A stretch of 64,000 nucleotides of DNA, taken from the NCBI GenBank assembly GCA_015478645.1, contig JADMIL010000002.1:74523-138522 (forward strand). Reading direction: 5' to 3'. This document shows positions 1-64,000 of the stretch, piece after piece (within the stretch, counting starts at the first letter, position 1; each line of letters starts with the position of its first letter). A model generated the notes under the pieces. The model was not told the origin of the DNA, made no database searches, and was given only the letters and a program-made list of their open reading frames with translations. This stretch comes from Candidatus Binataceae bacterium. GTDB taxonomy: Bacteria > Desulfobacterota > Binatia > Binatales > Binataceae. The translations under genes and the position numbers were made by a program.

Positions 1-265
1 TCAGTGAACCCAATTTGGCAATTTGCCGCCGGCGCGCGATAGGCGTCCGATCACACCGAATTGCGGCCGAAGATCCGTTGCGCAAAAGGGAGACCCGAAA
101 AAGGGCGCGGCAAATCGGCGGGAAGAGGTGAACGTGGTGCAGGCGGCGCCGCGACGAAGAAACCCTCGTTCTCGCAACGATGAGGTTCCCCCCTTCCCGC
201 GCCGATTGGCGGCGGCCTTCGGATGGTCCAAAGTCAACCGATTATTATACGAGGATGATCGAACG

Positions 266-1542
266 ATGAGACCGTTGCCGGGAAGGAGGCGATACGCCTG
301 GATCGGGGCCGCTGTCATCGCCGCCACAGTGGCAACGGGATGGTGCATAGGCTCGGCCGCGATTTCCACCACGGCCTCCAAACGTCCCACTTGGGGTCAA
401 ATCTTGATTTTCGGCGACGACCACGTAGGGAGCCACCCTATCCGGTTTGTGGCCGAGTTGTTCGATCCGGCGTCGAACCGCTTCGCGCCTTCGCCGCCAG
501 TGATGAACGAGGGACGGACCCGGGCGACGGCAACCGTCATTACGTTGGGGCCGAACGCCGGCAAGATACTGGTCGCGGGCGGCTACAGCGAGAGCCCATT
601 CGCTTCGACGGAATTGTACGATCCAGCCACCGATACGTTCAGCCGAGGCCCGGACATGAGCGATGAGCGCAACTCCCATACCGCAACGGTGATTGCGTCG
701 GGGCCGGGGGCTGGCAGGATTCTGGTCGTCGGCGGCGATGTAGCGGACCTCTACGATCCGCTCGTCAACGCTTTTGTGCCCGGACCGGCGATGTACGCGG
801 GCCGTTGGGATCACACCGCGACGGTGGTTGCATCAGGGCCCAACGCCGGCAAGATTCTGATCGCCGGCGGCTGGAGAGTGGGCGTACGCAGTCTTGCTTC
901 GACGGAGCTCTACGATCCGCGCAACAACATTTTGTGCGGGGACCGACCATGAACGTCGTGAGGGAAAACCACACCGCGACGATTATTTCTGCGGGTCCGA
1001 ATGCCGGCAAAATTCTGATCGCCGGCGGCTGGGGTCCGTATAAGCATCATAAATTCGTGCCCCTCGCTTCGACCGAGCTTTACGATCCGTCTACCAACAC
1101 GTTCGCACCATCTCGCGCCACCGCGGCCATGAAAATCCCACGCGGATATCATACCGCGACGATTATCGCTTCAGGACCGAATGCCGGTAAAATTCTGATC
1201 GCGGGCGGCCAGCGGGGCATCAACGATGCGCTGTCCTCGACGGAGCTTTACGATCCCGCCACCAACACGTTCGCGCCCGGCCCAGCGATGCATTCGCGCC
1301 GCTCGCAGCATATCGCGATGACTATCGCTTCAGGACCGAGCGCCGGCAAGATACTGATCGCCGGCGGCTTCGTCAGCCAGAAATATGGCCAGCATACCGG
1401 CTATCGGCAACTGTGGCTGTCCACCACGGAGCTTTACGATCCGGCTACCAACACGTTCGCGCCCGGCCCCCTGATGCACGGGGTGCCCGGAACTGTAGTC
1501 GCCGTCCAATTGCCGCCCGCGCCGCCGTCCTCGCACCCGTGA
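266..1542 (+). pseudogene. Kelch/galactose-oxidase-type beta-propeller protein with N-terminal signal/TM segment, split by a 1-nt frameshift at about 930-933
   Basis: Six repeats of R-x-x-H-T-A-T-x4-GPNAGKILIAGG...ELYDP spread over ORFs 23..952 and 805..1542. Adding one T to the T run at 930-933 gives NIFVRGPTMNV and joins both into a ~425-aa protein. ATG at 266 follows GAGGA. Confidence 0.8.
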
Positions 1543-1581
1543 TTGAGCCGCGGCGGGTGCGGCGCGCGCCCGCCGCGACGA

Positions 1582-1833
1582 TTAGCTGGTGTGACGGCCG
1601 AAGATGCGCTGGGCAAAGACCTTGCGCACCAGCTCGCGGCGCACCGCACCGCGCGGCACGTCGTGGAAGCGGCGCCACAGGCAGCGCCCGCACAGCAGAT
1701 AGAAGGCGTCGGTCGGCTGATCGGGCCACGGCACGCTCCACACGCCCTCTTCATGGCCGCAGCGCGCGCACGGATCGATCGGCCGTTTGTCGCCGGCCCC
1801 GGGGGTGGTTGGTTCGATCAGTGCCATGGTCAT
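1582..1833 (-). CDS. small hypothetical protein with two CxxC motifs (putative Zn-binding)
   Basis: 83 aa containing CARC and CGRC; fills the otherwise empty gap downstream of thyX on the same strand. Confidence 0.45.
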   Translation of the reverse strand: MTMALIEPTTPGAGDKRPIDPCARCGHEEGVWSVPWPDQPTDAFYLLCGRCLWRRFHDVPRGAVRRELVRKVFAQRIFGRHTS

Positions 1834-1992
1834 GCGGGCCCGCTCAGGCAGCCCTTGATTGGTAGTCGCATACGGTTACCGGCCGCGCAAGGGCGGATTA
1901 GTGTATTTCCTCGCGCGCGCCGCTTGCGCCGATGCCCGTAGTTCGCTCCGATGCGCGCCGCGCCGCACGACTGCCACAGCGATAGGGCGCCG

Positions 1993-2820
1993 CTACAATT
2001 GCTCTTTCTCCTCGACCGCGCGAAACTCCTCGTCGCCGAGCGCGCGGGCCTTGCGGCTGCCGTAGCGATCGTACAATTCGAACAGCACCGACTTATGCGG
2101 ACGCACGCGGGCCAGCGGACATTTGCGCCATTCGTCGAGCGACTCGTCGCAATAGCCCATCCGGTTCTCGCCGCATTTGGGCTGCAGAAAGACGGCGATT
2201 TCGGGCAGCACCTTTTTGATTTCGGCGCGCATCAGCGCGACCATCCGGCGAATTTCCCATTGCGCGCGCACGCACAGGCGCAGGTCGCAGATGTGCAGCA
2301 TCTCGGCGAAATTCACCATCAGGTGGAAATTGGTCGGCGCCGCGTTGGGCAGCACGAAGCGCGCATCCTCGGCCGGGATTCCGGCTTTGAGCGCGCGCGC
2401 ATAGAGCTCGGACGTATGCGCGAGCAGTTCGCCAAACTCCGCGTCGAGTCCCGCGCGGCTCCACGATTCGGGCATCACGAAGGCCAGCTTGTCCTGCTTG
2501 AAACGCACGTAGCGCTGGCTCTGCTGCTCGAAGCTGATGCCCACGCGATGGCGCACCAGTTGATGCGACAGCGAGCGCGAGACGCCCGCGATGCCGAACC
2601 AGAAGACCACCTGTTCGAGCGGCGACGAATGGCCGGTCTTGAGCCGCTCGCCGATGAAGTCGCGAATCGTCTCGCGGCTGATCTTGCCGGCCTCGATTTT
2701 CTCCCAGGTCTCGGCCGGCGTGTCGGCGGAATAGCAGGTGCGAAAGGCGGCGTAGAGTTTCTCGATCGGCGCGCGCGCGTAATCGATCAGCTTCACCTGC
2801 ATCGTCGCCTGGTTGGTCAT
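1993..2820 (-). CDS. thyX: FAD-dependent thymidylate synthase
   Basis: GHSSPLE and the ThyX signature HQLVRHRVGISFEQQSQRY; AGGAG lies 8 nt before the ATG at 2820. Confidence 0.95.
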   Translation of the reverse strand: MTNQATMQVKLIDYARAPIEKLYAAFRTCYSADTPAETWEKIEAGKISRETIRDFIGERLKTGHSSPLEQVVFWFGIAGVSRSLSHQLVRHRVGISFEQQSQRYVRFKQDKLAFVMPESWSRAGLDAEFGELLAHTSELYARALKAGIPAEDARFVLPNAAPTNFHLMVNFAEMLHICDLRLCVRAQWEIRRMVALMRAEIKKVLPEIAVFLQPKCGENRMGYCDESLDEWRKCPLARVRPHKSVLFELYDRYGSRKARALGDEEFRAVEEKEQL

Positions 2821-2989
2821 CGCCGCCACTCCTCGCCCTCACCATAGCACCTGCGTGTCATGTCTGTTTTTTATCCTGAGGCGGACGGCCGACCAAGCAG
2901 TTGATGCGAGGGCTATCCACCCTGTGCACAGCCGCTCGTAATCGCCGCACCTCTGCGGCCGATTGCGCGGGGCGTGCGGGCGCTGCAAG

Positions 2990-4078
2990 ATGCCCTTCGC
3001 GATGCCATCGTCGGGGCGAAATTTCTACGCGCGCATCCTGCGGCCGCTGCTCTTCCGGCTCGATCCGGAAACCGCGCATCGATTGACGATCGCGGTCTTG
3101 AGCCTGATGCCGCCGTTGCCGCGCGCGGCCGACGCGTCGCAACTCGCGACCACGGTCTTTGGCGTGAGCTTCGCCAATCCGATCGGGCTGGCGGCGGGCG
3201 TCGACAAGGACGCACGCGCGATCGCCGGATGGAACGCGCTCGGCTTCGGCTTTGCCGAACTCGGCACGATCACGCCGCGACCGCAGCCGGGTAATCCGCG
3301 CCCGCGGATGTGGCGTCTGCCGGAGCATCGCGCGCTGATCAACCGGCTCGGCTTTCCCGGCCAGGGCATGGAGGTGGCGAGCGCGCGGCTCGTCAAGCTC
3401 GGCGGGCGGCGGCCGGCGATGCGCGTCGGGCTCAACTTCGGTCCCAACAAGGATACTCCCGCCGACCGGGTCGCCGCGGATTACGCGATGCTCGCGGGCC
3501 GGCTCGCGCCGCTGGCCGATTTCGTCGTCGTCAATCTCTCGTCGCCGAATACGCCGGGGCTGCGCGAATGGCAGGCGCCCGAGCGGATGCGCGCGGTGGT
3601 CGAGGCGGTGCGCGGCGCGGCCGCAGCGGGCGTGCCGCGCACGCCAATCCTGATCAAGATCGCGCCCGACCTCGAACCGCTCCATCTGCGCGAAATCTGC
3701 GCCGCCGCGAGTGATCTGGCGATCGACGGGATCGTCGCCACCAACACCACGCTCAAGCGCGGCGAGCTGGGCGTGCCATCGGCGCTGGCGGGTGGACTGA
3801 GCGGTGCGCCGATGCGCGCGCTGGCGCGCACAACGATCGCGCGGATCTATCACGATACGCACGGGCGTATCCCGATTATCGGGGTCGGCGGCGTCGCCAA
3901 TGCCGACGAAGCCTACGGCCATTTTTGCGCCGGCGCGAGCCTGGTCGAGTTCTACACCGCAATGGTCTACGGCGGGCCGGGGCTGGTGCGCGCGATCAAG
4001 CGCGGGCTGGTGGACTTGCTCGCACGCGACGGATTTCGCTCTATTAGCGAAGCGGTCGGCAGCGCCGCCGATCGCTAG
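2990..4078 (+). CDS. pyrD: quinone-dependent dihydroorotate dehydrogenase (class 2)
   Basis: LLFRLDPETAH, NPIGLAAGVDK, GTITPRPQPGNPRPR, NLSSPNTPGLR, TNTT, GGLSG, IIGVGG. Start is 2990 or 3002. Confidence 0.95.
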   Translation: MPFAMPSSGRNFYARILRPLLFRLDPETAHRLTIAVLSLMPPLPRAADASQLATTVFGVSFANPIGLAAGVDKDARAIAGWNALGFGFAELGTITPRPQPGNPRPRMWRLPEHRALINRLGFPGQGMEVASARLVKLGGRRPAMRVGLNFGPNKDTPADRVAADYAMLAGRLAPLADFVVVNLSSPNTPGLREWQAPERMRAVVEAVRGAAAAGVPRTPILIKIAPDLEPLHLREICAAASDLAIDGIVATNTTLKRGELGVPSALAGGLSGAPMRALARTTIARIYHDTHGRIPIIGVGGVANADEAYGHFCAGASLVEFYTAMVYGGPGLVRAIKRGLVDLLARDGFRSISEAVGSAADR

Positions 4079-4125
4079 ATTGCGCGCACACGCCGCGCGC
4101 ACAATTTGCCGGCGCCGGAGGCGAG

Positions 4126-4965
4126 ATGGATCGCGACACGCAGGCAGCGGAATTGCTGGTCGATGCGCAATGGCTCGGGGAGCATCGCGGCGACCCTGCG
4201 GTAATCCTGATCGACACGCGGGCGCCGGCCGACTACTGGGCCGGGCATCTGGCTGGCGCGCGCCATTTCGACCCCTTTCCGTTTCATCATAGCGACACCG
4301 GCGAGGCCGGTCTGCGCGAGTTTCGCGGCCAGCTCGAATGGATTTTTTCGGCGCTCGGCATCGTCCCCGGCGCGACCGCGGTGTTTTACGAAAACGACTC
4401 CGGGATGCGCGCGACGCGCGCCGCCTGGATGCTCGAATACGCCGGGCATCCGGGCGTGCGGATGCTCGACGGCGGCCTGCAATGCGCCGGTGGCGCGCAA
4501 CTGACGACCGCGGTGGTCGCGCACGCCTATGCGCAATTCAAGGCTGCGCCGCGCGAGGAGGCGATCGCGGGCTATCCGTATATCGTCGAGCGGCTGGGCC
4601 GGCCGGACGTGCAGATCTTCGACGTGCGCAGTGACGAGGAGTATTTCGGCGAGCGTATCCGCGCGCGGCGCGGCGGCGCGATCGCCGGCGCGATCCATCG
4701 CGACTGGACGCACAACCTGACGCCGGAGGGGCGCTTCAAGCCAGCCGCGCAACTGCGCGCCGAGTTCGTCGCGCTCGGGCTCGATCCGCAAAACGAGGTC
4801 GTGCCGTATTGCCAGGGCGGCTACCGATCGGCCAACGCCTGGGTTGCGCTGCGGCTCGCCGGCTACGCGCGGGTGCGCAATTACCTGGGATCGTGGGGCG
4901 AATGGGGTAATCGCGACGAGCTGCCGATCGACCATCCGGTGCGCCCCGGCACCACGCGCGCCTGA
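4126..4965 (+). CDS. tandem-domain rhodanese / thiosulfate or mercaptopyruvate sulfurtransferase
   Basis: Two rhodanese domains (IDTR...GHLAGA; FDVRSDEEY), active-site loop YCQGGYRS, C-terminal YLGSWGEW. Confidence 0.9.
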   Translation: MDRDTQAAELLVDAQWLGEHRGDPAVILIDTRAPADYWAGHLAGARHFDPFPFHHSDTGEAGLREFRGQLEWIFSALGIVPGATAVFYENDSGMRATRAAWMLEYAGHPGVRMLDGGLQCAGGAQLTTAVVAHAYAQFKAAPREEAIAGYPYIVERLGRPDVQIFDVRSDEEYFGERIRARRGGAIAGAIHRDWTHNLTPEGRFKPAAQLRAEFVALGLDPQNEVVPYCQGGYRSANAWVALRLAGYARVRNYLGSWGEWGNRDELPIDHPVRPGTTRA

Positions 4966-5579
4966 TGGAGCGGCGGATCCTGCTGACCGGCTTCGCGCCG
5001 TTCGGCGGCGCGCGCGTCAATCCGTCGTGGGAAGTCGCGCGGCGGTTCGACGGCCGCGAGTTCGGCGGCGCGACGGTCGCGGCGATACGCCTGCCGGTCG
5101 TATGCCGGCGCGCGTCGCGAATAGTCGCGGAGGCGATCACGGCGCTGCGTCCGGCGGCGGTGATCGGGCTCGGGCAGGCCGGCGGACGCCCGGCGCTCTC
5201 GATCGAAAAGGTCGCGATCAATCTGGCCGACGAGCGCGCGGCGCGCGAAAACGCCGGCGGCGTGCGGGTCAGACCGGTCACGGCCGGGGCACCCGACGCC
5301 TACTTCGCGCGGCTCCCGATCGACGCGATCGCGCTTGCGCTCAGGCGCCACGGGATTCCCGCCGAGCAGTCGCTGAGCGCCGGCATCTACGTCTGCAACA
5401 CGGTCATGTACACCGCGCTGCATACGCTGCGCCGGCGTCCGCGCGTGCCGTGCGGATTTATCCATCTGCCGTACACGGCGGCGCAGGCCGCGAGCCATCG
5501 CGCGGCGGCGAGCATGACGGTCGAGCTGATGGCGGCCGGCGTCGAAACGGCGCTGGGCGTGATCGCCCGCAAGATCTAG
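4965..5579 (+). CDS. pcp: pyroglutamyl-peptidase I (pyrrolidone-carboxylate peptidase)
   Basis: ILLTGFAPFGG...NPSW, catalytic Glu (IEKVAIN), Cys (YVCN) and His (FIHLP); start overlaps the rhodanese stop. Confidence 0.9.
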   Translation: MERRILLTGFAPFGGARVNPSWEVARRFDGREFGGATVAAIRLPVVCRRASRIVAEAITALRPAAVIGLGQAGGRPALSIEKVAINLADERAARENAGGVRVRPVTAGAPDAYFARLPIDAIALALRRHGIPAEQSLSAGIYVCNTVMYTALHTLRRRPRVPCGFIHLPYTAAQAASHRAAASMTVELMAAGVETALGVIARKI

Positions 5580-5803
5580 CGCGGCGTAATTCGCGCCGTC
5601 CGTCGCGCGCTCGTCAGCTTGCGCTTGGGCTGGACCAACTTCGCAGTCTCAAACCATTCCTTATCGAGGATCGGCGCCGCGTCCGGATCGGCTTTGGCGG
5701 CGTGCTCGATCTCACGATCATCAAGGGCGTCGACCTGCGCCCAATCGGTCTTGCCGCGCCGGCGGCTACTTGGGGTGCGCGTCACGATACGCTTTGCGCT
5801 CAC
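5576..5803 (-). pseudogene. BrnA-type antitoxin, C-terminally truncated
   Basis: KTDWAQVDALDDREIEHAAKADPDAAPILDKEWFETAKLVQP resembles BrnA N-termini. The expected ribbon-helix-helix end (LRLDADV...GYQTRIN type) is absent. Confidence 0.65.
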
Positions 5804-5903
5804 GGCTGTGTGCTCTCCTCGCCGAAATGATCCTGCGGCGCCCGCCGCGCATGGTATAGACCACCGCTAATTCACGGTCATCGACGGTTAATCGCATAAA
5901 CAT
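5766..5903 (-). pseudogene. BrnT-type toxin, C-terminal half only (45 aa)
   Basis: LAVVYTMRGGRRRIISARRAHSRERKAY is typical of BrnT/DUF497 C-termini; overlaps the antitoxin start by 38 nt; the N-terminal half is missing. Confidence 0.7.
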
Positions 5904-5962
5904 TGCGCCTCCCGCCGGGCGACCGCCGCCCACGCGAAACCGAACGCGTACGCGGCCGCCCC

Positions 5963-6934
5963 TTACTTGATCGCGACCGCGTTGGGCGGCGACGCAATGC
6001 CGCCGCGCAGATGCAGCGGCACCGAGACCATCATGAACTCGAAGCGTCCGTCGCCCGCGCAATCCGCCGCCAGCGGGTCGAGCACGAACTGCTCGCCCAG
6101 CGGCAGGCCGAGCAGCGAGAGCGTGCGGTAGTGCAGCGCGCCGTCGTGCTTGAAGTCCCACGGCCACGGCTCGACGGCCGGACAATCGGTGCCGATCGCG
6201 GCGACCCGGCTATCCCACAGCCATGCGACCATCTCGCGGCTGTCGTCGATCCCGCAGGCCTTGAGCTTGTCCATCGGCGCCATCGCGGCCTTGGCGGCGG
6301 CCGGCGCGGCCAGGTAGGCCTGCATCCAGCCGGTGCGCACCAGCAGGATCGAGCCGGGCTTGAGCGTGGTGCCTTGCGCCTTGAGCGCGGCTTGCAGGTC
6401 GGCCAGGCTGTAGCGTTCGTCGGTCAGCGGATTGACCGGGCGGCCCTGCTCGGCGCGATAGCGAAAGGCGTCGATCAGCACGCCGCGGCCGATGAAGCGA
6501 TCGGCCCAGTTGTGGATGCCGAGCTTGTTAGTCGATTTGATCGCGTCGTTCTTGACCCCGTTGTAATAGGACTGCGCGGCCAGATTGCCGACGTGGCCGA
6601 GGCCGTCCCACTGGCTCCCTTCCTGCGTGTTATAGCCGTTGAGCACGTCGTCGAAGCCGAGCAGGCCGTAGCTCTCGAAACTCTTCTTGATGTGATCGAC
6701 GGGCTGGCGCTCGAACAGCGGCGGGTTGGCGTAATTAATCGGCGTGTCGAGGCGAAAGACCTTGCCGCGGCTGACCAGTTTGGCGGCCTCGACGATCCCC
6801 TCGGGGGTCAGGAAGTTGACGCATCCGACCTCGTCGTCGTCGCCGAAGACGCCCCAGTTGGAATCGGCCGGGGCACCTTTTTTGATTGGAAGCTCGGAAA
6901 ATTTCGGAATTTTGTCGAAATCGATTTTCGCCAT
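5963..6934 (-). CDS. cyclase family (kynurenine formamidase-like) metal-dependent hydrolase
   Basis: NWGVFGDDDEVG, TQEGSQWDGLGH, ILLVRTGW, GTDCPAVE, GGIASPPNAVA; GGAGAG precedes ATG 6934. Confidence 0.85.
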   Translation of the reverse strand: MAKIDFDKIPKFSELPIKKGAPADSNWGVFGDDDEVGCVNFLTPEGIVEAAKLVSRGKVFRLDTPINYANPPLFERQPVDHIKKSFESYGLLGFDDVLNGYNTQEGSQWDGLGHVGNLAAQSYYNGVKNDAIKSTNKLGIHNWADRFIGRGVLIDAFRYRAEQGRPVNPLTDERYSLADLQAALKAQGTTLKPGSILLVRTGWMQAYLAAPAAAKAAMAPMDKLKACGIDDSREMVAWLWDSRVAAIGTDCPAVEPWPWDFKHDGALHYRTLSLLGLPLGEQFVLDPLAADCAGDGRFEFMMVSVPLHLRGGIASPPNAVAIK

Positions 6935-7161
6935 GATGATCTCTCCCGTAATGCCGCCGTGGAGTTTGCGCCGACCGGCACGCGTGAGCGACGCCGGTTG
7001 CGTATCGCGGCCAGCACGCCACGGGCGGGCGTCCGCTGTCAAGCACGCGCGGCGATTCTCAGTCGGCGCCAATCGTGTAAGATGGGTCGCGCGATTGGTT
7101 ATAACCGCTCGAAGCGGGAGATGGGGGGCGCCGTGCGTGATGCGGACGGCGACGGTAAGCA

Positions 7162-8325
7162 ATGCGAATAGCAGGGGTGTTGAAGCTGGTGCCGGCGCTC
7201 GCCGCGATCGCCGTGGGCGTGGTGCTGACCGGCGGGGCGTGTGGGCGATCGATCTTTCCGTCGGCCACCACTTCGGCGACCGCGACGCCGACCGGATCGC
7301 CGTCGCCGACCACCGGCCATTTCCTCTACACCTCGAATACTGCCGACGGCAAAGTGGCGGAGTTCAAGCGCAATCTCACGACCGGCGCGCTCACGCTCGC
7401 GGGTTCGGTCAGCGCGGGGTCCGTGAACGGGCCGATCGGCATCACGAACGGCCCCGGCGCACGTTTCATTTACGTGGCCAATGCCGCCGACAGCAACGTC
7501 CGTCAGTACAAGATCGATCTGAGCAACGGCCTGTTGGCCTCGATCGGCACTATTCCGGCCGGCAGCTCGCCGCAATGGATTGCGGTCAATCCTACGGCGA
7601 CCTTTGCCTTCACCACCAACTTCAGCGCCGGTACGATTTCGCCCTACACGATCGATTCGACCACCGGCGTGCTAACGGCTAACGGCAGTGCCTTTTTGTC
7701 ATCGCTGCTGACCAATCCGAGCGGCGCGGTGGCGACGGCCTCGTTCCTGTACGTGACCGATGAGGCGCAAGGGACGGTGGCCAATTTTCCGATCACCTCG
7801 ACGGGAACGCTATTGGCCGGTACACCGACGTTTCTGACCACTCTGGGCATCGGTTCTCCGAGCCCGGGGCCAATGATAATCGACCCGACAGGCCAGTTTG
7901 TTTACGCGGCGGACCTCAAACTTGGCGTGATCTACTTTCTGACGGTGGGAACCAATGGCGTGCTCAATTACAACAACACATATCAGTCGTCGAACGCCGC
8001 CGAGGGCGGGCTGGTGTTCGTGCCGACGACCGGCGCCACCTTCCTCTACGTGGCGAATCAGCAGGCGACACCCCCCTCGATCTCGGCCTTTCAGGTCCAG
8101 TCCGGGATTCTGACATTCTCGGCAACGTACACCGATCCGAGCCTGAAATTGCCGACGGGGCTGGCAGTCGATCCGACGGATACATTCCTCTACGTCACTA
8201 ATCAGGGCGCCGGCACCCTTACGCAATTCACGGTCACTGCGGGCACTGGCGTGCTGACCAAACCGGTGGTCTTCAAGACCGAAAGCCCGACCAGCGGGCC
8301 GCTCTATATCGCGATCGCGAACTGA
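7162..8325 (+). CDS. lactonase-family (PGL/YbhE-like) beta-propeller, probable lipoprotein
   Basis: Hydrophobic N-terminus ending GGAC; repeated FLYVAN/FAFTTN/FVYAAD blades with P-x-x-I/L-x-V-D/N-P-T. Confidence 0.75.
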   Translation: MRIAGVLKLVPALAAIAVGVVLTGGACGRSIFPSATTSATATPTGSPSPTTGHFLYTSNTADGKVAEFKRNLTTGALTLAGSVSAGSVNGPIGITNGPGARFIYVANAADSNVRQYKIDLSNGLLASIGTIPAGSSPQWIAVNPTATFAFTTNFSAGTISPYTIDSTTGVLTANGSAFLSSLLTNPSGAVATASFLYVTDEAQGTVANFPITSTGTLLAGTPTFLTTLGIGSPSPGPMIIDPTGQFVYAADLKLGVIYFLTVGTNGVLNYNNTYQSSNAAEGGLVFVPTTGATFLYVANQQATPPSISAFQVQSGILTFSATYTDPSLKLPTGLAVDPTDTFLYVTNQGAGTLTQFTVTAGTGVLTKPVVFKTESPTSGPLYIAIAN

Positions 8326-8332
8326 CGCCCGC

Positions 8333-9010
8333 CTATAAATTCTTGGGCTCGGGCGTGCCGCTCGCCGAGGCGCCCGGCGACGCGTCGCCGGCGCTCGGCG
8401 GATTAACCGGCGTCGCCGGTGACGGCGCCGGACTGGCCGGCGGCGCAGCTACGTAGGGGGTTGGCGTCGGCGTCGGCACCGAGACGGTCGGAATCGGCGA
8501 CGCTGCGACGGGCTGCGCGATCGGCGTCTCTTCCGCCGCGGGCGTCGCCATCAGCGCCGTGCCGACGCCGTAATCGTAGACCAGTTCGCCGCCCTTGTAG
8601 CCCTGAAAAAGCACCGCGATGAGACCGATCACGGCGACCATCAGGTAGATCGGCCGCGTGCCGGCCATGAAGTTGAAGAACTGTACGCCGAGCCGCCAGA
8701 GCGCGAGCCCGAGAAACACCCACGGTAGCCAGTCACCCAGTTCGGCGTGGGTTTTGAGCACATCCTTGGCCGGACCGGTAACCTGATTCCACATGCGGTC
8801 GGCTTCCCATCCGCCGGTCAGGTTCGAGCCCGCTGAGGCGATCGCCCCGAGCACCATCAGGCTGACCGCCATGTAGCGGATCCAGATGCGCGACGGGAGC
8901 AGGCTCCCCACCAGATCGACCAGCACGCCCACCACGATCAACGCCACGGTAAAGTGATCGATGATCGGATGAAGGTGCAAGGGCTGGAGCATGTTGGCGA
9001 TCGCTTGCAT
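8333..9010 (-). CDS. DUF2231-like membrane protein with Pro-rich tail
   Basis: HLHPIIDHFTVAL, HAELG and GYKGGELVYDYGVG; AGGAG precedes ATG 9010. Confidence 0.75.
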   Translation of the reverse strand: MQAIANMLQPLHLHPIIDHFTVALIVVGVLVDLVGSLLPSRIWIRYMAVSLMVLGAIASAGSNLTGGWEADRMWNQVTGPAKDVLKTHAELGDWLPWVFLGLALWRLGVQFFNFMAGTRPIYLMVAVIGLIAVLFQGYKGGELVYDYGVGTALMATPAAEETPIAQPVAASPIPTVSVPTPTPTPYVAAPPASPAPSPATPVNPPSAGDASPGASASGTPEPKNL

Positions 9011-9268
9011 GGGGACTCCTGATCTAACGGGAAAGCTGGGGGCGGACCGCCGCGGGAGACCGCCGTGGTGCGCCGCATGTTTATTGCAAAGCGCCTCAGC
9101 CCGTGCAAATCGCTCAACCGGGCGCGGCCGCGCGCCCATAATAGCGGAATCCGCCGCGCCTCGCGTATCGTCGCCGCCACGTTATTGCACACCGATCAGG
9201 CGCCAAGATCGCGCCGGTCGGCGCCATCGTCATCGCGTGCGCCGCGATCCCGCGCGAGGCCGCCCGCG

Positions 9269-11011
9269 CTACTGGCCGGGAGTCAGGATCACGGTCGGCG
9301 CGGAACCGCCTGCGCGACGGATCGTGAGGGTGATTTCGTCGTAGGTTACGGGACTCCAGACCGCGCCGGTCAGGAAGAAGCGCAGCGCACGGCCGCAATC
9401 GATCGTCGCGTAATCGGGCGACCAGGTGGCCGCCGCGCCGAAGCGGTAGACCGCCGCATCGGCGGAATCCTCGTCCGGCCCGGGGGCGGCGTGGGTGACG
9501 ATTACCGAGGCGGCCTGCGCGGTCGCGACCGGCCGCAGGCTGCGCAGGTACCAGCGGATCGGCGCGGTGATTGCACCGTCGAAATGGACTGTCGCCGCCG
9601 CCGGCGTGAGTCCGTCCGCCGCGCGATCGCCGAAGGTGCGGGTCTGATCGGTGGTCGCGTCCGCGCCCCAGTAAAGATTGCCGTGGCGCGCCCAGGGCGC
9701 CTCGCTCGCGTCGGGCGTCGCGCGCACGAAGTCGGCGACCCCGGTGGCATGGAGCGTAAACAGCACCAGCACCAGCAGCGCGATTCGGATCTGGCGCCAC
9801 GCCGCGATCCGATGGAGCCAGTTGAGGCCGATCGCACCGACGACCGCCATCGGCACGAGCATCTGCACCAGTATCTCGAGCTGCTCGCGGTTATCGCCAG
9901 ACGTCGTCGCCGCGATCCACAAATAGAGGCCCACGCTCATCGCCATCCACAGCACGGACCATGCGGCGAAGCGCGATCGCACGCGCATCGCGGCAATCAC
10001 GCCAAGCCCGATCGCGGCGGCGATCACGATGAGAAAATCGTTGCAGGCAAGCGGCGGCACAACCGCGCGCAATCCGCTGATCGACCCCGGCGGCGCCACG
10101 CGATGCGGCAGCAGCGCCGCGATGCGCGCCGGATCGAAGCCGTCCGGCACCATCATCTGCGAGGCCCACCAGCAGACCGCGGCGGTGACGATCACCGTCA
10201 CCAGCAGCGGCGCGTAGCGATCGAGCCATACGCGCGCGCCGAGGTAGACGTGGCGGCGCGTCACCATCCCGTACAGGCCGAGGATCGCGAGCGCCGCCAG
10301 GAAGATCGCCGCCGCGACGATTCCCGACGGGTCGGCCGCCATCATCAGCCCCGCCGCGCCGCCCAGCAGCGCGGCGCGATATTTCGCCGGACGCGCCGTC
10401 AGCGCCAGGTAAAGCACGATCGTGATCAGCTCCATCGCGGCCGCGGCCGTCGCCGGCGCGCTCGCGCGCGAAAACCAGGTCACCCCCGGCGACAGCGCGA
10501 GCATCGCGCCCAGCGCCAGTCCGCCGGCACGTCCGAGGTAAGGGCGCAGCGCGAAAGCCGTCGCGACGAGCATTATCCCGGCCAGCGCGAAGACCATCCG
10601 CGCCGCGCAGTCGCTCGCGCCGATCACGCCAAAAAATCCCGCCGTGATCAGATGGAGCCAGCCCGCATACGCCGGATGATAGCCGGCGCCGCTCGCGCCG
10701 CCCGCGAGATCGAACGCATAGAGCGCGTTGCGCGCCTCGCGGTCGTCGAGCGGACGCGCGCCGAGCGCCACCAGCCGCGTCGCGATCGTATAGAGCGCGA
10801 CCAGCGCCCAGCCAAGATGTTCGACGGTGATGACATGCAGCGCACGCGTCAGCCGCTCGTGGCTTTGATCGCGCGCCGATGCGACCGGATCCGGCGCCAG
10901 TTCATGAGCGGGCGGATCGCCCGGCTCAACCCCGAGACGCCATTCGTCGCCACGTTCGCCATGCGCGCGTTCGCCATGCGCGCCTTCGCCATCCTGATGC
11001 GCGGTCGCCAC
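9269..11011 (-). CDS. GT-C/PMT-like multi-pass membrane protein (TIGR03663-like)
   Basis: LGARPLDDREA after the first TM, FGVIGASDCAARMVFAL, LALSP..TWFSR; many TM helices. Confidence 0.6.
   Translation of the reverse strand: MATAHQDGEGAHGERAHGERGDEWRLGVEPGDPPAHELAPDPVASARDQSHERLTRALHVITVEHLGWALVALYTIATRLVALGARPLDDREARNALYAFDLAGGASGAGYHPAYAGWLHLITAGFFGVIGASDCAARMVFALAGIMLVATAFALRPYLGRAGGLALGAMLALSPGVTWFSRASAPATAAAAMELITIVLYLALTARPAKYRAALLGGAAGLMMAADPSGIVAAAIFLAALAILGLYGMVTRRHVYLGARVWLDRYAPLLVTVIVTAAVCWWASQMMVPDGFDPARIAALLPHRVAPPGSISGLRAVVPPLACNDFLIVIAAAIGLGVIAAMRVRSRFAAWSVLWMAMSVGLYLWIAATTSGDNREQLEILVQMLVPMAVVGAIGLNWLHRIAAWRQIRIALLVLVLFTLHATGVADFVRATPDASEAPWARHGNLYWGADATTDQTRTFGDRAADGLTPAAATVHFDGAITAPIRWYLRSLRPVATAQAASVIVTHAAPGPDEDSADAAVYRFGAAATWSPDYATIDCGRALRFFLTGAVWSPVTYDEITLTIRRAGGSAPTVILTPGQ
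10955..10992. repeat. 15-bp tandem repeat x2.5 (TTCGCCATGCGCGCS)
   Basis: Read directly; encodes GEGAH-GERAH-GER at the N-terminus of the 9269..11011 protein. Confidence 0.8.
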
Positions 11012-11126
11012 GTCCGACAGCGCTATTTGCCGCCACCGCGATTGTCAACCCGATCGGCCAAAATGACCGCCGATCGCTTGAGCGCCGTGGCATTACGGCT
11101 ATCCTTAAGGATTCCGGCGCAATTCG

Positions 11127-12863
11127 ATGGCGATGAATAAGACCGATACCCGGCGCGCGAACAGCGTGATCCTCCCGATGCTGGCGGTCGCGATCGTACT
11201 GGCGCTGTTCTTCGCCTACCGGCGCGGCGGCGGCGGCCTGCATCTGCATGCCCCGCGCCTGTACGTCTCGGCCCGCCAGCTACCCTACTATGCGTTCTGT
11301 TCGTTCTCGCGGATGACGGCGGCGTACATTCTCGCACTGGCCTTCTCGCTGGTTTACGGCCTGCTCGCGGCGCGCGGCGCGATGTGGGAGCGCGTGCTGA
11401 TCCCGGCGATCGATATCGCGCAGTCGGTGCCGGTGGTCGGGTTTTTTCCCGCCGCGATCTTCTTTTTCGTCGCGCTCGCTCACGGCAGCCGCTTCGGGGT
11501 CGAGATGGCGGCGGTCTTTCTGATCTTCACCAGCCAGGCCTGGAACATGGCTCTGGGGGTCTATGAATCGGTGCGGACGCTGCCCAACGATTCGCTCGAG
11601 GCGCTTGACGCCTTTGGCGCCACCGGATGGCTCCGGCTCAAGCGCCTGCTGCTGCCGGCCTGCGTGCCCAAGTTGGTCTACAATTCGATCCTGTCGTGGG
11701 TAGCTGGATGGTACTACCTGATCGCCTGCGAGATTATCGCCGTCGGCCCGGCGCATTACGAGTTGCCCGGCCTCGGCAGCTACCTGATGACGGCGGCCGA
11801 AAAGGGCCGCACCGGCGAACAGGTCGCGGGGCTGCTGACGCTGCTGGCGATCATCATCCTGATGGACGTGATGGTCTGGCAGCCGCTCTCGATCTGGGCG
11901 GAGAAATTCCGCTACGAATTTGCCGCCAGCGGCGCGCCGCCGCCCGTCGCGATCGGAATGCTCGGGGCGCTGGGTGCCGTCGGCCCCGTGATCCTGCGCT
12001 CCGTGCGCGCGGCGTTTCGCCCGATCCTGCGCGCGATCCATGGCGCGCTCGCGACCACCCGGCCGTTCAATGCCGAAGAACATCCGGGCCTTCGGCGCGC
12101 CTGGCGCATCGTGCGCGTGGGCCTGATGGCGCTGCTGTTTTTCTTCGCCGCCTATGGCGCGATCAAGGGTACGGTTGCGCTGATCCGCACGCTGCTGCAA
12201 CCGTGGCCTGCGGCGGTCAGGCAGATTCCGCTGGCCACCGGCGCCTCGATGCTGCGGATGATCGCGGCCTACCTGATTACGCTGGCCTGGACGATTCCGT
12301 GCGCGATCGCGGCGAGCGAGAGTCAGATCTTTGCGCGCCGCATGGCGCCGATCGCCGAGATTTTAGGCTCGATGCCGGCGACGGCGCTGTTTCCGGCGAT
12401 CGTGATGTTCATGATTCGCCTGACCGGGGGCATGAACCTCGCCTCGATCCTGCTGATCCTGACCGGCATGCAATGGTACGTGCTGTTCAACCTGCTGGCG
12501 GGCGTCAGCCAGATTCCCGAGGATCTCAAGGAGGCGGCGCGATCCTTTGGCCTGAGCCGCATGGCGACCTGGCGCACCTTGACCCTTCCGGCGCTTCTGC
12601 CGTCGCTGCTCACCGGCAGTATCACGGCGTGGGGCGGCGGCTGGAACGCGCTGATCCTGTCGGAGTATTTCGTCTACCGCGATACGACCTACAAGGTCTT
12701 CGGGCTGGGCGCGATGCTTGACGACGCGACCTATCAGACCGGCAACGGCCTGATGATCCTGCTGACTTTGCTCTCGATGGTATTGGTCGTAATAGTATTG
12801 AACCGCCTGCTGTGGCGGCGGCTATATAATATCGCTACCGATCGCTACCGGATTGACTACTAA
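11127..12863 (+). CDS. NitT/TauT-family ABC transporter permease with two fused BPD_transp domains
   Basis: Two EAA-like segments (ESVRTLPNDSLEALDAFG; GVSQIPEDLKEAARSFG); 578 aa, hydrophobic. Confidence 0.85.
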   Translation: MAMNKTDTRRANSVILPMLAVAIVLALFFAYRRGGGGLHLHAPRLYVSARQLPYYAFCSFSRMTAAYILALAFSLVYGLLAARGAMWERVLIPAIDIAQSVPVVGFFPAAIFFFVALAHGSRFGVEMAAVFLIFTSQAWNMALGVYESVRTLPNDSLEALDAFGATGWLRLKRLLLPACVPKLVYNSILSWVAGWYYLIACEIIAVGPAHYELPGLGSYLMTAAEKGRTGEQVAGLLTLLAIIILMDVMVWQPLSIWAEKFRYEFAASGAPPPVAIGMLGALGAVGPVILRSVRAAFRPILRAIHGALATTRPFNAEEHPGLRRAWRIVRVGLMALLFFFAAYGAIKGTVALIRTLLQPWPAAVRQIPLATGASMLRMIAAYLITLAWTIPCAIAASESQIFARRMAPIAEILGSMPATALFPAIVMFMIRLTGGMNLASILLILTGMQWYVLFNLLAGVSQIPEDLKEAARSFGLSRMATWRTLTLPALLPSLLTGSITAWGGGWNALILSEYFVYRDTTYKVFGLGAMLDDATYQTGNGLMILLTLLSMVLVVIVLNRLLWRRLYNIATDRYRIDY

Positions 12864-12909
12864 AAGGGGGATATCTGGACACTATGCGTGAACCGGACCA
12901 GCCTGACCC

Positions 12910-13668
12910 ATGGCCCTGCTCGAACTTAAAGGCATCTGCAAAAGCTTTCCCCACGCCAAGGGCAACCTGCGCGTCCTCGAGGATCTCTCCTTCACCGTCG
13001 AAGAGGGCGAGATGGTCGCCGTGGTCGGGCCCTCGGGCTGTGGCAAATCAACCATGTTGCGCATCGTGAACGGGCTGATGCAGCCGACCGCCGGACAGGT
13101 GCTCTACAAGGGCCGGCAAGTCGACGCGATCAATCTCGAATGCGCGCTGGTCTTCCAGTCGTTCGCCCTGATGCCGTGGCTGTCGGTCAAGGCCAATATC
13201 GAGATCGGCCTCGAGGCGCGCGGTCTGCCGCCGGCCGAACGCGAGAAGCGCGCCGGCGTCTATATCGACAAGGTTGGCCTTGACGGCTTCGAAGAGGCCT
13301 ATCCGCGCGAGCTTTCTGGCGGCATGAAGCAGCGCGTCGGCCTGGCCCGCGCACTCGCCGTCGAACCGCGGGTGCTGCTGATGGACGAGCCGTTCTCGGC
13401 GCTCGACGCACTGACCGCGATCACGCTGCGCGAGGAGTTGCTCGATATCTGGCAAGCCGCCGACATGCCGGTGCACAATATCATCATCGTCACCCATATT
13501 ATCGAAGAAGCGGTCGAGCTCGCCGACCGCATCCTGGTGCTCTCGTCCGGCCCGGGGCGCGTGGTGGCCGACCTCAAGGTCGACCTGCCGCGGCCGCGCG
13601 ATCGTCGCAAAGAGGGCTTCAACGCGCTGACGGATAAGGTCTTTTCACTGATCGAGGAGCGCGCCTGA
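12910..13668 (+). CDS. NitT/TauT-family ABC transporter ATP-binding protein
   Basis: Walker A GPSGCGKS, signature LSGGMKQRVGLARAL, Walker B LLMDEPFSALD, H-loop VTH. Confidence 0.95.
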   Translation: MALLELKGICKSFPHAKGNLRVLEDLSFTVEEGEMVAVVGPSGCGKSTMLRIVNGLMQPTAGQVLYKGRQVDAINLECALVFQSFALMPWLSVKANIEIGLEARGLPPAEREKRAGVYIDKVGLDGFEEAYPRELSGGMKQRVGLARALAVEPRVLLMDEPFSALDALTAITLREELLDIWQAADMPVHNIIIVTHIIEEAVELADRILVLSSGPGRVVADLKVDLPRPRDRRKEGFNALTDKVFSLIEERA

Positions 13669-14156
13669 TGCCGCTGCCAGGCATTAATCCGATCCCCGAC
13701 TGCCAATTGACCTGGGTCTTCGGGCTGCTCGAAACGCTCGAGGATCGCGGCGGCCGCGACGACGGCTATAAAATCGCGCGCGATCTCCATTTCAAGTTCA
13801 GCGATCTGCTCAAAGTGATGAAGACCGCGGAAATCCTCGGCCTGGTGTCGACTCCGGCCGGCGACGTCGTGCTGGAACCGCTTGGCAAGCACTTTCTCGA
13901 GTCCAAGATCAACGAACGCAAGCTGATTATCCGCGATCAGCTCAAGCAGCACGGCCTCTTCGCCTACCTGATGCGGGTGCTGCGCGGCCAGGAGGATCGT
14001 TCGCTCGGCCAGCAGGTCGTGCTCGAGCATCTGGCGATGCTGTTGCCCAACGAACCGCCGGAAAAATTGTTTTCGACCATCGTCAATTGGGGACGCTTTG
14101 CCGAGCTTTTCGGCTATAACAAGGATCAGGATCGCTTCTACCTCGACCAGGAATAA
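13668..14156 (+). CDS. AAA-associated C-terminal domain protein (normally the tail of this ATPase subfamily)
   Basis: GLLETLEDRGGRDD, LLKVMKTAEILGL, IVNWGRFAELFGY; start overlaps the ATPase stop (TGATG). Confidence 0.7.
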   Translation: MPLPGINPIPDCQLTWVFGLLETLEDRGGRDDGYKIARDLHFKFSDLLKVMKTAEILGLVSTPAGDVVLEPLGKHFLESKINERKLIIRDQLKQHGLFAYLMRVLRGQEDRSLGQQVVLEHLAMLLPNEPPEKLFSTIVNWGRFAELFGYNKDQDRFYLDQE

Positions 14157-14216
14157 GCGCCCGGCGCGGCTGAGGCGGACCCTATCAACCGTTTCCGTAA
14201 TCCGGAGGATCAAATC

Positions 14217-14591
14217 ATGGCGATGCAACCCGAACAGGTGGTCAGCGAATTCTGCAAGGCGTGGTCGCGGCTCGACGTCCCGCAGATCATGAGCTTCTTC
14301 ACCGAAGACGCCGTCTATCACAACATCCCGATGAAGCCAGCCGTGGGCAAGGCTTCGATCAACGAGGTCATCGCCGGGCTGCTCAAGGGCGTGAAATCGA
14401 TCGAGTTCAAAATCCTGCACACCGCGACCGCCGGCCACGTGGTCATGAATGAGCGGGTCGATTCGTTCGAGGCCAACGGCAAAAAGGTCGCACTGCCGGT
14501 GATGGGCGTCTTCGAGCTCACCGCCGACGGCAAGATCAAGGGCTGGCGCGATTACTTCGATCTCGAGATGTACATGAAGCAGTTGCGCTAG
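14217..14591 (+). CDS. limonene-1,2-epoxide hydrolase family (NTF2-like)
   Basis: VYHNIP, MNERVD and WRDYFD carry the family's catalytic Tyr/Asn, Arg/Asp and Asp. Confidence 0.9.
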
Positions 14592-14626
14592 CGGCGGCGC
14601 GGCCGGCGGTGGATTGACGCGGCACG

Positions 14627-16555
14627 ATGGCCTCCCAGGTCGCCCATGCGATAATCGGCACCGCCGGCCATATCGACCACGGCAAGAGTGCGCTGGTCCG
14701 CGCGCTCACCGGCCAGGAGACCGACCGCCTCAAGGAAGAGCGCGAGCGCGGCATTTCAATCGATCTCGGCTTCGCCTACTTCACGCTCCCCGACGGCACC
14801 CGCGCCGGCGTGGTCGACGTGCCCGGCCATGAGCGCTTCATTCGCAACATGCTGGCCGGCGCCCACGGTATCGACCTGGTGCTGTTCACCGTCGCGGCCG
14901 ACGACGGCGTGATGCCGCAGAGCGAGGAGCATCTCGACATCCTCCACCTGCTGGGCATCCGCCGCGGCATTTTCATCATCACCAAGGCCGACCTCGCCGA
15001 CGCCAAACGGCTGGCCGACGTGCGCGACGAGATCGAATTGCTGGCCGATGGCACCGCGCTCGAAGGGGCGCCGGTGATGCCGGTGTCGTCGCTGACCGGC
15101 GCCGGACTGGACGGCCTGCGCGACGAGATCGCGCGCCGGCTCGACGGTTTCGCGGCGCGCCGCCCGACCGGACTGTTTCGCCTGCCGCTCGACCGCGCCT
15201 TCGTCATCAAGGGCCACGGCACGGTGGTGACCGGCACGGCGATGGGCGCCGAGGTGCGCGTGGGCCAGAAGCTGCGCGTGTTGCCGGCTGGCGCGGAAGT
15301 GCGCGTGCGCGCGATCCAGGTGCATGGCGAGACGGTCGAGCAGGCGGGGCTCTGCCAGCGCGTGGCGCTCAACCTGACGGGGGCCGAACGGCTCGAACTC
15401 AAGCGTGGCGGCGTGGTTGCCGACCATCGGCTGGAGCTCGTCACCACCCGCCTCGACGCGCATATCGAAGTCCGGCCGGCCGCCAAGCGTCCGCTCAAAA
15501 ATAATCAGCGGGTGCGCTTCTTCCTGGGCACGGCCGAGACGATTGCTCGCGTCATCATGCTCGAGGAACTGGCCGAAATCGCGCCCAAGCATCAGGCGAT
15601 GGTGCAGATCGTGCTCGATGATCCGGCCGTCGCGCTGGCCGGCGACCGCTTTGTGATCCGCGACGAGACCAACCTGCGCACGCTGGGCGGCGGCGTCGTG
15701 CTCAATCCGCAGGGCCGGCGGGCGCGCAAACCGCTTGAAGCGTACCGCCAGAATCTGATCGCGATGGGCGGTCCGTTCGGCCCGGCGACGCTCGAGGCGC
15801 TGCTCAATCTGCAGGATCGGCTGGCCTGTCCGCCGGCGCAGATTGCCCAGTTGCTCAACACGCCGCAAGACGAGATCAATACGGCGCTCCGCGATCAACG
15901 ATTAGTGAAACTCTCGCTCGGCGACGAAGAAGGCTTTACAACCGCCGCCAAATGGGCCGAGCTCAAGCGCTTTGCGGTCGCCGCGCTAACCGCCCATCAT
16001 CGCGATCAGCCGCTCGCTCCGGGCCTCGAGATGGAGGCGCTGCGCGAGCGGCTGCCGTATGCGGTGGGTCCGCGCGCCTTTCGCGCGCTGGTCGATCGGA
16101 TCGCGCGCGAGAGCGGCATCGTGCGCGAGGAGAGCGTGCTGCGCCTCGCGGCGCATCGCGTGCAACTGGCCGGCGACGCCGGACGGCTCGGCGCGCAAAT
16201 CGAGCAGGCGCTGATCGACGCGGGGGTGCAGCCGCCCGATCTGAAGCAGTTGCTCGAGGCGCTCAAGCTGCCGCCGGCCGAAGCCGCGCGCCTGCGCACG
16301 CTGCTGGCGGCGATGGAGCGCGAGGGGCGCGTGGTCAAGGTCGCGACCGATCTCTATTTCGCGCGCGCGCCATTGCAATCGGCCAAGGCCCAACTGCTCG
16401 AGCGGCTGGCCGCCGATCGCGAGATCACGGCGGCGGGCTACCGCGACGTGATCGGCGCCTCGCGCAAATTCGCCATCGCGCTGCTCGACTACTTCGACCA
16501 TACCGGCGTGACCACGCGGGTCGGCGACGCGCGCCGGCTCCGCGCGCCGGCCTGA
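14627..16555 (+). CDS. selB: selenocysteine-specific translation elongation factor
   Basis: [47 protein letters not shown]; C-terminal winged helix with [14 protein letters not shown]...TTRVGDAR. Confidence 0.97.
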
Positions 16556-16608
16556 TTCGCGGGCGGATGCCTTTGCCCGAAGTGGCGCGGGCGCTAGACT
16601 GCCCAGCG

Positions 16609-17682
16609 ATGGCTGATAGCAAGGACAGCAACGCCGGCCGGAGCGAGATATTTCGCCTGACCGAGCGATGCAAGGCGGCGGGTTGAGCCGGTAAGCTGGG
16701 TCCGGCGGACCTCGCCTCAGTGCTCTCGCGCCTTGACCTGGGCAGCGCGCCCGAAGTGCTCGTCGGAATTGCCACCGGCGACGACGCCGGGGTCTATCTG
16801 CTGCGCGACGACCTGGCGATCGTCAACACGGTGGACTTCTTCACGCCAGTGGTCGACGACGCCTATACCTACGGCCAGATTGCCGCGGCCAACGCGCTCT
16901 CCGACGTCTATGCGATGGGCGGGACGCCGCGCACCGCACTCAATATCGTCTGCTGGCCGCAAGCGGGCCTGCCGAGCGAGTTGCTCGGCGAAATCCTGCG
17001 CGGCGGCGCCGACAAGGCGCGCGAGGCGGGCGTTGCAATCGTGGGCGGCCATAGCGTGGCCGACGAAGAGGTCAAATACGGCATGGCGGTGACCGGCATC
17101 ATCGACCCGCGCCGGATCGTCCGCAACATTGGCGCATGCCCCGGCGACGCTCTGCTGCTCAGCAAGCCGCTCGGCACGGGGATGTTGATGACCGCGCTCA
17201 AACGGGGCAAATTGCCGGCCGATCAGTACGAAACGGCGGTCCGCTGGATGGCCGAACTCAACGCCGCGACGGCCACCGCGATGCTCAAGTACGAAGTTCA
17301 CGCGGCGACCGATATTACCGGCTTCGGGCTGGCCGGACATGCGTCGAAGATCGCCGAGAGCAGCGGCGTGACGTTTTTGATTGAAGAATCCGATCTGCCG
17401 CTGTTGCCCGGGGCCCTCGAGGCATGCCGCGCAGGGATGATTCCCGGGGGCGGCACGCGCAACCGGGAATTCTACGGCCCGCGGGTGAAGATTTCCGACG
17501 AAGTGGCCGACGAGATGGCGGAGGTCGTCTTCGACCCGCAAACCTCGGGCGGTCTGCTGATTGCTTTGCCCGAAGCCCAGTCGATCGCCCTGCTCGCCGA
17601 TCTTCAGGCGGGCGGCAATCTCGACGCGGCGATCATCGGCCGGGTGGTCGCGCGGACCGAATTTCTGATCGAAATAATCTGA
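16609..17682 (+). CDS. selD: selenide, water dikinase with in-frame UGA (selenocysteine) at codon 26 (16684-16686)
   Basis: From ATG 16609: FRLTERCKAAG-UGA-AGKLGP, then in frame DDAGVY, TVDFFTP, AANALSDVYAMGG, GGHS, DITGFGLAGH, DPQTSGGLL. The UGA sits at the position of the catalytic Cys/Sec. Confidence 0.93.
16684..16719 (+). promoter_or_regulatory. putative bacterial SECIS element
   Basis: GGGUCC (16698-16703) pairs with GGACCU (16707-16712) around a G-starting loop beginning 17 nt after the UGA; UGAG can pair with CUCA (16716-16719). Confidence 0.65.
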
Positions 17683-17974
17683 CTTGCCAGTCGGCCGGCG
17701 ATGCGCCGGGCTGCGATCGGTCCGCCGACGGATCGCGGTCGTGCATCCCGATCGACGGCAATGCGACGTGTAAATTTGCGAAATTACACGATTTTGCATC
17801 CGTTGGCCGACCGACTCTTTCTTGGCGGTGTGTGACGGCATATCATAATTGAATATCGTTAAACATAGAAATGTAAGTTTTATTATGCTTTGAATGGCGC
17901 GTATCGTCAGGCGGGCATTCTTAGCCTCGATCTTGCTTAGGTTAGGATGCATGCGAACATGGGAGGAAACCAGA

Positions 17975-18466
17975 ATGAAGAAATGGATTAGCATTACCAG
18001 CGGGCTACTGCTCGCGGCAGCATTTTGCACGCCGGCGATGGCCAAGGGCAAAGGCGGCGGCAAGGGCGTCGGAGATGAAAAGGAATCACAGGCCGGCGGC
18101 CTGCCAGGCCTGGAGGATCGGGTCGAGGCGGACGAAGCCCTGATCCTGGAGCTACAGGGGCAGAATAATTTTGCGGTGGTTAACTCGGCCGGCACCGTCG
18201 TGCGCTTCAACAGCAACGCGGGTCCGGTCACTGCCACGCACCTGGCGACCGGGCAGTACGAAGTAAATTTCAGCAAAGACGTGAGTGGCTGCGCCTATCA
18301 GGCGACGATCGGGGACAGCGCTAATGCGGTTCCGCTCCAGGGCCAGATCAGCGTCTCGGGTGACGTGGATACCGACAATACCGGCGACGTCTACGTGCAG
18401 ACGTTCGACAACACCGGAGCGGTCGCGACGGATATGCCGTTCCATCTGACCGTGACCTGTCCGTAA
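17975..18466 (+). CDS. secreted hypothetical protein
   Basis: GGAGG before ATG 17975; signal peptide MKKWISITSGLLLAAAFCTPAMA; followed by a terminator. Confidence 0.75.
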   Translation: MKKWISITSGLLLAAAFCTPAMAKGKGGGKGVGDEKESQAGGLPGLEDRVEADEALILELQGQNNFAVVNSAGTVVRFNSNAGPVTATHLATGQYEVNFSKDVSGCAYQATIGDSANAVPLQGQISVSGDVDTDNTGDVYVQTFDNTGAVATDMPFHLTVTCP

Positions 18467-18487
18467 CCGTCTGTCCTTAAACAGATG

Positions 18488-18526
18488 ATGCTGCGGCGTG
18501 GATATTCGGCGCCGCAGCATTTTATT
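18488..18526 (+). terminator. intrinsic terminator
   Basis: Perfect 11-bp stem ATGCTGCGGCG / CGCCGCAGCAT followed by TTTATT. Confidence 0.8.
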
Positions 18527-18582
18527 GACTGGCGAATGAAGGCCGGCCGTCCTGACGACGCGCCGGCCTTCGCATGATCCGC

Positions 18583-19668
18583 TTAGGGCATGAGGTCGCT
18601 GCTCCATTCCTCGATCAGCCGATAGCCGACCGCGAGCAGCGTCGGACCGATAAAGACCCCGATGAAGCCGAAGGCGATAGCCCCGCCGATCACTCCGAAC
18701 AGCACGATCAGAAACGGCGTGCCGCCGGTGCGCGCGATGATCATGGGCTTGATCACGTGATCGATCAGACCGCCGATGACCACCGACCAGACGACGAGAA
18801 AGATGGCCCATCCGGTGGCGCCCTGCGCATAGAGCCATCCCACGGCCGGAATCCACAGAATGGCCGTCGCCAACGGCACGAATGACAGGATGAAGGTCGC
18901 GAAGCCGAGCAGAAAAACCCCGGGCACGCCGGCGATCCAGAAGCCTATGCCGCCGAGCACGCCTTGCATCAGCGAGGTGCCCAGGATGCCGTGGACGACA
19001 CCCTTGACCGTCGCGCGGGCGACTTCGAGCAGGCGCGCGCCGCGCGCTCCGGCCAGCCGAAAGGCCGAGGTCTCGAGCCGCGCGGCGGCGCCGTCGCCGT
19101 CGCGGTAAAGAAAAAACCCCACCAGCAGGCTGAGACTGATCTCGAGGACACCGTGGCCGAGCGCCTTGCCGAGGCCGAGCGCAAAAGTTTTGAGCGGCTG
19201 GATCAGTTGATGCATCGCGGCGCCGCGCGCCGCCGCGTCGTTGGCCAGGTGAGCGATGTATTCGCTCAGATGGGGTCCGACGACGGGGATCTCGCCGATC
19301 CATTGTGGAGGTTGGCGCGGACCCGATCCGAATGAGTTGCGCACCAGCACAATTACGTCGCTCACATTGTCGGCCAGACTGTTGCCGACCAGCACAAACG
19401 GGGCGACGACGATTGCGGCCAGGCCGAGCGTCATCACCAGGGCGGCGAGCGTCGGGCGGTCGCCGAGCAGGGATCGGATGCGGCAGAAGATCCCCCAGCT
19501 CGAAAATGACAGGATAATCGCCCACACGATCGCCGACAGGAACGGCAGCATCACCAGGCCACAGCCGAGCACCAGCAGGGCGAGGAAGGTGAGGACAACG
19601 ATTTTCTGGATTCCGCCGTCGGCGGCGAGGCCGGTATTGCGATCCCGATCTTCCGGTGTCGTCGTCAT
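18583..19668 (-). CDS. AI-2E family transporter (PerM-like)
   Basis: PFLSAIVWAIIL, GGLIDHVIKP and FGFIGVFIGPTLLA are typical AI-2E C-terminal motifs. Confidence 0.9.
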   Translation of the reverse strand: MTTTPEDRDRNTGLAADGGIQKIVVLTFLALLVLGCGLVMLPFLSAIVWAIILSFSSWGIFCRIRSLLGDRPTLAALVMTLGLAAIVVAPFVLVGNSLADNVSDVIVLVRNSFGSGPRQPPQWIGEIPVVGPHLSEYIAHLANDAAARGAAMHQLIQPLKTFALGLGKALGHGVLEISLSLLVGFFLYRDGDGAAARLETSAFRLAGARGARLLEVARATVKGVVHGILGTSLMQGVLGGIGFWIAGVPGVFLLGFATFILSFVPLATAILWIPAVGWLYAQGATGWAIFLVVWSVVIGGLIDHVIKPMIIARTGGTPFLIVLFGVIGGAIAFGFIGVFIGPTLLAVGYRLIEEWSSDLMP

Positions 19669-19745
19669 CGATTCGTTACCCGCGCGCGCCCCACAGTGGC
19701 ATCGCGGGGACGCTTAGACAACGACCGTATCGCTCGGGGGGGCGG

Positions 19746-21881
19746 TCAACGTGGCGGCGCGATCGGCGCAAGGTCAGCGGCGCGGGCGGGCGGCGCAGCA
19801 GCGCCGTGCGCGAGCGTGTTGCGGTCGAAGGCGATTACCAGTTGGCGCATGAAGGTGTCGCCATGCGGCGGTACGGCGAGTTCGCGCGGCCAGGGAAAAT
19901 AGATCCGCGCCGCGCGATCGCGATAGCGCGCGATGAGCGGCTCGAGCGCCGCGTACGATCCGACCACGCCGACGCCGATGCGGCCGTCGCCGAGCGGTCC
20001 GAGGAACAGGCCGTTGGCGGTGCGTATCGCCGCCTCGTTGACCGATCCGGGCGGAATCAGGCCGAGCGTCTGCAGGCGCATCGGCGTGAGCCGGGCCGGG
20101 TCGCCGCCGGCGGCGAGGTAGCTCCGGGTCGCGGCGACCATCGCATCGAAACGCGCGGCGTCGGCGCGGCGCTCCATCGCAAGCGCCGTCAGCCCGCTCC
20201 AGGGTGCGAGATCGGCCGGCGTGAAACGGTAGAGGGCGACCCCGCCGGTGGCGATCGGCGCCACGTGCAGGTCCGTCAATAGCGGCTCCCAGAGTGGACG
20301 AACGCGATCGTCGACGATTATCGCGGTGACCGCGTGATAGGCCAGAAACGCCTTTAGCTGATCGCCGAAGCCGGGGATCGTGGTCTGGTAGAAGAGCGCG
20401 TTGACCGCCGGCCAGCGCTGAAATTCGCGCGGCATGATACTGGTCCAGCCGCCCGCCATGCGGAAATACATCCCGGACTCGGCCTGCCACAGCATGCTCG
20501 GGCCGCCGGCGCCGTAGGGCAGGATGACGACCGTCGCGTCGGGCGCGAGGTCGCCGCGAAAGCCGCCATCCGCGAAAAACGCCGGATTGTCGAGCGGGCG
20601 CGCCCAGAAGGCGGCGGCCGGATTGGGCGCGAAGCATATGACGATCGCGGCGGCGGCGACGGTCCTGGCGCGCGCGTCCGGGCCGTCGCTCGCGAACCAC
20701 AGCGCCGCGACGATCGCCAGCGCGAGATCGGCATACATCGGAAAGCGCGCCGGCAGCGCATTGTTGATCAGCGGCAGATGCTGGATGAGCTTCCAGGGCA
20801 TCCCGAAGAGCGTCGCACCGGCGAGATGGAGGCGCGGGCCGAGCGCGGCGAGCATCGCGACCGCGGCAAAGTAAATCAGGAGACGCGTGCGCGGCTCGTG
20901 CCAATGCGCGCGGGCGTAGGCGATCGCAATGACGATGAGCGGAATACTCAAGCAGGCGCCGGTCTCGACCATCGCACCGGGAAAGCGGCGCGAGATGGCG
21001 GCGAGGATGGCGAGGCCGCCGATCGCGTTGGCCGGTGTCGGAATAATAAAGTTGAGCAGGTCGGCCGAGTAGGCGGCGGGCGAATTGATCGGCGAATGCG
21101 GAAAGCCGGGCTGAAAGAAATAGTAGAGGTACGGCGAGACGATCGCGAGCATGGCGGCGTAGCTCGCGGCGAGCGGTGCGGCCAGCGCCACGATCCTCCG
21201 GCGCGCGTCGTCGGTGCCGATCGCATAGGCGATCGCGAGCGCGATCGCGCCGAAAAAAGTCATCGTCGCGAACATCTCGAGCGAGAGCATGAACGACGCC
21301 GCCAGCGTCAGCGCCATCAGCGCGGCAAAGCGGGCCGCGCGCAACTCGCCGTCGAGCCGGCGCAGCACGAGATGGATCGCGAGCGGCACCGGGAAGATCA
21401 GGATGAGCAGCAGATGGGCGCGAATCTCGGCCAGTACGTAGGCCGAGAAGCCGAAGACGTAGCCGCCGCCGAACGCCGGCCACCAGCGCCCGCATAATCG
21501 CCGGCAGAGCAGGAACGCGGTCCATCCGGCGAGCGCGGGGCTGACCAGACAGAGGACGTTGTACGCGACCACTGGACCGTAGCGCGCGGTGAGCGGCGCC
21601 GCGATAACTCCGGCCAGCGGGATGCCGGTGGTCCAGGTGAGATTGAAGCCGCCGGGCGCCCATAGCCGATCGGTGATGAAGGGATTGAGATGCGCGGCGA
21701 TCGCATGCGGCCACCAGACCAGAAACCACATGTAGACCGACGGGTCGGCGGTCAGGCCGATCGCCGACGCGGCGGGATCGTGCGCGAGGGCGCGGCCGAA
21801 GTACAGCGTCGCGAGTGCGAGATAGATGGCGAAGGCGGCCAGACCGCCGCGATCGCGGATGCGCCCGGAGCTATTTTGCAA
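19746..21881 (-). CDS. large GT-C-like multi-pass membrane protein (start uncertain; ORF open to 22100)
   Basis: DPSVYMWFLVWW...NPFITDRLWAPGGFNLTWTT after the first TM, about 12 TM helices, C-terminal soluble domain. Confidence 0.6.
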   Translation of the reverse strand: MQNSSGRIRDRGGLAAFAIYLALATLYFGRALAHDPAASAIGLTADPSVYMWFLVWWPHAIAAHLNPFITDRLWAPGGFNLTWTTGIPLAGVIAAPLTARYGPVVAYNVLCLVSPALAGWTAFLLCRRLCGRWWPAFGGGYVFGFSAYVLAEIRAHLLLILIFPVPLAIHLVLRRLDGELRAARFAALMALTLAASFMLSLEMFATMTFFGAIALAIAYAIGTDDARRRIVALAAPLAASYAAMLAIVSPYLYYFFQPGFPHSPINSPAAYSADLLNFIIPTPANAIGGLAILAAISRRFPGAMVETGACLSIPLIVIAIAYARAHWHEPRTRLLIYFAAVAMLAALGPRLHLAGATLFGMPWKLIQHLPLINNALPARFPMYADLALAIVAALWFASDGPDARARTVAAAAIVICFAPNPAAAFWARPLDNPAFFADGGFRGDLAPDATVVILPYGAGGPSMLWQAESGMYFRMAGGWTSIMPREFQRWPAVNALFYQTTIPGFGDQLKAFLAYHAVTAIIVDDRVRPLWEPLLTDLHVAPIATGGVALYRFTPADLAPWSGLTALAMERRADAARFDAMVAATRSYLAAGGDPARLTPMRLQTLGLIPPGSVNEAAIRTANGLFLGPLGDGRIGVGVVGSYAALEPLIARYRDRAARIYFPWPRELAVPPHGDTFMRQLVIAFDRNTLAHGAAAPPARAADLAPIAPPR

Positions 21882-22105
21882 AGCGGTCCACCAGTCGGGT
21901 TCGCACTGAATTCGGTTCGCGCCCGGCGCGTCGCGGCCGGGGCGAAAGCCTAAGCCTAATTGGCGCGCGCGACGGGTCCAAGCGGCGGCGCATACTTGCT
22001 TTGCCGGCCCCGCTCCGGCACAAGAATCATGCGCAATAACGCTCGCCGCCGCGCCGCCCGCGCGACCGACCGCAAGGCGCTTGAGCGCGCGATGGCGCAT
22101 CGCCG

Positions 22106-22864
22106 ATGGAAGCCCACGCCGAACTGATCCCCCTGCTCGAGACGCTCTATGCGTCGCGCAATCCGACCCGCCGCTGGCTCCATTGCACGCGCCGCGACTG
22201 GATTATCGCGAAGCTCGGCGAAGCTGCGCGGGCTGGTGCGCGCCGCGCGCTCGAGGTCGGCTTCGGCGCGGGGGTCTATCTGCCGGCGCTGGCGGCGAAC
22301 TTCATCGAGGCGGTCGCGACCGACCTCGACGACGCGCATCTCGAGCACGCGCAAGCGATCGCGGCGCGCTATCCGAATCTGCGGCTGGCGCGCGACAACC
22401 TTCTCGCTTCGCACTTGCCGGCGGCGAGTTTCGACCTGGTCCTGTGCAGCGAGGTGATCGAGCATATCCCCGATACGGCGGGCGCATTGGCGGCGATGCG
22501 CCGGTTGCTGGTGCCGGGCGGATGGCTGGTACTCTCGACGCCGCAGCGCTTCAGCCTGATGGAACTCGCGTGCAAGGTCGCGTTTCTGCCGGGCGTGATC
22601 GGCGTCGTGCGTAAAATCTACGGCGAGGCGGTGTTCGAGACCGGGCATATCAACCTGATGACGGCGCGGAGCGCCGAGGCGGCGATCGCGGCGGCGGGCT
22701 TTACGATTCGCGAGCGCTACAAGTCCGGGATGTATATCCCGCTGGTGGCGGAATTTGCCGGCGCGCGTGGGCTGGGCTGGGCGCAATCGAGCGAGCGGCG
22801 CTTGCGCGGCGGCGCGCTGGATTGGATGCTCTGGACGCAGTATTACGTCGCCGAAGCGAGCTAG
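22106..22864 (+). CDS. class I SAM-dependent methyltransferase
   Basis: LEVGFGAG, FDLVLCSEVIEHI, LVPGGWLVLSTP. Confidence 0.9.
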   Translation: MEAHAELIPLLETLYASRNPTRRWLHCTRRDWIIAKLGEAARAGARRALEVGFGAGVYLPALAANFIEAVATDLDDAHLEHAQAIAARYPNLRLARDNLLASHLPAASFDLVLCSEVIEHIPDTAGALAAMRRLLVPGGWLVLSTPQRFSLMELACKVAFLPGVIGVVRKIYGEAVFETGHINLMTARSAEAAIAAAGFTIRERYKSGMYIPLVAEFAGARGLGWAQSSERRLRGGALDWMLWTQYYVAEAS

Positions 22865-22972
22865 GGAACCTCTGCACAAGTTAGGTTGTCATTCTGAATG
22901 CAGCGAAGAATCCCGGATCCGGGACCCCTTCGCTTCGCTCAGGGTGACAGCAGAGCCTGGTGCAGAGGTTCC
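22861..22972 (+). mobile_element. MITE-like repeat, copy 1
   Basis: CTAG + GGAACCTCTGCAC ... GTGCAGAGGTTCC terminal inverted repeats; internal arms GTCATTCTGA..CAGCGAAGAATCCCGGATCCGGGA..CTCAGGGTGAC; reverse complement of copies 2 and 3. Confidence 0.85.
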
Positions 22973-23005
22973 CGGGAGAGCGCCAATGCAAATGGGGGGA
23001 GCGAA

Positions 23006-23590
23006 ATGAAATCCGGGCTTTCGCCGTTGCGTTACCTGGCGCTGATCGCGCTGGTCGGATGCGCCAGTGCGGCCACCGAACATCAATCGCGCGACATCAT
23101 CCTCTATCCCACGCCGGCCACCACGCCGGGCGCGCCACGCTTCGTCAGCGCCGACGGCGCCGCGAGCGCCGGTCCCAACGACTGGGTGATGGTCGCGGAG
23201 AAGCAGGCGGCGGGCAACTGGACCGTGCGCGACTACGTGCATAAGGGGCAGAGCGCCGAAAACTGGACCGAACTGGTCACCTATATGAATACCGGCAAGC
23301 CTGGCGATTCGCCGGCCGAGTTCGCGCAGCGGCAGGCGGCGAACCTGGTTAAGCAATGCCCCGGCGCGTCGACCACGATCCAAAGCCAGAGCGCTGGCGA
23401 AGTGACCTATGAAGCCAGGACCGGCGGCTGCGCGAGCGTGGGGAGCCAGGACACGATCACGCGCGCAATCTACGCTAGCGACAATATGTTTCTAATATCC
23501 TACACGGCGAAGACCGGCGACCTGACGCCGGCCCAGCGCGCCGCCGCGCAGCGGATGCTCGCGGGGTTCACGCTGCAGCCACGGTCCTGA
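23006..23590 (+). CDS. hypothetical lipoprotein
   Basis: MKSGLSPLRYLALIALVGC lipobox; G-rich RBS before ATG 23006. Confidence 0.75.
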   Translation: MKSGLSPLRYLALIALVGCASAATEHQSRDIILYPTPATTPGAPRFVSADGAASAGPNDWVMVAEKQAAGNWTVRDYVHKGQSAENWTELVTYMNTGKPGDSPAEFAQRQAANLVKQCPGASTTIQSQSAGEVTYEARTGGCASVGSQDTITRAIYASDNMFLISYTAKTGDLTPAQRAAAQRMLAGFTLQPRS

Positions 23591-23615
23591 CGCGCGCGGG
23601 CGCACCGGCGATCGT

Positions 23616-25418
23616 TCACTTCGGCGGCGCCACGCGTTCGAGCAGGATTCGCGCGCCGTTGTTGTCGAGCGGCGGCGAGGTGAGGATCGTTGTGAAGCAG
23701 GCGCGCGCGGCCGGATTGGCGGCGGCGAAATCCCGCGCGCGGGCGACCACGTAGCGCGGCGCGCCGGCATCGGCGCATTGCAGATGATAAATCGGCGTGA
23801 GCGGCCGCGGCGAATAGAAATTCAGATCGCAGTCGCTGAGCCCGAGATGGGCGACCGCGGCGCCGGGCGGCACGGTGCGCGTGACCGCGCGGGCAAAGCC
23901 GCGCAGCGTCTCGCGATCGGCCAGCGCCGGATTCATCACGGCGAACCAGAAGAGCGCACTGGCCGCCGCGATCGCGCATACGCCGGCGGTCGCGCGGTCG
24001 GGCCGGCGGCGGACGATACCGCTCAGCACGATTGCGGCGCCGGCGGCCGACCCGGCGATCCAGGCGAGCAGCGAGAACGCGCGATGCGCCGCGAGCGCGG
24101 CGAAAATCCCGATGAAGCGCCGATCGGTCTGATGAAGGTGCGCAGCGAGCGCGGCGGGGAGGCCGACGATCACGGCGAGCGCCGCGCCGACGACGATCGC
24201 GATAGCGCCGGCGGCGATCGCCGCGTTGGCCGAGGTGAAGGCGATCGCGAGTGCGCGATCGCCTTCCCGTGCGGCATCGGTGTCGAGCGGCGGCGCGGCG
24301 ACGCGCCCGCCCGGCGCCAGCCCGGCGGGTGTGCGCGCGATTGCGCGGGCGGCGGCATCAATCGCGATCCCGGTCAGCATCGCAAGCGGCGGAAAAGCCG
24401 GTAATATGTAGACCAGGCATTTGCCCTGCGACGACGAGAAAAAAATAAAAATCGCGGCGAACCAGCAGAGCGTGTAGACCGCCGGTTCGGGCAGCGCGCG
24501 CCCGCGCCGCGGCCACAGATAGATCGCGGCGGCGGGCAGATAGGCGCTCCATGGGATGAAGCCAGTAATCGTGTGCGGGACGAAGTACCAGAACGGATGC
24601 GCGCAATAGCCGGCGCCGCCGGCGTCGGTCGGCAGGAAGCGGCTCCACAGGTTCATCGCGAGCTGCCATTGGAGGAATTTCGCGCCGCCCTCGGCGTAGG
24701 CCGCGACATACCAGGCGAGACCGATCGCGAGGCCCGCGGTGAAGGTCACGATCAAGTTGAGGCGAAACATGTCCCGCAGGCGCATCCGCCAAAGCAGATA
24801 GAGTCCTGCCGCGAGGCCCGGCAGGAGGATGCCGAGCACGCCCTTGGTGAGGATGCCGAGGCCGATCATCAAAGCGGCGAGCGCGAAGGTGGCGCGCCTC
24901 GATTTGCGCGCGCCGGCCGCGTCCGCTGAATTCGCGGCGGGCGATGGGCGCAGGGCGCGCTCGAGCAGCATCGCGGCGGCGGTGACGAACAGCGCCAGTA
25001 GCGAATCCATCCGTGGCTGGCGCGCGGCGTCGAGAAAGAAATGGCAGAGCAGCAGCGCGGCCGTGGCCATCAGAGCGGCGCGGCGGCCGAAGGCGATCGA
25101 TCCCCACACGAAGATGATCGCGCAGGTCATCGCGGCGGCGAGGATCGCCGGCATCCGCAGCGCGATTTCACTCCAGCCGAGGACGCGCACGCCGAGCGCC
25201 GCGGTCCACCAATAGAGCGGCGGCACGTGAACCATCGGCCCGGGGATGAAGTGCGGCAGGACGAGATGGCCGGCGAGCACGTCGCGCACCGCCCCCGATT
25301 CGCATACGCCGAGTTCGCCGACAAACGGGGCGGACGGCGCCAGCGTCAGCAGGAAGGCGAGGGCGGCGGCGAAGGCGGCCAGTCCCTCGAGCAGAATCGG
25401 GCGCAGCTTAGTTCGCAT
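23616..25418 (-). CDS. ArnT/PMT-family (GT83/GT39-like) glycosyltransferase
   Basis: HVPPLYWW, EIALRMP, ARQPRMD, LTKG, HPFWYF, KCLVYILPAFP. Confidence 0.85.
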   Translation of the reverse strand: MRTKLRPILLEGLAAFAAALAFLLTLAPSAPFVGELGVCESGAVRDVLAGHLVLPHFIPGPMVHVPPLYWWTAALGVRVLGWSEIALRMPAILAAAMTCAIIFVWGSIAFGRRAALMATAALLLCHFFLDAARQPRMDSLLALFVTAAAMLLERALRPSPAANSADAAGARKSRRATFALAALMIGLGILTKGVLGILLPGLAAGLYLLWRMRLRDMFRLNLIVTFTAGLAIGLAWYVAAYAEGGAKFLQWQLAMNLWSRFLPTDAGGAGYCAHPFWYFVPHTITGFIPWSAYLPAAAIYLWPRRGRALPEPAVYTLCWFAAIFIFFSSSQGKCLVYILPAFPPLAMLTGIAIDAAARAIARTPAGLAPGGRVAAPPLDTDAAREGDRALAIAFTSANAAIAAGAIAIVVGAALAVIVGLPAALAAHLHQTDRRFIGIFAALAAHRAFSLLAWIAGSAAGAAIVLSGIVRRRPDRATAGVCAIAAASALFWFAVMNPALADRETLRGFARAVTRTVPPGAAVAHLGLSDCDLNFYSPRPLTPIYHLQCADAGAPRYVVARARDFAAANPAARACFTTILTSPPLDNNGARILLERVAPPK

Positions 25419-26202
25419 TGCGGGCCGGAAGTGGTGCGGCGGCCGTGGCGGACGCGGCCCGCGGGGCGCGCGCGATCACGATCAGCGAGACGCCGAAGGG
25501 CACCGGGATGCGGCCGAGCAGATGGCGCTCGCTGGCGAAGATGCGCCGCAGCATTGTGTTGAGCGCCGCGGGCGGCATCGCAAGATCGTGGCGGCCGGCG
25601 GCCTCGAGCGGTGCGCGCGAGCGCATCCGTTGCAGAAGGCGCGCGCCGGCGATCGCGGGAAAGAGCATGAAGTTGTAGTAGCTCAGGCGGACGACCTCGA
25701 AGCCGGCGGCGATCACGACGCGGCGCAACTCGCCCGCGCGGTAGCGGCGGCGATGATGATGGGTCACGTCGTGCGCGCTCCACAGCCAGGGCGTCGCCGG
25801 CACGGTCATCAGGAGCGCGCCGCCGGGCGTGAGGCGCGCGCGTACGGCGCCGAGTGCGCCGGCCGGGTCGTCGAGATGCTCGAGCACGTCGGTCATCACG
25901 ACCAGGTCGAAGCGCAAATCGCCGAACGGAATGTCGCCGGGCAGCGTGCCGCGCGCGAGTTGCGCAAGGCCGCGGCGGGCGGCGAAGCCGAGCGCGCTTG
26001 CGTCGGCGTCCATCGCATAGAGGCGGCCGCGCCGCGCGAGCATCGCGAAGTTGCCGCCGGTGCCGCAGCCCGGCTCGAGGATCGCGGCGTCGGGCTGGAG
26101 CTCAAGCTCCGCGATCATCCGATCGACGATCGCGCGGCGCGCGGCGAACCACCAATGGGCGTCCTCGACCTCGGCCATCCGCGGATAGAGACTCGGGTCC
26201 AT
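25408..26202 (-). CDS. class I SAM-dependent methyltransferase
   Basis: EDAHWWFAARR, LEPGCGTG, FDLVVMTDVLEH, LWSAHDVTHHHRRRY. Confidence 0.9.
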   Translation of the reverse strand: MDPSLYPRMAEVEDAHWWFAARRAIVDRMIAELELQPDAAILEPGCGTGGNFAMLARRGRLYAMDADASALGFAARRGLAQLARGTLPGDIPFGDLRFDLVVMTDVLEHLDDPAGALGAVRARLTPGGALLMTVPATPWLWSAHDVTHHHRRRYRAGELRRVVIAAGFEVVRLSYYNFMLFPAIAGARLLQRMRSRAPLEAAGRHDLAMPPAALNTMLRRIFASERHLLGRIPVPFGVSLIVIARAPRAASATAAAPLPARNAN

Positions 26203-26225
26203 CAGGATGCGAAACGGCACGCCGC

Positions 26226-27239
26226 CTAGCGCGGATCGGCGCCGAAGCCCCACGAATCGCGCACGATATAGAGCGGGCGGCCCTTCACTTCGTTATAGGT
26301 GCGGGCTAGGTACTCGCCGATAATCCCGAGCGAGATGAGCTGCACGCCGCCGAAGAACAGCACGGCGACCATCAGCGACGCGTAGCCGGGCACCGCGATG
26401 CCGCGGACCATCACCAGTCCCGCCAGAAACAGGGCGTAGAGAAACGCAAACAATGAGATTACCACGCCGATGTAGCTCCAGATCTTGAGCGGCATCGAGC
26501 TGAACGAGGTGATCGCATCGAGCGCGAAGTTCCACAGCCGCCAGTAGCCCCATTTGGTCGAGCCGGCGGCGCGCGGATCGCGATCGTAGGTCAGCGGCGT
26601 GGCCTTGAAGCCGGCCCACGCGAACAGCCCCTTCATGAAGCGGGTGCGCTCGGGCAGGCGCACGAGCACGTCGACCACGCGCCGGTCGAGCAGGCGGAAG
26701 TCGCCGGTGTCGCGCGGAATGGGAAAGTCGGTGATGCGGTCGAAGACGCGGTAGAAGTAGCGCGCGGTGAGGCGCTTGAGCCAACTGTCACTCTCGCGGC
26801 GCCGGCGTGTGGCATAAACGATGTCGAAGCCCTCGCGCCATTTCGCGATCAGCGCCTCGATCAGTTCGGGCGGGTCTTGCAGGTCGGCGTCGATCGGAAT
26901 CACGGCGGCGCCGCGCGCGTAATCGAAGCCCGCGCTGAGCGCTACGTCCTTGCCGAAATTGCGCGACAGGCTGACCACCTTGATCGCGGGGTCGGCCGCA
27001 TAGCGGGTCGTGAGGCGCGCGAGGCTGTCGTCGGTGCTGCCGTCGTTGACGCAGATCACTTCCCAGGTGGTGCCGAGGCGCGCCAGCACCGGCATCAGGC
27101 GGGCGAAAAATTCGTCGAGCACGGCGGCTTCGTTATGCACCGGCACCACGATCGAAAGCTCGACCGGCGCGGGTGCCGCGCCGAGCGCGCCGGCCGCGGC
27201 GGGGCGAGTGATGGCGGAGATTAGCGTGGCGGCGGGCAT
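26226..27239 (-). CDS. GT2 polyprenol-phosphate glycosyltransferase (GtrB/YkoT-like); start 27239 or 27257
   Basis: SIVVPVHNE, VNDGSTD, LSRNFGK, IDADLQDPPE, GDFRLLDR, two C-terminal TMs, RPLYIV. Confidence 0.92.
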   Translation of the reverse strand: MPAATLISAITRPAAAGALGAAPAPVELSIVVPVHNEAAVLDEFFARLMPVLARLGTTWEVICVNDGSTDDSLARLTTRYAADPAIKVVSLSRNFGKDVALSAGFDYARGAAVIPIDADLQDPPELIEALIAKWREGFDIVYATRRRRESDSWLKRLTARYFYRVFDRITDFPIPRDTGDFRLLDRRVVDVLVRLPERTRFMKGLFAWAGFKATPLTYDRDPRAAGSTKWGYWRLWNFALDAITSFSSMPLKIWSYIGVVISLFAFLYALFLAGLVMVRGIAVPGYASLMVAVLFFGGVQLISLGIIGEYLARTYNEVKGRPLYIVRDSWGFGADPR

Positions 27240-27287
27240 CTGCGGTGGCGGATTCAAGCTAAGCTCAACGTGAACCTGAAGGGCGCG

Positions 27288-28871
27288 TCAACTGGCGCGC
27301 CGAATCGAAAACAGATCGTAAAAACCCGCCCCGTAGCGCGGATAGCGCGCGATCGGCACCAGGCACGGCGACCCGGCGCCGACGCCCATGCGCCGCTCGT
27401 CGCGATCGCCGATCAGCAGGTAGCCGGCGCCGGCCCGCGCGACGAGCCATCCACAAAGCCCCGCGGACGGCGCGGCGGCCGGCAGCAGAATCAAGCGCGC
27501 ATCCGCATAATAGGCCACGCGGCCGTCGGCCGCGACCACCGCGCCACGCCCGCCCGCCGGATCGCGCGCCGTGCGCCGCGCGATCTCGTCGCCGGCGTAG
27601 CGCATACCGCGCATATCGTAGCCGATCGGCCAGAGCGTCTGCGGAAGCATCGCGAGTGCCAGCACGACGGCCGGCGCGCAGGCCGGATAGCGGACCCAGC
27701 GGGCGCGCGCGGCACCCTTGGCCAGTATGCCCGAGAGCGCTTCGAGGCCGAGCATGATCCAGCCGAAGGTGTAGGGGATCAGATGGACCATGAAGCGCGT
27801 GCCGGTATAGGAGAACGAGAACCCGCAGACATAAAAGGCGGTCAGCAGCAGGAGCATCGCCTCGGCGAAGTTCGCCATCAGGGCGCGTCCGCGCGACCAT
27901 AGGCCGAGCGCCAGCAGCACGGCCGCGATCGGACCCAGCGCCTGCGCGAAGCCGTAGAGCGAGGCCAGGAAATCGCCCGCGACTTTCCGCATATAGAGGC
28001 GCGGGTCTTCGAACAGCGGGGCGAGCGGCGAGGCCTGGGTCGAGTAGCCGCGCAATTGCCATTGCTGGGTGTTGTGCGCGACTTCGCCCATCCCGTACAT
28101 CATAGCGGCGGTGAACTCGCGGCCGATCGACCAATGGCCCTGGCTGACGCGCAGATAGATCAGGTAGGGCGCCGCGACGATCAGGAAGGCGGCGGCGAAC
28201 AGCGCCGCGGCGCGGATCGCCCAGCCGAGCGTCCAGCGCCGCCACAGCGGCGCGCCGGCCACGATGAAGCCGGTACCGAAGACCAGCATCCCGATGCCCT
28301 CGGTGCGATAGAGATAGGCGATGCCGCCGAGGGCGCCGGCCGCGGCCATCAGCCGCAGGCGCCCTCGGCGCAGCCCGAGCACCAGCACCGCGGCCGCCGC
28401 CGTCATCCAGAGGATAAAGCCGGCCTCGGTCCGCACCGAGGCGGAATAGGCGGCCAACTCGGGATCGATCGCGGCCAGGATCGCCGCGCCGATCGCGAGA
28501 TCGTGGCGGGCGAAGGCCGCGCGCGTCAAGGCATAGATCGTGGCGACGGCGGCGGTGCCCGCGATCGCCGAGACCAGGTTGCCCGCCATCTCCCAGCCGG
28601 GCACGGCAAGGTGCGCGACCGCGATCAGCCACGGGTAGAGCGGCGAAAAGACCGCGTCGAGCGCCTGGGTGGGCGCCCCGGCGGCGAACTCCCGCGCCAT
28701 CGCGAGGTAGGCGACGCCGTCGCCCGCGATACAATAGCTGGTCAGGCTCAGGTAGAGCCGAATCGCCAGGGCGACCGCCAGCGTAATCGCGAGGGCGGCC
28801 CGAGGCGGGCAATCCTCGACGATCCGCGGAAGCCATCGCAGGCCCGCCGCGCTGTCGCTCGGGAAATCCAT
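27288..28871 (-). CDS. GT39/ArnT-like membrane glycosyltransferase
   Basis: GDGVAYLAMA after the first TM, FSPLYPWL, SVRTEAGF, YLYRTEG. Confidence 0.75.
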   Translation of the reverse strand: MDFPSDSAAGLRWLPRIVEDCPPRAALAITLAVALAIRLYLSLTSYCIAGDGVAYLAMAREFAAGAPTQALDAVFSPLYPWLIAVAHLAVPGWEMAGNLVSAIAGTAAVATIYALTRAAFARHDLAIGAAILAAIDPELAAYSASVRTEAGFILWMTAAAAVLVLGLRRGRLRLMAAAGALGGIAYLYRTEGIGMLVFGTGFIVAGAPLWRRWTLGWAIRAAALFAAAFLIVAAPYLIYLRVSQGHWSIGREFTAAMMYGMGEVAHNTQQWQLRGYSTQASPLAPLFEDPRLYMRKVAGDFLASLYGFAQALGPIAAVLLALGLWSRGRALMANFAEAMLLLLTAFYVCGFSFSYTGTRFMVHLIPYTFGWIMLGLEALSGILAKGAARARWVRYPACAPAVVLALAMLPQTLWPIGYDMRGMRYAGDEIARRTARDPAGGRGAVVAADGRVAYYADARLILLPAAAPSAGLCGWLVARAGAGYLLIGDRDERRMGVGAGSPCLVPIARYPRYGAGFYDLFSIRRAS

Positions 28872-28996
28872 CGCCGGCCTATCTTATGGGTCGGGGCGCG
28901 CCGCTAAAAGCTGCGCACCGTCCGCGGATCGGCCGGCGATGCCCAAATGTAAACGGAGCCGCTGTACGCCGGGACGCACGGTCCCGATCGCGCGCG

Positions 28997-29197
28997 TTAC
29001 GTGCGCATTACCTTGGCCGCCTGCAATCCTTTGGGGCCCTGCGCCACCTCGAATTGCACCTGTTCGCCCTGCTCGAGCGAACGAAAGCCGTTGCCGTCGA
29101 TGGCGGTGTAATGGACGAAGACTTCCTGGCCGTCATCCATGGTGATGAAGCCGTAGCCCTTTTTGGGACTAAACCATTTGACTACGCCGATAGCCAT
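28997..29197 (-). CDS. cold-shock protein (CspA family)
   Basis: GVVKWF, RNP1 KGYGFI, RNP2 VFVHY, GPKGLQA; 66 aa. Confidence 0.97.
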   Translation of the reverse strand: MAIGVVKWFSPKKGYGFITMDDGQEVFVHYTAIDGNGFRSLEQGEQVQFEVAQGPKGLQAAKVMRT

Positions 29198-29435
29198 TTC
29201 CCCCGAAAACCTCCATACGGAGCAAACTCTGTCCCCTCTGCGCCGCGCGTCATCGACCCCCCCGGGCCTGACGCGACGCAGCTAACGAGCGCTCAATACC
29301 ACAAGGCGGCAACATAACCAAACACCCGCGAATTTTGAGCATGTCGCAATCCACGCCTAACCGACGCTAAAACCGTCCAAGGGTGAGAACGATAGAGCCG
29401 ACCTGATGGACTCGAACGGCGGCGCGTGACGGCGT

Positions 29436-29729
29436 CTACCAGTTGCGCCAGCGCTTGGGCCGCGCATGCATATGGCAGTGGTCGGGTATCTGGCGCATCA
29501 CGCCGTCGATAATAAATTCGTCGGCGCCGTATTTCGCGCGCGCCACCAGCGAGAGCGCGTCGATCATGAAGGCGCGCTCCTCGTCAGTCGGCGCCGCGCG
29601 ATGTGCGCCGAGCACCGCCATCGGCGTGTCGCACGAATCGCAATCGAGAATCGTGAACTTGAACGGCTGGGTGAAGCTCGCGTACCACGGCGTGTATTCC
29701 TTCAGTTCGCACAGATCGCATTTGCCCAT
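29436..29729 (-). CDS. small HIT-like Zn-binding protein
   Basis: CDLC, CDSC and C-terminal HCHMH (HxHxH); 97 aa. Confidence 0.6.
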   Translation of the reverse strand: MGKCDLCELKEYTPWYASFTQPFKFTILDCDSCDTPMAVLGAHRAAPTDEERAFMIDALSLVARAKYGADEFIIDGVMRQIPDHCHMHARPKRWRNW

Positions 29730-29847
29730 GATGGTTCAAAGGCTTAGCGGGAGCTGCGCGGCGCGATCAAGGGCTTGGGCGACGATGCGGCGGGATGTTA
29801 AATGTCGAAGCGAATTGGATAGGCGCGGATTTGCGCAGGAGTGACTT

Positions 29848-31035
29848 ATGGACGCCAAAGCCGGAGCACGCGAACGGTTCGCCAGCGCCGAACCCGGACT
29901 GATCGCCTTGAGCCATCGGATTCATGCGTTTCCGGAACTCGGCTTCGAGGAGGAGCGCGCCGCGCAATGGCTGTGCGAGACCATGGCCGACGCCGGCTTC
30001 ACGGTCGATCGCGGCGTATGCGGGATGCCGACGGCGTTCATTGCGCGTGCCGGTTCGGGTCCGCTGCATCTGGCGATCTGCGCCGAGTACGATTGCCTGC
30101 CGGGGATCGGGCACGCCTGCGGCCATAACGTGATCGCGGCGCTGGGCGCGGGCGCCGCGATGGCGATCGCCAAGGTTGCCGACGAGGCCGGGCTGACGAT
30201 CAGTCTGTTTGGCACGCCCGCCGAGGAGCTGTGCAACGGCGGCGGCAAAATCCTGCTGCTCGAGGGCGGCGCGTTCGCCGGGATTCACGCGGCCATGATG
30301 GTTCATCCGGCGCCGATCGACATGGCCGCGCCGACCATGATCGCCGCCGCGATGTTCGACGTGCATTACACCGGTAAGGAGGCGCACGCCTCGGCCTTTC
30401 CCGAACTGGGGATCAACGCGGCCGACGCGCTGACCGTGGCGCAGACCTCAATCGGCTTGCTGCGCCAGCATATCCGCGATTCGGATCGCATCCACGGCAT
30501 CGTGACCAAGGGCGGCGAAGCGGCCAATATCGTGCCGGCGCATACCGCCGCGCGCTACATGGTGCGCGCGCAGACCCTCGGTCTGCTCGACGATCTGCTG
30601 CCGCGGGTGCATCGATGCCTCGAGGCCGGGGCGATCGCGACCGGCTGCACATACGAAATCGTTGGCGGCGACAAGCCCTACGCCGAGATGCGCCACGATC
30701 GCGCGATCGCCTCGCTCTACCGGCGCAACGCGATTGCGCTCGGCCGCAGCTTCGTCGATCCCGATCCTACCGAACCGCATCGCGGCGGAGCGCCACGCGT
30801 GATAGGCGCGGGATCGACCGATATGGGCAACGTCTCGCTCAAGGTGCCGGCGATCCATCCGCTAATCGGGATCAATTCGATTCCGGCCGTGAATCATCAG
30901 CCGGAGTTCACCGCGCGTTGCGCGACGCCCGACGCCGACCGCGCGATTGCCGACGGGGCGATCGCGATGGCGTGGACGGCGATCGATATCGCGGGCGACG
31001 AGGCATTGCGCAAGCGCCTGATGAGCGACGGGTGA
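29848..31035 (+). CDS. M20 family amidohydrolase/peptidase
   Basis: PELGFEE, AEYDCLPGIGHACGHN, GTPAEE, GSTDMGNVS. Confidence 0.92.
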   Translation: MDAKAGARERFASAEPGLIALSHRIHAFPELGFEEERAAQWLCETMADAGFTVDRGVCGMPTAFIARAGSGPLHLAICAEYDCLPGIGHACGHNVIAALGAGAAMAIAKVADEAGLTISLFGTPAEELCNGGGKILLLEGGAFAGIHAAMMVHPAPIDMAAPTMIAAAMFDVHYTGKEAHASAFPELGINAADALTVAQTSIGLLRQHIRDSDRIHGIVTKGGEAANIVPAHTAARYMVRAQTLGLLDDLLPRVHRCLEAGAIATGCTYEIVGGDKPYAEMRHDRAIASLYRRNAIALGRSFVDPDPTEPHRGGAPRVIGAGSTDMGNVSLKVPAIHPLIGINSIPAVNHQPEFTARCATPDADRAIADGAIAMAWTAIDIAGDEALRKRLMSDG

Positions 31036-31082
31036 AACGCGGCGCGGCTGCCCCGGCGTCGCCGCGCGCGAACTGAAATGAG

Positions 31083-31373
31083 CTACTTGCTCATTGGCGA
31101 AGCGGTCGCCGCGGGTGCGGCCATGATCGCGGAAGCTTTGCCCTTGCTGGTGGTCTCCGCCGCTTTCTTCTTGCATCGATAGACGCTGGAGGTCGAGATG
31201 CTCAGGTCGGCGGCGATGACCTTGGTCTTTTTGCCGGCTTGGACTTCCGCCATGACCTTGGCGCAATCGACGCGCTTGCCGGCCGTCGCCCACACGCTGC
31301 CCGGACGGAATCCGCCGGCCGCCGCAAACGTCAGGGCTATCAGCGCAATCACCAGGAATAATCTTTTCAGCAT
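31083..31373 (-). CDS. small exported protein with HTH-like core
   Basis: Signal peptide MLKRLFLVIALIALTFAAAG...SVWA, then C-AKVMAEVQAGKKTKVIAADLSISTSSVYR-C. Confidence 0.7.
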   Translation of the reverse strand: MLKRLFLVIALIALTFAAAGGFRPGSVWATAGKRVDCAKVMAEVQAGKKTKVIAADLSISTSSVYRCKKKAAETTSKGKASAIMAAPAATASPMSK

Positions 31374-31471
31374 TCCGATCGCCTCCGTCCGCAATTGGCG
31401 CAATGCCTAACAAAAAGTGTTTCAGAATTCAACAAAACTAAAGATCGCCAATAAGCGCGGAATAGCAACCG

Positions 31472-32491
31472 CTAAAATTCGAGCATCACCTTGGTCTGCC
31501 GGGTCGGATGCTGTAACGCGTCAAACGCGCGCGGCAGGTCGGCCAGGCCGACCGTATGGGTGATCAGGGGATCGGTCGTGATGCGGCCCGAGGCCAGCAC
31601 GGCGATTGCGGTTTCGACTTCGCCCGGCTCGAGGCCGAGGCTGAAATTGACCTCGAGCTCCTTGCTCATCGCAAGGCCGGGCGGAAAGCCGTCGTCCTCC
31701 ATCGAGACGCCGAGGATTGTGATGCGTCCGCCGCGCGGTGCGAAGGTTATCGCCTGGGCCATCGTGCCCGGCTCGCCGATACACTCGAAGATCACGTCGG
31801 GTCCGGCGCCGGTCAGCCGGGACAGCGCCTGCGCCGGGTTGTGCATCCGCGGATCGACGGCCGCGTCGGCGCCGAGCTTGAGCGCGAGTTCGCGGCGGTC
31901 GAGCAGGAATTCCGCAACCACGATCGCCCGCGCGCCGGCAAAGCGCGCCCACAGCAGCGTCATCAGGCCGATCGGACCCGCGCCCATGATCACGCAGCTT
32001 TGGCCCGCGGTGAAGCGCGCGCGGCGCAGCCCGTGCAGTCCGACGACCAGCGGCTCGACCGTCGCGCCGGCGCGAAAGCTCATCCCGGGCGGCATCTTGA
32101 AGACGCTGCCGGGACGGGTCTTGATCAGCTCGGCGTAGCCGCCGGGAACCTCGCCGAAGCCCACCAGTTGCTTCGCGGTGCAGGTAACGGCCGCCGCCGT
32201 GCGGCACTTGGCGCAGGCGCCGCATGCCAGGTAGGACATCACGACCACCGGGTCGCCCGGCGCGAAGCCGCTCACGCCGTCGCCGATCTGTTCGACCGTG
32301 CCGGACAGTTCGTGGCCCATGATCGTCCCGGGCGGCATCTGGACGGTTTGCGCGGACGCGGCGTGCAGGTCGGAGCCGCAGATGCCGCAGTTGCGCACGC
32401 GCACGACGATTTCACCAGGAGCGGCGATCGGATCAGGTATATCGGCGATTTCGAGCGGCGCGCCGGTCGCCTTGAATACACATGCTTTCAT
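31472..32491 (-). CDS. Zn-dependent alcohol dehydrogenase (MDR)
   Basis: GICGSDLH, GHE, CGACAKC..C, GAGPIG. Confidence 0.92.
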   Translation of the reverse strand: MKACVFKATGAPLEIADIPDPIAAPGEIVVRVRNCGICGSDLHAASAQTVQMPPGTIMGHELSGTVEQIGDGVSGFAPGDPVVVMSYLACGACAKCRTAAAVTCTAKQLVGFGEVPGGYAELIKTRPGSVFKMPPGMSFRAGATVEPLVVGLHGLRRARFTAGQSCVIMGAGPIGLMTLLWARFAGARAIVVAEFLLDRRELALKLGADAAVDPRMHNPAQALSRLTGAGPDVIFECIGEPGTMAQAITFAPRGGRITILGVSMEDDGFPPGLAMSKELEVNFSLGLEPGEVETAIAVLASGRITTDPLITHTVGLADLPRAFDALQHPTRQTKVMLEF

Positions 32492-32670
32492 AATGGTCCG
32501 GCGAGCATAGCGAAATTCCGCGCAGGGTGCGCGCGGCGCGCCGGGCCGCGGAATGCGCGCGATGGGGCATCAGGTGCGAGGCGAAATCGCAATGCGCCAG
32601 CCGCGGACCGGCGGGACGGCGGCGCATGCGCCATCGTCCCGCCGGTCGCGAAGATCCGCCCGCGGCGCGG

Positions 32671-33471
32671 CTATTTCTTGAGATGGGGAAACTGCGGCGG
32701 ACGCTTTTCCTGCAGCGCGCCCACGCCCTCGGCCAGGTCGGCGCTGAAAAAACCCAGCATCTCGAAGGCCAGCGACGCGTCGAAATGCGGTCCGAAGGTC
32801 TTGAGCCAGTTGTTGAGCGCGCGCTTGGTGAAGCGCGCCGCCTGCTGCGGACCGCGCGCCACCTTGCGCGCGACCTCGAACGCCTTGTCCATCAACTGGT
32901 CGGCCGGCACGCACAGGCTCACCAGGCCGATGCGCTCGGCCTCCTTGCCGTCGATAAAGTCCGCCGTGATCAGGTAGTACTTGGCCTTCGCCATTCCGCA
33001 CAGCAGCGGCCACAGGATGACCGCGTGGTCGCCGGCCGCGACGCCCAGGCGCAGATGGCCGTCGGTGATGCGCATCGTTTCGGAGGCGATCGTGATGTCG
33101 GCCATGAAGGCGACCGCCAGTCCAGCGCCGACCGCGACGCCGTTGATCGCCGAGATGATGACCTTTTCACAATTGATCAAGTTGTAGACAATATCGCCCG
33201 CCTCGCGCATCGCCTGCGAGATATTGGCGTGATTGCCCTTCATCGTCTCGATCATCGAGAGGTCGCCGCCGGCCGAAAACGCGCGGCCCTTGCCGGTGAT
33301 GATGACGACGTTGGTCTCGGGGTCGTCGTCGACGTCCTTCCAGACCCGGCTCAGCTCCCAGTGGAGGCGGGCGTTGGTCGCGTTGAGCACGTCGGGGCGG
33401 TTAATCGTGATCAGCAGGATGCCGTCGTCGTGACGCTCGAAAGTGAGAAACTGGTATTCGTCGTAATTCAT
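32671..33471 (-). CDS. enoyl-CoA hydratase/isomerase (crotonase) family
   Basis: ITINRPDVLNA, GRAFSAGGD, ISAINGVAVGAG, AERIGLV; GGAG precedes ATG 33471. Confidence 0.92.
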   Translation of the reverse strand: MNYDEYQFLTFERHDDGILLITINRPDVLNATNARLHWELSRVWKDVDDDPETNVVIITGKGRAFSAGGDLSMIETMKGNHANISQAMREAGDIVYNLINCEKVIISAINGVAVGAGLAVAFMADITIASETMRITDGHLRLGVAAGDHAVILWPLLCGMAKAKYYLITADFIDGKEAERIGLVSLCVPADQLMDKAFEVARKVARGPQQAARFTKRALNNWLKTFGPHFDASLAFEMLGFFSADLAEGVGALQEKRPPQFPHLKK

Positions 33472-33662
33472 CGGCCTGTTCTCTCCGGGAGACGGTGCGA
33501 AAATTGCGGCGCCGGCCGCGCCGATGCCGCGCACATCGCCGATTCATAGCGCACCAGGCGCCCCGCGTGAAATCGCGGCGATCACGCGCCACCTGCCGAT
33601 GCGCACAAATATGCCTGCGGGCGGGGCCGGCGCCGCCCGCTCGAGGCTGCGCCGTCCCGTCG

Positions 33663-33780
33663 CTAGGGAGCCTCTGCACCAGGCTCTGCTGTCACCCTGA
33701 GCGCAGCGCATGGGTCCCGGATCCGGGATTCTTCGCTGCGCTCAGAATGACAACCTAACTTGCGCAGAGGTTCCCTCTAG
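33663..33780 (-). mobile_element. MITE-like repeat, copy 2
   Basis: CTAG-GGAGCCTCTGCAC ... GCGCAGAGGTTCC-CTCTAG; same internal palindrome as the other copies. Confidence 0.85.
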
Positions 33781-33792
33781 GAGCCTTGTTGG

Positions 33793-34722
33793 TTACTTCG
33801 CCGCGGCTTTGGCGTAGATGTCCATGACCTTGTTGAGCAGGGCGATCGCCTCGGGCTTGGGCCGCTGGAACGAATTGCGCCCGATGATCGATCCGAAGCC
33901 GCCGCCCTGCGCGATGCCGTTGATGCCTTCGAGCAGCGACTCGTCGCCCTCCTTGGGACCGCCCGAGAAGATCACGATACGCCGTCCGTCGAAGCAGCTT
34001 TGCACCACGTGGCGCACGCGCTCGGCCAGCGGCTCGAGCGGGATGCGCTGGGCTTCGTAAACTTTCTTGGCCTCGGCCAGTTCGAGATGCGGCGTCGGCA
34101 GCTTGACCTTGACGATATGCGCGCCAAGCTGGGCCGCGATCTGCGCCGCGTAGGCGACCACGTCGAGCGCGGTTTCGCCCGCCTTGCTCAGGCTCGAGCC
34201 GCGCGGATAGGACCAGACGACCACCGCGAGGCCGCTGGATTTGGCTTCCTCGGCGATTTCGCGCAACTGCTCGTACATCGCGCGCCGTTCCGCCGAGCCG
34301 GGATAGATGGTGAAGCCGACCGCTGAGCATCCCAGGCGCAAGGCGTCCTTGACGCTGCCGGTGACGGCCGAGATGGGATCCTTCTCGTCGAACAGCAGGT
34401 CGTGATTGTTGAGCTTGAGGATGAGCGGGATTTCGCCGGCGAACTCGGCCGCGCCCGCTTCGAGAAAGCCCAGCGGCGCGGCGTAGCCGTTGCATCCGGC
34501 GTCGATCGCCAACTGAAAGTGATAGAGCGGATTGTAGGCCGGCGGATTGACGGCAAAGCTGCGCGCCGGGCCGTGCTCGAAGCCCTGGTCGACCGGCAGT
34601 ATGACGAGCTTGCCGGTGCCGCCGAGCCGTCCATGATTGAGAAAGCGCGCCAGGTTGGTGCGCACGCCGACGTTTTCGGATTCGTAATAGGAAAGAATTT
34701 CGCGGACTCGCCTGGTCATCAT
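33793..34722 (-). CDS. fbaB: class I fructose-bisphosphate aldolase (DhnA type)
   Basis: LPVDQGFEHGP, AVGFTIYPGS, VVWSYPRG, AAQLGAHIVKVK, IFSGG, GRNSFQR. Confidence 0.92.
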   Translation of the reverse strand: MMTRRVREILSYYESENVGVRTNLARFLNHGRLGGTGKLVILPVDQGFEHGPARSFAVNPPAYNPLYHFQLAIDAGCNGYAAPLGFLEAGAAEFAGEIPLILKLNNHDLLFDEKDPISAVTGSVKDALRLGCSAVGFTIYPGSAERRAMYEQLREIAEEAKSSGLAVVVWSYPRGSSLSKAGETALDVVAYAAQIAAQLGAHIVKVKLPTPHLELAEAKKVYEAQRIPLEPLAERVRHVVQSCFDGRRIVIFSGGPKEGDESLLEGINGIAQGGGFGSIIGRNSFQRPKPEAIALLNKVMDIYAKAAAK

Positions 34723-34788
34723 GGGACTTAATTTTCTCCTCGTTTCGCGAGTATCTGCGCGCAATATAGGCGCGGTGTATGCGATTAG

Positions 34789-35775
34789 CTAGAGCATCGC
34801 GGCGCCCGCCCAGGCGGCCCCGAGCAGCGCGGCCGACGGATTGAGCGACACCTGGATTCCGATCCGTTCGAGCGTCGGGCGAAGCCGTCCCTTGTCGAGG
34901 AAGGCCGCGACGAATTCGCGGCGGCGCAGAAACGGCAGGATCTTGGGCGCGATTCCGCCGCACAGGTAGACGCCGCCCAGCGCCAGATATTTGAGCGCGA
35001 GGTTCGCCGCTTCGGCCGCATAGATCAAGGTAAACAGCTCGAGCGCGTGAACGCAGCGCGGGTCGCTCCCGTCGATCGCGCATTCGCCGATCACCGCCGA
35101 CGGATCCTCGGCCGCCATCCGCGCGGTGAGCCACGCGGCCTCGGCGCGCGGGGCCGAGCCCGCGAGGAAGCGGTAGATATTGTGCAGGCCGGGGCCCGAC
35201 AGCACGCGCTCGAAGCTGACGTGGCCGAACTCGCGCGCAAGGAAATCGAGCAGCGCGCGCTGCTCGTCGCCGCGCGGCGCGAAGTCGCAATGACCGCCTT
35301 CGCTGGCCACCGCAAGGTCGCCGCCGGGCACCGCGATCAGTGCCGCCTCGCCGAGTCCGGTGCCCGCCGCGATCACCGCAAGATTGGCGCGCGCGGCGCG
35401 CTGCTCGCCGGCTTGCAGAGTCTCGAGGTCGGCCGGCCCCAGATGCGCGAGACCATAGGCGGTCGCCTCGAGGTCGTTCATCAGGCGGGTCGGCACGCCG
35501 CCCAGCGCGCGGCCGATCGCGTCGCAGGCGATGCTCCACGGCACGTTGGTGGCGTGGCTCACGCCGTCGATCACCGGACCGGGCACGCCGAAGCAGGCGG
35601 CGTCGGGCCGCTCATTGGCGGCGAGAAAAGTCGCGCAGGCCTGTTCGAGTCCCGGAAATTCGCTGGTCGGAAAAATCCGGTCGCGGACCGGCGCGAGGCC
35701 GCCGGCCGCGGCGCGGTAGAGTCCAAGATGGGTCTTGGTGCCGCCGATATCACCCGCCAGGATTACGCCCGCCAT
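34789..35775 (-). CDS. glk: glucokinase
   Basis: LAGDIGGTKT, FGVPGPV, LMNDLEA, AGTGLGEA, SEGGH, ERVLSGPGL, GVYLCGGIAPK. Confidence 0.95.
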   Translation of the reverse strand: MAGVILAGDIGGTKTHLGLYRAAAGGLAPVRDRIFPTSEFPGLEQACATFLAANERPDAACFGVPGPVIDGVSHATNVPWSIACDAIGRALGGVPTRLMNDLEATAYGLAHLGPADLETLQAGEQRAARANLAVIAAGTGLGEAALIAVPGGDLAVASEGGHCDFAPRGDEQRALLDFLAREFGHVSFERVLSGPGLHNIYRFLAGSAPRAEAAWLTARMAAEDPSAVIGECAIDGSDPRCVHALELFTLIYAAEAANLALKYLALGGVYLCGGIAPKILPFLRRREFVAAFLDKGRLRPTLERIGIQVSLNPSAALLGAAWAGAAML

Positions 35776-35880
35776 CGCTTCGGCTCCGGTTGTTCAATCC
35801 GCTGCTTCACTGATCCATGGTACCCCGTGGGCCGGATGGCGAAAGAGGCGCGCGGCGGCGGCTGACGCCGCGACCGCCCG

Positions 35881-37425
35881 TTACAGCGAGCGCCAGGCGC
35901 GGCCGTCGCGCGCGATCAGCAGCGCCGATTCGGTCGGACCCCACGAGCCGGCCGCATAGGGAAACGGATCGGCGCCCGACTGATCCCAGACGTCGAGAAT
36001 CACCTGCACGAAGCGCCACGCCGCCTCGACCGTGTCGCGCCGCATGAAGAGCGTCTGGTCGCCGACGATCACGTCGCTCAGCAGCGTTTCGTAGGCCTCG
36101 GGCGACGCGGTCTTGTAATGGAAGTCGACATTGACCGGATTGAGCCGCAGCGTCTGGCCCGGTACTTTGGAGATGATATTGAGCGCGAGCCCCTCGTCGG
36201 GCTGGATGCGAATCAGGAGCATATTGGGCGAGAGCGCCGGTGCGGGCCGCGAATTGTAGAGCACGCGCGGCACGTGCTTGAAGTAGATCGCGATCTCGCT
36301 GGCGCGCTTGGGCAGGCGCTTGCCGGTGCGCAGGTAAAAGGGCACGCCGGCCCACCGCCAGTTTTCGATATAGCACTTGAGCGCGACGAAGGTTTCGATC
36401 TTCGAGTCGGGCCGGATGTGCTCCTCGCTCAGGTAGCCGCGCGCCTTCTCGCCGCCGCACAGTCCCTCTTCGTACTGGCCGCGCACGGCGACGCGATCGA
36501 TGTCCGAGGGCTCGTAAGGGCGCAGCGATCGGATCACGTCGAGCTTGGAATCGCGCACCGCGTCGGGATGGATCGATCGGGGCGGCTCCGACGCGATCAT
36601 GCAGAGCACTTGCAGCAGATGGCTCTGGACCATGTCGCGCAGGGCCCCGGCCTTGTCGTAATAGGCCGCGCGCGTGCCGACGCCCTCTTGTTCGGCGACG
36701 GTGATCTGCACATGGTCGATATAGCGCGCGCTCCAGATCGGCTCGAAGATGGCGTTGGCGAAGCGCAGGACCATCAGGTTTTCGACCGTCTCCTTGCCCA
36801 GGTAATGGTCGATGCGGAAGATCTGGCTCTCGTCGAAGTAGCGCGCCAGTTCACTGTTGATCTCGACCGCGCTGGCGAGGTCGTGGCCGATCGGCTTTTC
36901 CACCACCACGCGGGTGAAGCCCTTGTCCGAGCCGGGCGGATTGACCAATCCGCCGGCGGTGAGGCCCGAGGCGCAGCGGTCGATGAAGCCGGGCGGAATA
37001 GCGAAGTAAAAGACCCGGTTGCCCGCGCTGCCGACCGCTTGATCCAGCTCTTCGAGCCGCGTCCGCAGCCGCTGATAGTCGCCCGCCTCGGTAAAACTGC
37101 CCGTTACGAAATGGAGCATCGGGGCAAACCTGTTCCAAACCTCCTCGCGCAGCTTCTGGCGCGAGAATTCCTCGATCCCGCTGCGCGCGAAGGCGCGGTA
37201 GGCATCGTCGTCGAGGGTCTCCATCGAGAAACCGACGATGGCGAATTTTTTCGGCAACTCCTCATCGACCATCAGATTGTAGAGCGCGGGCAGGAGCTTG
37301 CGATGGCTCAAGTCGCCGGCGCCGCCAAAGATCACCACGATACAGGGGACTTCGAGCGACTTCGGATGGAGCGCCGAGAGGACGTGAGGCGGCGGCAAAA
37401 TGCGATTGTTGTGCGGATCAGACAT
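35881..37425 (-). CDS. zwf: glucose-6-phosphate 1-dehydrogenase
   Basis: IFGGAGDLSHRKLLPAL, VEKPIG, RIDHYLGKE, RDMVQSHL, RWAGVPFYLRTGK. Confidence 0.97.
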   Translation of the reverse strand: MSDPHNNRILPPPHVLSALHPKSLEVPCIVVIFGGAGDLSHRKLLPALYNLMVDEELPKKFAIVGFSMETLDDDAYRAFARSGIEEFSRQKLREEVWNRFAPMLHFVTGSFTEAGDYQRLRTRLEELDQAVGSAGNRVFYFAIPPGFIDRCASGLTAGGLVNPPGSDKGFTRVVVEKPIGHDLASAVEINSELARYFDESQIFRIDHYLGKETVENLMVLRFANAIFEPIWSARYIDHVQITVAEQEGVGTRAAYYDKAGALRDMVQSHLLQVLCMIASEPPRSIHPDAVRDSKLDVIRSLRPYEPSDIDRVAVRGQYEEGLCGGEKARGYLSEEHIRPDSKIETFVALKCYIENWRWAGVPFYLRTGKRLPKRASEIAIYFKHVPRVLYNSRPAPALSPNMLLIRIQPDEGLALNIISKVPGQTLRLNPVNVDFHYKTASPEAYETLLSDVIVGDQTLFMRRDTVEAAWRFVQVILDVWDQSGADPFPYAAGSWGPTESALLIARDGRAWRSL

Positions 37426-37613
37426 CGTGATTGAATTCCCAGCGAGTGGTTAAGGGGCCGCGGCGCGCACGCCGGAGTCGTCCAATGTAAGCCTGGCCCG
37501 AGCGGCCGTTCTCAAGGCTAACCGATGCGCGAAAATCACGAAAGTCACGGGCGCGCGGCCGCGCTTGCCCCGGATTTGCGTACGCCAAATCCGATTGTGC
37601 CGCCCAGGCGGGC

Positions 37614-38375
37614 CTATTGCGGCGCAATTGCGTCTTGAAGGACCAGCGTATGCAAATCTTCCTGGCGGAAAATTCCGGCGACCGCCCGGGTAATCGCGAC
37701 CGACAGAACTTCACCCGGCAGATCGTAGATCTCGGTCTCGTCGGCCGGCGCCGCATTGGCCGGTGGGGTCGGCGGATCGCTGTAGTCGGCGTCGCTCTCG
37801 CCCGACCAGAAGGGCACCGCGAAGGGCGGCTTGAAGATTTCAACCTCGAGCGTCACCTGCGCGGCCGTGAACCACGCCGGTCCGCCCTCCTGGTCGGCGC
37901 CGCGCTGCTTGACCACCCACAGGCCGGTGATCTTCGACTGCACGACGTAATCGGCGCGGCGCGCTTCGAGCGCCTGCGCGAGCGCGGCGGTCGAGGTTGA
38001 CGAGACCATCCCAGCCTCCCGCGCGGCCTGCGCGATCGCGTCGCGGAACAGCGGTCCCAACTCGGGGCCGTAAAGTTGCTGGACGGTGCGTCCGTGATGA
38101 TCCAGGACCACGCCGATCGCGGGATGGCCCTGGTAGGGGTCGTGCGCGGCGCTGCCGGCCTGCTTGAAATCGCGCACGTCGGCCGGGGTCAGGACCACGA
38201 TGCGCCGCGCGCTGGGATAGCTGTGCTGGTAGCCCTTAACCTGGAACGGGTAGTACTGCAGGGTCTGGATCGAGACCCGCGGCAACCCGAGGTTTTCATC
38301 GTTGGTCGCCGCACATCCGGCGAAGATCCACGCCAACCCCAGTCCGAGGAGGAGTGCGGCGATGCGGCGCGGCAT
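37614..38375 (-). CDS. hypothetical lipoprotein (last gene of the kinase operon)
   Basis: MPRRIAALLLGLGLAWIFAGC lipobox; 7 bp downstream of the TM-FHA gene. Confidence 0.8.
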   Translation of the reverse strand: MPRRIAALLLGLGLAWIFAGCAATNDENLGLPRVSIQTLQYYPFQVKGYQHSYPSARRIVVLTPADVRDFKQAGSAAHDPYQGHPAIGVVLDHHGRTVQQLYGPELGPLFRDAIAQAAREAGMVSSTSTAALAQALEARRADYVVQSKITGLWVVKQRGADQEGGPAWFTAAQVTLEVEIFKPPFAVPFWSGESDADYSDPPTPPANAAPADETEIYDLPGEVLSVAITRAVAGIFRQEDLHTLVLQDAIAPQ

Positions 38376-38382
38376 CGCGCGC

Positions 38383-39255
38383 TCAGCCTTGCGAGGCCTG
38401 GGACCGCTCGCGAAACAGGAACAGGGTGCCGCCGATCTCGACGCGGTCGCCGCTCTTCAGCACGCAGCGCCCACTGACCGGCGCGCGATTGACCAGCACC
38501 TGTCCACCGCCGGTCGAAGTGACGAAAAAACTCTTGCCCTCGTTGCGGATGATCGCGTGATGGGAGAGCACCGCCTGGTCGCCGAACAGGCCGATATCGC
38601 TCTCCTCGGCGCGGCCGATAAACGTCACCGGCTTGACCAGCGGATATTCGCGCCCTTCCCGCGCGTTGCGGCTCTGCGACCGCACGACCATCAGCCAGCC
38701 GCGCTTGAGCAGTTCGCTGACCAGGCCAACGAAGAAGCCGATCAGCGCGCCGATCAGGATAATCGCGATCGCGCGGCCAAAAGCCTGTGGAAAGGTCGCG
38801 GTGAGCGCCTGGTAGCAGAAGCCGCCGGCCGCGCCGCCGGTCAGCCCGCCGATCGCGCCGTTGCGCCGGCGCGCGTTGGAATGCGTCGCCCAGCCGACGC
38901 CGAGTCCGACCGCGAGGCCCAGCACGGCCCATCCGAGGATGCGGCCGTTGAAGCCGCCGAGCAGGTCGAAGGCGATTTCGCCGATCAGCAGGCCGAGCGC
39001 GCCGCCGATCGCGCCGATCAGCGCGCCGCCGCGGATCCCGCGCATCGCTTGCCGCCACTGGCCGACGCTGAGCGCTTCGATCGAGGCGAGAAACGCGCTG
39101 ATAAACATCCCCACCAGCGCGCCCAGCAGCAGGTCGCGGCCGTAGACCGAGCGGATACCCAAAAAGGGTTCCGACGCGCCCCACGCAGCGAGGCCGCCGA
39201 GTCCGCCGGCAGCGGCATAGAAGAGCAATTTTTCGCGCGAGACGTTACTGGCCAT
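38383..39255 (-). CDS. multi-TM (Gly-rich helices) protein with C-terminal FHA-like domain
   Basis: About six Gly-rich hydrophobic helices, then TFIGRAEESDIGL...HHAII...LKSGDRVEIG. Confidence 0.85.
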   Translation of the reverse strand: MASNVSREKLLFYAAAGGLGGLAAWGASEPFLGIRSVYGRDLLLGALVGMFISAFLASIEALSVGQWRQAMRGIRGGALIGAIGGALGLLIGEIAFDLLGGFNGRILGWAVLGLAVGLGVGWATHSNARRRNGAIGGLTGGAAGGFCYQALTATFPQAFGRAIAIILIGALIGFFVGLVSELLKRGWLMVVRSQSRNAREGREYPLVKPVTFIGRAEESDIGLFGDQAVLSHHAIIRNEGKSFFVTSTGGGQVLVNRAPVSGRCVLKSGDRVEIGGTLFLFRERSQASQG

Positions 39256-39359
39256 GCGCTGAAAGCATTACCTCTGCGAAGGTTCCGTTCAAGCACCCGC
39301 CCCGCGATAGCGCCACGGCCGCCGCGCGGAGCGGCGCACCGGCGTCCCGACGGAGGCGC

Positions 39360-41765
39360 TCAGTCGGCGTGGGTGGTCCACGTGCCGCGCTGGCCCGAGG
39401 GGGTCGATTCGAAGGTCCCGCTCAGTTGATCGTGATTGCGCTGGCCCTCGAAGAAATAGGTTTCGCCGCCATAAGGAACCTGGAACTGAAGATGGTCGCC
39501 GCGCACGAAGCCTTCGATCGGGGTCATCCCATAGCCGCTCAAATGGACCAGCAGTTCGCCATGCAGAAAGCCGTTGGGCTGCGGCCGCAGCCGCAACTCC
39601 ATGCTGACGTTGCCGTGGCCGCCGATCCCGTCGATCGTGCCGGTGGCGAGCGTCGGCGTCTCGAGACCGATAGCCGGCGAGACCGCGCCGCCGCTCGCAC
39701 CGCCGCCGGCGCTCGAGGCCCCGCCGCCCGCACCGCCACCGGTGTAGGGCAGGCCGGCGTCGGCCACCACGCGGAACTTGCGCTGGGCGAAATACTGGCC
39801 GTTCAAATAGAAATTCACGGTGTACTGGCCGGGCAGAAAGGCGCCGCCGGCGGAATTGCCGACGCGTCCGCTGAACACCGCGCGGTTGTTCGATTGCGCG
39901 ACGGTCTGGACGTCGGCGACGCTGCCCAGCGTGCTGCCGTCGGGTCCGATATAGGCGGCGTCGACGCGGTATTGATTGGTGTTAAGGCCGTACAGGCGAT
40001 TCTGGAACACCGCGCGCCATCCGATAAACAGCACTTTCGAGACGTTGAAGGCGCTGGTCGGACCCGAGAGCGCGGTGCCGTCCTTGGTACTGTTGACGAA
40101 TTCGATATTCTGCAGGGCGAGCGGGCGGCGCGTGCGCTCTTCGATCATCGCGACGCGGGCGGCGTCCTGCTTGGCCTTTTGGGCCTCGGCGCGGGCCGCG
40201 TTGGCGGCGTCGGCGGCGGCCTTGTCGGCGGCGGCGCGGGCGTTCAGGTCGGGCGTCACGTCGAAGCGCTGCTCGGCGAGGACCCGGTCGTCGGAGTAGA
40301 GCGCGATTTTGTAGCTGCCCGGGACGATCGGCGTGGCGTTGGGAATCAGCGCGACGCCGCTGAAGTCGGCCGCCGGATCGTTGGGCCCGACGTAGCGGGT
40401 GTCGGGACTCGCGGCGATCTGATTGCCCGACGGATCGAAAAAGCGCGCCTCGACCTGGTCGTTGCGCCCGTCGAGGCCGGTCATGTTGTTATGGAACGAC
40501 GCGTCCCATTTCACGTACTGCGCGTTGGCCAGCTCGGTATCGGTAAACGAAGCCTTGGGCGCCGACAGCGGGCTGCCCGAGCGGGTCGAGAGCGCCAGCG
40601 TCATGCGCTCGAAGGCGAGCGGATGGGCGCGCGCCTGGTCGAGCAGCTCCTGATGCTTCCACGGCAGGCTGTCGACGAATTGGGTCACGCCGAGCTGCGA
40701 CTGCAGGGCCGGGTCCGAGTAGATGTAGGTCGCGCCGAAGGCCAGTCCGGCGATCATCAGCGTGAACCCGCCCAGGCCGATCGCGCGGCGGCGCCAGTTG
40801 CCCGGCTTGCGCCGTGGCCGCCGCGCGGCCGCCTCGGCGAACTCGGGCGGCAGCGCCGCCAGCGCCAGGTCAGCCGTGCCGCTTTTGGCGTTGACCCGCA
40901 CCGCGCCCGCCGCGTCAAGCCCGCGCCCGTAGAGCAGCATGTCACGGAATTCCTGCACCGAGGCCGGCCGCCCGTCCATCTCGTAGGCCAGCGCGCGGTC
41001 GATCGCGCCGGCCAGATTGGTCGAGATATCGGGGCGCAGCGTGCGCACGGGCGGAAAGCTGAAGGGCGGAAATTTTTCCGGATCGCGGCCGGTGACCACG
41101 TAATGCAGCGTGGCGCCGAGCGAATAGAGGTCGCTGCGCGGATCGGCCACGCCCTGGTACTGCTCGGGCGGGGCAAAGCCCAGCGTGCCGATCATGGTGC
41201 CCTTGCGCGCCGCCTTGAACAGCCGTGCGATGCCGAAGTCGACCAGCACCACGCGCCCCTTCTCGGTGAGCATCACGTTGGACGGCTTCATGTCGCGGTA
41301 GACGATCGGCGGGATCAGCCCGTGCAGATAGGCCAGCACGTCGCACAACTGGCGCGCCACGTCGATCACCAGCCCCTCGGGCAGCGGTCCGCCACGCGCC
41401 GCAAGCTCCTCCTCGAGGTTGCGCCCCTCGACGTACTCCATCACCAGGTAGTGGCGGTTTTGATCGTCGAAGCGATCGCTTATCGCCGGGATTGCGGGAT
41501 GCTTGAGCTGGGCCAGCGTGTCGGCTTCGCGGGCGAAGTATTCGTTGGCCTCGATACGCTGCGCGGCGTCAATAAAATGATCGACCATCTCTTTGATCGC
41601 GCAGGGCCGGTTCGACAGCCGCTGGTCATGCGCGAGGTAGACCATCCCCATACCGCCGCCGCCGAGCAGGCGCTGCACCGCATAGCGCTTCTGCAGCACA
41701 GTGCCGGCTTCGAGCGGGCCGGGCAACGCTGCGGAGTTGGCGAGCGAGTTGGGCGTATTGGCCAT
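39360..41765 (-). CDS. Hanks-type Ser/Thr receptor kinase with TM and extracytoplasmic repeats
   Basis: LGGGGMGMVY, CAIKE, YRDMKPSN, DFG, FAPPEQ, DLYSLG; TM GLGGFTLMIAGLAFGATYIY; two beta-rich repeats. Confidence 0.93.
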   Translation of the reverse strand: MANTPNSLANSAALPGPLEAGTVLQKRYAVQRLLGGGGMGMVYLAHDQRLSNRPCAIKEMVDHFIDAAQRIEANEYFAREADTLAQLKHPAIPAISDRFDDQNRHYLVMEYVEGRNLEEELAARGGPLPEGLVIDVARQLCDVLAYLHGLIPPIVYRDMKPSNVMLTEKGRVVLVDFGIARLFKAARKGTMIGTLGFAPPEQYQGVADPRSDLYSLGATLHYVVTGRDPEKFPPFSFPPVRTLRPDISTNLAGAIDRALAYEMDGRPASVQEFRDMLLYGRGLDAAGAVRVNAKSGTADLALAALPPEFAEAAARRPRRKPGNWRRRAIGLGGFTLMIAGLAFGATYIYSDPALQSQLGVTQFVDSLPWKHQELLDQARAHPLAFERMTLALSTRSGSPLSAPKASFTDTELANAQYVKWDASFHNNMTGLDGRNDQVEARFFDPSGNQIAASPDTRYVGPNDPAADFSGVALIPNATPIVPGSYKIALYSDDRVLAEQRFDVTPDLNARAAADKAAADAANAARAEAQKAKQDAARVAMIEERTRRPLALQNIEFVNSTKDGTALSGPTSAFNVSKVLFIGWRAVFQNRLYGLNTNQYRVDAAYIGPDGSTLGSVADVQTVAQSNNRAVFSGRVGNSAGGAFLPGQYTVNFYLNGQYFAQRKFRVVADAGLPYTGGGAGGGASSAGGGASGGAVSPAIGLETPTLATGTIDGIGGHGNVSMELRLRPQPNGFLHGELLVHLSGYGMTPIEGFVRGDHLQFQVPYGGETYFFEGQRNHDQLSGTFESTPSGQRGTWTTHAD

Positions 41766-41858
41766 TGATGGTATTGCGTTTTTGAGGCCTGCTGGATGCT
41801 TGCTCAGTTAATACCCGGGTCGTTTCAGCGGCTGGAGCGCGGCGGGCGAACGCCGCGC

Positions 41859-43991
41859 TCAGGCCGCGATAATCACCACTACCGAGATGTTGTCGGTGCC
41901 GCCGCCGGCATTGGCTCCGACCACCAGTTCGCGCGCCGCCTGGTACGGATCGGCATGGCGGCGCAGCACCTGCTCGATCTGGGCGTCCTCGAGATGCGCG
42001 GTGAGGCCGTCGCTGCATAGCAGAATGCGGTCGCCGCGCTTGAGCCGCAGCATGAGCGATTCGGCGCCTGCCGGGCCGTTGGGCCGCGCGCCGAGCGAGC
42101 GCGTGATCACGTTCTTATGCTCATGATGGCGCGCCTCTTCGGGCGAGATCTGGCCAATCTCGATGAGCCGCTGGACCAGCGAATGATCTTTCGTCACCTG
42201 GCGCATCCCGTGCTGATCGCAAAAATAGGCGCGGCTGTCACCAACCCAGGCGACTGCGGCGTCGGGCGGCACGACCAGCGCGGCGACCGCCGTCGAGCCC
42301 ATTCCGCGCGCCTCGGGATGGCCGACCTGGTAGTCGAGCACTTGGGTATTGGCCCGTTCGAGCGCATCCTGCAAAATCTGCCGCATAGCGCCGCCGGCGG
42401 CGGGATCGCCGAGCTGGCTTTCGACGTAGCTGCGGATCGCGCCGACCGCGATCGCGCTGGCCATCTCGCCAGCCTCCGCCCCGCCCATCCCGTCGGCCAC
42501 GACGTAGAGGAAATTCTGCGCCGGCTCGAGCAGCGAGTCACGCTGGTATTCGACCGCCATGGTCGAATCTTCGTTAAACTCGCGCACCATCCCGACGTCG
42601 GTCAGCACGCCAGCCCGTATCCGGATAATTCCGGCGAGCTTGACCAGCTCGGTCTTGAGTGCGTCGAGGTTGGGCCAGCGCGACTCGGGCTCGAATTGCA
42701 ACGCGCGGCGCACCGCCTGTTCGAGCGCGGGCGCGACCACGTGCGGCGGGTAAAAGCGAATCGGCCCGGCCTCCTCGCGCCAGCTCTCGGCCTCGAGCCG
42801 CTCGCCGGTCAGGCAGGCGTAGAGCACGGCGCCGACCGAAAAGACGTCGGCGCGCTTGTCGACTTTTTTGCCCTTGTAGATTTCGGGCGCCGAGTAGCCG
42901 TCGTTGAAAATCGGCTCGGCCTGCAATTCGTTGTCGTTGCTGATGTAGTCGAGGCCGGTCAGTTGAATCCGCCCGTCGGCGCCGACGGCGATCGACTCGG
43001 GGCAAATATCATTGACCCGCAGGCCGCGCCGGTTGACGAAGGCGACCGCCTGGCAGAGTTGAATCGCGATCGCGATCGCGTCGGCCTCGCTCATCCGCAG
43101 GCCGCCCGCGCGGCGCGCCAGCGGCGTCAGCGGCTCGTCGGGGTAGAGCAGGTAGACCCGGCCGTCGCGCGCAAAGCCTTCGTGTGCGCGCTGGAACGCC
43201 GGATGGTTGAGCGTCATCGAGAGCGCCATCACCCGCCCGAAGACCTCGCCGAGATTGTCCTGCGAACCAGCGGGCTCGGGATTAACCGGCGCAGGCTCGG
43301 CGTCAAGTTCGGCGGCGGGCGCGGCCTCGCCGGAATGCGCCGCGTCGGAGTCGGTCGCGTCAGCGGCGGGCTCGGCCGCCTCGCCGATCGCGTCGGCGAG
43401 GACCAGCGGTGCGGCCGCCGCGCCATTGGTGTCCGTGGGCGGTGCGGAATTTTCAGCGTCGCCGGATTGATCGGTGGCGGAGACCGCGGGTTCCGTCGAT
43501 GCGATCGTTTCACCAATCGCCGCCGCGTCGCCGCTGGCGGGCGGAGGGGCGGCGCGCAGCGGCGGAAGTTCGGCGGTCTTGGCCCGCGGACCGTTCGGAT
43601 CGTCCAGCGCCGCCGCGGTTTCCGCGAGGTCGTCTGCGACAGTAACTTTCGCTACTTCTAGTACAGCCGCGGCGGCGGCCTCCGCCGCGTCTGCGCCGGG
43701 CGAAGCTTCGCCCGGCACAGACGCGGCCGGCGGTCCCGCCTGCTCGCGCAACTGCCAGCGCTCGATCCGCCCGGAGAGGCCGGGGCGCTCGGCGCGATAA
43801 CGATTTTCGTGCGCGGTCTGGCTAATCAGTTCGACAATGCGCAGACCGCGCCCGAGCCCGGTGCCGGGCGCAAGCGGCGGCAATTCGACGCTGGCCGGAC
43901 GTGCCGCCCCGCGCGACAGCCCCTGCCCGCAGCGATCGCAGAATTTATTTTGCTCGGCGTTCGGCGCGCCGCATTCGGAACACGTAATCAT
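41859..43991 (-). CDS. Zn-ribbon + degenerate kinase domain + PP2C (PPM) phosphatase fusion
   Basis: CSEC..CDRC; kinase remnants VNDICPESI, TGLDY, YSAPE, DVFSVG; PP2C motifs TDVG...NED, VADGMGG, GDSRAY, CSDGL, GTDNIS. Confidence 0.88.
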   Translation of the reverse strand: MITCSECGAPNAEQNKFCDRCGQGLSRGAARPASVELPPLAPGTGLGRGLRIVELISQTAHENRYRAERPGLSGRIERWQLREQAGPPAASVPGEASPGADAAEAAAAAVLEVAKVTVADDLAETAAALDDPNGPRAKTAELPPLRAAPPPASGDAAAIGETIASTEPAVSATDQSGDAENSAPPTDTNGAAAAPLVLADAIGEAAEPAADATDSDAAHSGEAAPAAELDAEPAPVNPEPAGSQDNLGEVFGRVMALSMTLNHPAFQRAHEGFARDGRVYLLYPDEPLTPLARRAGGLRMSEADAIAIAIQLCQAVAFVNRRGLRVNDICPESIAVGADGRIQLTGLDYISNDNELQAEPIFNDGYSAPEIYKGKKVDKRADVFSVGAVLYACLTGERLEAESWREEAGPIRFYPPHVVAPALEQAVRRALQFEPESRWPNLDALKTELVKLAGIIRIRAGVLTDVGMVREFNEDSTMAVEYQRDSLLEPAQNFLYVVADGMGGAEAGEMASAIAVGAIRSYVESQLGDPAAGGAMRQILQDALERANTQVLDYQVGHPEARGMGSTAVAALVVPPDAAVAWVGDSRAYFCDQHGMRQVTKDHSLVQRLIEIGQISPEEARHHEHKNVITRSLGARPNGPAGAESLMLRLKRGDRILLCSDGLTAHLEDAQIEQVLRRHADPYQAARELVVGANAGGGTDNISVVVIIAA

Positions 43992-43996
43992 CCGCC

Positions 43997-45784
43997 TCAG
44001 CCCCTTCGGAACTCCAATCTAGCACCGCCCAGCACGACTTCGTCGTGGTCTTTGAGTTGGTAGAGTTGATCGCGGCCGAGCCGCCCGCGTCCGGCGATAA
44101 AGGTGCCGTTGAGGCTGCCGAGATCGCGGATGAAATAGTCGGCACCGCGCCTGATGATCTCGGCGTGGCGGCGCGAGACCCGATCGATCCCGCGGCGCAG
44201 TTGGGCGAGATCGATATCGAGGCTCTCGCCGGCCCCGCGCTCCGCCTCGCTCGAGCGTCCGATCACGCAGCGTTCGCCGGCCAGCGCGAACTGCGCGCCT
44301 TCGCCCAAAGCTATCATCCGCGCACCGGCGACCGCCGCCGCGCCGCCCGCATAGCCGTTGCGCTGCGCCGCCGGCGCGCCATCGGATACCGCGGCCAGCG
44401 CCGGATGAATCCCCGGTGCGGCCGGACGGTTGACGGGAGTCGCCGGCGGGCCGTTCGCGTTAACCCTCCGCGCCGGCGCAAGTGGCGGCGGCGCGGGCTG
44501 GGTGATTGGACTGGCCGGATTTGGCTTGGTCGGCGGGCTTATCGGCCCGCGCGCGCCCGGCGCCTTGGCGCCGGCCGGGTGGCTCGCCGCGCCGGACTGC
44601 GGCGGGCGCGCCGGCTTGATCCCGAGATCCTGAGTCTTGGCGGTCGATGAAACCGCGGACCGAGCGGCGACCGGCGCGGCCGGCGTGCGCGGTACTTTGG
44701 GCGCCCACGGCGCCGGCGGCGGGAGGCTCCGCTGGGTCGCCTGATGCGCGATCGAAGGCGTCGCCTTGGGCCGGGCGGCGGGCGTCGCGATGCGCGAGGC
44801 ACTCATCGGATGGGCCGGCGGCGCTGGCGATGCCGACGGCGGGGGCGCGGGCCGATTCAGCACGATCGTCGCCATCGCGCCCATCGAATCGCCCCTGGCG
44901 CGATCGGCCGCCGCACCGTTGGGCGTCCCGGCGCAACGCGCTCCCGACGCGCCCGCCATCGCGAGCGCTTCGGGTCCCGGATTGGGCAGCAGGTCGCGCA
45001 TCTCGCGGGCCGAGCGCGGGCGCTTGATAACGTCCTTGTCGAGTGCGCGCATCACGATCTGTTCGGTCTGGATCGAAACCGCCGGCGCGAGCGCGCGCAG
45101 CGGCGGAAAGCTGAAGGGCGGCTCGAGCTGCGGATCGCGTCCGCTCATCAGGTGATGCATCGTGGCGGCGAGCGAGAAGAGATCCGAGCGCGGCTCCATC
45201 TTGCCCATGTACTGTTCGGGCGGCGCGTAGCCGACCGAGCCGATCTGGGTGCCGCGTCCGCCCGGCGGCAAAAACCGCGCGATGCCGAAATCGATCAGCA
45301 TCGCACGCCCGTGATTATCGATCATGATGTTGCCGGGCTTCAGGTCGCGATAGATAATCGGCGGGTTCTGCGCATGCAGGAATTGCAGCACGTCGAGGAT
45401 CTGCCGCGCCCAATGCACTACCGGGGCTTCGGCGAAGCGCCCGCCCACGCCGAGCGCGTCGAGATGGGCCTGCAGGTCGCCGCCCGCGACGAACTCCATC
45501 ACCAGGTAATGTCTGCCGCCCTCGCCGAAATAGTCCATCACCTGCGGGATGCTGGGATGGGAGAGGCTGGCGAGCACGCGGGCCTCGCGATTGAAATCCT
45601 CGACCGCCTTCTGCTCCTGGATCCCGTCGCCGATGATCATCTCTTTGCAGGCGACCGGGCGATTGGCCAGCCGGGTATCGTTGGCCAGATAGACCCGTCC
45701 CATGCCGCCCTGGCCGAGGACCTTGTGGATCCGGTAACGGCCGTCGAGCAGATGGCTGACGGGAAGCGGCTCACCCGATTTCAT
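43997..45784 (-). CDS. cytoplasmic Ser/Thr kinase with Pro-rich linker and C-terminal FHA
   Basis: LGQGGMGRVY, VACKE, YRDLKPGN, DFG, YAPPEQ; FHA IGRS...VSRRHAEI...DLGSLNGT. Confidence 0.93.
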   Translation of the reverse strand: MKSGEPLPVSHLLDGRYRIHKVLGQGGMGRVYLANDTRLANRPVACKEMIIGDGIQEQKAVEDFNREARVLASLSHPSIPQVMDYFGEGGRHYLVMEFVAGGDLQAHLDALGVGGRFAEAPVVHWARQILDVLQFLHAQNPPIIYRDLKPGNIMIDNHGRAMLIDFGIARFLPPGGRGTQIGSVGYAPPEQYMGKMEPRSDLFSLAATMHHLMSGRDPQLEPPFSFPPLRALAPAVSIQTEQIVMRALDKDVIKRPRSAREMRDLLPNPGPEALAMAGASGARCAGTPNGAAADRARGDSMGAMATIVLNRPAPPPSASPAPPAHPMSASRIATPAARPKATPSIAHQATQRSLPPPAPWAPKVPRTPAAPVAARSAVSSTAKTQDLGIKPARPPQSGAASHPAGAKAPGARGPISPPTKPNPASPITQPAPPPLAPARRVNANGPPATPVNRPAAPGIHPALAAVSDGAPAAQRNGYAGGAAAVAGARMIALGEGAQFALAGERCVIGRSSEAERGAGESLDIDLAQLRRGIDRVSRRHAEIIRRGADYFIRDLGSLNGTFIAGRGRLGRDQLYQLKDHDEVVLGGARLEFRRG

Positions 45785-45985
45785 GGTGTTCGATAATCCA
45801 TCCCGTGCGCGTCACTGAAGCTTGCGGCAAAGCCCGCGCGTTGGTGCCGCACGGCACAAATTTGCCCGCCGCATGCTCACCGGGCGTCCGCAGACCCCGA
45901 TGCGGCGCCGCACATTGGGTTGATCGCCGTCCGCGCGCGCGGCGCCATGATGGCGCGCGGATCGCGATCGCCCGCCGGGCCGCGC

Positions 45986-46651
45986 TTACGAGATTGGATC
46001 AATCACCAGCTTGAGGAAGGTCTTGCCGATAATGATCTCGTCGTCCCGTTTGACTTCGACTGGCGTGCCCGGAATCAGGCGGTTGCCACGATTGACATAG
46101 GTGCCGTTGAGGCTCCCGATGTCTTCGACGGTAATCTTGCCGCCCTCGATGATGATCAGCGCGTGCTTGCGCGAAATCTTGGCTTCGGGGTCGTCTTGTT
46201 CGAGGTCGACTTCCGGGAACGAGCCGGTTTCGGGATCCCAGCGGCCGATAAAATTTTGCCCCGCCTCGAGCGGAAACTCCTGGCCCTTGCGTCCGCCGCG
46301 GATCAGCGAGAGTTTCGCCTTGAAGGCGGCCGCGGTGGCTGCGGCTGCCGACGCGGGGGCCGGGGCCTCGGTTGGCGCCTTGATCTCGCCGGTCGGCGCT
46401 TGCGACGGTTTCGTCGTCTCGGCGCTCTCGCCAGCGGCCGGTGCGCCATTGGCGGCCGGCGCGCTTTCGGCCGGGGGGCTCTCGGCCGGCTCGAGCCCGG
46501 CCGCTGCGGCTTCGGCCGGGGCCTCGGCGACCGCCGCCGCGGCAGGCGCCGGCGCGGCGCTGCCCTCGACCGCGGCCAGCTTGGCGCCGCAGCCGTCGCA
46601 ATAGTCCAGACCTTCCATATTTTCGTAGCCGCATTCGCTGCACTTAATCAT
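45986..46651 (-). CDS. Zn-ribbon + FHA domain protein
   Basis: CSEC..CDGC; Ala/Pro/Glu linker; FHA IGRWD...ISRKHA...DIGSLNGT. Confidence 0.92.
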   Translation of the reverse strand: MIKCSECGYENMEGLDYCDGCGAKLAAVEGSAAPAPAAAAVAEAPAEAAAAGLEPAESPPAESAPAANGAPAAGESAETTKPSQAPTGEIKAPTEAPAPASAAAATAAAFKAKLSLIRGGRKGQEFPLEAGQNFIGRWDPETGSFPEVDLEQDDPEAKISRKHALIIIEGGKITVEDIGSLNGTYVNRGNRLIPGTPVEVKRDDEIIIGKTFLKLVIDPIS

Positions 46652-46717
46652 AATTCTTATGCACCTCGTCCGCCGGGGGGCGCCCGGCGCGTCGCCGGTT
46701 CCCCGGATGGTTTGTGC

Positions 46718-48022
46718 CTATTCGCCTTTCTGTAAATCCTTGAGCGCTTCGGGGTCGAGCATCTGGGTTTTGCGCACCACCGCCTGCGCCTGCAACAGAG
46801 TTGTCTTGGCCGCTTTGGTTTGCAAGGTCTGGGTCTTTTTCACCTGGTCCATCAGGCCGACCAGGGCCTGCGTGGCCTTGACGTTGCCCAGCCGCTGGGT
46901 GCCCTGAATCGCGTTGCCGAGCAGCCGCGTCGCGCGATCGACGTTGCCCGCCTTGAGCTCCTCTTCGGCGCGCGCCTGGAGCTTGGCGATCGAGACCTGA
47001 TCGACCAGGTTCATCACCCGTCCGTTGCGCTTGCTGGTGAGCGTGCGGTCGAGCGTGTAGTCGACGGCGATATCCAGCGCCGCGGTGCGCTCGCCGACGC
47101 CCGGCACCTCAAAGCGGAAGATCGATTGCGCGATCCGCACCGGGCCGGGCTTGCGCGGCGGCAGCACCAGCGTCAACAGCACCGAACCGGGGACGCCGCT
47201 TTCGAGGTCGCCGATCTCGTAAGTGATCTTGCGGTCGTCGGTGACCAGCGGGGTGCCCAGCGCGTAGATTTCGGGGCTTGCGCGAAACGCCTCGCGGACC
47301 TGCACGCCCTGCGCGAGCGTCGCCTCGATCCGGCCGTTGCGCACGCTGACCGCACGCAACCCCTGCAGCTCGTCCTCGAAGATGCCGGGAATCTCGGCCG
47401 GGTCGCCGATGAAGTGATATTTGCCGTGCGAGTCCTGCGCGATGCGCATCAGCAGCTTTTCGTTGAACTCGACGCCCACGCCCATCGCGGAGAACGACAT
47501 CTGATCGCGGTTCTGGGTGGCCAGTTCGAGGCACGCGGTCTCTTCGTAAGTCTGTCCGTCGGTCAGCACCAGTACGCGATTGAGCCGGTTGGGCGCGTGG
47601 TTCCGTTTGACCTCGTCGATCGCCGCGCGCATCCCCAGCGCCATCTGCGTGCCGCCGCCGATTTCGAGCAGATCGATATCCTCGAGCGCGCGCCGCACTA
47701 CACTCTGATTGTGAATCTGATCGGACGGTACGATCACCTGCGCCTTGTCGGCGAAGGCGATCACCGCGACCTTGTCGTCGGGCGCGACGTTGGCGGCGAG
47801 GAACTTGACCGCCTCGATTACGAACTCGAGGCGCCGCTCGTCGTACATCGAGCCCGAACGGTCGAGCACCAGGGCCAGGTTAAGCGGCATCCGGGTTCCA
47901 CCGGCGCCGCCGCCCGCGCCGCTAGCGACGGCCTCGAGCAGGACGTAGAGCACAAAATTCTCAGCAGTCGAGAGGACATACTCGCTGCTGGCCAGCGCGT
48001 CGAAGGTAAGCGGTTCGGCCAT
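46718..48022 (-). CDS. vWA domain protein with intact MIDAS and C-terminal extension
   Basis: LVLDRSGSM (DxSxS), GGT, LTDG; C-terminal beta domain plus helical tail. Confidence 0.92.
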   Translation of the reverse strand: MAEPLTFDALASSEYVLSTAENFVLYVLLEAVASGAGGGAGGTRMPLNLALVLDRSGSMYDERRLEFVIEAVKFLAANVAPDDKVAVIAFADKAQVIVPSDQIHNQSVVRRALEDIDLLEIGGGTQMALGMRAAIDEVKRNHAPNRLNRVLVLTDGQTYEETACLELATQNRDQMSFSAMGVGVEFNEKLLMRIAQDSHGKYHFIGDPAEIPGIFEDELQGLRAVSVRNGRIEATLAQGVQVREAFRASPEIYALGTPLVTDDRKITYEIGDLESGVPGSVLLTLVLPPRKPGPVRIAQSIFRFEVPGVGERTAALDIAVDYTLDRTLTSKRNGRVMNLVDQVSIAKLQARAEEELKAGNVDRATRLLGNAIQGTQRLGNVKATQALVGLMDQVKKTQTLQTKAAKTTLLQAQAVVRKTQMLDPEALKDLQKGE

Positions 48023-48307
48023 CTAGGATTCACCCCAGGTTGATTTTAGGTGCATCGTTCGGGACATGGCAACAACACGCTCAGCGCCGCCGTGCAATTG
48101 TGGAGCGGCGCGCCGCCTTCAGAACCGGTCTACGCCGCCGTTTTCCGCCCAACGACCGTTCGGTTATCATACGCGGCTAATTAGACGAGTCATCACGGCG
48201 GATATTCGCACACGGCCGCGAGCGCGTGCCAGAGCGGGGCTGGTGGTCCGTCGCCGTGCGGCCCGCATGCTCGCGGCGCGGCCGCCGCGCGGCCAAGGAG
48301 TCGAGCG

Positions 48308-48543
48308 ATGAATTTGCGCGCACAATGCGCTATCGCCGGGCGGGGCGCTGCCGGTCAATACCGGGGGCGGCCAGCTCAGCTCCTTCTATATGTGGGGGAT
48401 GACGCCCGTCAGCGAGGCGGTAATCCAGGTGCGCGGCGCGGGCGGCGCGCGCCAGGTGCCGCGGCATGAGGTCGCGCTGGTCTCGGGCAGCGGTGGAATC
48501 CTGTCGACCCCATTCGACGCTGGTGCTCGGGGCCCATTCGTAA
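48308..48543 (+). pseudogene. SCP2/lipid-transfer-type thiolase remnant (large internal deletion plus 1-nt insertion)
   Basis: AAGGAG + ATG 48308 gives MNLRAQCAIAG (thiolase-like N-terminus). It abuts, in another frame, PGGALPVNTGGGQLS...EAVIQVRG..GARQV...ALVSG (thiolase C-terminus). Removing one C at 48508-48511 restores STHSTLVLGAHS* (TAA 48541). Confidence 0.8.
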
Positions 48544-48608
48544 CCCGGATTTGGCACGCTTGTCATATCGGCGTAATTGGCCTTATGATTGGTGAAGCGA
48601 GTATTAAG

Positions 48609-49026
48609 ATGACTGAAGCAGTCAAACCGGTTCCAAACGTCACGCCGCAAATGGTGTCCTTCTTCGCGGGCGCGCGCCCGCGCCAGTTGCTGGTTCAGCA
48701 ATGTGACGAATGCGGCACCCTGCGGGTTCCCGGCCCACGCCACCTGCATCAACTGTCTGTCGGCCGCCGCCAGCTGGATTGCGGCCAGCGGGCGTGGCGA
48801 AATTCTCAGCTTCAACGTCATGCATCAGGTCTACCATCCGGGCTTTGCCGCCGAGGTACCTTACGCCGTGGTAATGGTTAAGCTTGAAGAAGGACCCAAG
48901 GTCGTCTCGAATCTCGTCGGGGTGAAGCCGGACGAGATCCGCTGCGGCCTGCCGGTCGAGGTGGTGTTCGAACGCGTCAACGACCAGATTACGCTGCCCA
49001 AGTTCCGGCTGCGCGCGGCCGCCTGA
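48609..49026 (+). pseudogene. DUF35 Zn-ribbon/OB-fold protein with 1-nt insertion
   Basis: MTEAVKPVP...QQCDECGTLR, then a frame switch at the GGG of 48724-48726 to FPAHATCINC...PYAVVMVKLEEGPKVVSNL. Removing one G gives a 138-aa DUF35 protein. Confidence 0.85.
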
Positions 49027-49102
49027 GGCGGCCACGCGATTTTCCCCAGGGCCGCGCACCGCAGACACTTCGCATTGCATACAAAAGGTATAAGTTTTGC
49101 CC

Positions 49103-50245
49103 ATGCTATCGCTCGATCAGAATTACCTGCATCGGCTGATTGAAAGCTCCACCGACATCATTATCGCCGTCGATCGCGACGGCACGATTATTTATTACAA
49201 CGACGGCGCCCGCCGGAATCTGCACTTCTCGCAGGGCGAGATCATCGGGCAGAAGATCGACCGCATCTACCCCTCGATGGACGAGGCGCGGCGCGTGATG
49301 CGCGCGATGCGCGCGGCCGAGGGCGGACGCATCTCGAACTTCGAGACGGTGCTCCAGAACAAGGACAATCAGCAGATCCCGTGCGCTATCTCGGGATCGA
49401 TCATCTATGACGACCAGGGCACGGCGATCGGTTCGATCGGTTTCGCCCGCGATATCCGGCGCATGCGCCAGCGCGAGCAGCTCGCCACCTGCGGCGAAAT
49501 CGCGGTCAGCCTGGCCCACGAGATCAACAATCCGCTCGAGGCCATCACCAACAATCTTGACCTGCTTTCGCGCGACGTCGAAGCCCATATGAGCGAAGCC
49601 GAACTGGTGGTCGAGACCGAGCGGCTGGAGTCGATCCGCGCCGGCCTGGCCCGGGTTCAGGCCATCGTCCGGCGGCTCGACGAGATGAGCCGCAGGGGCG
49701 TCTATGAGACCCGCGACTATCTGCGCGGCAAGAAGATGGCCGACCTCGCGCCGCGCGCCGACGAATCCGCCGGGCCCGCGGTCGAACCGGTCAACGGCGC
49801 CCACGCGCGCGACGATTGGGCGCTCAGCGGGATGACCGTGCTGGTGCTCGACGACGACCTCTCCGTGGTCAGCTCGCTGGCCGACGTGCTGCGCGCCGAA
49901 CGCTGTGTCGTACACACCGCGACGCGCCCCAGCGCCGCGCTCGGGATTCTGCGCAATATGAAGATCGACGCCGTGATCTCGGACGTCGTGATGCCCGAGA
50001 TGGACGGCTACGATTTCTACCTGAAGGTCAAAGAGGAGATGCCGCAGTTGCCGGTGATCCTGATGACCGCCTTCAATTACGACAAGGATCACATCATCAA
50101 ACGCAGCCGTCTAATCGGGCTTGAGGCGGCGCTGTTCAAAAAGCCGGTCAATCCGGCCAAGCTGCGCCAGGTGCTGATGCAGGCGCGGACGCGGATGCAG
50201 GCGCAAAAAACGATCGTGGCGACGACCGCTGCCGCCCGCCGCTGA
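49103..50245 (+). CDS. PAS - HisKA (phosphoacceptor) - receiver protein lacking a HATPase domain
   Basis: PAS (STDIIIAVDRDG..IYYN); H-box LAHEINNPL; REC LVLDDD...ISDVVMPEMDG...MTA...KKP; no N/G1/F/G2 boxes. Confidence 0.85.
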   Translation: MLSLDQNYLHRLIESSTDIIIAVDRDGTIIYYNDGARRNLHFSQGEIIGQKIDRIYPSMDEARRVMRAMRAAEGGRISNFETVLQNKDNQQIPCAISGSIIYDDQGTAIGSIGFARDIRRMRQREQLATCGEIAVSLAHEINNPLEAITNNLDLLSRDVEAHMSEAELVVETERLESIRAGLARVQAIVRRLDEMSRRGVYETRDYLRGKKMADLAPRADESAGPAVEPVNGAHARDDWALSGMTVLVLDDDLSVVSSLADVLRAERCVVHTATRPSAALGILRNMKIDAVISDVVMPEMDGYDFYLKVKEEMPQLPVILMTAFNYDKDHIIKRSRLIGLEAALFKKPVNPAKLRQVLMQARTRMQAQKTIVATTAAARR

Positions 50246-50314
50246 GCGCGCCGAAACCTTCGTTCTCCAGGGAACTAAACATCCAGTCACAAATGCGCCT
50301 CCCCCTCCCCCGCG

Positions 50315-50431
50315 CTAGGGAACCTCTGCACCAGGCTCTGCGGTCACCCTGAGCGCAGCGCATGGGTCCCCGGATCCGGGATTCTTCGCTGCGCTCAGAA
50401 TGACAACCTAACTTGTGCAGAGGTTCCCTAG
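50315..50431 (-). mobile_element. MITE-like repeat, copy 3 (complete, CTAG on both sides)
   Basis: CTAG (50315-18) GGAACCTCTGCAC ... GTGCAGAGGTTCC CTAG (50428-31). Confidence 0.9.
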
Positions 50432-52051
50432 CGGCGCCCCCGGCGCATCGGCAGCAAAGCCGAACGTCACGGTGGTGCCGACGCCCTTGATGCTGGCAAC
50501 TTCAAGCGTGCCGCCGTTGAGCCTGACATAGCGATGGGCGAGGGCGAGGCCCAGGCCGGCCCCCTCGTAGCGCCGCGCAGGGCTCGACTGTTCCTGCGAG
50601 AAGGGCTCGAACAGGCGCGCCAGGTAGGACTCCTCGATGCCGACGCCAGTGTCACTGACGCTGAGTGTGAGGATGCCCGCCGGAGTGCGTGCGAGCCGCA
50701 CGGCGATCTGGCCGCGCTCGGTGAACTTGATCGCGTTGTGCAGCACGGCGGTAAACGCGTTCTCCAGGCTATGGCGGTCGAAGCGCACGGCGGCGGCGGG
50801 CTCGTCGATCGCGCATTCGAGGCCGAGTCCGGCGGCAATGGCCAGCGGGCGCAATGCGGCCGCGATCCGTCTGATCAAAGGGCCGAGCGCCAATTCCTCG
50901 GGACGCAATTCGAGCACGCCGGCCTCGATTCGCGAGTAGTCGAGGATGCCGTCGATGGTACCGATCAGGCGGCGGCCCGCGCGCTGAATGGCCTCGAGAT
51001 AGGCGGCCTGGCTGTCGTCGCCAACCTCGGCGAGATGCTCGCCAATCAGTTCGCTGTAACCGAGGATCACATTCAAGGGCGTGCGGATTTCATGGCTGGT
51101 ATTAGCCAGAAAGGCCGCCTTCATACGCGCCACTTCGTGCGCCGCCTGGCGCGCCTGGGCAAGTGCCTCCGCGGCGCGGGATTGATCGCGGTTATCGCGA
51201 AGCACCAGGGCGAGACCGGGGCGCCCGTCGATTTCGGCGGCCGACGCCGCGGCGATCGCGGCGATCGTCCGGCCGTCGACCGCGCGCAATTGCAGCGGTC
51301 GTCCGCGGACGCAGGCGCCCGCGCGGACCTCGCCGATCAGCGCTTCCAGCGTGGCGGGTTCCTCCGCCAGGCCGATCGCGGCCGGGGTGCGCCCGATGAC
51401 CGTCGCGCGGTCGGCCCCGAGCAGTTGTTCGAAGGCGTGGTTCACTTCGGCGACGCGCAGATCCTCGAGACTCACCAGCACGATCGCGTCGAGGCTGGCC
51501 TCCATCACCGCGCACACGATCGGCCGCTTTTGCGGCGGCGCGCCGTCGGCGGCCGCCTGGTCGATCGCTGCGCCGAGCAGATCGGCCACCGCCTGAAGCT
51601 GATTGCTTTCGGCCTGATCAAAACGTCGCCGCTGCGCACTGTATACCGCGAGCAGGCCATACGGATGCGGCGCGCCTGGAATCAGCACGGACAGCGCCGA
51701 CCGCACATGATGATCGAGCAGCAGGCGCGGCCGGCTGATCCACGTCTGGGCCAGTAGATCATCGATAATAATCGGCCAGCTCATCCGGCGGACGCATTGA
51801 TCGAACGACTCGAAGGACAATTTCAGTTCGTAATTTCCCACCAGGCCCGCGCGCCAGCCGACGCCAGCCGCCATCCGCAGTCGCCGGGCACCGGCGTGGC
51901 CGACGAAGACCGCGCTGAAATCCGCCGCCAGCATCGCGGCCGCCAAACCAGCGGCGCGCGCGGTCGCCGGCGCTGGATGCTCGGCGCGCGCGGTCGTTGC
52001 GCAGTCGGGGTTGCGCAACGCCGATTCCGGCACATTGTCTGCCGATATCAT
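50408..52051 (-). CDS. GAF-PAS sensor histidine kinase (no receiver)
   Basis: FLANTSHEIRTPL, NAIKFT, DTGVGI, FEPFSQ, GAGLGL; AGGAGG precedes ATG 52051; the last codons and stop lie in MITE copy 3. Confidence 0.92.
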   Translation of the reverse strand: MISADNVPESALRNPDCATTARAEHPAPATARAAGLAAAMLAADFSAVFVGHAGARRLRMAAGVGWRAGLVGNYELKLSFESFDQCVRRMSWPIIIDDLLAQTWISRPRLLLDHHVRSALSVLIPGAPHPYGLLAVYSAQRRRFDQAESNQLQAVADLLGAAIDQAAADGAPPQKRPIVCAVMEASLDAIVLVSLEDLRVAEVNHAFEQLLGADRATVIGRTPAAIGLAEEPATLEALIGEVRAGACVRGRPLQLRAVDGRTIAAIAAASAAEIDGRPGLALVLRDNRDQSRAAEALAQARQAAHEVARMKAAFLANTSHEIRTPLNVILGYSELIGEHLAEVGDDSQAAYLEAIQRAGRRLIGTIDGILDYSRIEAGVLELRPEELALGPLIRRIAAALRPLAIAAGLGLECAIDEPAAAVRFDRHSLENAFTAVLHNAIKFTERGQIAVRLARTPAGILTLSVSDTGVGIEESYLARLFEPFSQEQSSPARRYEGAGLGLALAHRYVRLNGGTLEVASIKGVGTTVTFGFAADAPGAPLGNLCTS

Positions 52052-52360
52052 GGGGCCTCCTAGTGAGGCTGGCATACACTTCAGACCCCGGGACTCTCGC
52101 CGGGCGCGGTGGCGCCTCGATCAAATCGGGCCAAGCGATCTCGTAGAACTAACGCAAGACACTCGGAAACATCGATTCAGATTATGGCGCTTGTGCTACG
52201 GCGAACCCGGTTGACTTTCGCCAACTTGATCACTCACTACTCCTGAAAGTGGCGTAAGACTGATCGTGTAGCAATAGAAAATAACACAGCCGGTCATAGT
52301 CCAGTGACAGCTAGTTAGCACGCCGGAACGCGGCGGGCGGTTCGAGGTGGTCGGCGACCC

Positions 52361-52388
52361 TTGACGATTGTCGCAACCGGATGATAAT
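52361..52388 (+). promoter_or_regulatory. putative sigma70 promoter of the Fur-family gene
   Basis: TTGACG (52361-66), 16-nt spacer, GATAAT (52383-88). Confidence 0.55.
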
Positions 52389-52398
52389 AATTATCATC
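52380..52398. promoter_or_regulatory. Fur-type box (perfect 9-1-9 palindrome)
   Basis: GATGATAAT-A-ATTATCATC contains the canonical TGATAAT-N-ATTATCA core and ends 4 nt before the ATG. Confidence 0.85.
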
Positions 52399-52402
52399 TA
52401 CG

Positions 52403-52957
52403 ATGGAAGTGCAGATCGTCAGCGATCGCCGCCGGGCCGGCTATGCGCGCCGCCGGATGGCCGATTTCACCGCGCGATGCCGCGCCGGCGGACTCGCCGT
52501 GACGCCCCAGCGCCTGGCAATTATCGCCGCCCTGCTCGGCGCCACCGACCATCCGCGGGCTGAGAAGATTTTTGCCCTGGTGCGCAAGCGTCACGCGCAT
52601 ATTTCGCTTGCGACCGTCCATCGCACGCTCGAGACGCTGTGCCGGATCGGCGAGGCGCGCAAGGTCACGATGCTCCATGACAGCGCACGCTACGACGGCA
52701 ATCTCGACCCGCATCATCACGTGGTCTGTGTGCACTGCCGGCGCGTGCGCGACGTCGATGTGCGCGACGCGGAGACGTCGGGACTCGAGCGGCTGATCGG
52801 CGACCATCCGGCACTGGCCGGCTTTCGTCCGCTCGGCTGGTCGCTGGAGATCCAGGCGCTGTGCGATAGCTGCGCGGACAAAAAAGCCGCCGCGCAAAAT
52901 CCATCGGGGCGGCGTGCGGCCGCCACGCGGCGCGGTGAGCCGCGCCGTGCGCTTTAA
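52403..52957 (+). CDS. perR: Fur-family regulator, PerR-like
   Basis: TPQRLAI, HPRAE, SLATVHRTL, RYD...HHHVVCVHC, C-terminal CDSC; rubrerythrin lies directly downstream. Confidence 0.8.
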   Translation: MEVQIVSDRRRAGYARRRMADFTARCRAGGLAVTPQRLAIIAALLGATDHPRAEKIFALVRKRHAHISLATVHRTLETLCRIGEARKVTMLHDSARYDGNLDPHHHVVCVHCRRVRDVDVRDAETSGLERLIGDHPALAGFRPLGWSLEIQALCDSCADKKAAAQNPSGRRAAATRRGEPRRAL

Positions 52958-52995
52958 TTCATCAACCAAATAACCGCCGGGAGAAAAGGAAAATA

Positions 52996-53412
52996 ATGAA
53001 AAGCCTCAAAGACACCAAGACTCATCAGCATCTGAAGGACGCGTTTGCCGGTGAAAGCCAGGCCAATCGCCGCTATCTCTATTTCGCCAAGGTCGCCGAC
53101 GTCGAAGGCCAGCCCGAAATCGCCGGCCTGTTCCGCGACACCGCCGAGGGCGAGACCGGCCACGCGCACGGCCATCTGGACTACCTGAAGTCGGTCGGCG
53201 ATCCGGCCACCGATATGCCGATCGGCGACTCGATGCTCAACCTCAAGTCGGCGGTGCATGGCGAGACCCACGAGTACACCGATATGTATCCTGGGATGGC
53301 CAAAACGGCGCGCGACGAGGGCTTTCCCGAGATCGCGGACTGGTTCGAGACGCTGGCCAAGGCCGAGAAGTCGCACGCCGGACGTTTCGCCAAAGCGTCC
53401 ACCACGCTCTAG
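52996..53412 (+). CDS. rbr: short rubrerythrin (no rubredoxin domain)
   Basis: [38 protein letters not shown] (ExxH diiron motifs). Confidence 0.93.
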
Positions 53413-53552
53413 GGCGCCGCTTACGGCGCGCGCGATCCGGCCCTGCGCTAACGCATCGCCGGAAGCGCGCGGCACGTAGGGGCCACGGTGCGGGAGCCCG
53501 AGCGAAGCCCGCATCGGAACGAAGCGTGAACCCTAAGAAAGATCGATAACGT

Positions 53553-53582
53553 GCTGGCCCGCACCCGCGGGTGCGGGCCAGC
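53553..53582. repeat. perfect 30-bp GC-rich palindrome
   Basis: GCTGGCCCGCACCCG|CGGGTGCGGGCCAGC. Confidence 0.9.
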
Positions 53583-53627
53583 GTCGCGTCACGATAGTTC
53601 GCGCGCGTGCGACGCCCGCTCGCGCGC

Positions 53628-53806
53628 GGCGGAAACAGAGTAACTGGACCGGGCCGCGGGGCTTGCGTCGCGAGCCGGAAACGGACGCGGCAGCGGTCCG
53701 CCTCAGCGCACCGTGCGGTGTGACGGTCGATCCTATCGCGGCGTGATCGAAACGCGAGCCTAATGCGGACGGCGCGCCAGACTTGAGCGGTCCAGTTCTT
53801 TCCGCC
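53628..53806. ncRNA. candidate structured RNA of unknown class (179 nt)
   Basis: Ends pair at long range (GGCGGAAA/TTTCCGCC and AACTGGACCG/CGGTCCAGTT); internal hairpins include CCG-GAAA-CGG. Confidence 0.4.
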
Positions 53807-53867
53807 GGACGATCCGGACTTTCAACCCGACAACCCGACGATCCACGACGCACATCCAAGAGACTCA

Positions 53868-55268
53868 ATGGACCGAATCGAAGCGCGACCGACTGACGCT
53901 CTCTCGTACAATCCCAACGAGCCGGCCTACTGGGATGCCGCCAAGCTTGAAATCGAAGTCGAGCGGGTCTTCGACATCTGCCACGGATGCCGGCTGTGCT
54001 TTAACCTCTGCCCGTCGTTTCCGGAGTTGTTCAAGGCGGTCGACGCGCGCGGCGACGACGTGCGCAATCTCACCGCGGGCGAGAAGCAGCGGGTCCTCGA
54101 CCTCTGCTACGAATGCAAGCTGTGCGAGGTCAAATGCCCCTATACGCCGCGCGACAAGCATGAATTCCAGCTCGACTTTCCGGCCCTGGTGCTGCGCTCG
54201 CGCGCGGTCGCCGCGCGGGCCGGCGGGCTCAAGCTGCGCGAGAAGATGCTCGGCGATCCCGACCGCACGGGCCGGCTGGGTAGCAAGGTGCCGGCGCTCG
54301 CCAACTGGTCGTGCCGCAACGCGCTCCAGCGCCGGGTGATGGAACGGCTGCTCGGCATCCATCGCGACAAGCAGTTGCCCGAGTTTGCCGGCGAGACCTT
54401 TGAGAAATGGATTGCGCGGGTCGGCCTGCCGCCCGAGCCCGCCGCGCCGGCCGCCCGGGTGGCGATTTTCCATACCTGCTTCGTCAACTACTACAATCCG
54501 GCGCCGGGTCAGGCGCTGGTCAAGGTGCTCGAGCAAAACCAGTGCGCGATCGCGAGTCCCGCGCAGAACTGCTGCGGGATGCCGGCGCTCGACGGCGGCG
54601 ACGTCGCCTTTGCGCAAAAGCAGGCGCGCGCCAACGTCGCCACGCTGATCCCGCTGGTGCGCGAGGGCTACAAGGTCGCCGCGATCAATCCGACCTGCTC
54701 GCTCACCATGCGCCGCGAATATCCGACGCTGCTCGGCACGCCCGAGGCGCGCGAACTGGCGGCGGCGGTGGTCGATCCGGGCGAACTGCTCGACACGATC
54801 CGCCGCGCGGGCCGCTTCAACCTGGATTTTCGCTCCGCGCCGGACACCGTTGCCTACCACGTGCCGTGTCATCTCAAGGCCCAGGCGATCGGCCTGCGCT
54901 CGCGCGATCTGATGCGCCGTATCCCGGGCGTCACGGTCACCACGGTCGACGCCTGCACCGCCCATGACGGCACCTGGGCGATGAAGAAGGAATACTTCGA
55001 GCTCTCGATGAAATGGGGCGAGAAGGCCTTTGACGGGATGCGCGCGGCGGGGGCCGATCTGATGACCACCGACTGCCCGCTCGCCGCGATCCAGATCCAT
55101 CAGGCGACCGGCACCATGCCGCTCAATCCGATCGAAGTGATCGCGCGCGCCTACCAGCCCGACGGCTTCGCGCGGCGTATCGAACCGGCGCCGGCCGCAC
55201 CGGCCGAAGCGGCGGCCGGGCCTGGCCCGGCCCCGTCGGGTGCTCCGGCAGAGGAAGAAAAATCGTGA
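53868..55268 (+). CDS. Fe-S oxidoreductase (GlpC/heterodisulfide reductase-like, CCG domains)
   Basis: CHGCRLCFNLCP, CYECKLCEVKCP, CCG motif QNCCGMP, YHVPCH, TDCPLA. Confidence 0.9.
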   Translation: MDRIEARPTDALSYNPNEPAYWDAAKLEIEVERVFDICHGCRLCFNLCPSFPELFKAVDARGDDVRNLTAGEKQRVLDLCYECKLCEVKCPYTPRDKHEFQLDFPALVLRSRAVAARAGGLKLREKMLGDPDRTGRLGSKVPALANWSCRNALQRRVMERLLGIHRDKQLPEFAGETFEKWIARVGLPPEPAAPAARVAIFHTCFVNYYNPAPGQALVKVLEQNQCAIASPAQNCCGMPALDGGDVAFAQKQARANVATLIPLVREGYKVAAINPTCSLTMRREYPTLLGTPEARELAAAVVDPGELLDTIRRAGRFNLDFRSAPDTVAYHVPCHLKAQAIGLRSRDLMRRIPGVTVTTVDACTAHDGTWAMKKEYFELSMKWGEKAFDGMRAAGADLMTTDCPLAAIQIHQATGTMPLNPIEVIARAYQPDGFARRIEPAPAAPAEAAAGPGPAPSGAPAEEEKS

Positions 55269-55852
55269 AACCGGTAATGCTCAAAGAGATTTTAGGCTAC
55301 GAGCAATACGAAATCCTGCGGCCGCGACTGCGCCCGCTGTTTATCGCCGAGAAGGAGCGCCGCCGGCTCGCCGTGGGCGCCCATCTCTCGCTGCTGTTCG
55401 AGAACGGCGCGACCGTCTGGTACCAGGTCGAAGAGATGATCCGCACCGAGCGGATCGCCGCCGAAGACGCGATTCGCCACGAGATCGATACCTACAACGA
55501 ATTGCTTCCGCGGCCCGGCGAGCTGACCGCCACGATGCTCATTGAGTACCCCGACGCCGCCGAGCGCGACGTGGCGCTGCGCGCGTTGCTCGGCCTCGAG
55601 CGGCATCTGTGGATCCGGATCGGCGAGCGGCGCGAGCCGGCCCGCTTCGACGCGCGGCAGATCGCAAGCGACCGGGTCAGCTCGGTGCAGTTCGTGCGGT
55701 TCCCGCTGGGTGGACTGGACGTCGCCGAATTCCTGGAATTCGCCGCCGCGGGCAAGATCGCGATCGAAGCCGACCATCCCCAGCTCATCGAGCGCGCGCC
55801 GATTAGCGGTGCGATCGCCGAGGCGCTGGCCCGCGACCTCGCCACCGACTGA
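55265..55852 (+). CDS. DUF3501-like protein
   Basis: LLFEN..TVWYQVEEMIRTE, EIDTYNELLP, ATMLIEY, SSVQFVRF; overlaps the oxidoreductase stop. Confidence 0.8.
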   Translation: MKPVMLKEILGYEQYEILRPRLRPLFIAEKERRRLAVGAHLSLLFENGATVWYQVEEMIRTERIAAEDAIRHEIDTYNELLPRPGELTATMLIEYPDAAERDVALRALLGLERHLWIRIGERREPARFDARQIASDRVSSVQFVRFPLGGLDVAEFLEFAAAGKIAIEADHPQLIERAPISGAIAEALARDLATD

Positions 55853-55986
55853 AGCGTCCGCCCGGCCGCGTCGCCCAGCACCGTGTTGTTGGAGAGGGCG
55901 CAGTTCACCGCCTCGATTAAGTTCCGCCGCGCTTCGCCGGCAATCACATTTGGGCGCGCGACGCGCCATAATAGGCCGCGGTATCG

Positions 55987-57165
55987 ATGATGCGGACGCA
56001 AGTTGGAATCGTTGGAGCCGGGCCGGCCGGGATGATGCTCGCGCATCTGCTCGGGCGTGAAGGCGTCGAGTCGGTGGTGGTCGAAGCGCGCAGCCGCGAG
56101 TACGTCCAGGAGCGGGTGCGCGCGGGGGTGCTCGAGCAGGGCACCTGCGACCTGCTGGAGGCGAGCGGTGTCGGCGCGCGGATGCGGCGCGAGGGTCTCG
56201 TCCATCGCGGGATCGAATTGCGCTTCGCCGGCGCGCGCCATCGGATCGATCTGAGCGGCCTGACCGGCGGCGGCACGATCACCATCTATCCGCAGGGCGA
56301 AGTGGTGAAGGATCTGACCGACGCGCATCTGGCGGCCGGCGGCCAAATTTATTTCTCCGCCGATGAAGTCAGCGTGCATGATTTCGACCGTGCCTCGCCG
56401 CTGATCCGTTTTCGCGCCGCCGGCACGCCGCACGAACTGCGCTGCGACTTTATCGCCGGATGCGACGGCTTCCACGGGGTCTGCCGGGCCTCGCTTCCAG
56501 TCGGCGCGCTCACCCTCTACGAGCGCATCTATCCGTTTGGCTGGCTGGGGATTCTGGCCGCCGTCGCCCCTTCGTCCGACGAACTGATTTACGCCCATCA
56601 CGCGCGCGGCTTTGCCTTGCACAGCATGCGATCGCCGGTGCTGACCCGGCTGTATCTGCAATGCGCACCCGAGGAGCCGCTCGACGCGTGGTCCGACGCG
56701 CGGATCTGGGACGAACTCGAGACGCGTCTCGCGAGTGGCGACGGCGGGAGCCTCAAGCGCGGGCCGATCGTGCAGAAAGGCGTCACCGGGATGCGCAGCT
56801 TCGTCGCCGAGCCGATGCGCCATGGGCGGCTCCTGCTGGCCGGCGACGCCGCCCATATCGTGCCGCCGACGGGCGCCAAGGGCCTCAATCTCGCGGTCGC
56901 CGACGTGCGCGTGATGGCCCGCGCGATCGCGGCGTTCGCTCGCAATGGCGACAGCGAATTAATCGATCGGTACTCCGCGACCTGTCTGCGGCGGGTCTGG
57001 CAGGTGCAGCGCTTTGCGTGGTGGATGACCGCGATGCTCCATCGGTTCGAGGACGCGAGTCCGTTCGACTATCGCCGGCAAATGGCGGAACTCGAGTACG
57101 TCGCCAGTTCGCGCGCGGCGGCGCAGAGTCTGGCCGAGAATTATGTCGGCCTGCCGTTTGAGTAG
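55987..57165 (+). CDS. pobA: 4-hydroxybenzoate 3-monooxygenase
   Basis: TQVGIVGAGPAG, RVRAGVLEQG, IAGCDGFHG, AGDAAHIVPPTGAKGLNLA, AENYVG. Confidence 0.93.
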   Translation: MMRTQVGIVGAGPAGMMLAHLLGREGVESVVVEARSREYVQERVRAGVLEQGTCDLLEASGVGARMRREGLVHRGIELRFAGARHRIDLSGLTGGGTITIYPQGEVVKDLTDAHLAAGGQIYFSADEVSVHDFDRASPLIRFRAAGTPHELRCDFIAGCDGFHGVCRASLPVGALTLYERIYPFGWLGILAAVAPSSDELIYAHHARGFALHSMRSPVLTRLYLQCAPEEPLDAWSDARIWDELETRLASGDGGSLKRGPIVQKGVTGMRSFVAEPMRHGRLLLAGDAAHIVPPTGAKGLNLAVADVRVMARAIAAFARNGDSELIDRYSATCLRRVWQVQRFAWWMTAMLHRFEDASPFDYRRQMAELEYVASSRAAAQSLAENYVGLPFE

Positions 57166-57484
57166 CGGTCACTTGAATTAATTGCGGATTACTTGCGCAT
57201 TGCCGTGGAAGTAATGGGTGAGATTGCCGCGCGAGGATCGTTCGGTGGGCATAATCTCACAGAGTGTCCAGATTCGGTGCGACAAAAAATTGTCACATGT
57301 CAAATTCGATGCGCAGTGAGTTCGCTCCATGAGAACTCCGGCGACCGTCGCTGGAACGGCGCCGTTACGCACCAGCTCTCGCGATTTCGGCCCTCTTTGA
57401 GCTATAGCTCCGTTAGCCTGTCCCATAACGTTATCTCCCGATCCCGCATCAGGTTTGGCGGGAACCTTGCTTCTAAGCAAATTC

Positions 57485-57513
57485 TTGACAGCGGCAGCCG
57501 TGCGATCCAACCT
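57485..57513 (+). promoter_or_regulatory. possible sigma70 promoter upstream of the leader ORF / NusG paralogue
   Basis: TTGACA, 17 nt, CAACCT (weak -10 that keeps the A2 and T6 positions). Confidence 0.3.
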
Positions 57514-57668
57514 CGATCAACCGGCGGTCGCCAATTCGTCAGGAAAAACCGCAGCGTCGGCCTGGATTCCGTGAACGGACGCCGGTTGATGAGCTGTGAC
57601 GAGTACGGGCTCAAACGCTTTGCTCCGGCAAGGCGGTGCCCGTCCTTGAGGAGCGAAGGGGATTGGCC

Positions 57669-57851
57669 ATGGCGACCGAAATCCACCATCCAGCGCACTT
57701 CTTTCAGCATTCCGGGTCCGCGCAGGCCGGGTCGGGAAATCCCGTTTCCGTGAATCCCGCGTCCGGGAATACCAATTCCGGGAATACCAATTCCGGCGGG
57801 GCCGCACCGGTCGTTAGCGACGGCCATACCAGCCGCCGCGAGGGTTACTGA
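57669..57851 (+). CDS. putative 60-aa leader peptide with pentapeptide repeats
   Basis: Purine-rich GAAGGGGA precedes ATG 57669; the stop is 1 nt before the NusG-paralogue ATG. Confidence 0.4.
   Translation: MATEIHHPAHFFQHSGSAQAGSGNPVSVNPASGNTNSGNTNSGGAAPVVSDGHTSRREGY
57732..57796. repeat. 15-bp tandem repeat x4.3 (two exact TCCGGGAATACCAAT, two degenerate)
   Basis: Units start at 57732, 57747, 57762 and 57777, with a partial unit at 57792. Confidence 0.8.
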
Positions 57852-57852
57852 G

Positions 57853-58350
57853 ATGGACTGGTACCTGGTGCGGACCAAGCCGGGCAAGGAGCGCTGGGTG
57901 CGCGACCAACTGGCGGCCCTGCTGCCGGAGGTCTTCCTGCCGCTGCTCGAGGCGCGCACGCCGCGCTGGGGCAAGCTGGCATGGTCAGTCGGCCCGCTCT
58001 TTCCATGTTACCTGTTCGCGCGCCTGGACCTGCAGAGTAGCTATTTCAACGTGCGCTATCTGCCGGGCGTGCAGGGGCTGGTCTCGGCCGGCCACGATCC
58101 GGTCGCGGTGCCCGGCGGCGTAGTCGAGGAAATTCGCCAGCGCGGCGTCAACGGGGTGGTCAAGATCGATGAGAAAGCGCTCGGCATTGGCGAGCGCGTG
58201 CGGGTCGTCGAAGGGCCGTTTCGCGGCTTCGACGCGATTTTCGAGCGCTATCTGTCGGGTGCCGAGCGGGTCGCGATACTGCTCAGCGCGATCGACGCCA
58301 ACGGCTTGCGCGTGGTGCTCTCGGCTTCCGCGGTGACCAAGTACTCATAG
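57853..58350 (+). CDS. NusG-paralogue transcription antiterminator (RfaH/UpxY-like)
   Basis: WYLVRTKPGKE, PLFPCYLF, PGVQGLV, KOW motif GERVRVVEGPFRGFDAIF, RVAILL. Confidence 0.9.
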   Translation: MDWYLVRTKPGKERWVRDQLAALLPEVFLPLLEARTPRWGKLAWSVGPLFPCYLFARLDLQSSYFNVRYLPGVQGLVSAGHDPVAVPGGVVEEIRQRGVNGVVKIDEKALGIGERVRVVEGPFRGFDAIFERYLSGAERVAILLSAIDANGLRVVLSASAVTKYS

Positions 58351-58785
58351 GCAATGCGACCGCGATTAGCGCGGACGATCGAGGCGACGAACCCGATCGA
58401 GGAGACTACCGAGTCAGGCGCGTGACCGCAGTGGTGAGGTGCCCCTAATTGCCGCGGCGCCGGGCATCGCGAGCGACCCGATTGAAGGCGTGAGGTCCGC
58501 TTGAGTGAGTATAGGCCGCCGATCTGGTGGACAATTGAATATGCGCGCCGAATGAGCCGTCCAGGACGGCATGGCGGACGCTTGCTTTTCACTGAGAAAT
58601 CCTCGCTTTCGTTAATCGATAACAATTTTTAACGCGCTTTTCCGCGCATCCTTGCAGCACTCATCCGGATTGGCCTCCAGCGCTCTTTAGCTCAGGGGAG
58701 AAGCCGTCTCTGCCGTGCCGGCGGCGCGGCGCGATCGCATCGCGCCCGGCGCTGCGCAATCCCGCGACGGCCCACGCGCACACCT

Positions 58786-61700
58786 ATGAACTCATCGCTC
58801 ACGCCCAATTCCGTAATCGGCCGATCGGTCGCGCTCAAGACCGCTGCAATAGTACGCGCAATCGTGTACGCGATAGTGCAATTGATGGCAGCCGCGCTCG
58901 CGATACTCTTGCTGACGGGTACGGCGGTGCGCGCGCAAGCCGATAATTCCGGCGATCAACCGAGCTATCAGCAATCGGCGAATGGGCCCGGTGCAATGGC
59001 GACGCCGGGAGTCGCCATCGATGGCCAAACGATGCCCGCGGCGGGCGGCGGGCAGATCAATTCGGGCCAGCTCGGCGTCGGCAGTTCGGGCGGCGCCGAC
59101 CTCGGCGGGTCGGGCGCGGACAACCGGCTTGGCCAGGCCGGCCAGCCGGGTCCGGGCTTCGGCGGCGGCGTCAGCAACGGGATGAGCGGCGGTCCCAGCC
59201 TGAGCACGGTCGGTACGGACGTGAGCGGCGGCGCGGCCAGCATCGCGCAGGCCGCCTTCAAGCTCGGCATGTCGCCGGCCGAGATGGCCGGACTGCGCAA
59301 CCAGATGGCCAATGGCAGTCTCACGCCCGACGAATTGCAGCAGCTCTGTCTGCGCTTCGCCTCGCGCCAGTTGACGCCCCATGACGTAGCCGGGATCGCC
59401 AACTCGCTGGGCATCGCGCTGACCGACCAGCAGCTCGCGCAGCTCAAGAGCTGCACGCAACTGGCGGCGCCCGATAGTGCATCGCCGCCGCCGGCCGATC
59501 ATCTCGGGGGGAGCGCGCCGGGCGCAGCGGGGCCGGGCACGCCGCCGGCCAGTCCACCCTCATCGATCGAGCGGTCGTTCCAGGCGCTCGATTCGGGGCT
59601 CACGCCGACCGTCCCGTCGGCGCAAAATCTCACGCAATTCGGCTATGCGGTGTTCGACGCGCGGGTCTCGACATTCGCCCCGGTCGGCGACGTGCCGGTG
59701 GGCCCGGACTACGCAGTCGGTCCGGGCGACGAATTGAAAGTGCTCATCTGGGGCCGCGTCAACGACAAGCTCGACCTGGTCGTGCAGCGCGACGGCAGCG
59801 TGCTGATGCCGCAAATCGGGCCGCTGCAGGTCGCGGGACTGAGCTTCGCGCAGGCCCAGCGCCTGATCGAGGAGCGCAGCGAGCAGATCACCGGCGTGCG
59901 CGCCGACGTGACGATGGGCCGGCTGCGGACCATCCAGGTGTCGGTGATCGGTGAGGTCAAGCAGCCGGGAACCTACACGGTGAGCGCGCTGTCGCGGGTC
60001 TCGAACGCGCTCAGCGCCTCGGGCGGAATCACGCGGGTCGGCAGCCTGCGCCAGGTCGAGCTCAGGCGCGGCAATCAGCTGATCAGGGTGATCGATCTGT
60101 ACGACCTGCTGCAATCGGGCAGCACCCAGGCCGACCAGCGGCTCGCGGCCGACGACGTGATCTTCGTGCCGGTGATCGGGCCGGTGACGGCGGTCGCCGG
60201 CGACGTCAAGCGGCCGGCGATCTATGAACTCGCGCGCAACGGCGAGAGTCTGCCCGGGGTGCTGCGGCTGGCTGGGGGAATCAGCGCGTTCGGCTACGCG
60301 CAGCGCGTCCAGGTCGAACGCGTGCAGAACCATGAGCGGCGGATTGCGCTCGATATCGATATGAATCAGGCGCGCGCCCAGCGCTTTGCGATCGATGACG
60401 GCGACCTGATCAAGGTCTACCCGGTGCTGCCGCAGCAAAAGGATATCGTCACGGTCAAGGGCAACGTCAATCGGCCGGGCAGCTATCAGTGGTATGCGGG
60501 CATGAAGGTGACCGACCTGGTGCGCAAGGCCGAAGGAACCGCGCCGCAGACTTTTTTCCGCTACGCGCTGATCCGGCGGCTGAGCGGTGCGGACAAGATG
60601 GTGCGGCTGGTGCCGGTCGACCTGGGCGACGCGCTGAGCGATACCGGTGGCGGCGCCGGCGACGCCGCATTGCAAGCGCAGGATACGCTGACGGTCTTCA
60701 ACCAGGACCAGATCAAGGATCTGCCGACGGTGCAGGTCTTCGGCGAGGTGCGCAACCCCGGCTACTACGTGCTCGACCGCGGGATGCACGTGAGCGACCT
60801 GATCTACCTGGCGGGCGGGCTCAAGGACGACGCCTACCTGACCCGGGCCGAACTGGCGCGCACCCAGGTGGTCAACGGCCAGCGCACCAGCCATACCTAC
60901 GAGGACCTCGATCTGCATCAGGCGCTGAGCGGCAGCGACCGCAGTAATCCGGCGCTGGCGGCCAACGATCAGCTGTTCGTGCGGCGGGCCTCCGACTGGC
61001 ATCTGCCGTGGGTGGTCGAGGTGCGCGGCCAGGTCGTGCGGCCGGGTCCGTACACGATTCATGAGGGCGAGCGGCTGGCCTCGCTGCTCGAGCGGTGCGG
61101 CGGGCTGATGCCCGACGCGTATCCGGCGGGGACGATTTTCGTGCGCCAGTCGATCAAGCAGATCGAGCAGAAGCGGCTCGACCAGGCGCGCCAGCAGATG
61201 CAGCAGGAGATCGCGCGCTACGAACTGCAGCCGGCCGGCCTCGATCAGGACGCGAATCAGAGCCCGCCGTCGAAGGTCGACCCGTCCTCGATGGTCATGC
61301 TGCAGAAGGTGCTCGATCAGTCGGAGAGCCAGCAGGCGCAAGGCCGTCTCGTGATCCATCTGCGGCCGCTCGATCAGCTCGCCCGCTCCGAGGACGATAT
61401 CGTGCTCGAAGATCAGGATCAGATCCTGGTGCCGCGCCGGCCCGCGTCGGTCAACGTGCTGGGCGGCGTTTACAGCCCCAACGCGATCGTCTACCAGCCG
61501 TCGCTGACCGTGCGCGACTACCTCGAGCGCGCCGGCGGCGCCAACGAGGACGGCGATATCGATCATATTTTTGTGGTCCAGGCCGACGGCTCGATCATGA
61601 CCGACGCCGGGCTCAAGAGCGGCGCCGAGGCCAGCATGTTCCCGCTGCTGCCGGCGATTTCGGGTGGCCTGATGGGGCAGCATCTGCAGCCCGGCGACAC

Positions 61701-61821
61701 GGTCTTCGTACCGGTCAAGCTCTACTATCCGAACAAGACCCGGCTCTACAGCAATATGGCGCAGATCTTTGCGTCGGCCGCGCAGGGCGTGGCGATCGTT
61801 GCGCTCGCGGCGGGCCTCTGA
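58786..61821 (+). CDS. large SLBB-repeat polysaccharide export protein (Wza/KpsD-like)
   Basis: DYAVGPGDELKVLIWG (Poly_export), repeated V.V.GEV..PG.Y SLBB units, GDTVFVP; N-terminal signal and Gly-rich region. Confidence 0.9.
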   Translation: MNSSLTPNSVIGRSVALKTAAIVRAIVYAIVQLMAAALAILLLTGTAVRAQADNSGDQPSYQQSANGPGAMATPGVAIDGQTMPAAGGGQINSGQLGVGSSGGADLGGSGADNRLGQAGQPGPGFGGGVSNGMSGGPSLSTVGTDVSGGAASIAQAAFKLGMSPAEMAGLRNQMANGSLTPDELQQLCLRFASRQLTPHDVAGIANSLGIALTDQQLAQLKSCTQLAAPDSASPPPADHLGGSAPGAAGPGTPPASPPSSIERSFQALDSGLTPTVPSAQNLTQFGYAVFDARVSTFAPVGDVPVGPDYAVGPGDELKVLIWGRVNDKLDLVVQRDGSVLMPQIGPLQVAGLSFAQAQRLIEERSEQITGVRADVTMGRLRTIQVSVIGEVKQPGTYTVSALSRVSNALSASGGITRVGSLRQVELRRGNQLIRVIDLYDLLQSGSTQADQRLAADDVIFVPVIGPVTAVAGDVKRPAIYELARNGESLPGVLRLAGGISAFGYAQRVQVERVQNHERRIALDIDMNQARAQRFAIDDGDLIKVYPVLPQQKDIVTVKGNVNRPGSYQWYAGMKVTDLVRKAEGTAPQTFFRYALIRRLSGADKMVRLVPVDLGDALSDTGGGAGDAALQAQDTLTVFNQDQIKDLPTVQVFGEVRNPGYYVLDRGMHVSDLIYLAGGLKDDAYLTRAELARTQVVNGQRTSHTYEDLDLHQALSGSDRSNPALAANDQLFVRRASDWHLPWVVEVRGQVVRPGPYTIHEGERLASLLERCGGLMPDAYPAGTIFVRQSIKQIEQKRLDQARQQMQQEIARYELQPAGLDQDANQSPPSKVDPSSMVMLQKVLDQSESQQAQGRLVIHLRPLDQLARSEDDIVLEDQDQILVPRRPASVNVLGGVYSPNAIVYQPSLTVRDYLERAGGANEDGDIDHIFVVQADGSIMTDAGLKSGAEASMFPLLPAISGGLMGQHLQPGDTVFVPVKLYYPNKTRLYSNMAQIFASAAQGVAIVALAAGL

Positions 61822-61850
61822 TCGCGCATGCGAGGCCTCTGATCGCTCAT
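61813..61850. repeat. 21-bp-period direct repeat duplicating the export-gene stop
   Basis: GGCCTCTGATCGC(G/T)CAT at 61813 and 61834. Confidence 0.8.
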
Positions 61851-61853
61851 AAG

Positions 61854-62723
61854 ATGACCGTCCCGCGCCAGTTCGTGCGGCTGAAGATTGCACATTCGAT
61901 TATCGCGCCACGCACAATCGCCCTGCCGCTGCTCGCGATGCTGATGCTCGCGGGCGGGGCGCGCCTCGCGATCGCGCAAGACGCGCGGCACGCCACGGCG
62001 ATTTTCGCGGCGCGGCCGGACGCGGCGCCCTTGGTTACCGGCGACGGCGCGGCGCAAGTCAGCCGGATGCTGCGTGCGGCGGCGCGGCTTTACGGACTCG
62101 ACCCGGCGCTGCTGACCGCGATCGCGGCGGTCGAATCCAACGGTAATCCGCGCGCGGTGTCGCCCAAGGGGGCGCGGGGTCTGATGCAATTGATGCCGGC
62201 GACGGCGGCGCGCTTCGGCGTCGTCGACCCGTTCGATCCGGTTGAAAACGCGCTCGGCGCGGCGCGCTTTCTGAGTAAGCTGAGGCAATGGCAGGCGCGG
62301 CGGCCGGACCTCGCGATCGACCTGCCCGAGCTGATCGCGGCCTACAACGCCGGCCCCGCGGCCATCGAAAAATATCACGGGATACCACCCTGCCTGGAGA
62401 CCCGGGAATACGTGCGCCGGGTGCTGATCAGCTACCTGATCGGCGCGCCGGCCGGGGCCGCCGGAGCGGGCTGGCCGGCGCCGGCGGCGACGCGCTATCC
62501 GCTTGGCGCGCCGCTTGAAAGAGATCGAATACCGCCCGCGCGCAGCCCGCATCCGGTGCGGCGGGGCGCGCTCGCGGCGCTCGGCGCGACGCCCGACGCG
62601 CGGCATCAGCTCGACGAAATCCGCCGGCTGCGGGCGCTCGCCCGCAGCGATCAGCCGGGCGATCGCATGACCGGCGCGCCGTGCTCGAGTCAGCCGCGGC
62701 AACTTTCGCGGGGATCCCAATGA
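61854..62723 (+). CDS. soluble lytic transglycosylase (SLT) domain protein
   Basis: AIAAVESNGNPRAVSPKGARGLMQLMPATA, AAYNAGP, ETREYV; N-terminal signal/TM. Confidence 0.9.
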   Translation: MTVPRQFVRLKIAHSIIAPRTIALPLLAMLMLAGGARLAIAQDARHATAIFAARPDAAPLVTGDGAAQVSRMLRAAARLYGLDPALLTAIAAVESNGNPRAVSPKGARGLMQLMPATAARFGVVDPFDPVENALGAARFLSKLRQWQARRPDLAIDLPELIAAYNAGPAAIEKYHGIPPCLETREYVRRVLISYLIGAPAGAAGAGWPAPAATRYPLGAPLERDRIPPARSPHPVRRGALAALGATPDARHQLDEIRRLRALARSDQPGDRMTGAPCSSQPRQLSRGSQ

Positions 62724-64000
62724 AACCAGCCGGCAATTTGCGGGATTGGAACTGGGCCGGGCGCTGGATGCTGGCGCTCGGACTCGCGCTCGCGGCGGCG
62801 CGCGCGGCACGGGCGTCAACCTACGTGGTCTATATCCCGCTCGATAGTCCGATCTACCAGGAGCTCGACACGCTCGACGGACTCGGCCTGCTTGAATCGT
62901 ACCTGCCCGAGATCAAGCCGATCAGCCGGGTCGAGGCGGCGCGGCTGGTGATCGAGGCGCGCGACCGGCTGGCCCAGGCGGCCGCGCCCGACCCGCTGGG
63001 GCAGGCGACGATCGACGTGCTCAAGGCGCAGCTCGCGCTCGAGCTGGGCTGGCTCGAGCGCAACGAAGAGGACCGGCTGCCGACCATGGTCCGTCCGGTC
63101 GAGCGGCTGGCGACGCAATATACCTATTCCTCGGGCACGCGGCTGAAATACTACGTGCAGGGCGGCACCCGGACCACGGTGAGCGAGGCGACTCCGCTGT
63201 TGTCCGGCAACAGCGACCTGCCGACCGCCAACGGCAACAACGGCGCGGCGCTGTGGTCGGGATGGGCGGGGCTGTTCGGCTTTATCACCGGCTACGGCGA
63301 AGGCGCTTACGCGGGCGCCTTGCGCAACGACCCCAACGCGCCCGACCGCGACCGGATCGTCGACGGCGCGGTGGTGGTCGGCCTGGGCAACGTGGCGCTG
63401 TCGTTCGGCAATGAGCAGATGGTCTGGGGCGTCGGCCATTTCGGGCAGCTCGCGCAAAGCGCCAACGCCTCGGCCTTTCCGGCGCTGCGCGTGCAGAATA
63501 TCCATCCGAGCCATCTGCCGTGGCTCCTGCGCTATCTCGGGCTGTTTCGCTGGCAGGCCTTTTTGGGCCAGCTCGACAGCAATCGGACCTTTGCGCATCC
63601 GTGGATCGCGGGCCAGATCGTAAGTTTCAAGCCGCTGCCGAATTTCGAGTTCGGCCTGACCCATACGATCGATTTCGGCGGCAGCGGCAACGACGCCTAC
63701 GGCTTCGCCGGCTTCCTCGGGCGGGCCACCGGGTTCAATACGGGCAGCCCGCTTGGCGCCAATACCAATTCGCGGGTGAGCGTATACGCCAGGGCGCGCA
63801 TCCAGCGCTGGCGCGGCGCGCAGCTCTATGGCGAAATTCTGGGCGAGGATTTCTATCAGCCGTTCGGCAAGCGCCTGCCGATCAAGACGCCCTTCAAGTC
63901 GCCCTCCTACACGACCGGCTTCTATATGCCGCGGCTGACCGCCGACGGCCTGACCGACGGGCGCGTCGAATGGACCCTGACCGATCGCAATTATTCGATC
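62720..64000 (+). CDS. capsule assembly Wzi-family outer-membrane protein (partial, runs off the window)
   Basis: Not in the ORF track because it has no stop. ATG overlaps the SLT stop (ATGA). Translation gives a signal peptide, YIPLDSPIYQELDTL..LGLL...KPISRVEAARL and LSFGNEQMVWGVG...SANA..FP. Confidence 0.75.
   Translation, partial: MKPAGNLRDWNWAGRWMLALGLALAAARAARASTYVVYIPLDSPIYQELDTLDGLGLLESYLPEIKPISRVEAARLVIEARDRLAQAAAPDPLGQATIDVLKAQLALELGWLERNEEDRLPTMVRPVERLATQYTYSSGTRLKYYVQGGTRTTVSEATPLLSGNSDLPTANGNNGAALWSGWAGLFGFITGYGEGAYAGALRNDPNAPDRDRIVDGAVVVGLGNVALSFGNEQMVWGVGHFGQLAQSANASAFPALRVQNIHPSHLPWLLRYLGLFRWQAFLGQLDSNRTFAHPWIAGQIVSFKPLPNFEFGLTHTIDFGGSGNDAYGFAGFLGRATGFNTGSPLGANTNSRVSVYARARIQRWRGAQLYGEILGEDFYQPFGKRLPIKTPFKSPSYTTGFYMPRLTADGLTDGRVEWTLTDRNYSI

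Follow-up and report, generated by a model that had tools for sequence, protein, structure and literature searches.

The seven co-directional minus-strand genes at positions 37614-48022 of the window (the whole 64,000-nucleotide stretch of DNA analysed) form a genuine operon that is conserved in Binataceae, uncultured bacteria of soil, and we put at about 60% the probability that they encode an ArnA/ArnB-type phosphothreonine switch wired to the cell envelope, a reading built on sequence and structure-model comparisons. On that reading the core is a bacterial form of the archaeal ArnA/ArnB switch, equipped here with kinases, a phosphatase, a membrane sensor and a lipoprotein of its own, so that the operon elaborates a module already known and does not stand for an unknown type of system. 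The first-pass annotation had called it undescribed, which is right only in part: that label missed the homology of the first two genes, g1 and g2, to ArnB and ArnA (structures 8S05, 5A8J and 5A8I), as well as the matches of g1, g2 and g4 to DRA0331, DRA0333 and DRA0334 of a partly studied Deinococcus radiodurans operon. Its description of a self-contained writer, reader and eraser set with a transmembrane (TM) kinase and a membrane FHA protein was supported.

Operon layout and conservation

Coordinates and Pfam agree with the earlier account of g1 to g7, with all seven open reading frames (ORFs) in place, every listed domain recovered, and the reported 5-bp and 7-bp gaps present between g3 and g4 and between g6 and g7. 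The remaining intergenic gaps measure 66 bp (g1-g2), 201 bp (g2-g3), 93 bp (g4-g5) and 104 bp (g5-g6), and a scan of the operon's minus-strand intergenic stretches found no terminator-like site. Upstream of g1, the intergenic region (48023..48310, minus strand) holds a promoter-like site, TTGCCA-18-TAAAAT (48072-48043, minus strand), identified by consensus match only, at 10 of 12 positions; the 201-bp gap could contain an internal promoter. None of the seven genes encodes a transcription factor or an effector.

The source genome is a metagenome-assembled genome of an uncultured organism. When genes were called independently on a 1.25-Mb contig from Binataceae, the same seven genes with the same flanks emerged, and the gene order is repeated in loci L002, L004 and L008, so the arrangement is not due to chance. 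Conservation of order beyond one strain, proposed earlier as a check, was found in other Binataceae genomes, flanks included, and no complete Binataceae locus departs from this order. The locus is flanked by PAS/REC and zwf-glk and occupies the same position on the chromosome in another genome. Across the operon, conservation is highest in the cytoplasmic hub and lowest in the periplasmic parts. Soil metatranscriptome contigs, which are short, come from close relatives and possibly include DNA, covered parts of six of the seven genes, and one of them crosses the g1-g2 junction with three mismatches.

An ArnB-like hub and an ArnA-like reader

The first and best-conserved gene, g1 (46718..48022, minus strand; 434 aa), encodes a predicted cytoplasmic, ArnB-like hub with a Pfam VWA score of 65.5 bits. 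It comprises a vWA domain (residues ~47-223), a beta-sandwich (5-33 and 225-323) and, at the C terminus, a Thr-rich helix bundle (334-433), the same parts that make up ArnB. The claim that the MIDAS of the vWA domain is intact, a feature shared with ArnB, was borne out, its five residues (D54, S56, S58, T125 and D155) being invariant in 36 family members. Three routes lead from g1 to ArnB: a family profile searched against the PDB (ArnB 8s05_A, 1.5e-34; vWA2 5a8j_A, 6e-26), the single sequence (residues 48-400) and the fold, for which the AF2 model (pLDDT 88.8) gave Foldseek TMq/TMt values of 0.67/0.76. These comparisons identify g1 as a homologue of archaeal ArnB, at an identity of only ~18%. 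Threonine is enriched in the helix bundle of all 36 family members (0.092 versus 0.052), with nine Thr in the last 70 residues of g1, and serine is not.

The adjacent gene, g2 (45986..46651, minus strand; 221 aa, compared with 223 aa for ArnA), has the layout of ArnA, with an N-terminal CxxC-x10-CxxC zinc ribbon (residues 4-21), a flexible Ala/Pro-rich linker and a C-terminal FHA domain (Pfam, 48.7 bits). Its FHA core matches the ArnA entries 5a8i_A and 8s05_C at ~1.5e-10; counting against the ArnA/ArnB reading, OdhI and GarA score as well as ArnA does. The best PDB match of the 30-residue zinc ribbon is the ArnA zinc finger (13/23 identical), which at E 0.11 is not significant alone. Judged from its sequence, g2 is a probable ArnA homologue, a zinc ribbon-FHA reader.

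Kinases and phosphatase

Two gene products carry all the motifs of active Hanks-type kinases and are predicted to act as writers. The soluble Ser/Thr kinase-FHA protein g3 (43997..45784, minus strand; 595 aa; Pfam Pkinase 135 bits, FHA 49.5 bits) has GQGGMG, VACK, YRDLKPGN, DFG and APPE, followed by a Pro/Ala-rich linker of ~220 residues and a C-terminal FHA domain. The receptor kinase g5 (39360..41765, minus strand; 801 aa; Pkinase 126 bits) joins a kinase domain to one TM helix (328-346) and a C-terminal periplasmic region of ~450 residues, which had no significant match in Pfam or the PDB and is 55-57% identical within Binataceae and 30-34% identical in L005 and L006.

Between them lies g4 (41859..43991, minus strand; 710 aa; Pfam PP2C, partial Pkinase and zinc ribbon), predicted to be a PP2C phosphatase with an active-type domain; the same polypeptide carries a dead kinase domain and a zinc ribbon whose spacing matches that of g2. 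Its assignment as a pseudokinase stands: the G-loop, VAIK, HRD and DFG motifs, all present in g3 and g5, are all missing, and the domain is interrupted by a 150-residue acidic insert with a net charge of -24. The NCBIfam Stp1_PP2C model scored 234.5 bits against a cut-off of 230.

Membrane and envelope parts

The protein encoded by g6 (38383..39255, minus strand; 290 aa; Pfam FHA and Yop-YscD_cpl) consists of a glycine-rich multi-TM domain (residues 1-185) followed by a cytoplasmic FHA domain, and would put one more FHA reader into the inner membrane. Its TM domain matched nothing known, is 76-89% identical among the 119 non-self clusters listed, nearly all of exactly 290 aa, and has homologues in L019 and in two Nitrospirota loci, L013 and L024. 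The last gene, g7 (37614..38375, minus strand; 253 aa), encodes a protein with a signal peptide and the lipobox FAGC, whose Cys21 is invariant; as a lipoprotein, it would reside outside the cytoplasm. No match to g7 was found in Pfam, NCBIfam or PADLOC, and the named proteins among its 279 homologues are all 'hypothetical', with Binataceae the sole organism label given. Foldseek matches of its AF2 model (pLDDT 86.9) point to an LptE/PelC/CsgG/DUF330-type fold.

This equipment raises the possibility of a Thr-phosphorylation pathway that regulates some envelope machine whose genes lie elsewhere, for example a T6SS, pili or an exporter of polysaccharide. In the TagQRST-PpkA-PppA-Fha1 pathway of Pseudomonas aeruginosa, an outer-membrane lipoprotein and a periplasmic input act on a TM kinase of the Hanks type, with a PP2C to reset the system and an FHA scaffold as reader of phosphothreonine; PpkA carries its vWA domain within the kinase, on the periplasmic side, and the pathway is encoded inside the T6SS cluster. 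The likeness extends to the lipoprotein, periplasmic input, TM kinase, PP2C and FHA proteins, and g7 has the fold seen in ring-forming lipoproteins that export machines carry in the outer membrane (PelC, CsgG, LptE and FlgT). ArnAB itself regulates a type-IV-pilus-like machine (PMC6509490). We nevertheless consider such a role unlikely, since the vWA protein here is separate and cytoplasmic, the TagH/Fha model TIGR03354 reached only 23-30 bits against a cut-off of 120, and no T6SS genes occurred among the window ORFs scanned. Nor did those ORFs include ter genes; both absences agree with the first-pass annotation.

Gene neighbourhoods across phyla

In Chloroflexota, Nitrospirota and other phyla, ArnB-like vWA genes nearly always adjoin PP2C, FHA and kinase genes and generic vWA genes do not; a PP2C gene lay alongside 17 of 19 ArnB-like vWA loci versus 2 of 61 generic ones. 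Terminal zinc ribbons occur in these loci on 14 of 21 FHA proteins, on all five pseudokinase-PP2C proteins and on many PP2C proteins. What co-occurs across phyla is a core set made up of vWA, Zn-FHA, PP2C and kinase. The additions in Binatia are the 450-residue periplasmic domain of g5, the strongly conserved multi-TM FHA protein, the second kinase-FHA and the LptE-fold lipoprotein. Both g3 and g7 are missing from L005 and L006, two more distant loci of Binatia; g3 is a Binataceae-specific addition and g7 was found only in Binataceae.

Those absences, along with the 201-bp gap and the gaps of 93-104 bp on either side of g5, would suit two or three adjacent modules (g1-g2, g3-g4 and g5-g7) that are merely syntenic and not one functional unit. 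The fixed gene order, the lack of terminator-like sites, the co-occurrence of the core set across phyla and the gaps of only 4-5 bp at g3-g4, g4-g5 and g6-g7 in L082 make this very unlikely. A regulator of cell wall, growth or division of the mycobacterial PknB/PstP/FhaA/FhaB kind, with the vWA protein as a mere accessory, is quite unlikely as well. In its favour, the pseudokinase-plus-FHA logic of the operon recalls MviN-FhaA, the operon is core-conserved like growth regulators, and g2 and g6 gave sub-threshold FhaB/FipA matches (49.5 and 23.5 bits). All FhaB matches, however, fell far below the cut-off of 125, PASTA domains are absent, rodA, pbpA and ftsW were not found nearby, and it is the vWA gene, first and best conserved, whose presence predicts the other genes across phyla.

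Proposed mechanism

In ArnAB, known from Sulfolobus acidocaldarius and Saccharolobus islandicus, where ArnC/ArnD are the kinases and PP2A is the phosphatase (PMC6509490, PMC12852372, PMC10470591), the threonines that ArnC phosphorylates in the helix bundle are bound by the FHA domain and PP2A reverses the reaction, while the zinc finger binds both beta-sandwich and C-terminal domain (PMC6509490, PMC12852372). By analogy, an envelope or periplasmic condition would be sensed by the g5 periplasmic domain, possibly with g7, and would activate the kinase. Several Thr in the g1 helix bundle would then be phosphorylated by g5 and soluble g3, as probably would the long linkers of the partners. In the way that ArnA sits on ArnB in 8S05, g2 would already be docked on g1 by its zinc ribbon and would then clamp the phosphorylated bundle with its FHA domain, converting a loose complex into a tight one; alternative phosphothreonine docking may occur at g6 in the membrane and at the FHA domain of g3. 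To reset the switch, g4 would dock through its own zinc ribbon, its pseudokinase or both, and dephosphorylate the hub and the kinases. The earlier proposal that phosphothreonine-FHA contacts assemble a vWA-containing complex fits the ArnAB precedent. Since neither the g5 ectodomain nor the membrane domain of g6 resembles anything known, the input and output of this scheme are guesses, as are the cues suggested earlier (cell contact, phage or damage) and a part for the lipoprotein in sensing.

Comparison with related systems

Both ArnAB and the Binataceae operon use Hanks-type kinases as writers and a Ser/Thr phosphatase as eraser, but the operon is bacterial and encodes its kinases and phosphatase together with the hub. 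Its eraser, a PP2C (PPM family) with pseudokinase and zinc ribbon in place of the Sulfolobus PP2A (PPP family), counts against the ArnA/ArnB reading. Features that ArnAB does not have are a further pair of FHA readers (one attached to a kinase, the other membrane-embedded), a lipoprotein, and a receptor kinase whose periplasmic domain is large; an archaellum is absent.

Another related system is the D. radiodurans DRA0331-DRA0334 operon, partly studied in a 2026 preprint (bioRxiv 10.64898/2026.01.23.701218). DRA0331 matches g1 over residues 14-387 (26% identity, E 4e-19), DRA0333 has the zinc ribbon at its start and the FHA domain at its end, as in g2, residues 200-612 of DRA0334 align with g4 residues 288-707 (E 2e-30), and a membrane kinase is common to both operons. 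The Deinococcus operon, however, has four genes in the order vWA-kinase-FHA-PP2C, lacks the second kinase, multi-TM FHA protein, lipoprotein and large ectodomain, and has the zinc ribbon on its kinase too, with none seen on its phosphatase.

TerY-P triads combine a TerY-like vWA protein, a PP2C and a kinase that ends in a zinc ribbon or OB fold at its C terminus (Anantharaman 2012 and Gao 2020, both cited in PMC10542128). They share with the operon these three enzyme types and the use of a zinc ribbon as an appended module, and some are defence systems (PMC10542128), so that an anti-phage or conflict system in which phosphorylation triggers a defence response was weighed. The vWA-TerF-like Pfam model just passed its cut-off on g1 (31.5 bits), and the kinases match the PADLOC PD-T4-6 and mad6 models. 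TerY-P, however, has no FHA reader, its vWA is of the TerY type without the three-part ArnB architecture, and it is found with restriction systems, ter genes or islands of defence genes. On g1 the generic VWA model greatly outscores the TerF-like one, and the operon lacks a nuclease or other effector. PADLOC, proposed earlier as a check, returned only generic Hanks-kinase matches and one weak PP2C match (PDC-M21C), with none for the vWA gene g1 or for the FHA and lipoprotein genes, and no T6SS or TerY-P module. Because g1 is 83-90% identical over >100 clusters and the locus keeps its place in another genome, the pattern speaks for a core gene passed on vertically and not for a defence island. 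We therefore regard a defence role as highly improbable, and none of these searches pointed to a function in phage defence, Ter or T6SS.

The best PDB match of g1 in both structure and sequence is Catenulispora acidiphila caci_2163 (4FX5; TMq/TMt 0.74/0.75, profile E 6e-36), a structural-genomics entry without known function. In a wider structural class, eukaryotic Sec23/Sec24 likewise combine a vWA (trunk) domain, beta-sandwich, helical domain and zinc finger (PMC12852372), but they differ from g1 in having a gelsolin domain and a vesicle-coat role, and match it with a TM score of only ~0.5.

Layout and expression of the operon

The seven co-directional genes at 37614-48022 on the minus strand, numbered g1 to g7, were compared with Pfam, which agreed with the domain list of the first-pass annotation. 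Pfam assigned a vWA protein to g1, a zinc ribbon and an FHA domain to g2, a protein kinase and an FHA domain to g3, and a zinc ribbon, a partial kinase-like domain and a PP2C domain to g4. The remaining genes, also on the minus strand, encode a protein kinase with one transmembrane helix and a 450-residue C-terminal region (g5), a protein with multiple transmembrane helices and a C-terminal FHA domain (g6) and a protein with a signal peptide and an FAGC lipobox, without a family match (g7). All of the kinase motifs inspected (G-loop, VAIK lysine, [H/Y]RD...N, DFG and APE) are present in g3 and g5. The kinase-like domain of g4 has none of them, and an insert of 150 residues, 28 of them acidic and 4 basic, interrupts it. 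The PP2C domain of the same protein reached the cut-off of the NCBIfam Stp1 model (234.5 bits; cut-off, 230). The N-terminal zinc ribbons of g2 and g4 are near-identical.

From g1 to g7, the genes are separated by gaps of 66, 201, 5, 93, 104 and 7 bp. A promoter-like site lies ~20 bp upstream of g1, and our scan of the minus strand revealed no terminator-like site between genes; nor was a convincing small open reading frame (ORF) found in the 201-bp gap between g2 and g3. A search of RNA data returned matches in two soil metatranscriptomes, in the form of short contigs from close relatives that cover parts of six of the seven genes, including one contig that spans the g1-g2 junction with three mismatches. 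These contigs stop short of demonstrating a full-length transcript and are weak evidence for expression of the genes and for co-transcription of g1 and g2.

Resemblance of g1 and g2 to ArnB and ArnA

ArnA and ArnB, the FHA and vWA proteins of an archaeal phospho-switch, are known as regulators of archaellum, pili or DNA-damage genes. We searched the PDB with a profile of 36 full-length g1 homologues, and three structures ranked far above every other vWA protein: 4FX5 (caci_2163 from Catenulispora; 6e-36), chain A of 8S05 (ArnB; 1.5e-34) and 5A8J (the ArnB paralogue vWA2/ArnE; 6e-26). As a single sequence, g1 aligned with ArnB across residues 48-400, and all three parts of ArnB are visible in its AF2 model (pLDDT 88.8). 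Foldseek searches with this model placed 4FX5 at the top (TM 0.74), then ArnB (8s05_A; 0.67/0.76) and vWA2 (5a8j; 0.60/0.69), with Sec23/Sec24 next at a TM score of ~0.5. As modelled, g1 has the three-part architecture described for ArnB. Its MIDAS site is intact, and the site's residues (D54, S56, S58, T125 and D155) do not vary across 36 homologues. The helix bundle of ArnB bears all of its known phospho-threonines and is the part bound by the FHA domain of ArnA (PMC6509490); in the g1 family, the helix bundle is enriched in threonine, but not in serine, in 36 of 36 members, and nine threonines fall within the last 70 residues of g1.

The adjacent g2 fits the partner expected from ArnA, in which a zinc finger or ribbon at the N terminus is combined with FHA at the C terminus, and matches ArnA in architecture and length. 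The FHA residues GR, SxxH and NG are all seen in its sequence, and its FHA core matched ArnA at 1.5e-10 and matched OdhI and GarA at least as well. For the 30-residue zinc ribbon, the best PDB match was the ArnA zinc finger (CxxC-x10-CxxC in both; 13/23 residues identical), with an E value of 0.11 that is weak when taken alone. The systems differ in how phosphates are removed: in ArnA/ArnB, Hanks-type kinases write and PP2A, a PPP-type phosphatase, erases, whereas here two kinases with full motifs are accompanied by a putative eraser of the PP2C type (PPM family).

A related operon in Deinococcus radiodurans

A tblastn search of plasmid records identified a 412-kb D. radiodurans replicon, on which the annotated region is the DRA0331-0334 operon of a 2026 preprint (bioRxiv 10.64898/2026.01.23.701218). 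DRA0331 was matched by g1 (residues 14-387, E 4e-19); DRA0333, for which the annotation is FHA protein, opens with the zinc ribbon seen in g2; and residues 288-707 of g4 aligned with residues 200-612 of DRA0334 (E 2e-30), kinase-like region included. Both operons thus bring together a vWA protein, a zinc-ribbon FHA protein, a membrane kinase and a PP2C phosphatase, although for the kinase, which in Deinococcus bears an N-terminal zinc ribbon, the likeness is one of shared presence. Phosphatase activity and FHA-dependent modulation of kinases have been reported for DRA0331-0334 (bioRxiv 10.64898/2026.01.23.701218), and the vWA, FHA and PP2C matches therefore give the window's proteins counterparts in an operon with reported activity. 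As ArnA/ArnB and the Deinococcus operon were already known, we abandoned the earlier label of an undescribed system, which does not hold for the core of the operon; the Binataceae operon is instead a new, enlarged form of this known kind.

Two observations concern the Deinococcus record itself (L081). Residues 210-368 of DRA0334 (L081:11093-12943), named a 'KI-FHA' domain in the preprint (bioRxiv 10.64898/2026.01.23.701218), align with the g4 pseudokinase, including an APE-like segment and the next helix (E 2e-30 overall), and Pfam detected only PP2C, and no FHA domain, on the DRA0334 protein; this stretch could thus be a kinase domain that has degenerated, and not FHA. In addition, the DRA0333 gene of isolate DRR11 (L081:10148-11091) is annotated as two coding sequences and its translation stops after the linker, so that DRA0333 in this record looks like a frameshift or assembly error.

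Conservation in Binataceae

Where the closest proteins bear an organism label, it is Candidatus Binataceae. Identity to g1 was 83-90% in 118 of the 120 homologue clusters listed (all but the nearest), and the membrane domain of g6 was 76-89% identical among the homologues listed, nearly all of which are proteins of exactly 290 residues. The lipoprotein g7 was found only in Binataceae, with 49-78% identity in aligned homologues. All seven genes, together with the upstream PAS/REC gene and downstream zwf-glk, were recovered on a 1.25-Mb Binataceae contig with independent gene calls (L082), where the g3-g4, g4-g5 and g6-g7 gaps are 4-5 bp. The order of the seven genes is also unchanged in three further loci (L002, L004 and L008), which bears out the expectation that it would extend beyond one strain. 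Two more distant loci, L005 (Binatia) and L006, lack g3 and g7, but the order of the remaining five genes is retained (vWA, zinc-ribbon FHA, zinc-ribbon pseudokinase-PP2C, transmembrane kinase with ectodomain and transmembrane FHA); g1 shares 58% identity with the vWA protein of each.

Relative to L002 and L004, identity was 74-84% for g1, ~76% for the kinase domains, ~56% for the ectodomain and ~45% for g7, such that conservation declines from the cytoplasmic hub toward the periplasmic parts. Overall, conservation follows the pattern of a vertically inherited core operon and not of a mobile island. L006 is labelled Candidatus Methylomirabilota, and its operon, ordered as in L005, is 54-64% identical to the Binatia one, which could reflect a binning error or lateral transfer. 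In two long-read metagenome-assembled genomes (MAGs; L007 and L008), the operon genes are split into many frame-shifted pieces, most likely through indel errors of assembly rather than pseudogenisation.

Genomic context and rival systems

Downstream, the operon is flanked by zwf and glk, and upstream by a divergent DUF35/thiolase remnant and a PAS-HisKA-REC gene. The former (48312-49026, plus strand) comprises 40 residues matching Thiolase_C_1 and then an ORF of the DUF35/ChsH2 type with a zinc ribbon and OB fold, and resembles what would be left of an SCP-x-type thiolase/DUF35 pair, directly upstream of the operon promoter; in L002, L004, L007 and L008, too, the DUF35-like part lies upstream of the operon. 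The latter (49097-50245, plus strand) is divergent from the operon and encodes a PAS-HisKA-REC protein without an ATPase domain. Its position is kept in L002, L003, L004, L007, L008 and L082, and may reflect mere synteny or a functional link.

The larger ORFs scanned elsewhere in the window have ordinary functions, including an ABC permease, an AI-2E transporter, a PMT-type glycosyltransferase, an M20 peptidase, the selenocysteine elongation factor SelB (14627-16555, plus strand) and a 1011-aa Wza-like polysaccharide exporter with multiple SLBB domains (58786-61821, plus strand). No ter domains were found among these larger ORFs and no type VI secretion system (T6SS) domains among the window ORFs scanned, in line with the first-pass view that the window lacks ter genes and T6SS structural genes; PADLOC returned no match for the vWA, FHA and lipoprotein genes. 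A T6SS-type regulatory pathway is not supported within the window, where the TagH/Fha1-type scaffold model TIGR03354 scored 23-30 bits against a cut-off of 120; one that serves a machine encoded elsewhere in the genome is a less likely alternative.

A combination of kinase, phosphatase and FHA proteins could also represent a growth regulator of the PknB/PstP/FhaA/FhaB type. The actinobacterial cluster is defined by a PASTA kinase, FhaB/FipA and the neighbouring rodA and pbpA, features that this operon does not share: the PknB_PASTA model reached ~190 bits (cut-off, 450) through the kinase domain only, FhaB scored 49.5 bits (cut-off, 125) and the neighbourhood is devoid of cell-wall genes. Nothing usable on a connection of FraH with a vWA protein came from the literature.

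Another rival is a TerY-P-type defence system, which we consider unlikely because PADLOC matched none of the vWA, FHA or lipoprotein genes (0 families for g1), the Pfam vWA-TerF-like match to g1 was marginal (31.5 bits; cut-off, 29.4) and below that of generic VWA (65.5 bits), an effector gene is absent, and the locus is conserved and placed as a core gene would be. The TerY-P triad also includes a kinase with a C-terminal zinc ribbon/OB fold, whereas the C-terminal part of g3 is FHA and that of g5 is periplasmic, and it occurs in a ter, restriction or defence context, in contrast to the zwf, glk and two-component genes found here. The defence reading was dropped on the PADLOC result, sequence conservation and genomic context.

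A possible mechanism

By homology, g1 would act as the hub, g2 as the zinc-ribbon/FHA reader, g3 and g5 as writers and g4 as the eraser. A signal would be received by the periplasmic domain of g5, perhaps together with g7. Phosphorylation of the g1 helix bundle would then convert a loose complex mediated by the zinc ribbon into a tight FHA-phosphothreonine complex, with g6 at the membrane and the FHA domain of g3 as alternative docking sites, and g4 would reach its substrates via its zinc ribbon and pseudokinase. For the membrane and periplasmic parts, searches of the g5 ectodomain, g7 and the g6 membrane domain against PDB and Pfam at lenient thresholds gave nothing meaningful. A fold search with g7 returned a broad lipoprotein superfold (LptE, PelC, CsgG and DUF330) at modest TM scores that name no function or ligand; this predicted fold places g7 at the envelope.

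Going further, the whole operon might act as a relocation switch under periplasmic control, in which the zinc ribbons of g2 and g4 compete and the output is the activity of the g6 membrane domain, a speculative proposal to which we assign a probability of roughly one in five. The two ribbons would serve as rival address tags for a single groove on the hub, which is ArnB-like and Sec23/24-like. The phosphatase would reach the active kinases by way of the dead kinase domain of g4, and graded multi-site phosphorylation would shift the hub between g2, a soluble reader, and g6, a strongly conserved protein in the membrane. If true, this would provide the first defined input and output for bacterial ArnAB-type switches.

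The module across bacterial phyla

A search of representative proteins revealed 217 matches below 1e-30, many of them full-length at ~420 residues with 30-42% identity. We fetched 80 genomic loci using a four-sequence alignment as query and used the domains of the window to score them, defining an ArnB-like vWA protein as one with the C-terminal part and counting co-directional partners up to 10 kb away. In the 19 loci with an ArnB-like vWA, PP2C was present in 17, FHA in 14 and a kinase in 15, compared with 2, 2 and 6 of the 61 generic vWA loci, respectively (Fisher P = 3e-13 to 2e-8, values that serve only as a guide, given the phylogenetic non-independence of the loci). The ArnB-like loci derive from Chloroflexota (including Herpetosiphon giganteus), Nitrospirota, deltaproteobacterial MAGs and a rumen bacterium, and two further loci (L019 and, from Armatimonadota, L020) contain the same partner genes although the vWA C-terminal part was undetected. 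Terminal zinc ribbons occur on 14/21 partner FHA proteins and on all five pseudokinase-PP2C proteins, as well as on most PP2C genes adjacent to the vWA gene and on some kinases. The g6-type membrane domain is found in Nitrospirota and other loci, sometimes within a TM-FHA-vWA fusion of ~750 residues.

ArnA/ArnB has so far been treated as a crenarchaeal regulator of motility and DNA damage. According to a 2026 ArnAB structure paper, bacterial proteins with the ArnB architecture are mostly outside multi-phosphorylation processes (PMC12852372), but this locus and its relatives point the opposite way, with an ArnB-like vWA gene steadily linked to genes for zinc-ribbon FHA proteins, PP2C and Hanks kinases in several phyla. 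The Binataceae form is the most complete among the loci examined. It adds a clear candidate input (the receptor kinase with its periplasmic domain, and the lipoprotein) and a candidate membrane output (g6), which makes it a possible guide for experiments on the inputs and targets of such switches. No cultured host was identified for the MAG, which limits the practical value of the operon.

Two of the related loci, in a Nitrospiraceae MAG (L013:12088-14331) and a deltaproteobacterial MAG (L011:4779-7094), encode proteins of 747-771 aa that combine g6-type multiple transmembrane helices, FHA and a second vWA domain; both bear a C-terminal CxxC...CxxC motif, and the L011 fusion contains one further FHA domain. 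In an Anaerolineaceae locus (L010:3161-4075), two small genes lie between the ArnB-like vWA and zinc-ribbon FHA genes and, by eye from their translations, look like a nucleotidyltransferase/HEPN (MNT-HEPN) toxin-antitoxin pair.

Follow-up and report, generated by a model that had tools for sequence, protein, structure and literature searches.

The window analysed here, a stretch of 64,000 nucleotides from a Candidatus Binataceae bacterium (contig JADMIL010000002.1), carries a gene in which a PP2C-type phosphatase is fused to a kinase-like domain stripped of most of its catalytic signatures. On the evidence set out below, we consider it rather probable, if well short of certain, that this PP2C is aimed and regulated by its dead Hanks-kinase domain as a fixed part of a seven-gene phospho-threonine operon, through pairing with the operon's kinases and through a feedback in which phosphorylated T139 is read by an FHA domain.

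A zinc ribbon, a kinase-like domain and a PP2C phosphatase in one polypeptide

The reading frame at 41859..43991 on the minus strand, to which all coordinates of this gene and its neighbours refer, is exact, intact and stop-free, and is translated from an ATG start into a product of 710 aa (P0001). Large plus-strand frames over the gene (e.g. 42117-43661) were taken as high-GC antisense artefacts. The product runs from a zinc ribbon through the pseudokinase, which holds an acidic insert inside its N-lobe, to the PP2C domain, with Pfam matches to PP2C_2 (2.3e-16), PP2C (2.6e-15), part of Pkinase (4.4e-10) and Zn_ribbon (1e-4), and its sequence is devoid of a transmembrane segment. The N-terminus, MITC(S/P)ECG, is kept in relatives and opens the four-cysteine ribbon (residues 1-25, 43917..43991; sub-threshold Pfam zinc-ribbon matches), whose cysteines C4, C7, C18 and C21 are invariant across 26 relatives and which is paralogous to the ribbon of the zinc ribbon-FHA protein encoded upstream.

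The phosphatase domain (residues 459-710, 41862..42617) matches the NCBIfam Stp1/IreP model NF033484 with 234.5 bits (cut-off 230) and tPphA by phmmer with 3e-34, and its AF2 model superposes in Foldseek on PstP and tPphA (TMt 0.83), with PppA also among the best structural matches. The metal-binding Asp motifs, which the first-pass annotation had called intact, are so in full, since D475, D500/G501, D585, D661 and D700 all align to the tPphA ligands and are invariant in relatives; R470, the Arg of motif 1 (RxxNED), is likewise aligned and invariant. In place of DGMGGH the protein reads DGMGGA, which puts A505 at the position of tPphA His39, a residue implicated in substrate recognition (PMC3375153); Ala stands here in 118/120 relatives, and the best PDB sequence match of the domain is the tPphA H39A variant. 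Judged from these alignments this is an Stp1/IreP-type PP2C with all its metal-binding Asp, for which, with the His39 equivalent missing, phosphatase activity and substrate range are both predictions. Ala505 and the zinc ribbon are features that the earlier annotation had overlooked. Assignment to the cyanobacterial phosphatase family PRK14559 was rejected (it scored 127 bits where 374 are required, and the match was confined to the PP2C half). The genome holds 4 PP2C, 9 FHA and about 5 kinase-like genes, so that P0001 is not its sole PP2C.

The kinase-like domain retains the fold and lacks most catalytic motifs

When the full-length model was searched in Foldseek only PP2C matches were returned, and it was a separate AF2 model of residues 1-460 that revealed the kinase fold, with the PknB kinase domain of M. 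tuberculosis as best match (TMt 0.65-0.68, E 1.7e-12), the outcome of a comparison that the first-pass annotation had proposed. This match and the partial Pfam Pkinase match identify a bilobal protein-kinase fold. The N-lobe strands β1-β3 fall in residues 45-85 (43737..43859; predicted strands 50-58, 62-70 and 76-85, pLDDT ~87), and αC with the C-lobe in residues 248-458 (42618..43250), as delimited by BLASTP to the flanking kinases, by Foldseek and by motifs in 120 relatives.

Aligning the domain column by column to seven canonical kinases (the two flanking active ones and five others) bore out what had been noticed in the single sequence, namely the missing GxGxxG loop, VNDICPES for HRDxKxxN, GLD for DFG, and the retention of YSAPE and D-x-F-S-x-G. 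The glycine-loop position reads S-Q-T-A-H-E-N, with S, T and E in the three Gly columns; the β3 Lys column is R82, with WQLRE standing where VAIK is expected; and the αC Glu column is Val, all three being equally degenerate in 8 members of the clade. The catalytic loop is VNDICPES (residues 326-333, 42993-43016) instead of Y/HRDLKPxN, so that Lys has become Cys and Asn has become Ser, and 116/120 relatives match RGLRxNDxCxxS there. GLD (residues 346-348, 42948-42956) replaces DFG. The APE region (YSAPE, residues 366-370; SAPE at 42882-42893) and DVFSVG (residues 382-387, 42831-42848) are kept. By this alignment five of the six catalytic kinase signatures are lost.

The sixth, the HRD Asp, is retained as D328 and is invariant within the clade, and an acidic residue two positions past the lost DFG Asp is conserved; the domain could for this reason still bind nucleotide, or catalyse, in an atypical way. 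The domain might then be an unconventional enzyme or a nucleotide switch working through D328, D348, R64, R66, R69, R82 and E83, whose ligand gates the phosphatase. This would accord with the conservation of ENRYRAER and E83 in the N-lobe, with G-[FL]-[DE] standing at the DFG position in 93 of the 117 related fusions that a second search listed, and with the DYD and DLHK pseudokinase families, for which reviews predict ATP binding by way of Arg residues and shifted acidic residues. Against it, the Gly loop, the β3 Lys, the αC Glu, the catalytic-loop Lys and Asn and the DFG Asp are all gone, and the HRD column is Glu in the sister family and Gly in 36/117 of the listed fusions, which means that no catalytic residue is conserved superfamily-wide. 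We hold an active domain of this kind to be quite unlikely, and treat the domain below as a pseudokinase.

The fusion is conserved well beyond its own family

One copy of the pseudokinase-PP2C gene is found per genome in 15/15 sampled genomes of the window's bacterial family (Candidatus Binataceae). A phylum-wide genome search placed the close family in two families of one class, and it was through protein searches only that a wider superfamily surfaced, with related proteins in MAGs assigned by name to no fewer than six phyla (Binataceae, Armatimonadota, Eremiobacterota/Xenobia, Acidobacteriota, Methylomirabilota, Firmicutes). Among the 117 listed fusions are some from MAGs whose names place them in five or more other phyla, and partner genes of the vWA, FHA and kinase type recur in MAGs of Armatimonadota, Eremiobacterota and Acidobacteriota.

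These data bear on whether the kinase domain is simply the product of a recent, strain-specific decay of an active kinase-phosphatase fusion, as orthologues with canonical motifs would have implied according to the first-pass annotation. Such orthologues were sought and none was found, either in the 120 close relatives or in the 117 further fusions listed. On the contrary, the degenerate motifs are fixed in 120/120 relatives at 57-88% identity and are common to the listed fusions of other phyla, among which neither a DFG Asp nor a catalytic-loop Lys occurs (0/117). The frame is free of stops, and the kinase C-lobe and the PP2C domain are equally conserved (mean pairwise identity 75% for each, compared with 21% for the insert and 83% for the motif island inside it). 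Recent decay can be taken as ruled out. By its sequence conservation the pseudokinase is a conserved domain under purifying selection, and since the fusion is kept across several phyla beside real kinases and phospho-threonine readers, it appears as a maintained signalling part and not as a decayed gene.

A syntenic operon of kinases and FHA domains

The gene lies in a syntenic order of seven: vWA, zinc ribbon-FHA, kinase-FHA, pseudokinase-PP2C, receptor kinase, membrane FHA and lipoprotein. The first gene (46718..48022), preceded by a promoter-like match at 48072-48043, encodes a vWA protein (Pfam VWA 9.4e-18, vWA-TerF-like 2.4e-7) with an intact DxSxS MIDAS (DRSGS, 47849-47863), and is the best conserved operon partner, at 78-89% identity inside the family. 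It is followed by a protein of FraH-like architecture, zinc ribbon-linker-FHA (45986..46651; Pfam FHA 1.1e-12 plus zinc-ribbon matches), whose linker carries APTGEIK (46379-46399), conserved as P-T-G-[E/D]-[I/L] in each of the six sequences from the family of the window. Immediately upstream of the pseudokinase, with its stop codon ending 5 bp before the start codon of P0001, is a canonical Hanks kinase with a C-terminal FHA domain (P0002, 43997..45784; Pfam Pkinase 3e-39, FHA 6e-13; canonical motifs), and downstream is a canonical receptor-type kinase with one transmembrane segment and a large extracytoplasmic part (P0003, 39360..41765; Pfam Pkinase 1.7e-36). The juxtamembrane region of the latter reads KSGTADLAL (40860-40886), with T-x-x-L invariant in 10/10 orthologues from two families. 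A polytopic membrane protein with a C-terminal FHA domain (38383..39255; Pfam FHA 1.4e-8), kept in both families, and a lipoprotein predicted from its translation and synteny (37614..38375; lipobox FAGC; no Pfam or PADLOC match) close the cluster, which adjoins a glucose-6-phosphate dehydrogenase gene, again in synteny in the window's family. The operon thus encodes three FHA domains, and these bear canonical GR/SxxH/NG signatures. The sister family has an otherwise similar operon with the vWA gene, but lacks the insert of the pseudokinase, the kinase-FHA gene and the lipoprotein gene, the last being confined to the family that possesses the insert.

In the partial descriptions available for them, the TerY-P triad (vWA, PP2C and kinase-zinc ribbon) and the PpkA/PppA/Fha1 threonine phosphorylation pathway of P. 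aeruginosa share domain types with the cluster (vWA, Hanks kinase, PP2C, zinc ribbon or FHA), three of them (vWA, PP2C and kinase) in the case of the triad, and the vWA protein of the window scores just above threshold for Pfam vWA-TerF-like. The cluster could accordingly be a TerY-P-type anti-phage or conflict module with the pseudokinase-PP2C as its reset switch, which we judge very unlikely. The TerY-P and other defence-system models gave generic kinase matches only, and the vWA, FHA and lipoprotein genes had no PADLOC match; the zinc ribbons of the cluster sit on the PP2C and FHA proteins, with none at a kinase C-terminus, where the TerY-P ribbon is placed in those descriptions. Moreover, the cluster is single-copy and syntenic in 15/15 genomes of the family, which is core-genome behaviour unlike that of a defence island. 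Secretion-system genes were not seen in the cluster, and the same partial accounts contain no description of the PP2C of either system as a pseudokinase fusion.

One invariant threonine in a disordered insert

The long Ala/Pro/Asp/Glu-rich stretch that the first-pass annotation saw interrupting the N-lobe lies exactly between β3 and αC (residues 84-247, 43251..43742). It comprises 164 aa with 31% Ala, 13% Pro, 29 D+E against 4 K+R and a pI of 4.05, is predicted to be disordered (pLDDT ~30-40), and shows 21-22% identity among relatives. Its sole invariant island is GPxAKT-x-[E/D]-L, here DPNGPRAKTAEL (residues 131-142, 43566..43601), at 83% identity. AKT-x-[E/D]-L is present in 120/120 relatives, with one invariant Thr (T139), an invariant L142 and an invariant acidic residue at T+2. 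In 2.4 M residues of six-frame translation of the genome, AKT.[DE]L matched 4 times, 2 of them in P0001 and its upstream neighbour: in the latter, the kinase-FHA protein, the linker carries the near-identical STAKTQDLGIK (44615-44647), besides MATIVLNRP (44849-44875), and this linker motif is found in 6/6 syntenic orthologues and, in its strict form, in the kinase-FHA orthologues of 109/120 relatives.

Many FHA domains prefer a hydrophobic residue at pT+3, and the T-x-x-[L/I] motifs of the operon are consistent with this preference; T139 and L142 offer a Thr with Leu at +3 in a region predicted to be accessible. The long insert is found only where the AKT-x-[E/D]-L motif also occurs, and the insert and the kinase-FHA gene are both present in the window's family and both missing in the sister family, whose pseudokinase-PP2C has no insert. 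As it stems from one evolutionary event in two lineages, this co-occurrence is an unreplicated correlation. The earlier proposal of Thr sites in the insert to which FHA domains could dock is thus strengthened, as regards one site, by the invariant motif, its twin in the kinase-FHA linker and the co-occurrence, and the docking role itself is what we infer from them.

The T+2 acid, invariant in 120/120 and needless for FHA binding, could point to some other reader, for example the vWA MIDAS. The insert would then be a flexible acidic spacer with an AKT-x-[E/D]-L that works independently of phosphorylation, either read by that MIDAS, which is intact in the most conserved of the partner proteins, or serving as a recognition element for a kinase or for the PP2C. 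Yet the Thr and the +3 Leu are invariant too, canonical FHA domains are present three times in the operon, its other T-x-x-[L/I] linker motifs have no fixed acidic residue, and the sister family keeps the vWA gene with no insert at all. We think this unlikely, and retain phosphorylated T139 as a candidate FHA ligand.

A more degenerate relative in Deinococcus radiodurans

The closest studied relative of P0001, and the sole one studied experimentally, is DRA0334 of D. radiodurans. A match from a D. radiodurans plasmid collection was misleading, as it fused the PP2C piece with the kinase domain of the next gene, and the relation was re-tested directly: tblastn gave a single alignment over residues 288-707 (C-lobe and PP2C; E 4e-29, 28.6% identity), and hhalign of DRA0334 against the pseudokinase profile gave a probability of 96.8%. 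The window's cluster matches the DRA0331-0334-type module of vWA, kinase, FHA and PP2C, in its zinc ribbon and FHA pieces as well, and DRA0331-DRA0335 has the shared partners vWA (E 7e-27), kinase, zinc ribbon-FHA and a second kinase downstream. Like P0001, DRA0334 has a long disordered acidic Ala/Pro/Glu-rich region, which there is N-terminal whereas in P0001 it lies inside the N-lobe. The two also differ in that the gene order of DRA0331-DRA0335 is not that of the window's cluster, that the D. radiodurans phosphatase is without a zinc ribbon (the ribbon being there on a kinase), that DRA0334 lacks the AKT-x-[E/D]-L motif, and that its N-terminal module is far more degenerate than the pseudokinase of P0001.

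In an unreviewed preprint (10.64898/2026.01.23.701218), DRA0334 is a Mn-dependent PP2C whose N-terminal module lowers the PP2C activity, confers kinase specificity and stimulates autophosphorylation of RqkA, the module being described as an FHA-like 'KI-FHA' domain. In our analysis this module aligns as a kinase C-lobe, its PDB sequence matches are all protein kinases (45/45), and DRA0334 has no Pfam FHA match at E<=1, nor a Pfam Pkinase match. These alignments suggest that the docking module of DRA0334 was described with the wrong fold. A module that restrains its PP2C and stimulates a kinase fits the first-pass idea of a scaffold gating the phosphatase, which for P0001 stands as a role that we infer by analogy.

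Discussion

Taking these observations together, the pseudokinase of P0001 likely acts as a scaffold that docks kinases and regulates the phosphatase, while phospho-Thr139 would serve FHA docking. P0001 would be a cytoplasmic Ser/Thr PP2C, targeted and regulated by the pseudokinase module that follows its zinc ribbon. The C-lobe, in which APE and αF are kept, would pair with the active kinase domains of the operon, and this pairing would put the PP2C on kinase activation loops and phospho-sites while tempering its activity. The operon kinases may in turn phosphorylate T139, so that one of the operon's FHA domains, most likely that of the co-acquired kinase-FHA among the three, could bind pT139-x-x-L142, recruiting the phosphatase to the active complex as a negative feedback. 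Since the PP2C could also erase its own docking mark, the assembly would be transient.

We also propose, tentatively and with less than even confidence, that the zinc ribbon/pseudokinase-PP2C proteins form an unrecognised pseudokinase family extending across phyla and including the 'KI-FHA' module of DRA0334, always accompanied by a vWA protein, a FraH-like FHA protein and an active Hanks kinase, in which the dead kinase pairs allosterically with the live one, and that the window's family would have gained a second kinase, the kinase-FHA, and with it the shared AKT-x-[E/D]-L as a phospho-docking motif placed within the pseudokinase N-lobe, closing a self-erasing FHA feedback loop.

Plant KAPP offers a precedent for a PP2C with an N-terminal module that docks onto receptor-like kinases, the module being an FHA domain that reads phospho-sites. 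The FHA domain of KAPP sits on its PP2C, whereas the FHA domains of the operon are on separate proteins and the module of P0001 is a pseudokinase, without a Pfam FHA match at E<=0.1. The enzymes Stp1, IreP, PstP and tPphA are single-domain or membrane-anchored, and P0001 adds to such a PP2C an N-terminal zinc ribbon and pseudokinase of ~460 aa. In Pseudomonas a PP2C and a Hanks-type kinase also share one polypeptide, with the PP2C N-terminal and with no loss of catalytic motifs described (Krupa and Srinivasan 2005, PMC1262709), whereas P0001 has its PP2C at the C-terminal end, behind a degenerate kinase. Closer to what we propose for T139, the mycobacterial MviN pseudokinase (ActPs3) serves as a scaffold: the active Hanks kinase PknB phosphorylates a Thr outside its folded core, upon which FhaA is recruited through its FHA domain (PMC12599244). 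In sequence the two are compared at the level of the kinase fold: MviN belongs to another, actinobacterial family with the HRD Asp missing, its pseudokinase has a lipid II flippase-like membrane protein as fusion partner where that of P0001 has a phosphatase, and its phospho-site is in a C-terminal tail while T139 is in the β3-αC insert. Compared by their descriptions (GLW for HRD, DYD for DFG, a linked COG3899 ATPase, a linked helicase/DNA2, a transmembrane anchor), ActPs1-3, GLW, CP1, DYD and DLHK do not accommodate P0001, with its VND and GLD motifs, its zinc ribbon and PP2C and no transmembrane segment, and none of these seven bacterial pseudokinase families in recent surveys is joined to a phosphatase.

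Bacterial pseudokinases are a little-studied group, and this locus would represent a further family of them, one whose dead kinase shares a single chain with the enzyme that opposes kinases, alongside a fixed set of partner genes. Practical consequences are modest: the window comes from an uncultured clade, and all statements that go further than the anatomy are proposals. Stimulation of a kinase by a pseudokinase is a classical mechanism, and if the module of DRA0334 is a pseudokinase, its push-pull data would for that reason be read differently. T139 and its three candidate FHA readers make a concrete test case, through which the aiming of a phosphatase at its own kinases would be directly testable.

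A degenerate kinase domain fused to a PP2C phosphatase

The open reading frame of P0001, the pseudokinase-PP2C fusion, is delimited exactly at 41859-43991 on the minus strand, and its product has 710 residues. A 514-aa open frame antisense to it (42117-43661, plus strand) was taken as a composition artefact; this 65-77% GC stretch holds many long antisense frames. Pfam places a PP2C domain at residues 469-702 and a partial protein-kinase match at 259-400 (profile positions 53-197), with sub-threshold zinc-ribbon matches at residues 1-25. The C-terminal domain lies narrowly above the cut-off of the NCBIfam Stp1/IreP PP2C equivalog (234.5 bits vs 230). When P0001 was aligned by BLASTP with the two flanking active kinases, their YRDLKPGN corresponded to VNDICPES and their DFG to GLD, with APE and the alphaF D-x-x-S-x-G retained. 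Set column by column against seven canonical kinases, P0001 has the three glycines of the Gly-loop replaced by S/T/E, the beta3 Lys by Arg, the alphaC Glu by Val, the catalytic-loop Lys and Asn by Cys and Ser, and the DFG Asp by Gly; among the compared motifs, the HRD Asp (D328) and APE are the sole survivors. Together these comparisons bear out every motif reading of the first-pass annotation (Gly loop absent, VNDICPES, GLD, APE, D-x-F-S-x-G). The phosphatase half, also in line with that reading, retains every metal-binding Asp. Two features had been overlooked: an N-terminal four-Cys zinc ribbon, and an Ala at the site of the His conserved in bacterial PP2Cs (tPphA His39). Since His39 has a reported role in substrate recognition (PMC3375153), the phosphatase may handle substrates unusually. 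The corresponding change from DGMGGH to DGMGGA (residues 500-505, window 42477-42494) is found in 118/120 sequences of the family.

The AlphaFold2 model of P0001, built from 26 relatives, is confident in the N-lobe strands at residues 50-85 (pLDDT about 87), in the C-lobe and in the PP2C. Residues 91-243 are disordered (pLDDT about 30), and helix alphaC spans 249-260. As a whole the model resembles PstP and tPphA (TM 0.83 on target). Residues 1-460, modelled separately, best match the M. tuberculosis PknB kinase domain (TM 0.65-0.68, E 1.7e-12), the comparison that the first-pass annotation had suggested. Given the order of strands, disordered segment and alphaC, together with the PknB match, the kinase-like region is, as modelled, a genuine kinase fold with the insert precisely between beta3 and alphaC. 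In a less probable alternative reading, the pseudokinase could bind nucleotide in an atypical way through D328, D348 (the Asp of GLD) and conserved N-lobe Arg residues.

Conservation and novelty of the fusion

P0001 has more than 1000 protein matches at E<=0.001. The top 120 of them are full-length and 57-88% identical, and where named their sources are Candidatus Binataceae or 'Deltaproteobacteria' MAGs. The degenerate motifs are themselves conserved: across 120 sequences (119 listed relatives and the window's own protein), the catalytic-loop remnant RGLRxNDxCxxS occurs in 116, L-x-GL[D/E] at the DFG position in 117 and GYxAPE in all. Mean pairwise identity is 75% in both the pseudokinase C-lobe and the PP2C vs 21-22% in the insert; judged by this equality, purifying selection acts equally on the dead kinase and on the phosphatase enzyme. 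One copy of the fusion is present per genome in 15/15 sampled members of the window's own family, and a sister family of the same class has a 569-aa form; elsewhere in the class or phylum no genome match reached E 1e-25. More distant proteins joining a zinc ribbon, a kinase-like domain and a PP2C were found in MAGs named Armatimonadetes, Eremiobacterota/Xenobia, Firmicutes, Methylomirabilota and Acidobacteria. Orthologues with canonical motifs had been named as the sign of strain-specific decay of the kinase domain, and this explanation is refuted: none of the 117 fusions listed in the second protein search has the DFG Asp or the catalytic-loop Lys, and 93 of them carry G-[F/L]-[D/E] at the DFG position. 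With neither residue kept in any of the 117, catalysis appears to have been lost before these lineages split.

Databases name the P0001 family only 'Stp1/IreP family PP2C' or 'protein kinase'. Seven pseudokinase families appear in two recent overviews of Ser/Thr kinases and pseudokinases in bacteria; none is joined to a phosphatase, and their defining motifs and partner domains, compared by their descriptions, do not fit P0001. The PP2C-kinase fusions of a 2005 survey (Krupa and Srinivasan, PMC1262709) differ in having the opposite domain order, with no motif loss described, and we found no paper describing a pseudokinase-PP2C fusion in prokaryotes within the literature searched. Each general ingredient is already known, be it a scaffold pseudokinase, a PP2C bearing a docking module or a set of vWA, kinase, PP2C and FHA genes, and the fusion therefore counts as a variation on known themes.

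A conserved Thr motif in the insert and its twin in the operon

The Ala/Pro/Asp/Glu-rich stretch noted in the first-pass annotation corresponds to residues 84-247 (164 aa; 29 acidic vs 4 basic residues, pI 4.05). It is unalignable among relatives save for one island, [D/E]-D-P-x-G-P-x-A-K-T-x-[E/D]-L (residues 131-142), which is 83% identical, includes two of the four basic residues, and carries AKT-x-[E/D]-L, with the invariant T139, in 120/120 sequences. In the sister-family fusion, beta3 leads directly into alphaC, and of all the fusions examined only those with this motif have a beta3-alphaC segment as long as 119-179 residues, the others having at most 61 residues. A twin of the motif lies in the linker of the upstream kinase-FHA protein P0002 (43997-45784, minus strand), as S-T-A-K-T-x-[D/E]-L in 6/6 syntenic orthologues; the strict form [A/S][K/R]T-x-[D/E][L/I/M] is present in 109/120 kinase-FHA sequences, the remainder being near variants. 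Genome-wide, AKT.[DE]L occurs four times in 2.4 million six-frame residues, two of them in the adjacent P0001 and P0002 genes. The disordered P0002 linker also holds a second conserved island, of the T-x-x-L type, M-A-T-I-V-L-N-R-P (residues 304-312, window 44849-44875), with at least one copy in 116/120 kinase-FHA orthologues.

Seven same-strand genes lie downstream of a promoter-like site. They encode a vWA protein whose DxSxS site is intact, a zinc ribbon-linker-FHA protein, the canonical kinase with C-terminal FHA (P0002), its stop codon lying 5 bp ahead of the P0001 start codon, the fusion itself, a canonical single-pass receptor kinase (P0003, 39360-41765, minus strand), a polytopic membrane protein with an FHA domain at its end, and a predicted lipoprotein (lipobox FAGC, 37614-38375) that matched nothing in Pfam or PADLOC. 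Five further genomes of the family keep this order unchanged. That the cluster is a defence system is unlikely, given the single copy in all 15 sampled genomes, the conserved synteny and the lack of PADLOC matches for the vWA, FHA and lipoprotein genes. The sister-family operon consists of vWA, zinc ribbon-FHA, pseudokinase-PP2C, receptor kinase and membrane FHA genes, without the kinase-FHA gene and the lipoprotein. The insert and these two genes, present only in the window's own family, therefore appear together; as this is a single evolutionary event, it is an unreplicated correlation. The sister-family cluster continues with a 542-aa vWA-TM-FHA protein (L018:12177-13805) absent from the window's cluster.

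Further Thr motifs were found in the zinc ribbon-FHA linker, where P-T-G-[E/D]-[I/L]-K (residues 85-91, window 46379-46399) is conserved only in the insert-bearing family, and in the juxtamembrane segment of P0003, where G/A-T-x-x-L (residues 294-302, window 40860-40886), present in 10/10 orthologues from two families, is a candidate site for autophosphorylation and for the docking of an FHA domain. From this survey of motifs and domains, the operon encodes one PP2C alongside two active kinases, and its three FHA domains all have the canonical signature residues; conserved Thr motifs of the pT+3-hydrophobic type, at least four in number, lie in disordered segments of its proteins. The large extracytoplasmic part of P0003 (residues ~350-801, window 39360-40400) gave no more than faint DUF6941 and DUF3859 hints; it apparently comprises two repeated beta-rich modules, with a C-terminal domain set behind them by a Gly/Ser-rich linker.

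A wider module and its Deinococcus relative

Armatimonadota and Eremiobacterota MAGs carry a four-gene set of kinase, pseudokinase-PP2C, vWA and zinc ribbon-FHA proteins, and in an Acidobacteriota MAG the fusion lies beside an FHA protein and a kinase-zinc ribbon-FHA protein. The D. radiodurans operon DRA0331-DRA0334 encodes a vWA protein, a kinase, a FraH-like FHA protein and a PP2C (2026 preprint, 10.64898/2026.01.23.701218). DRA0334 (L025:4879-6729, NZ_OV024759.1 240269-242119), the nearest relative to have been studied, aligns in one stretch with residues 288-707 of P0001, covering the kinase C-lobe and PP2C (E 4e-29), and resembles the pseudokinase profile in the alphaE-to-alphaF region (hhalign probability 96.8%). 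All 45 solved-structure matches of its N-terminal module (E<=10) are protein kinases, PknB included, with RSK2 the best (9e-4), and no Pfam FHA model matched this module. On this evidence, what the preprint names the 'KI-FHA' module would be a highly degenerate kinase C-lobe. In D. radiodurans the zinc ribbon is instead at the N-terminus of the operon kinase DRA0332 (L025:2145-3719). The gene after DRA0334 (L025:6770-9733), annotated as a beta-helix repeat protein, opens with a canonical kinase domain.

According to the same preprint (10.64898/2026.01.23.701218), full-length DRA0334 dephosphorylates kinases less completely than a construct of the PP2C alone, the N-terminal module gives kinase specificity and stimulates RqkA autophosphorylation, and the operon's FHA protein is phosphorylated by the operon kinase. 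These behaviours are those expected of a pseudokinase pairing with active kinases. We hypothesise that the P0001 pseudokinase C-lobe docks on the operon kinase domains, which would both place the PP2C and temper it. An alternative for the insert is that AKT-x-[E/D]-L is read phospho-independently, for example by the vWA MIDAS via the invariant acidic residue. In the phospho-dependent reading that we propose, the operon kinases would phosphorylate T139 and an FHA domain of the operon would then read it, the likeliest reader being the one in the co-acquired kinase-FHA protein; MviN/FhaA offers a precedent of a phosphorylated bacterial pseudokinase recruiting an FHA protein (PMC12599244). The PP2C may be able to erase its own phospho-mark, and contact between pT139 and the FHA domain would recruit the phosphatase as a negative feedback.
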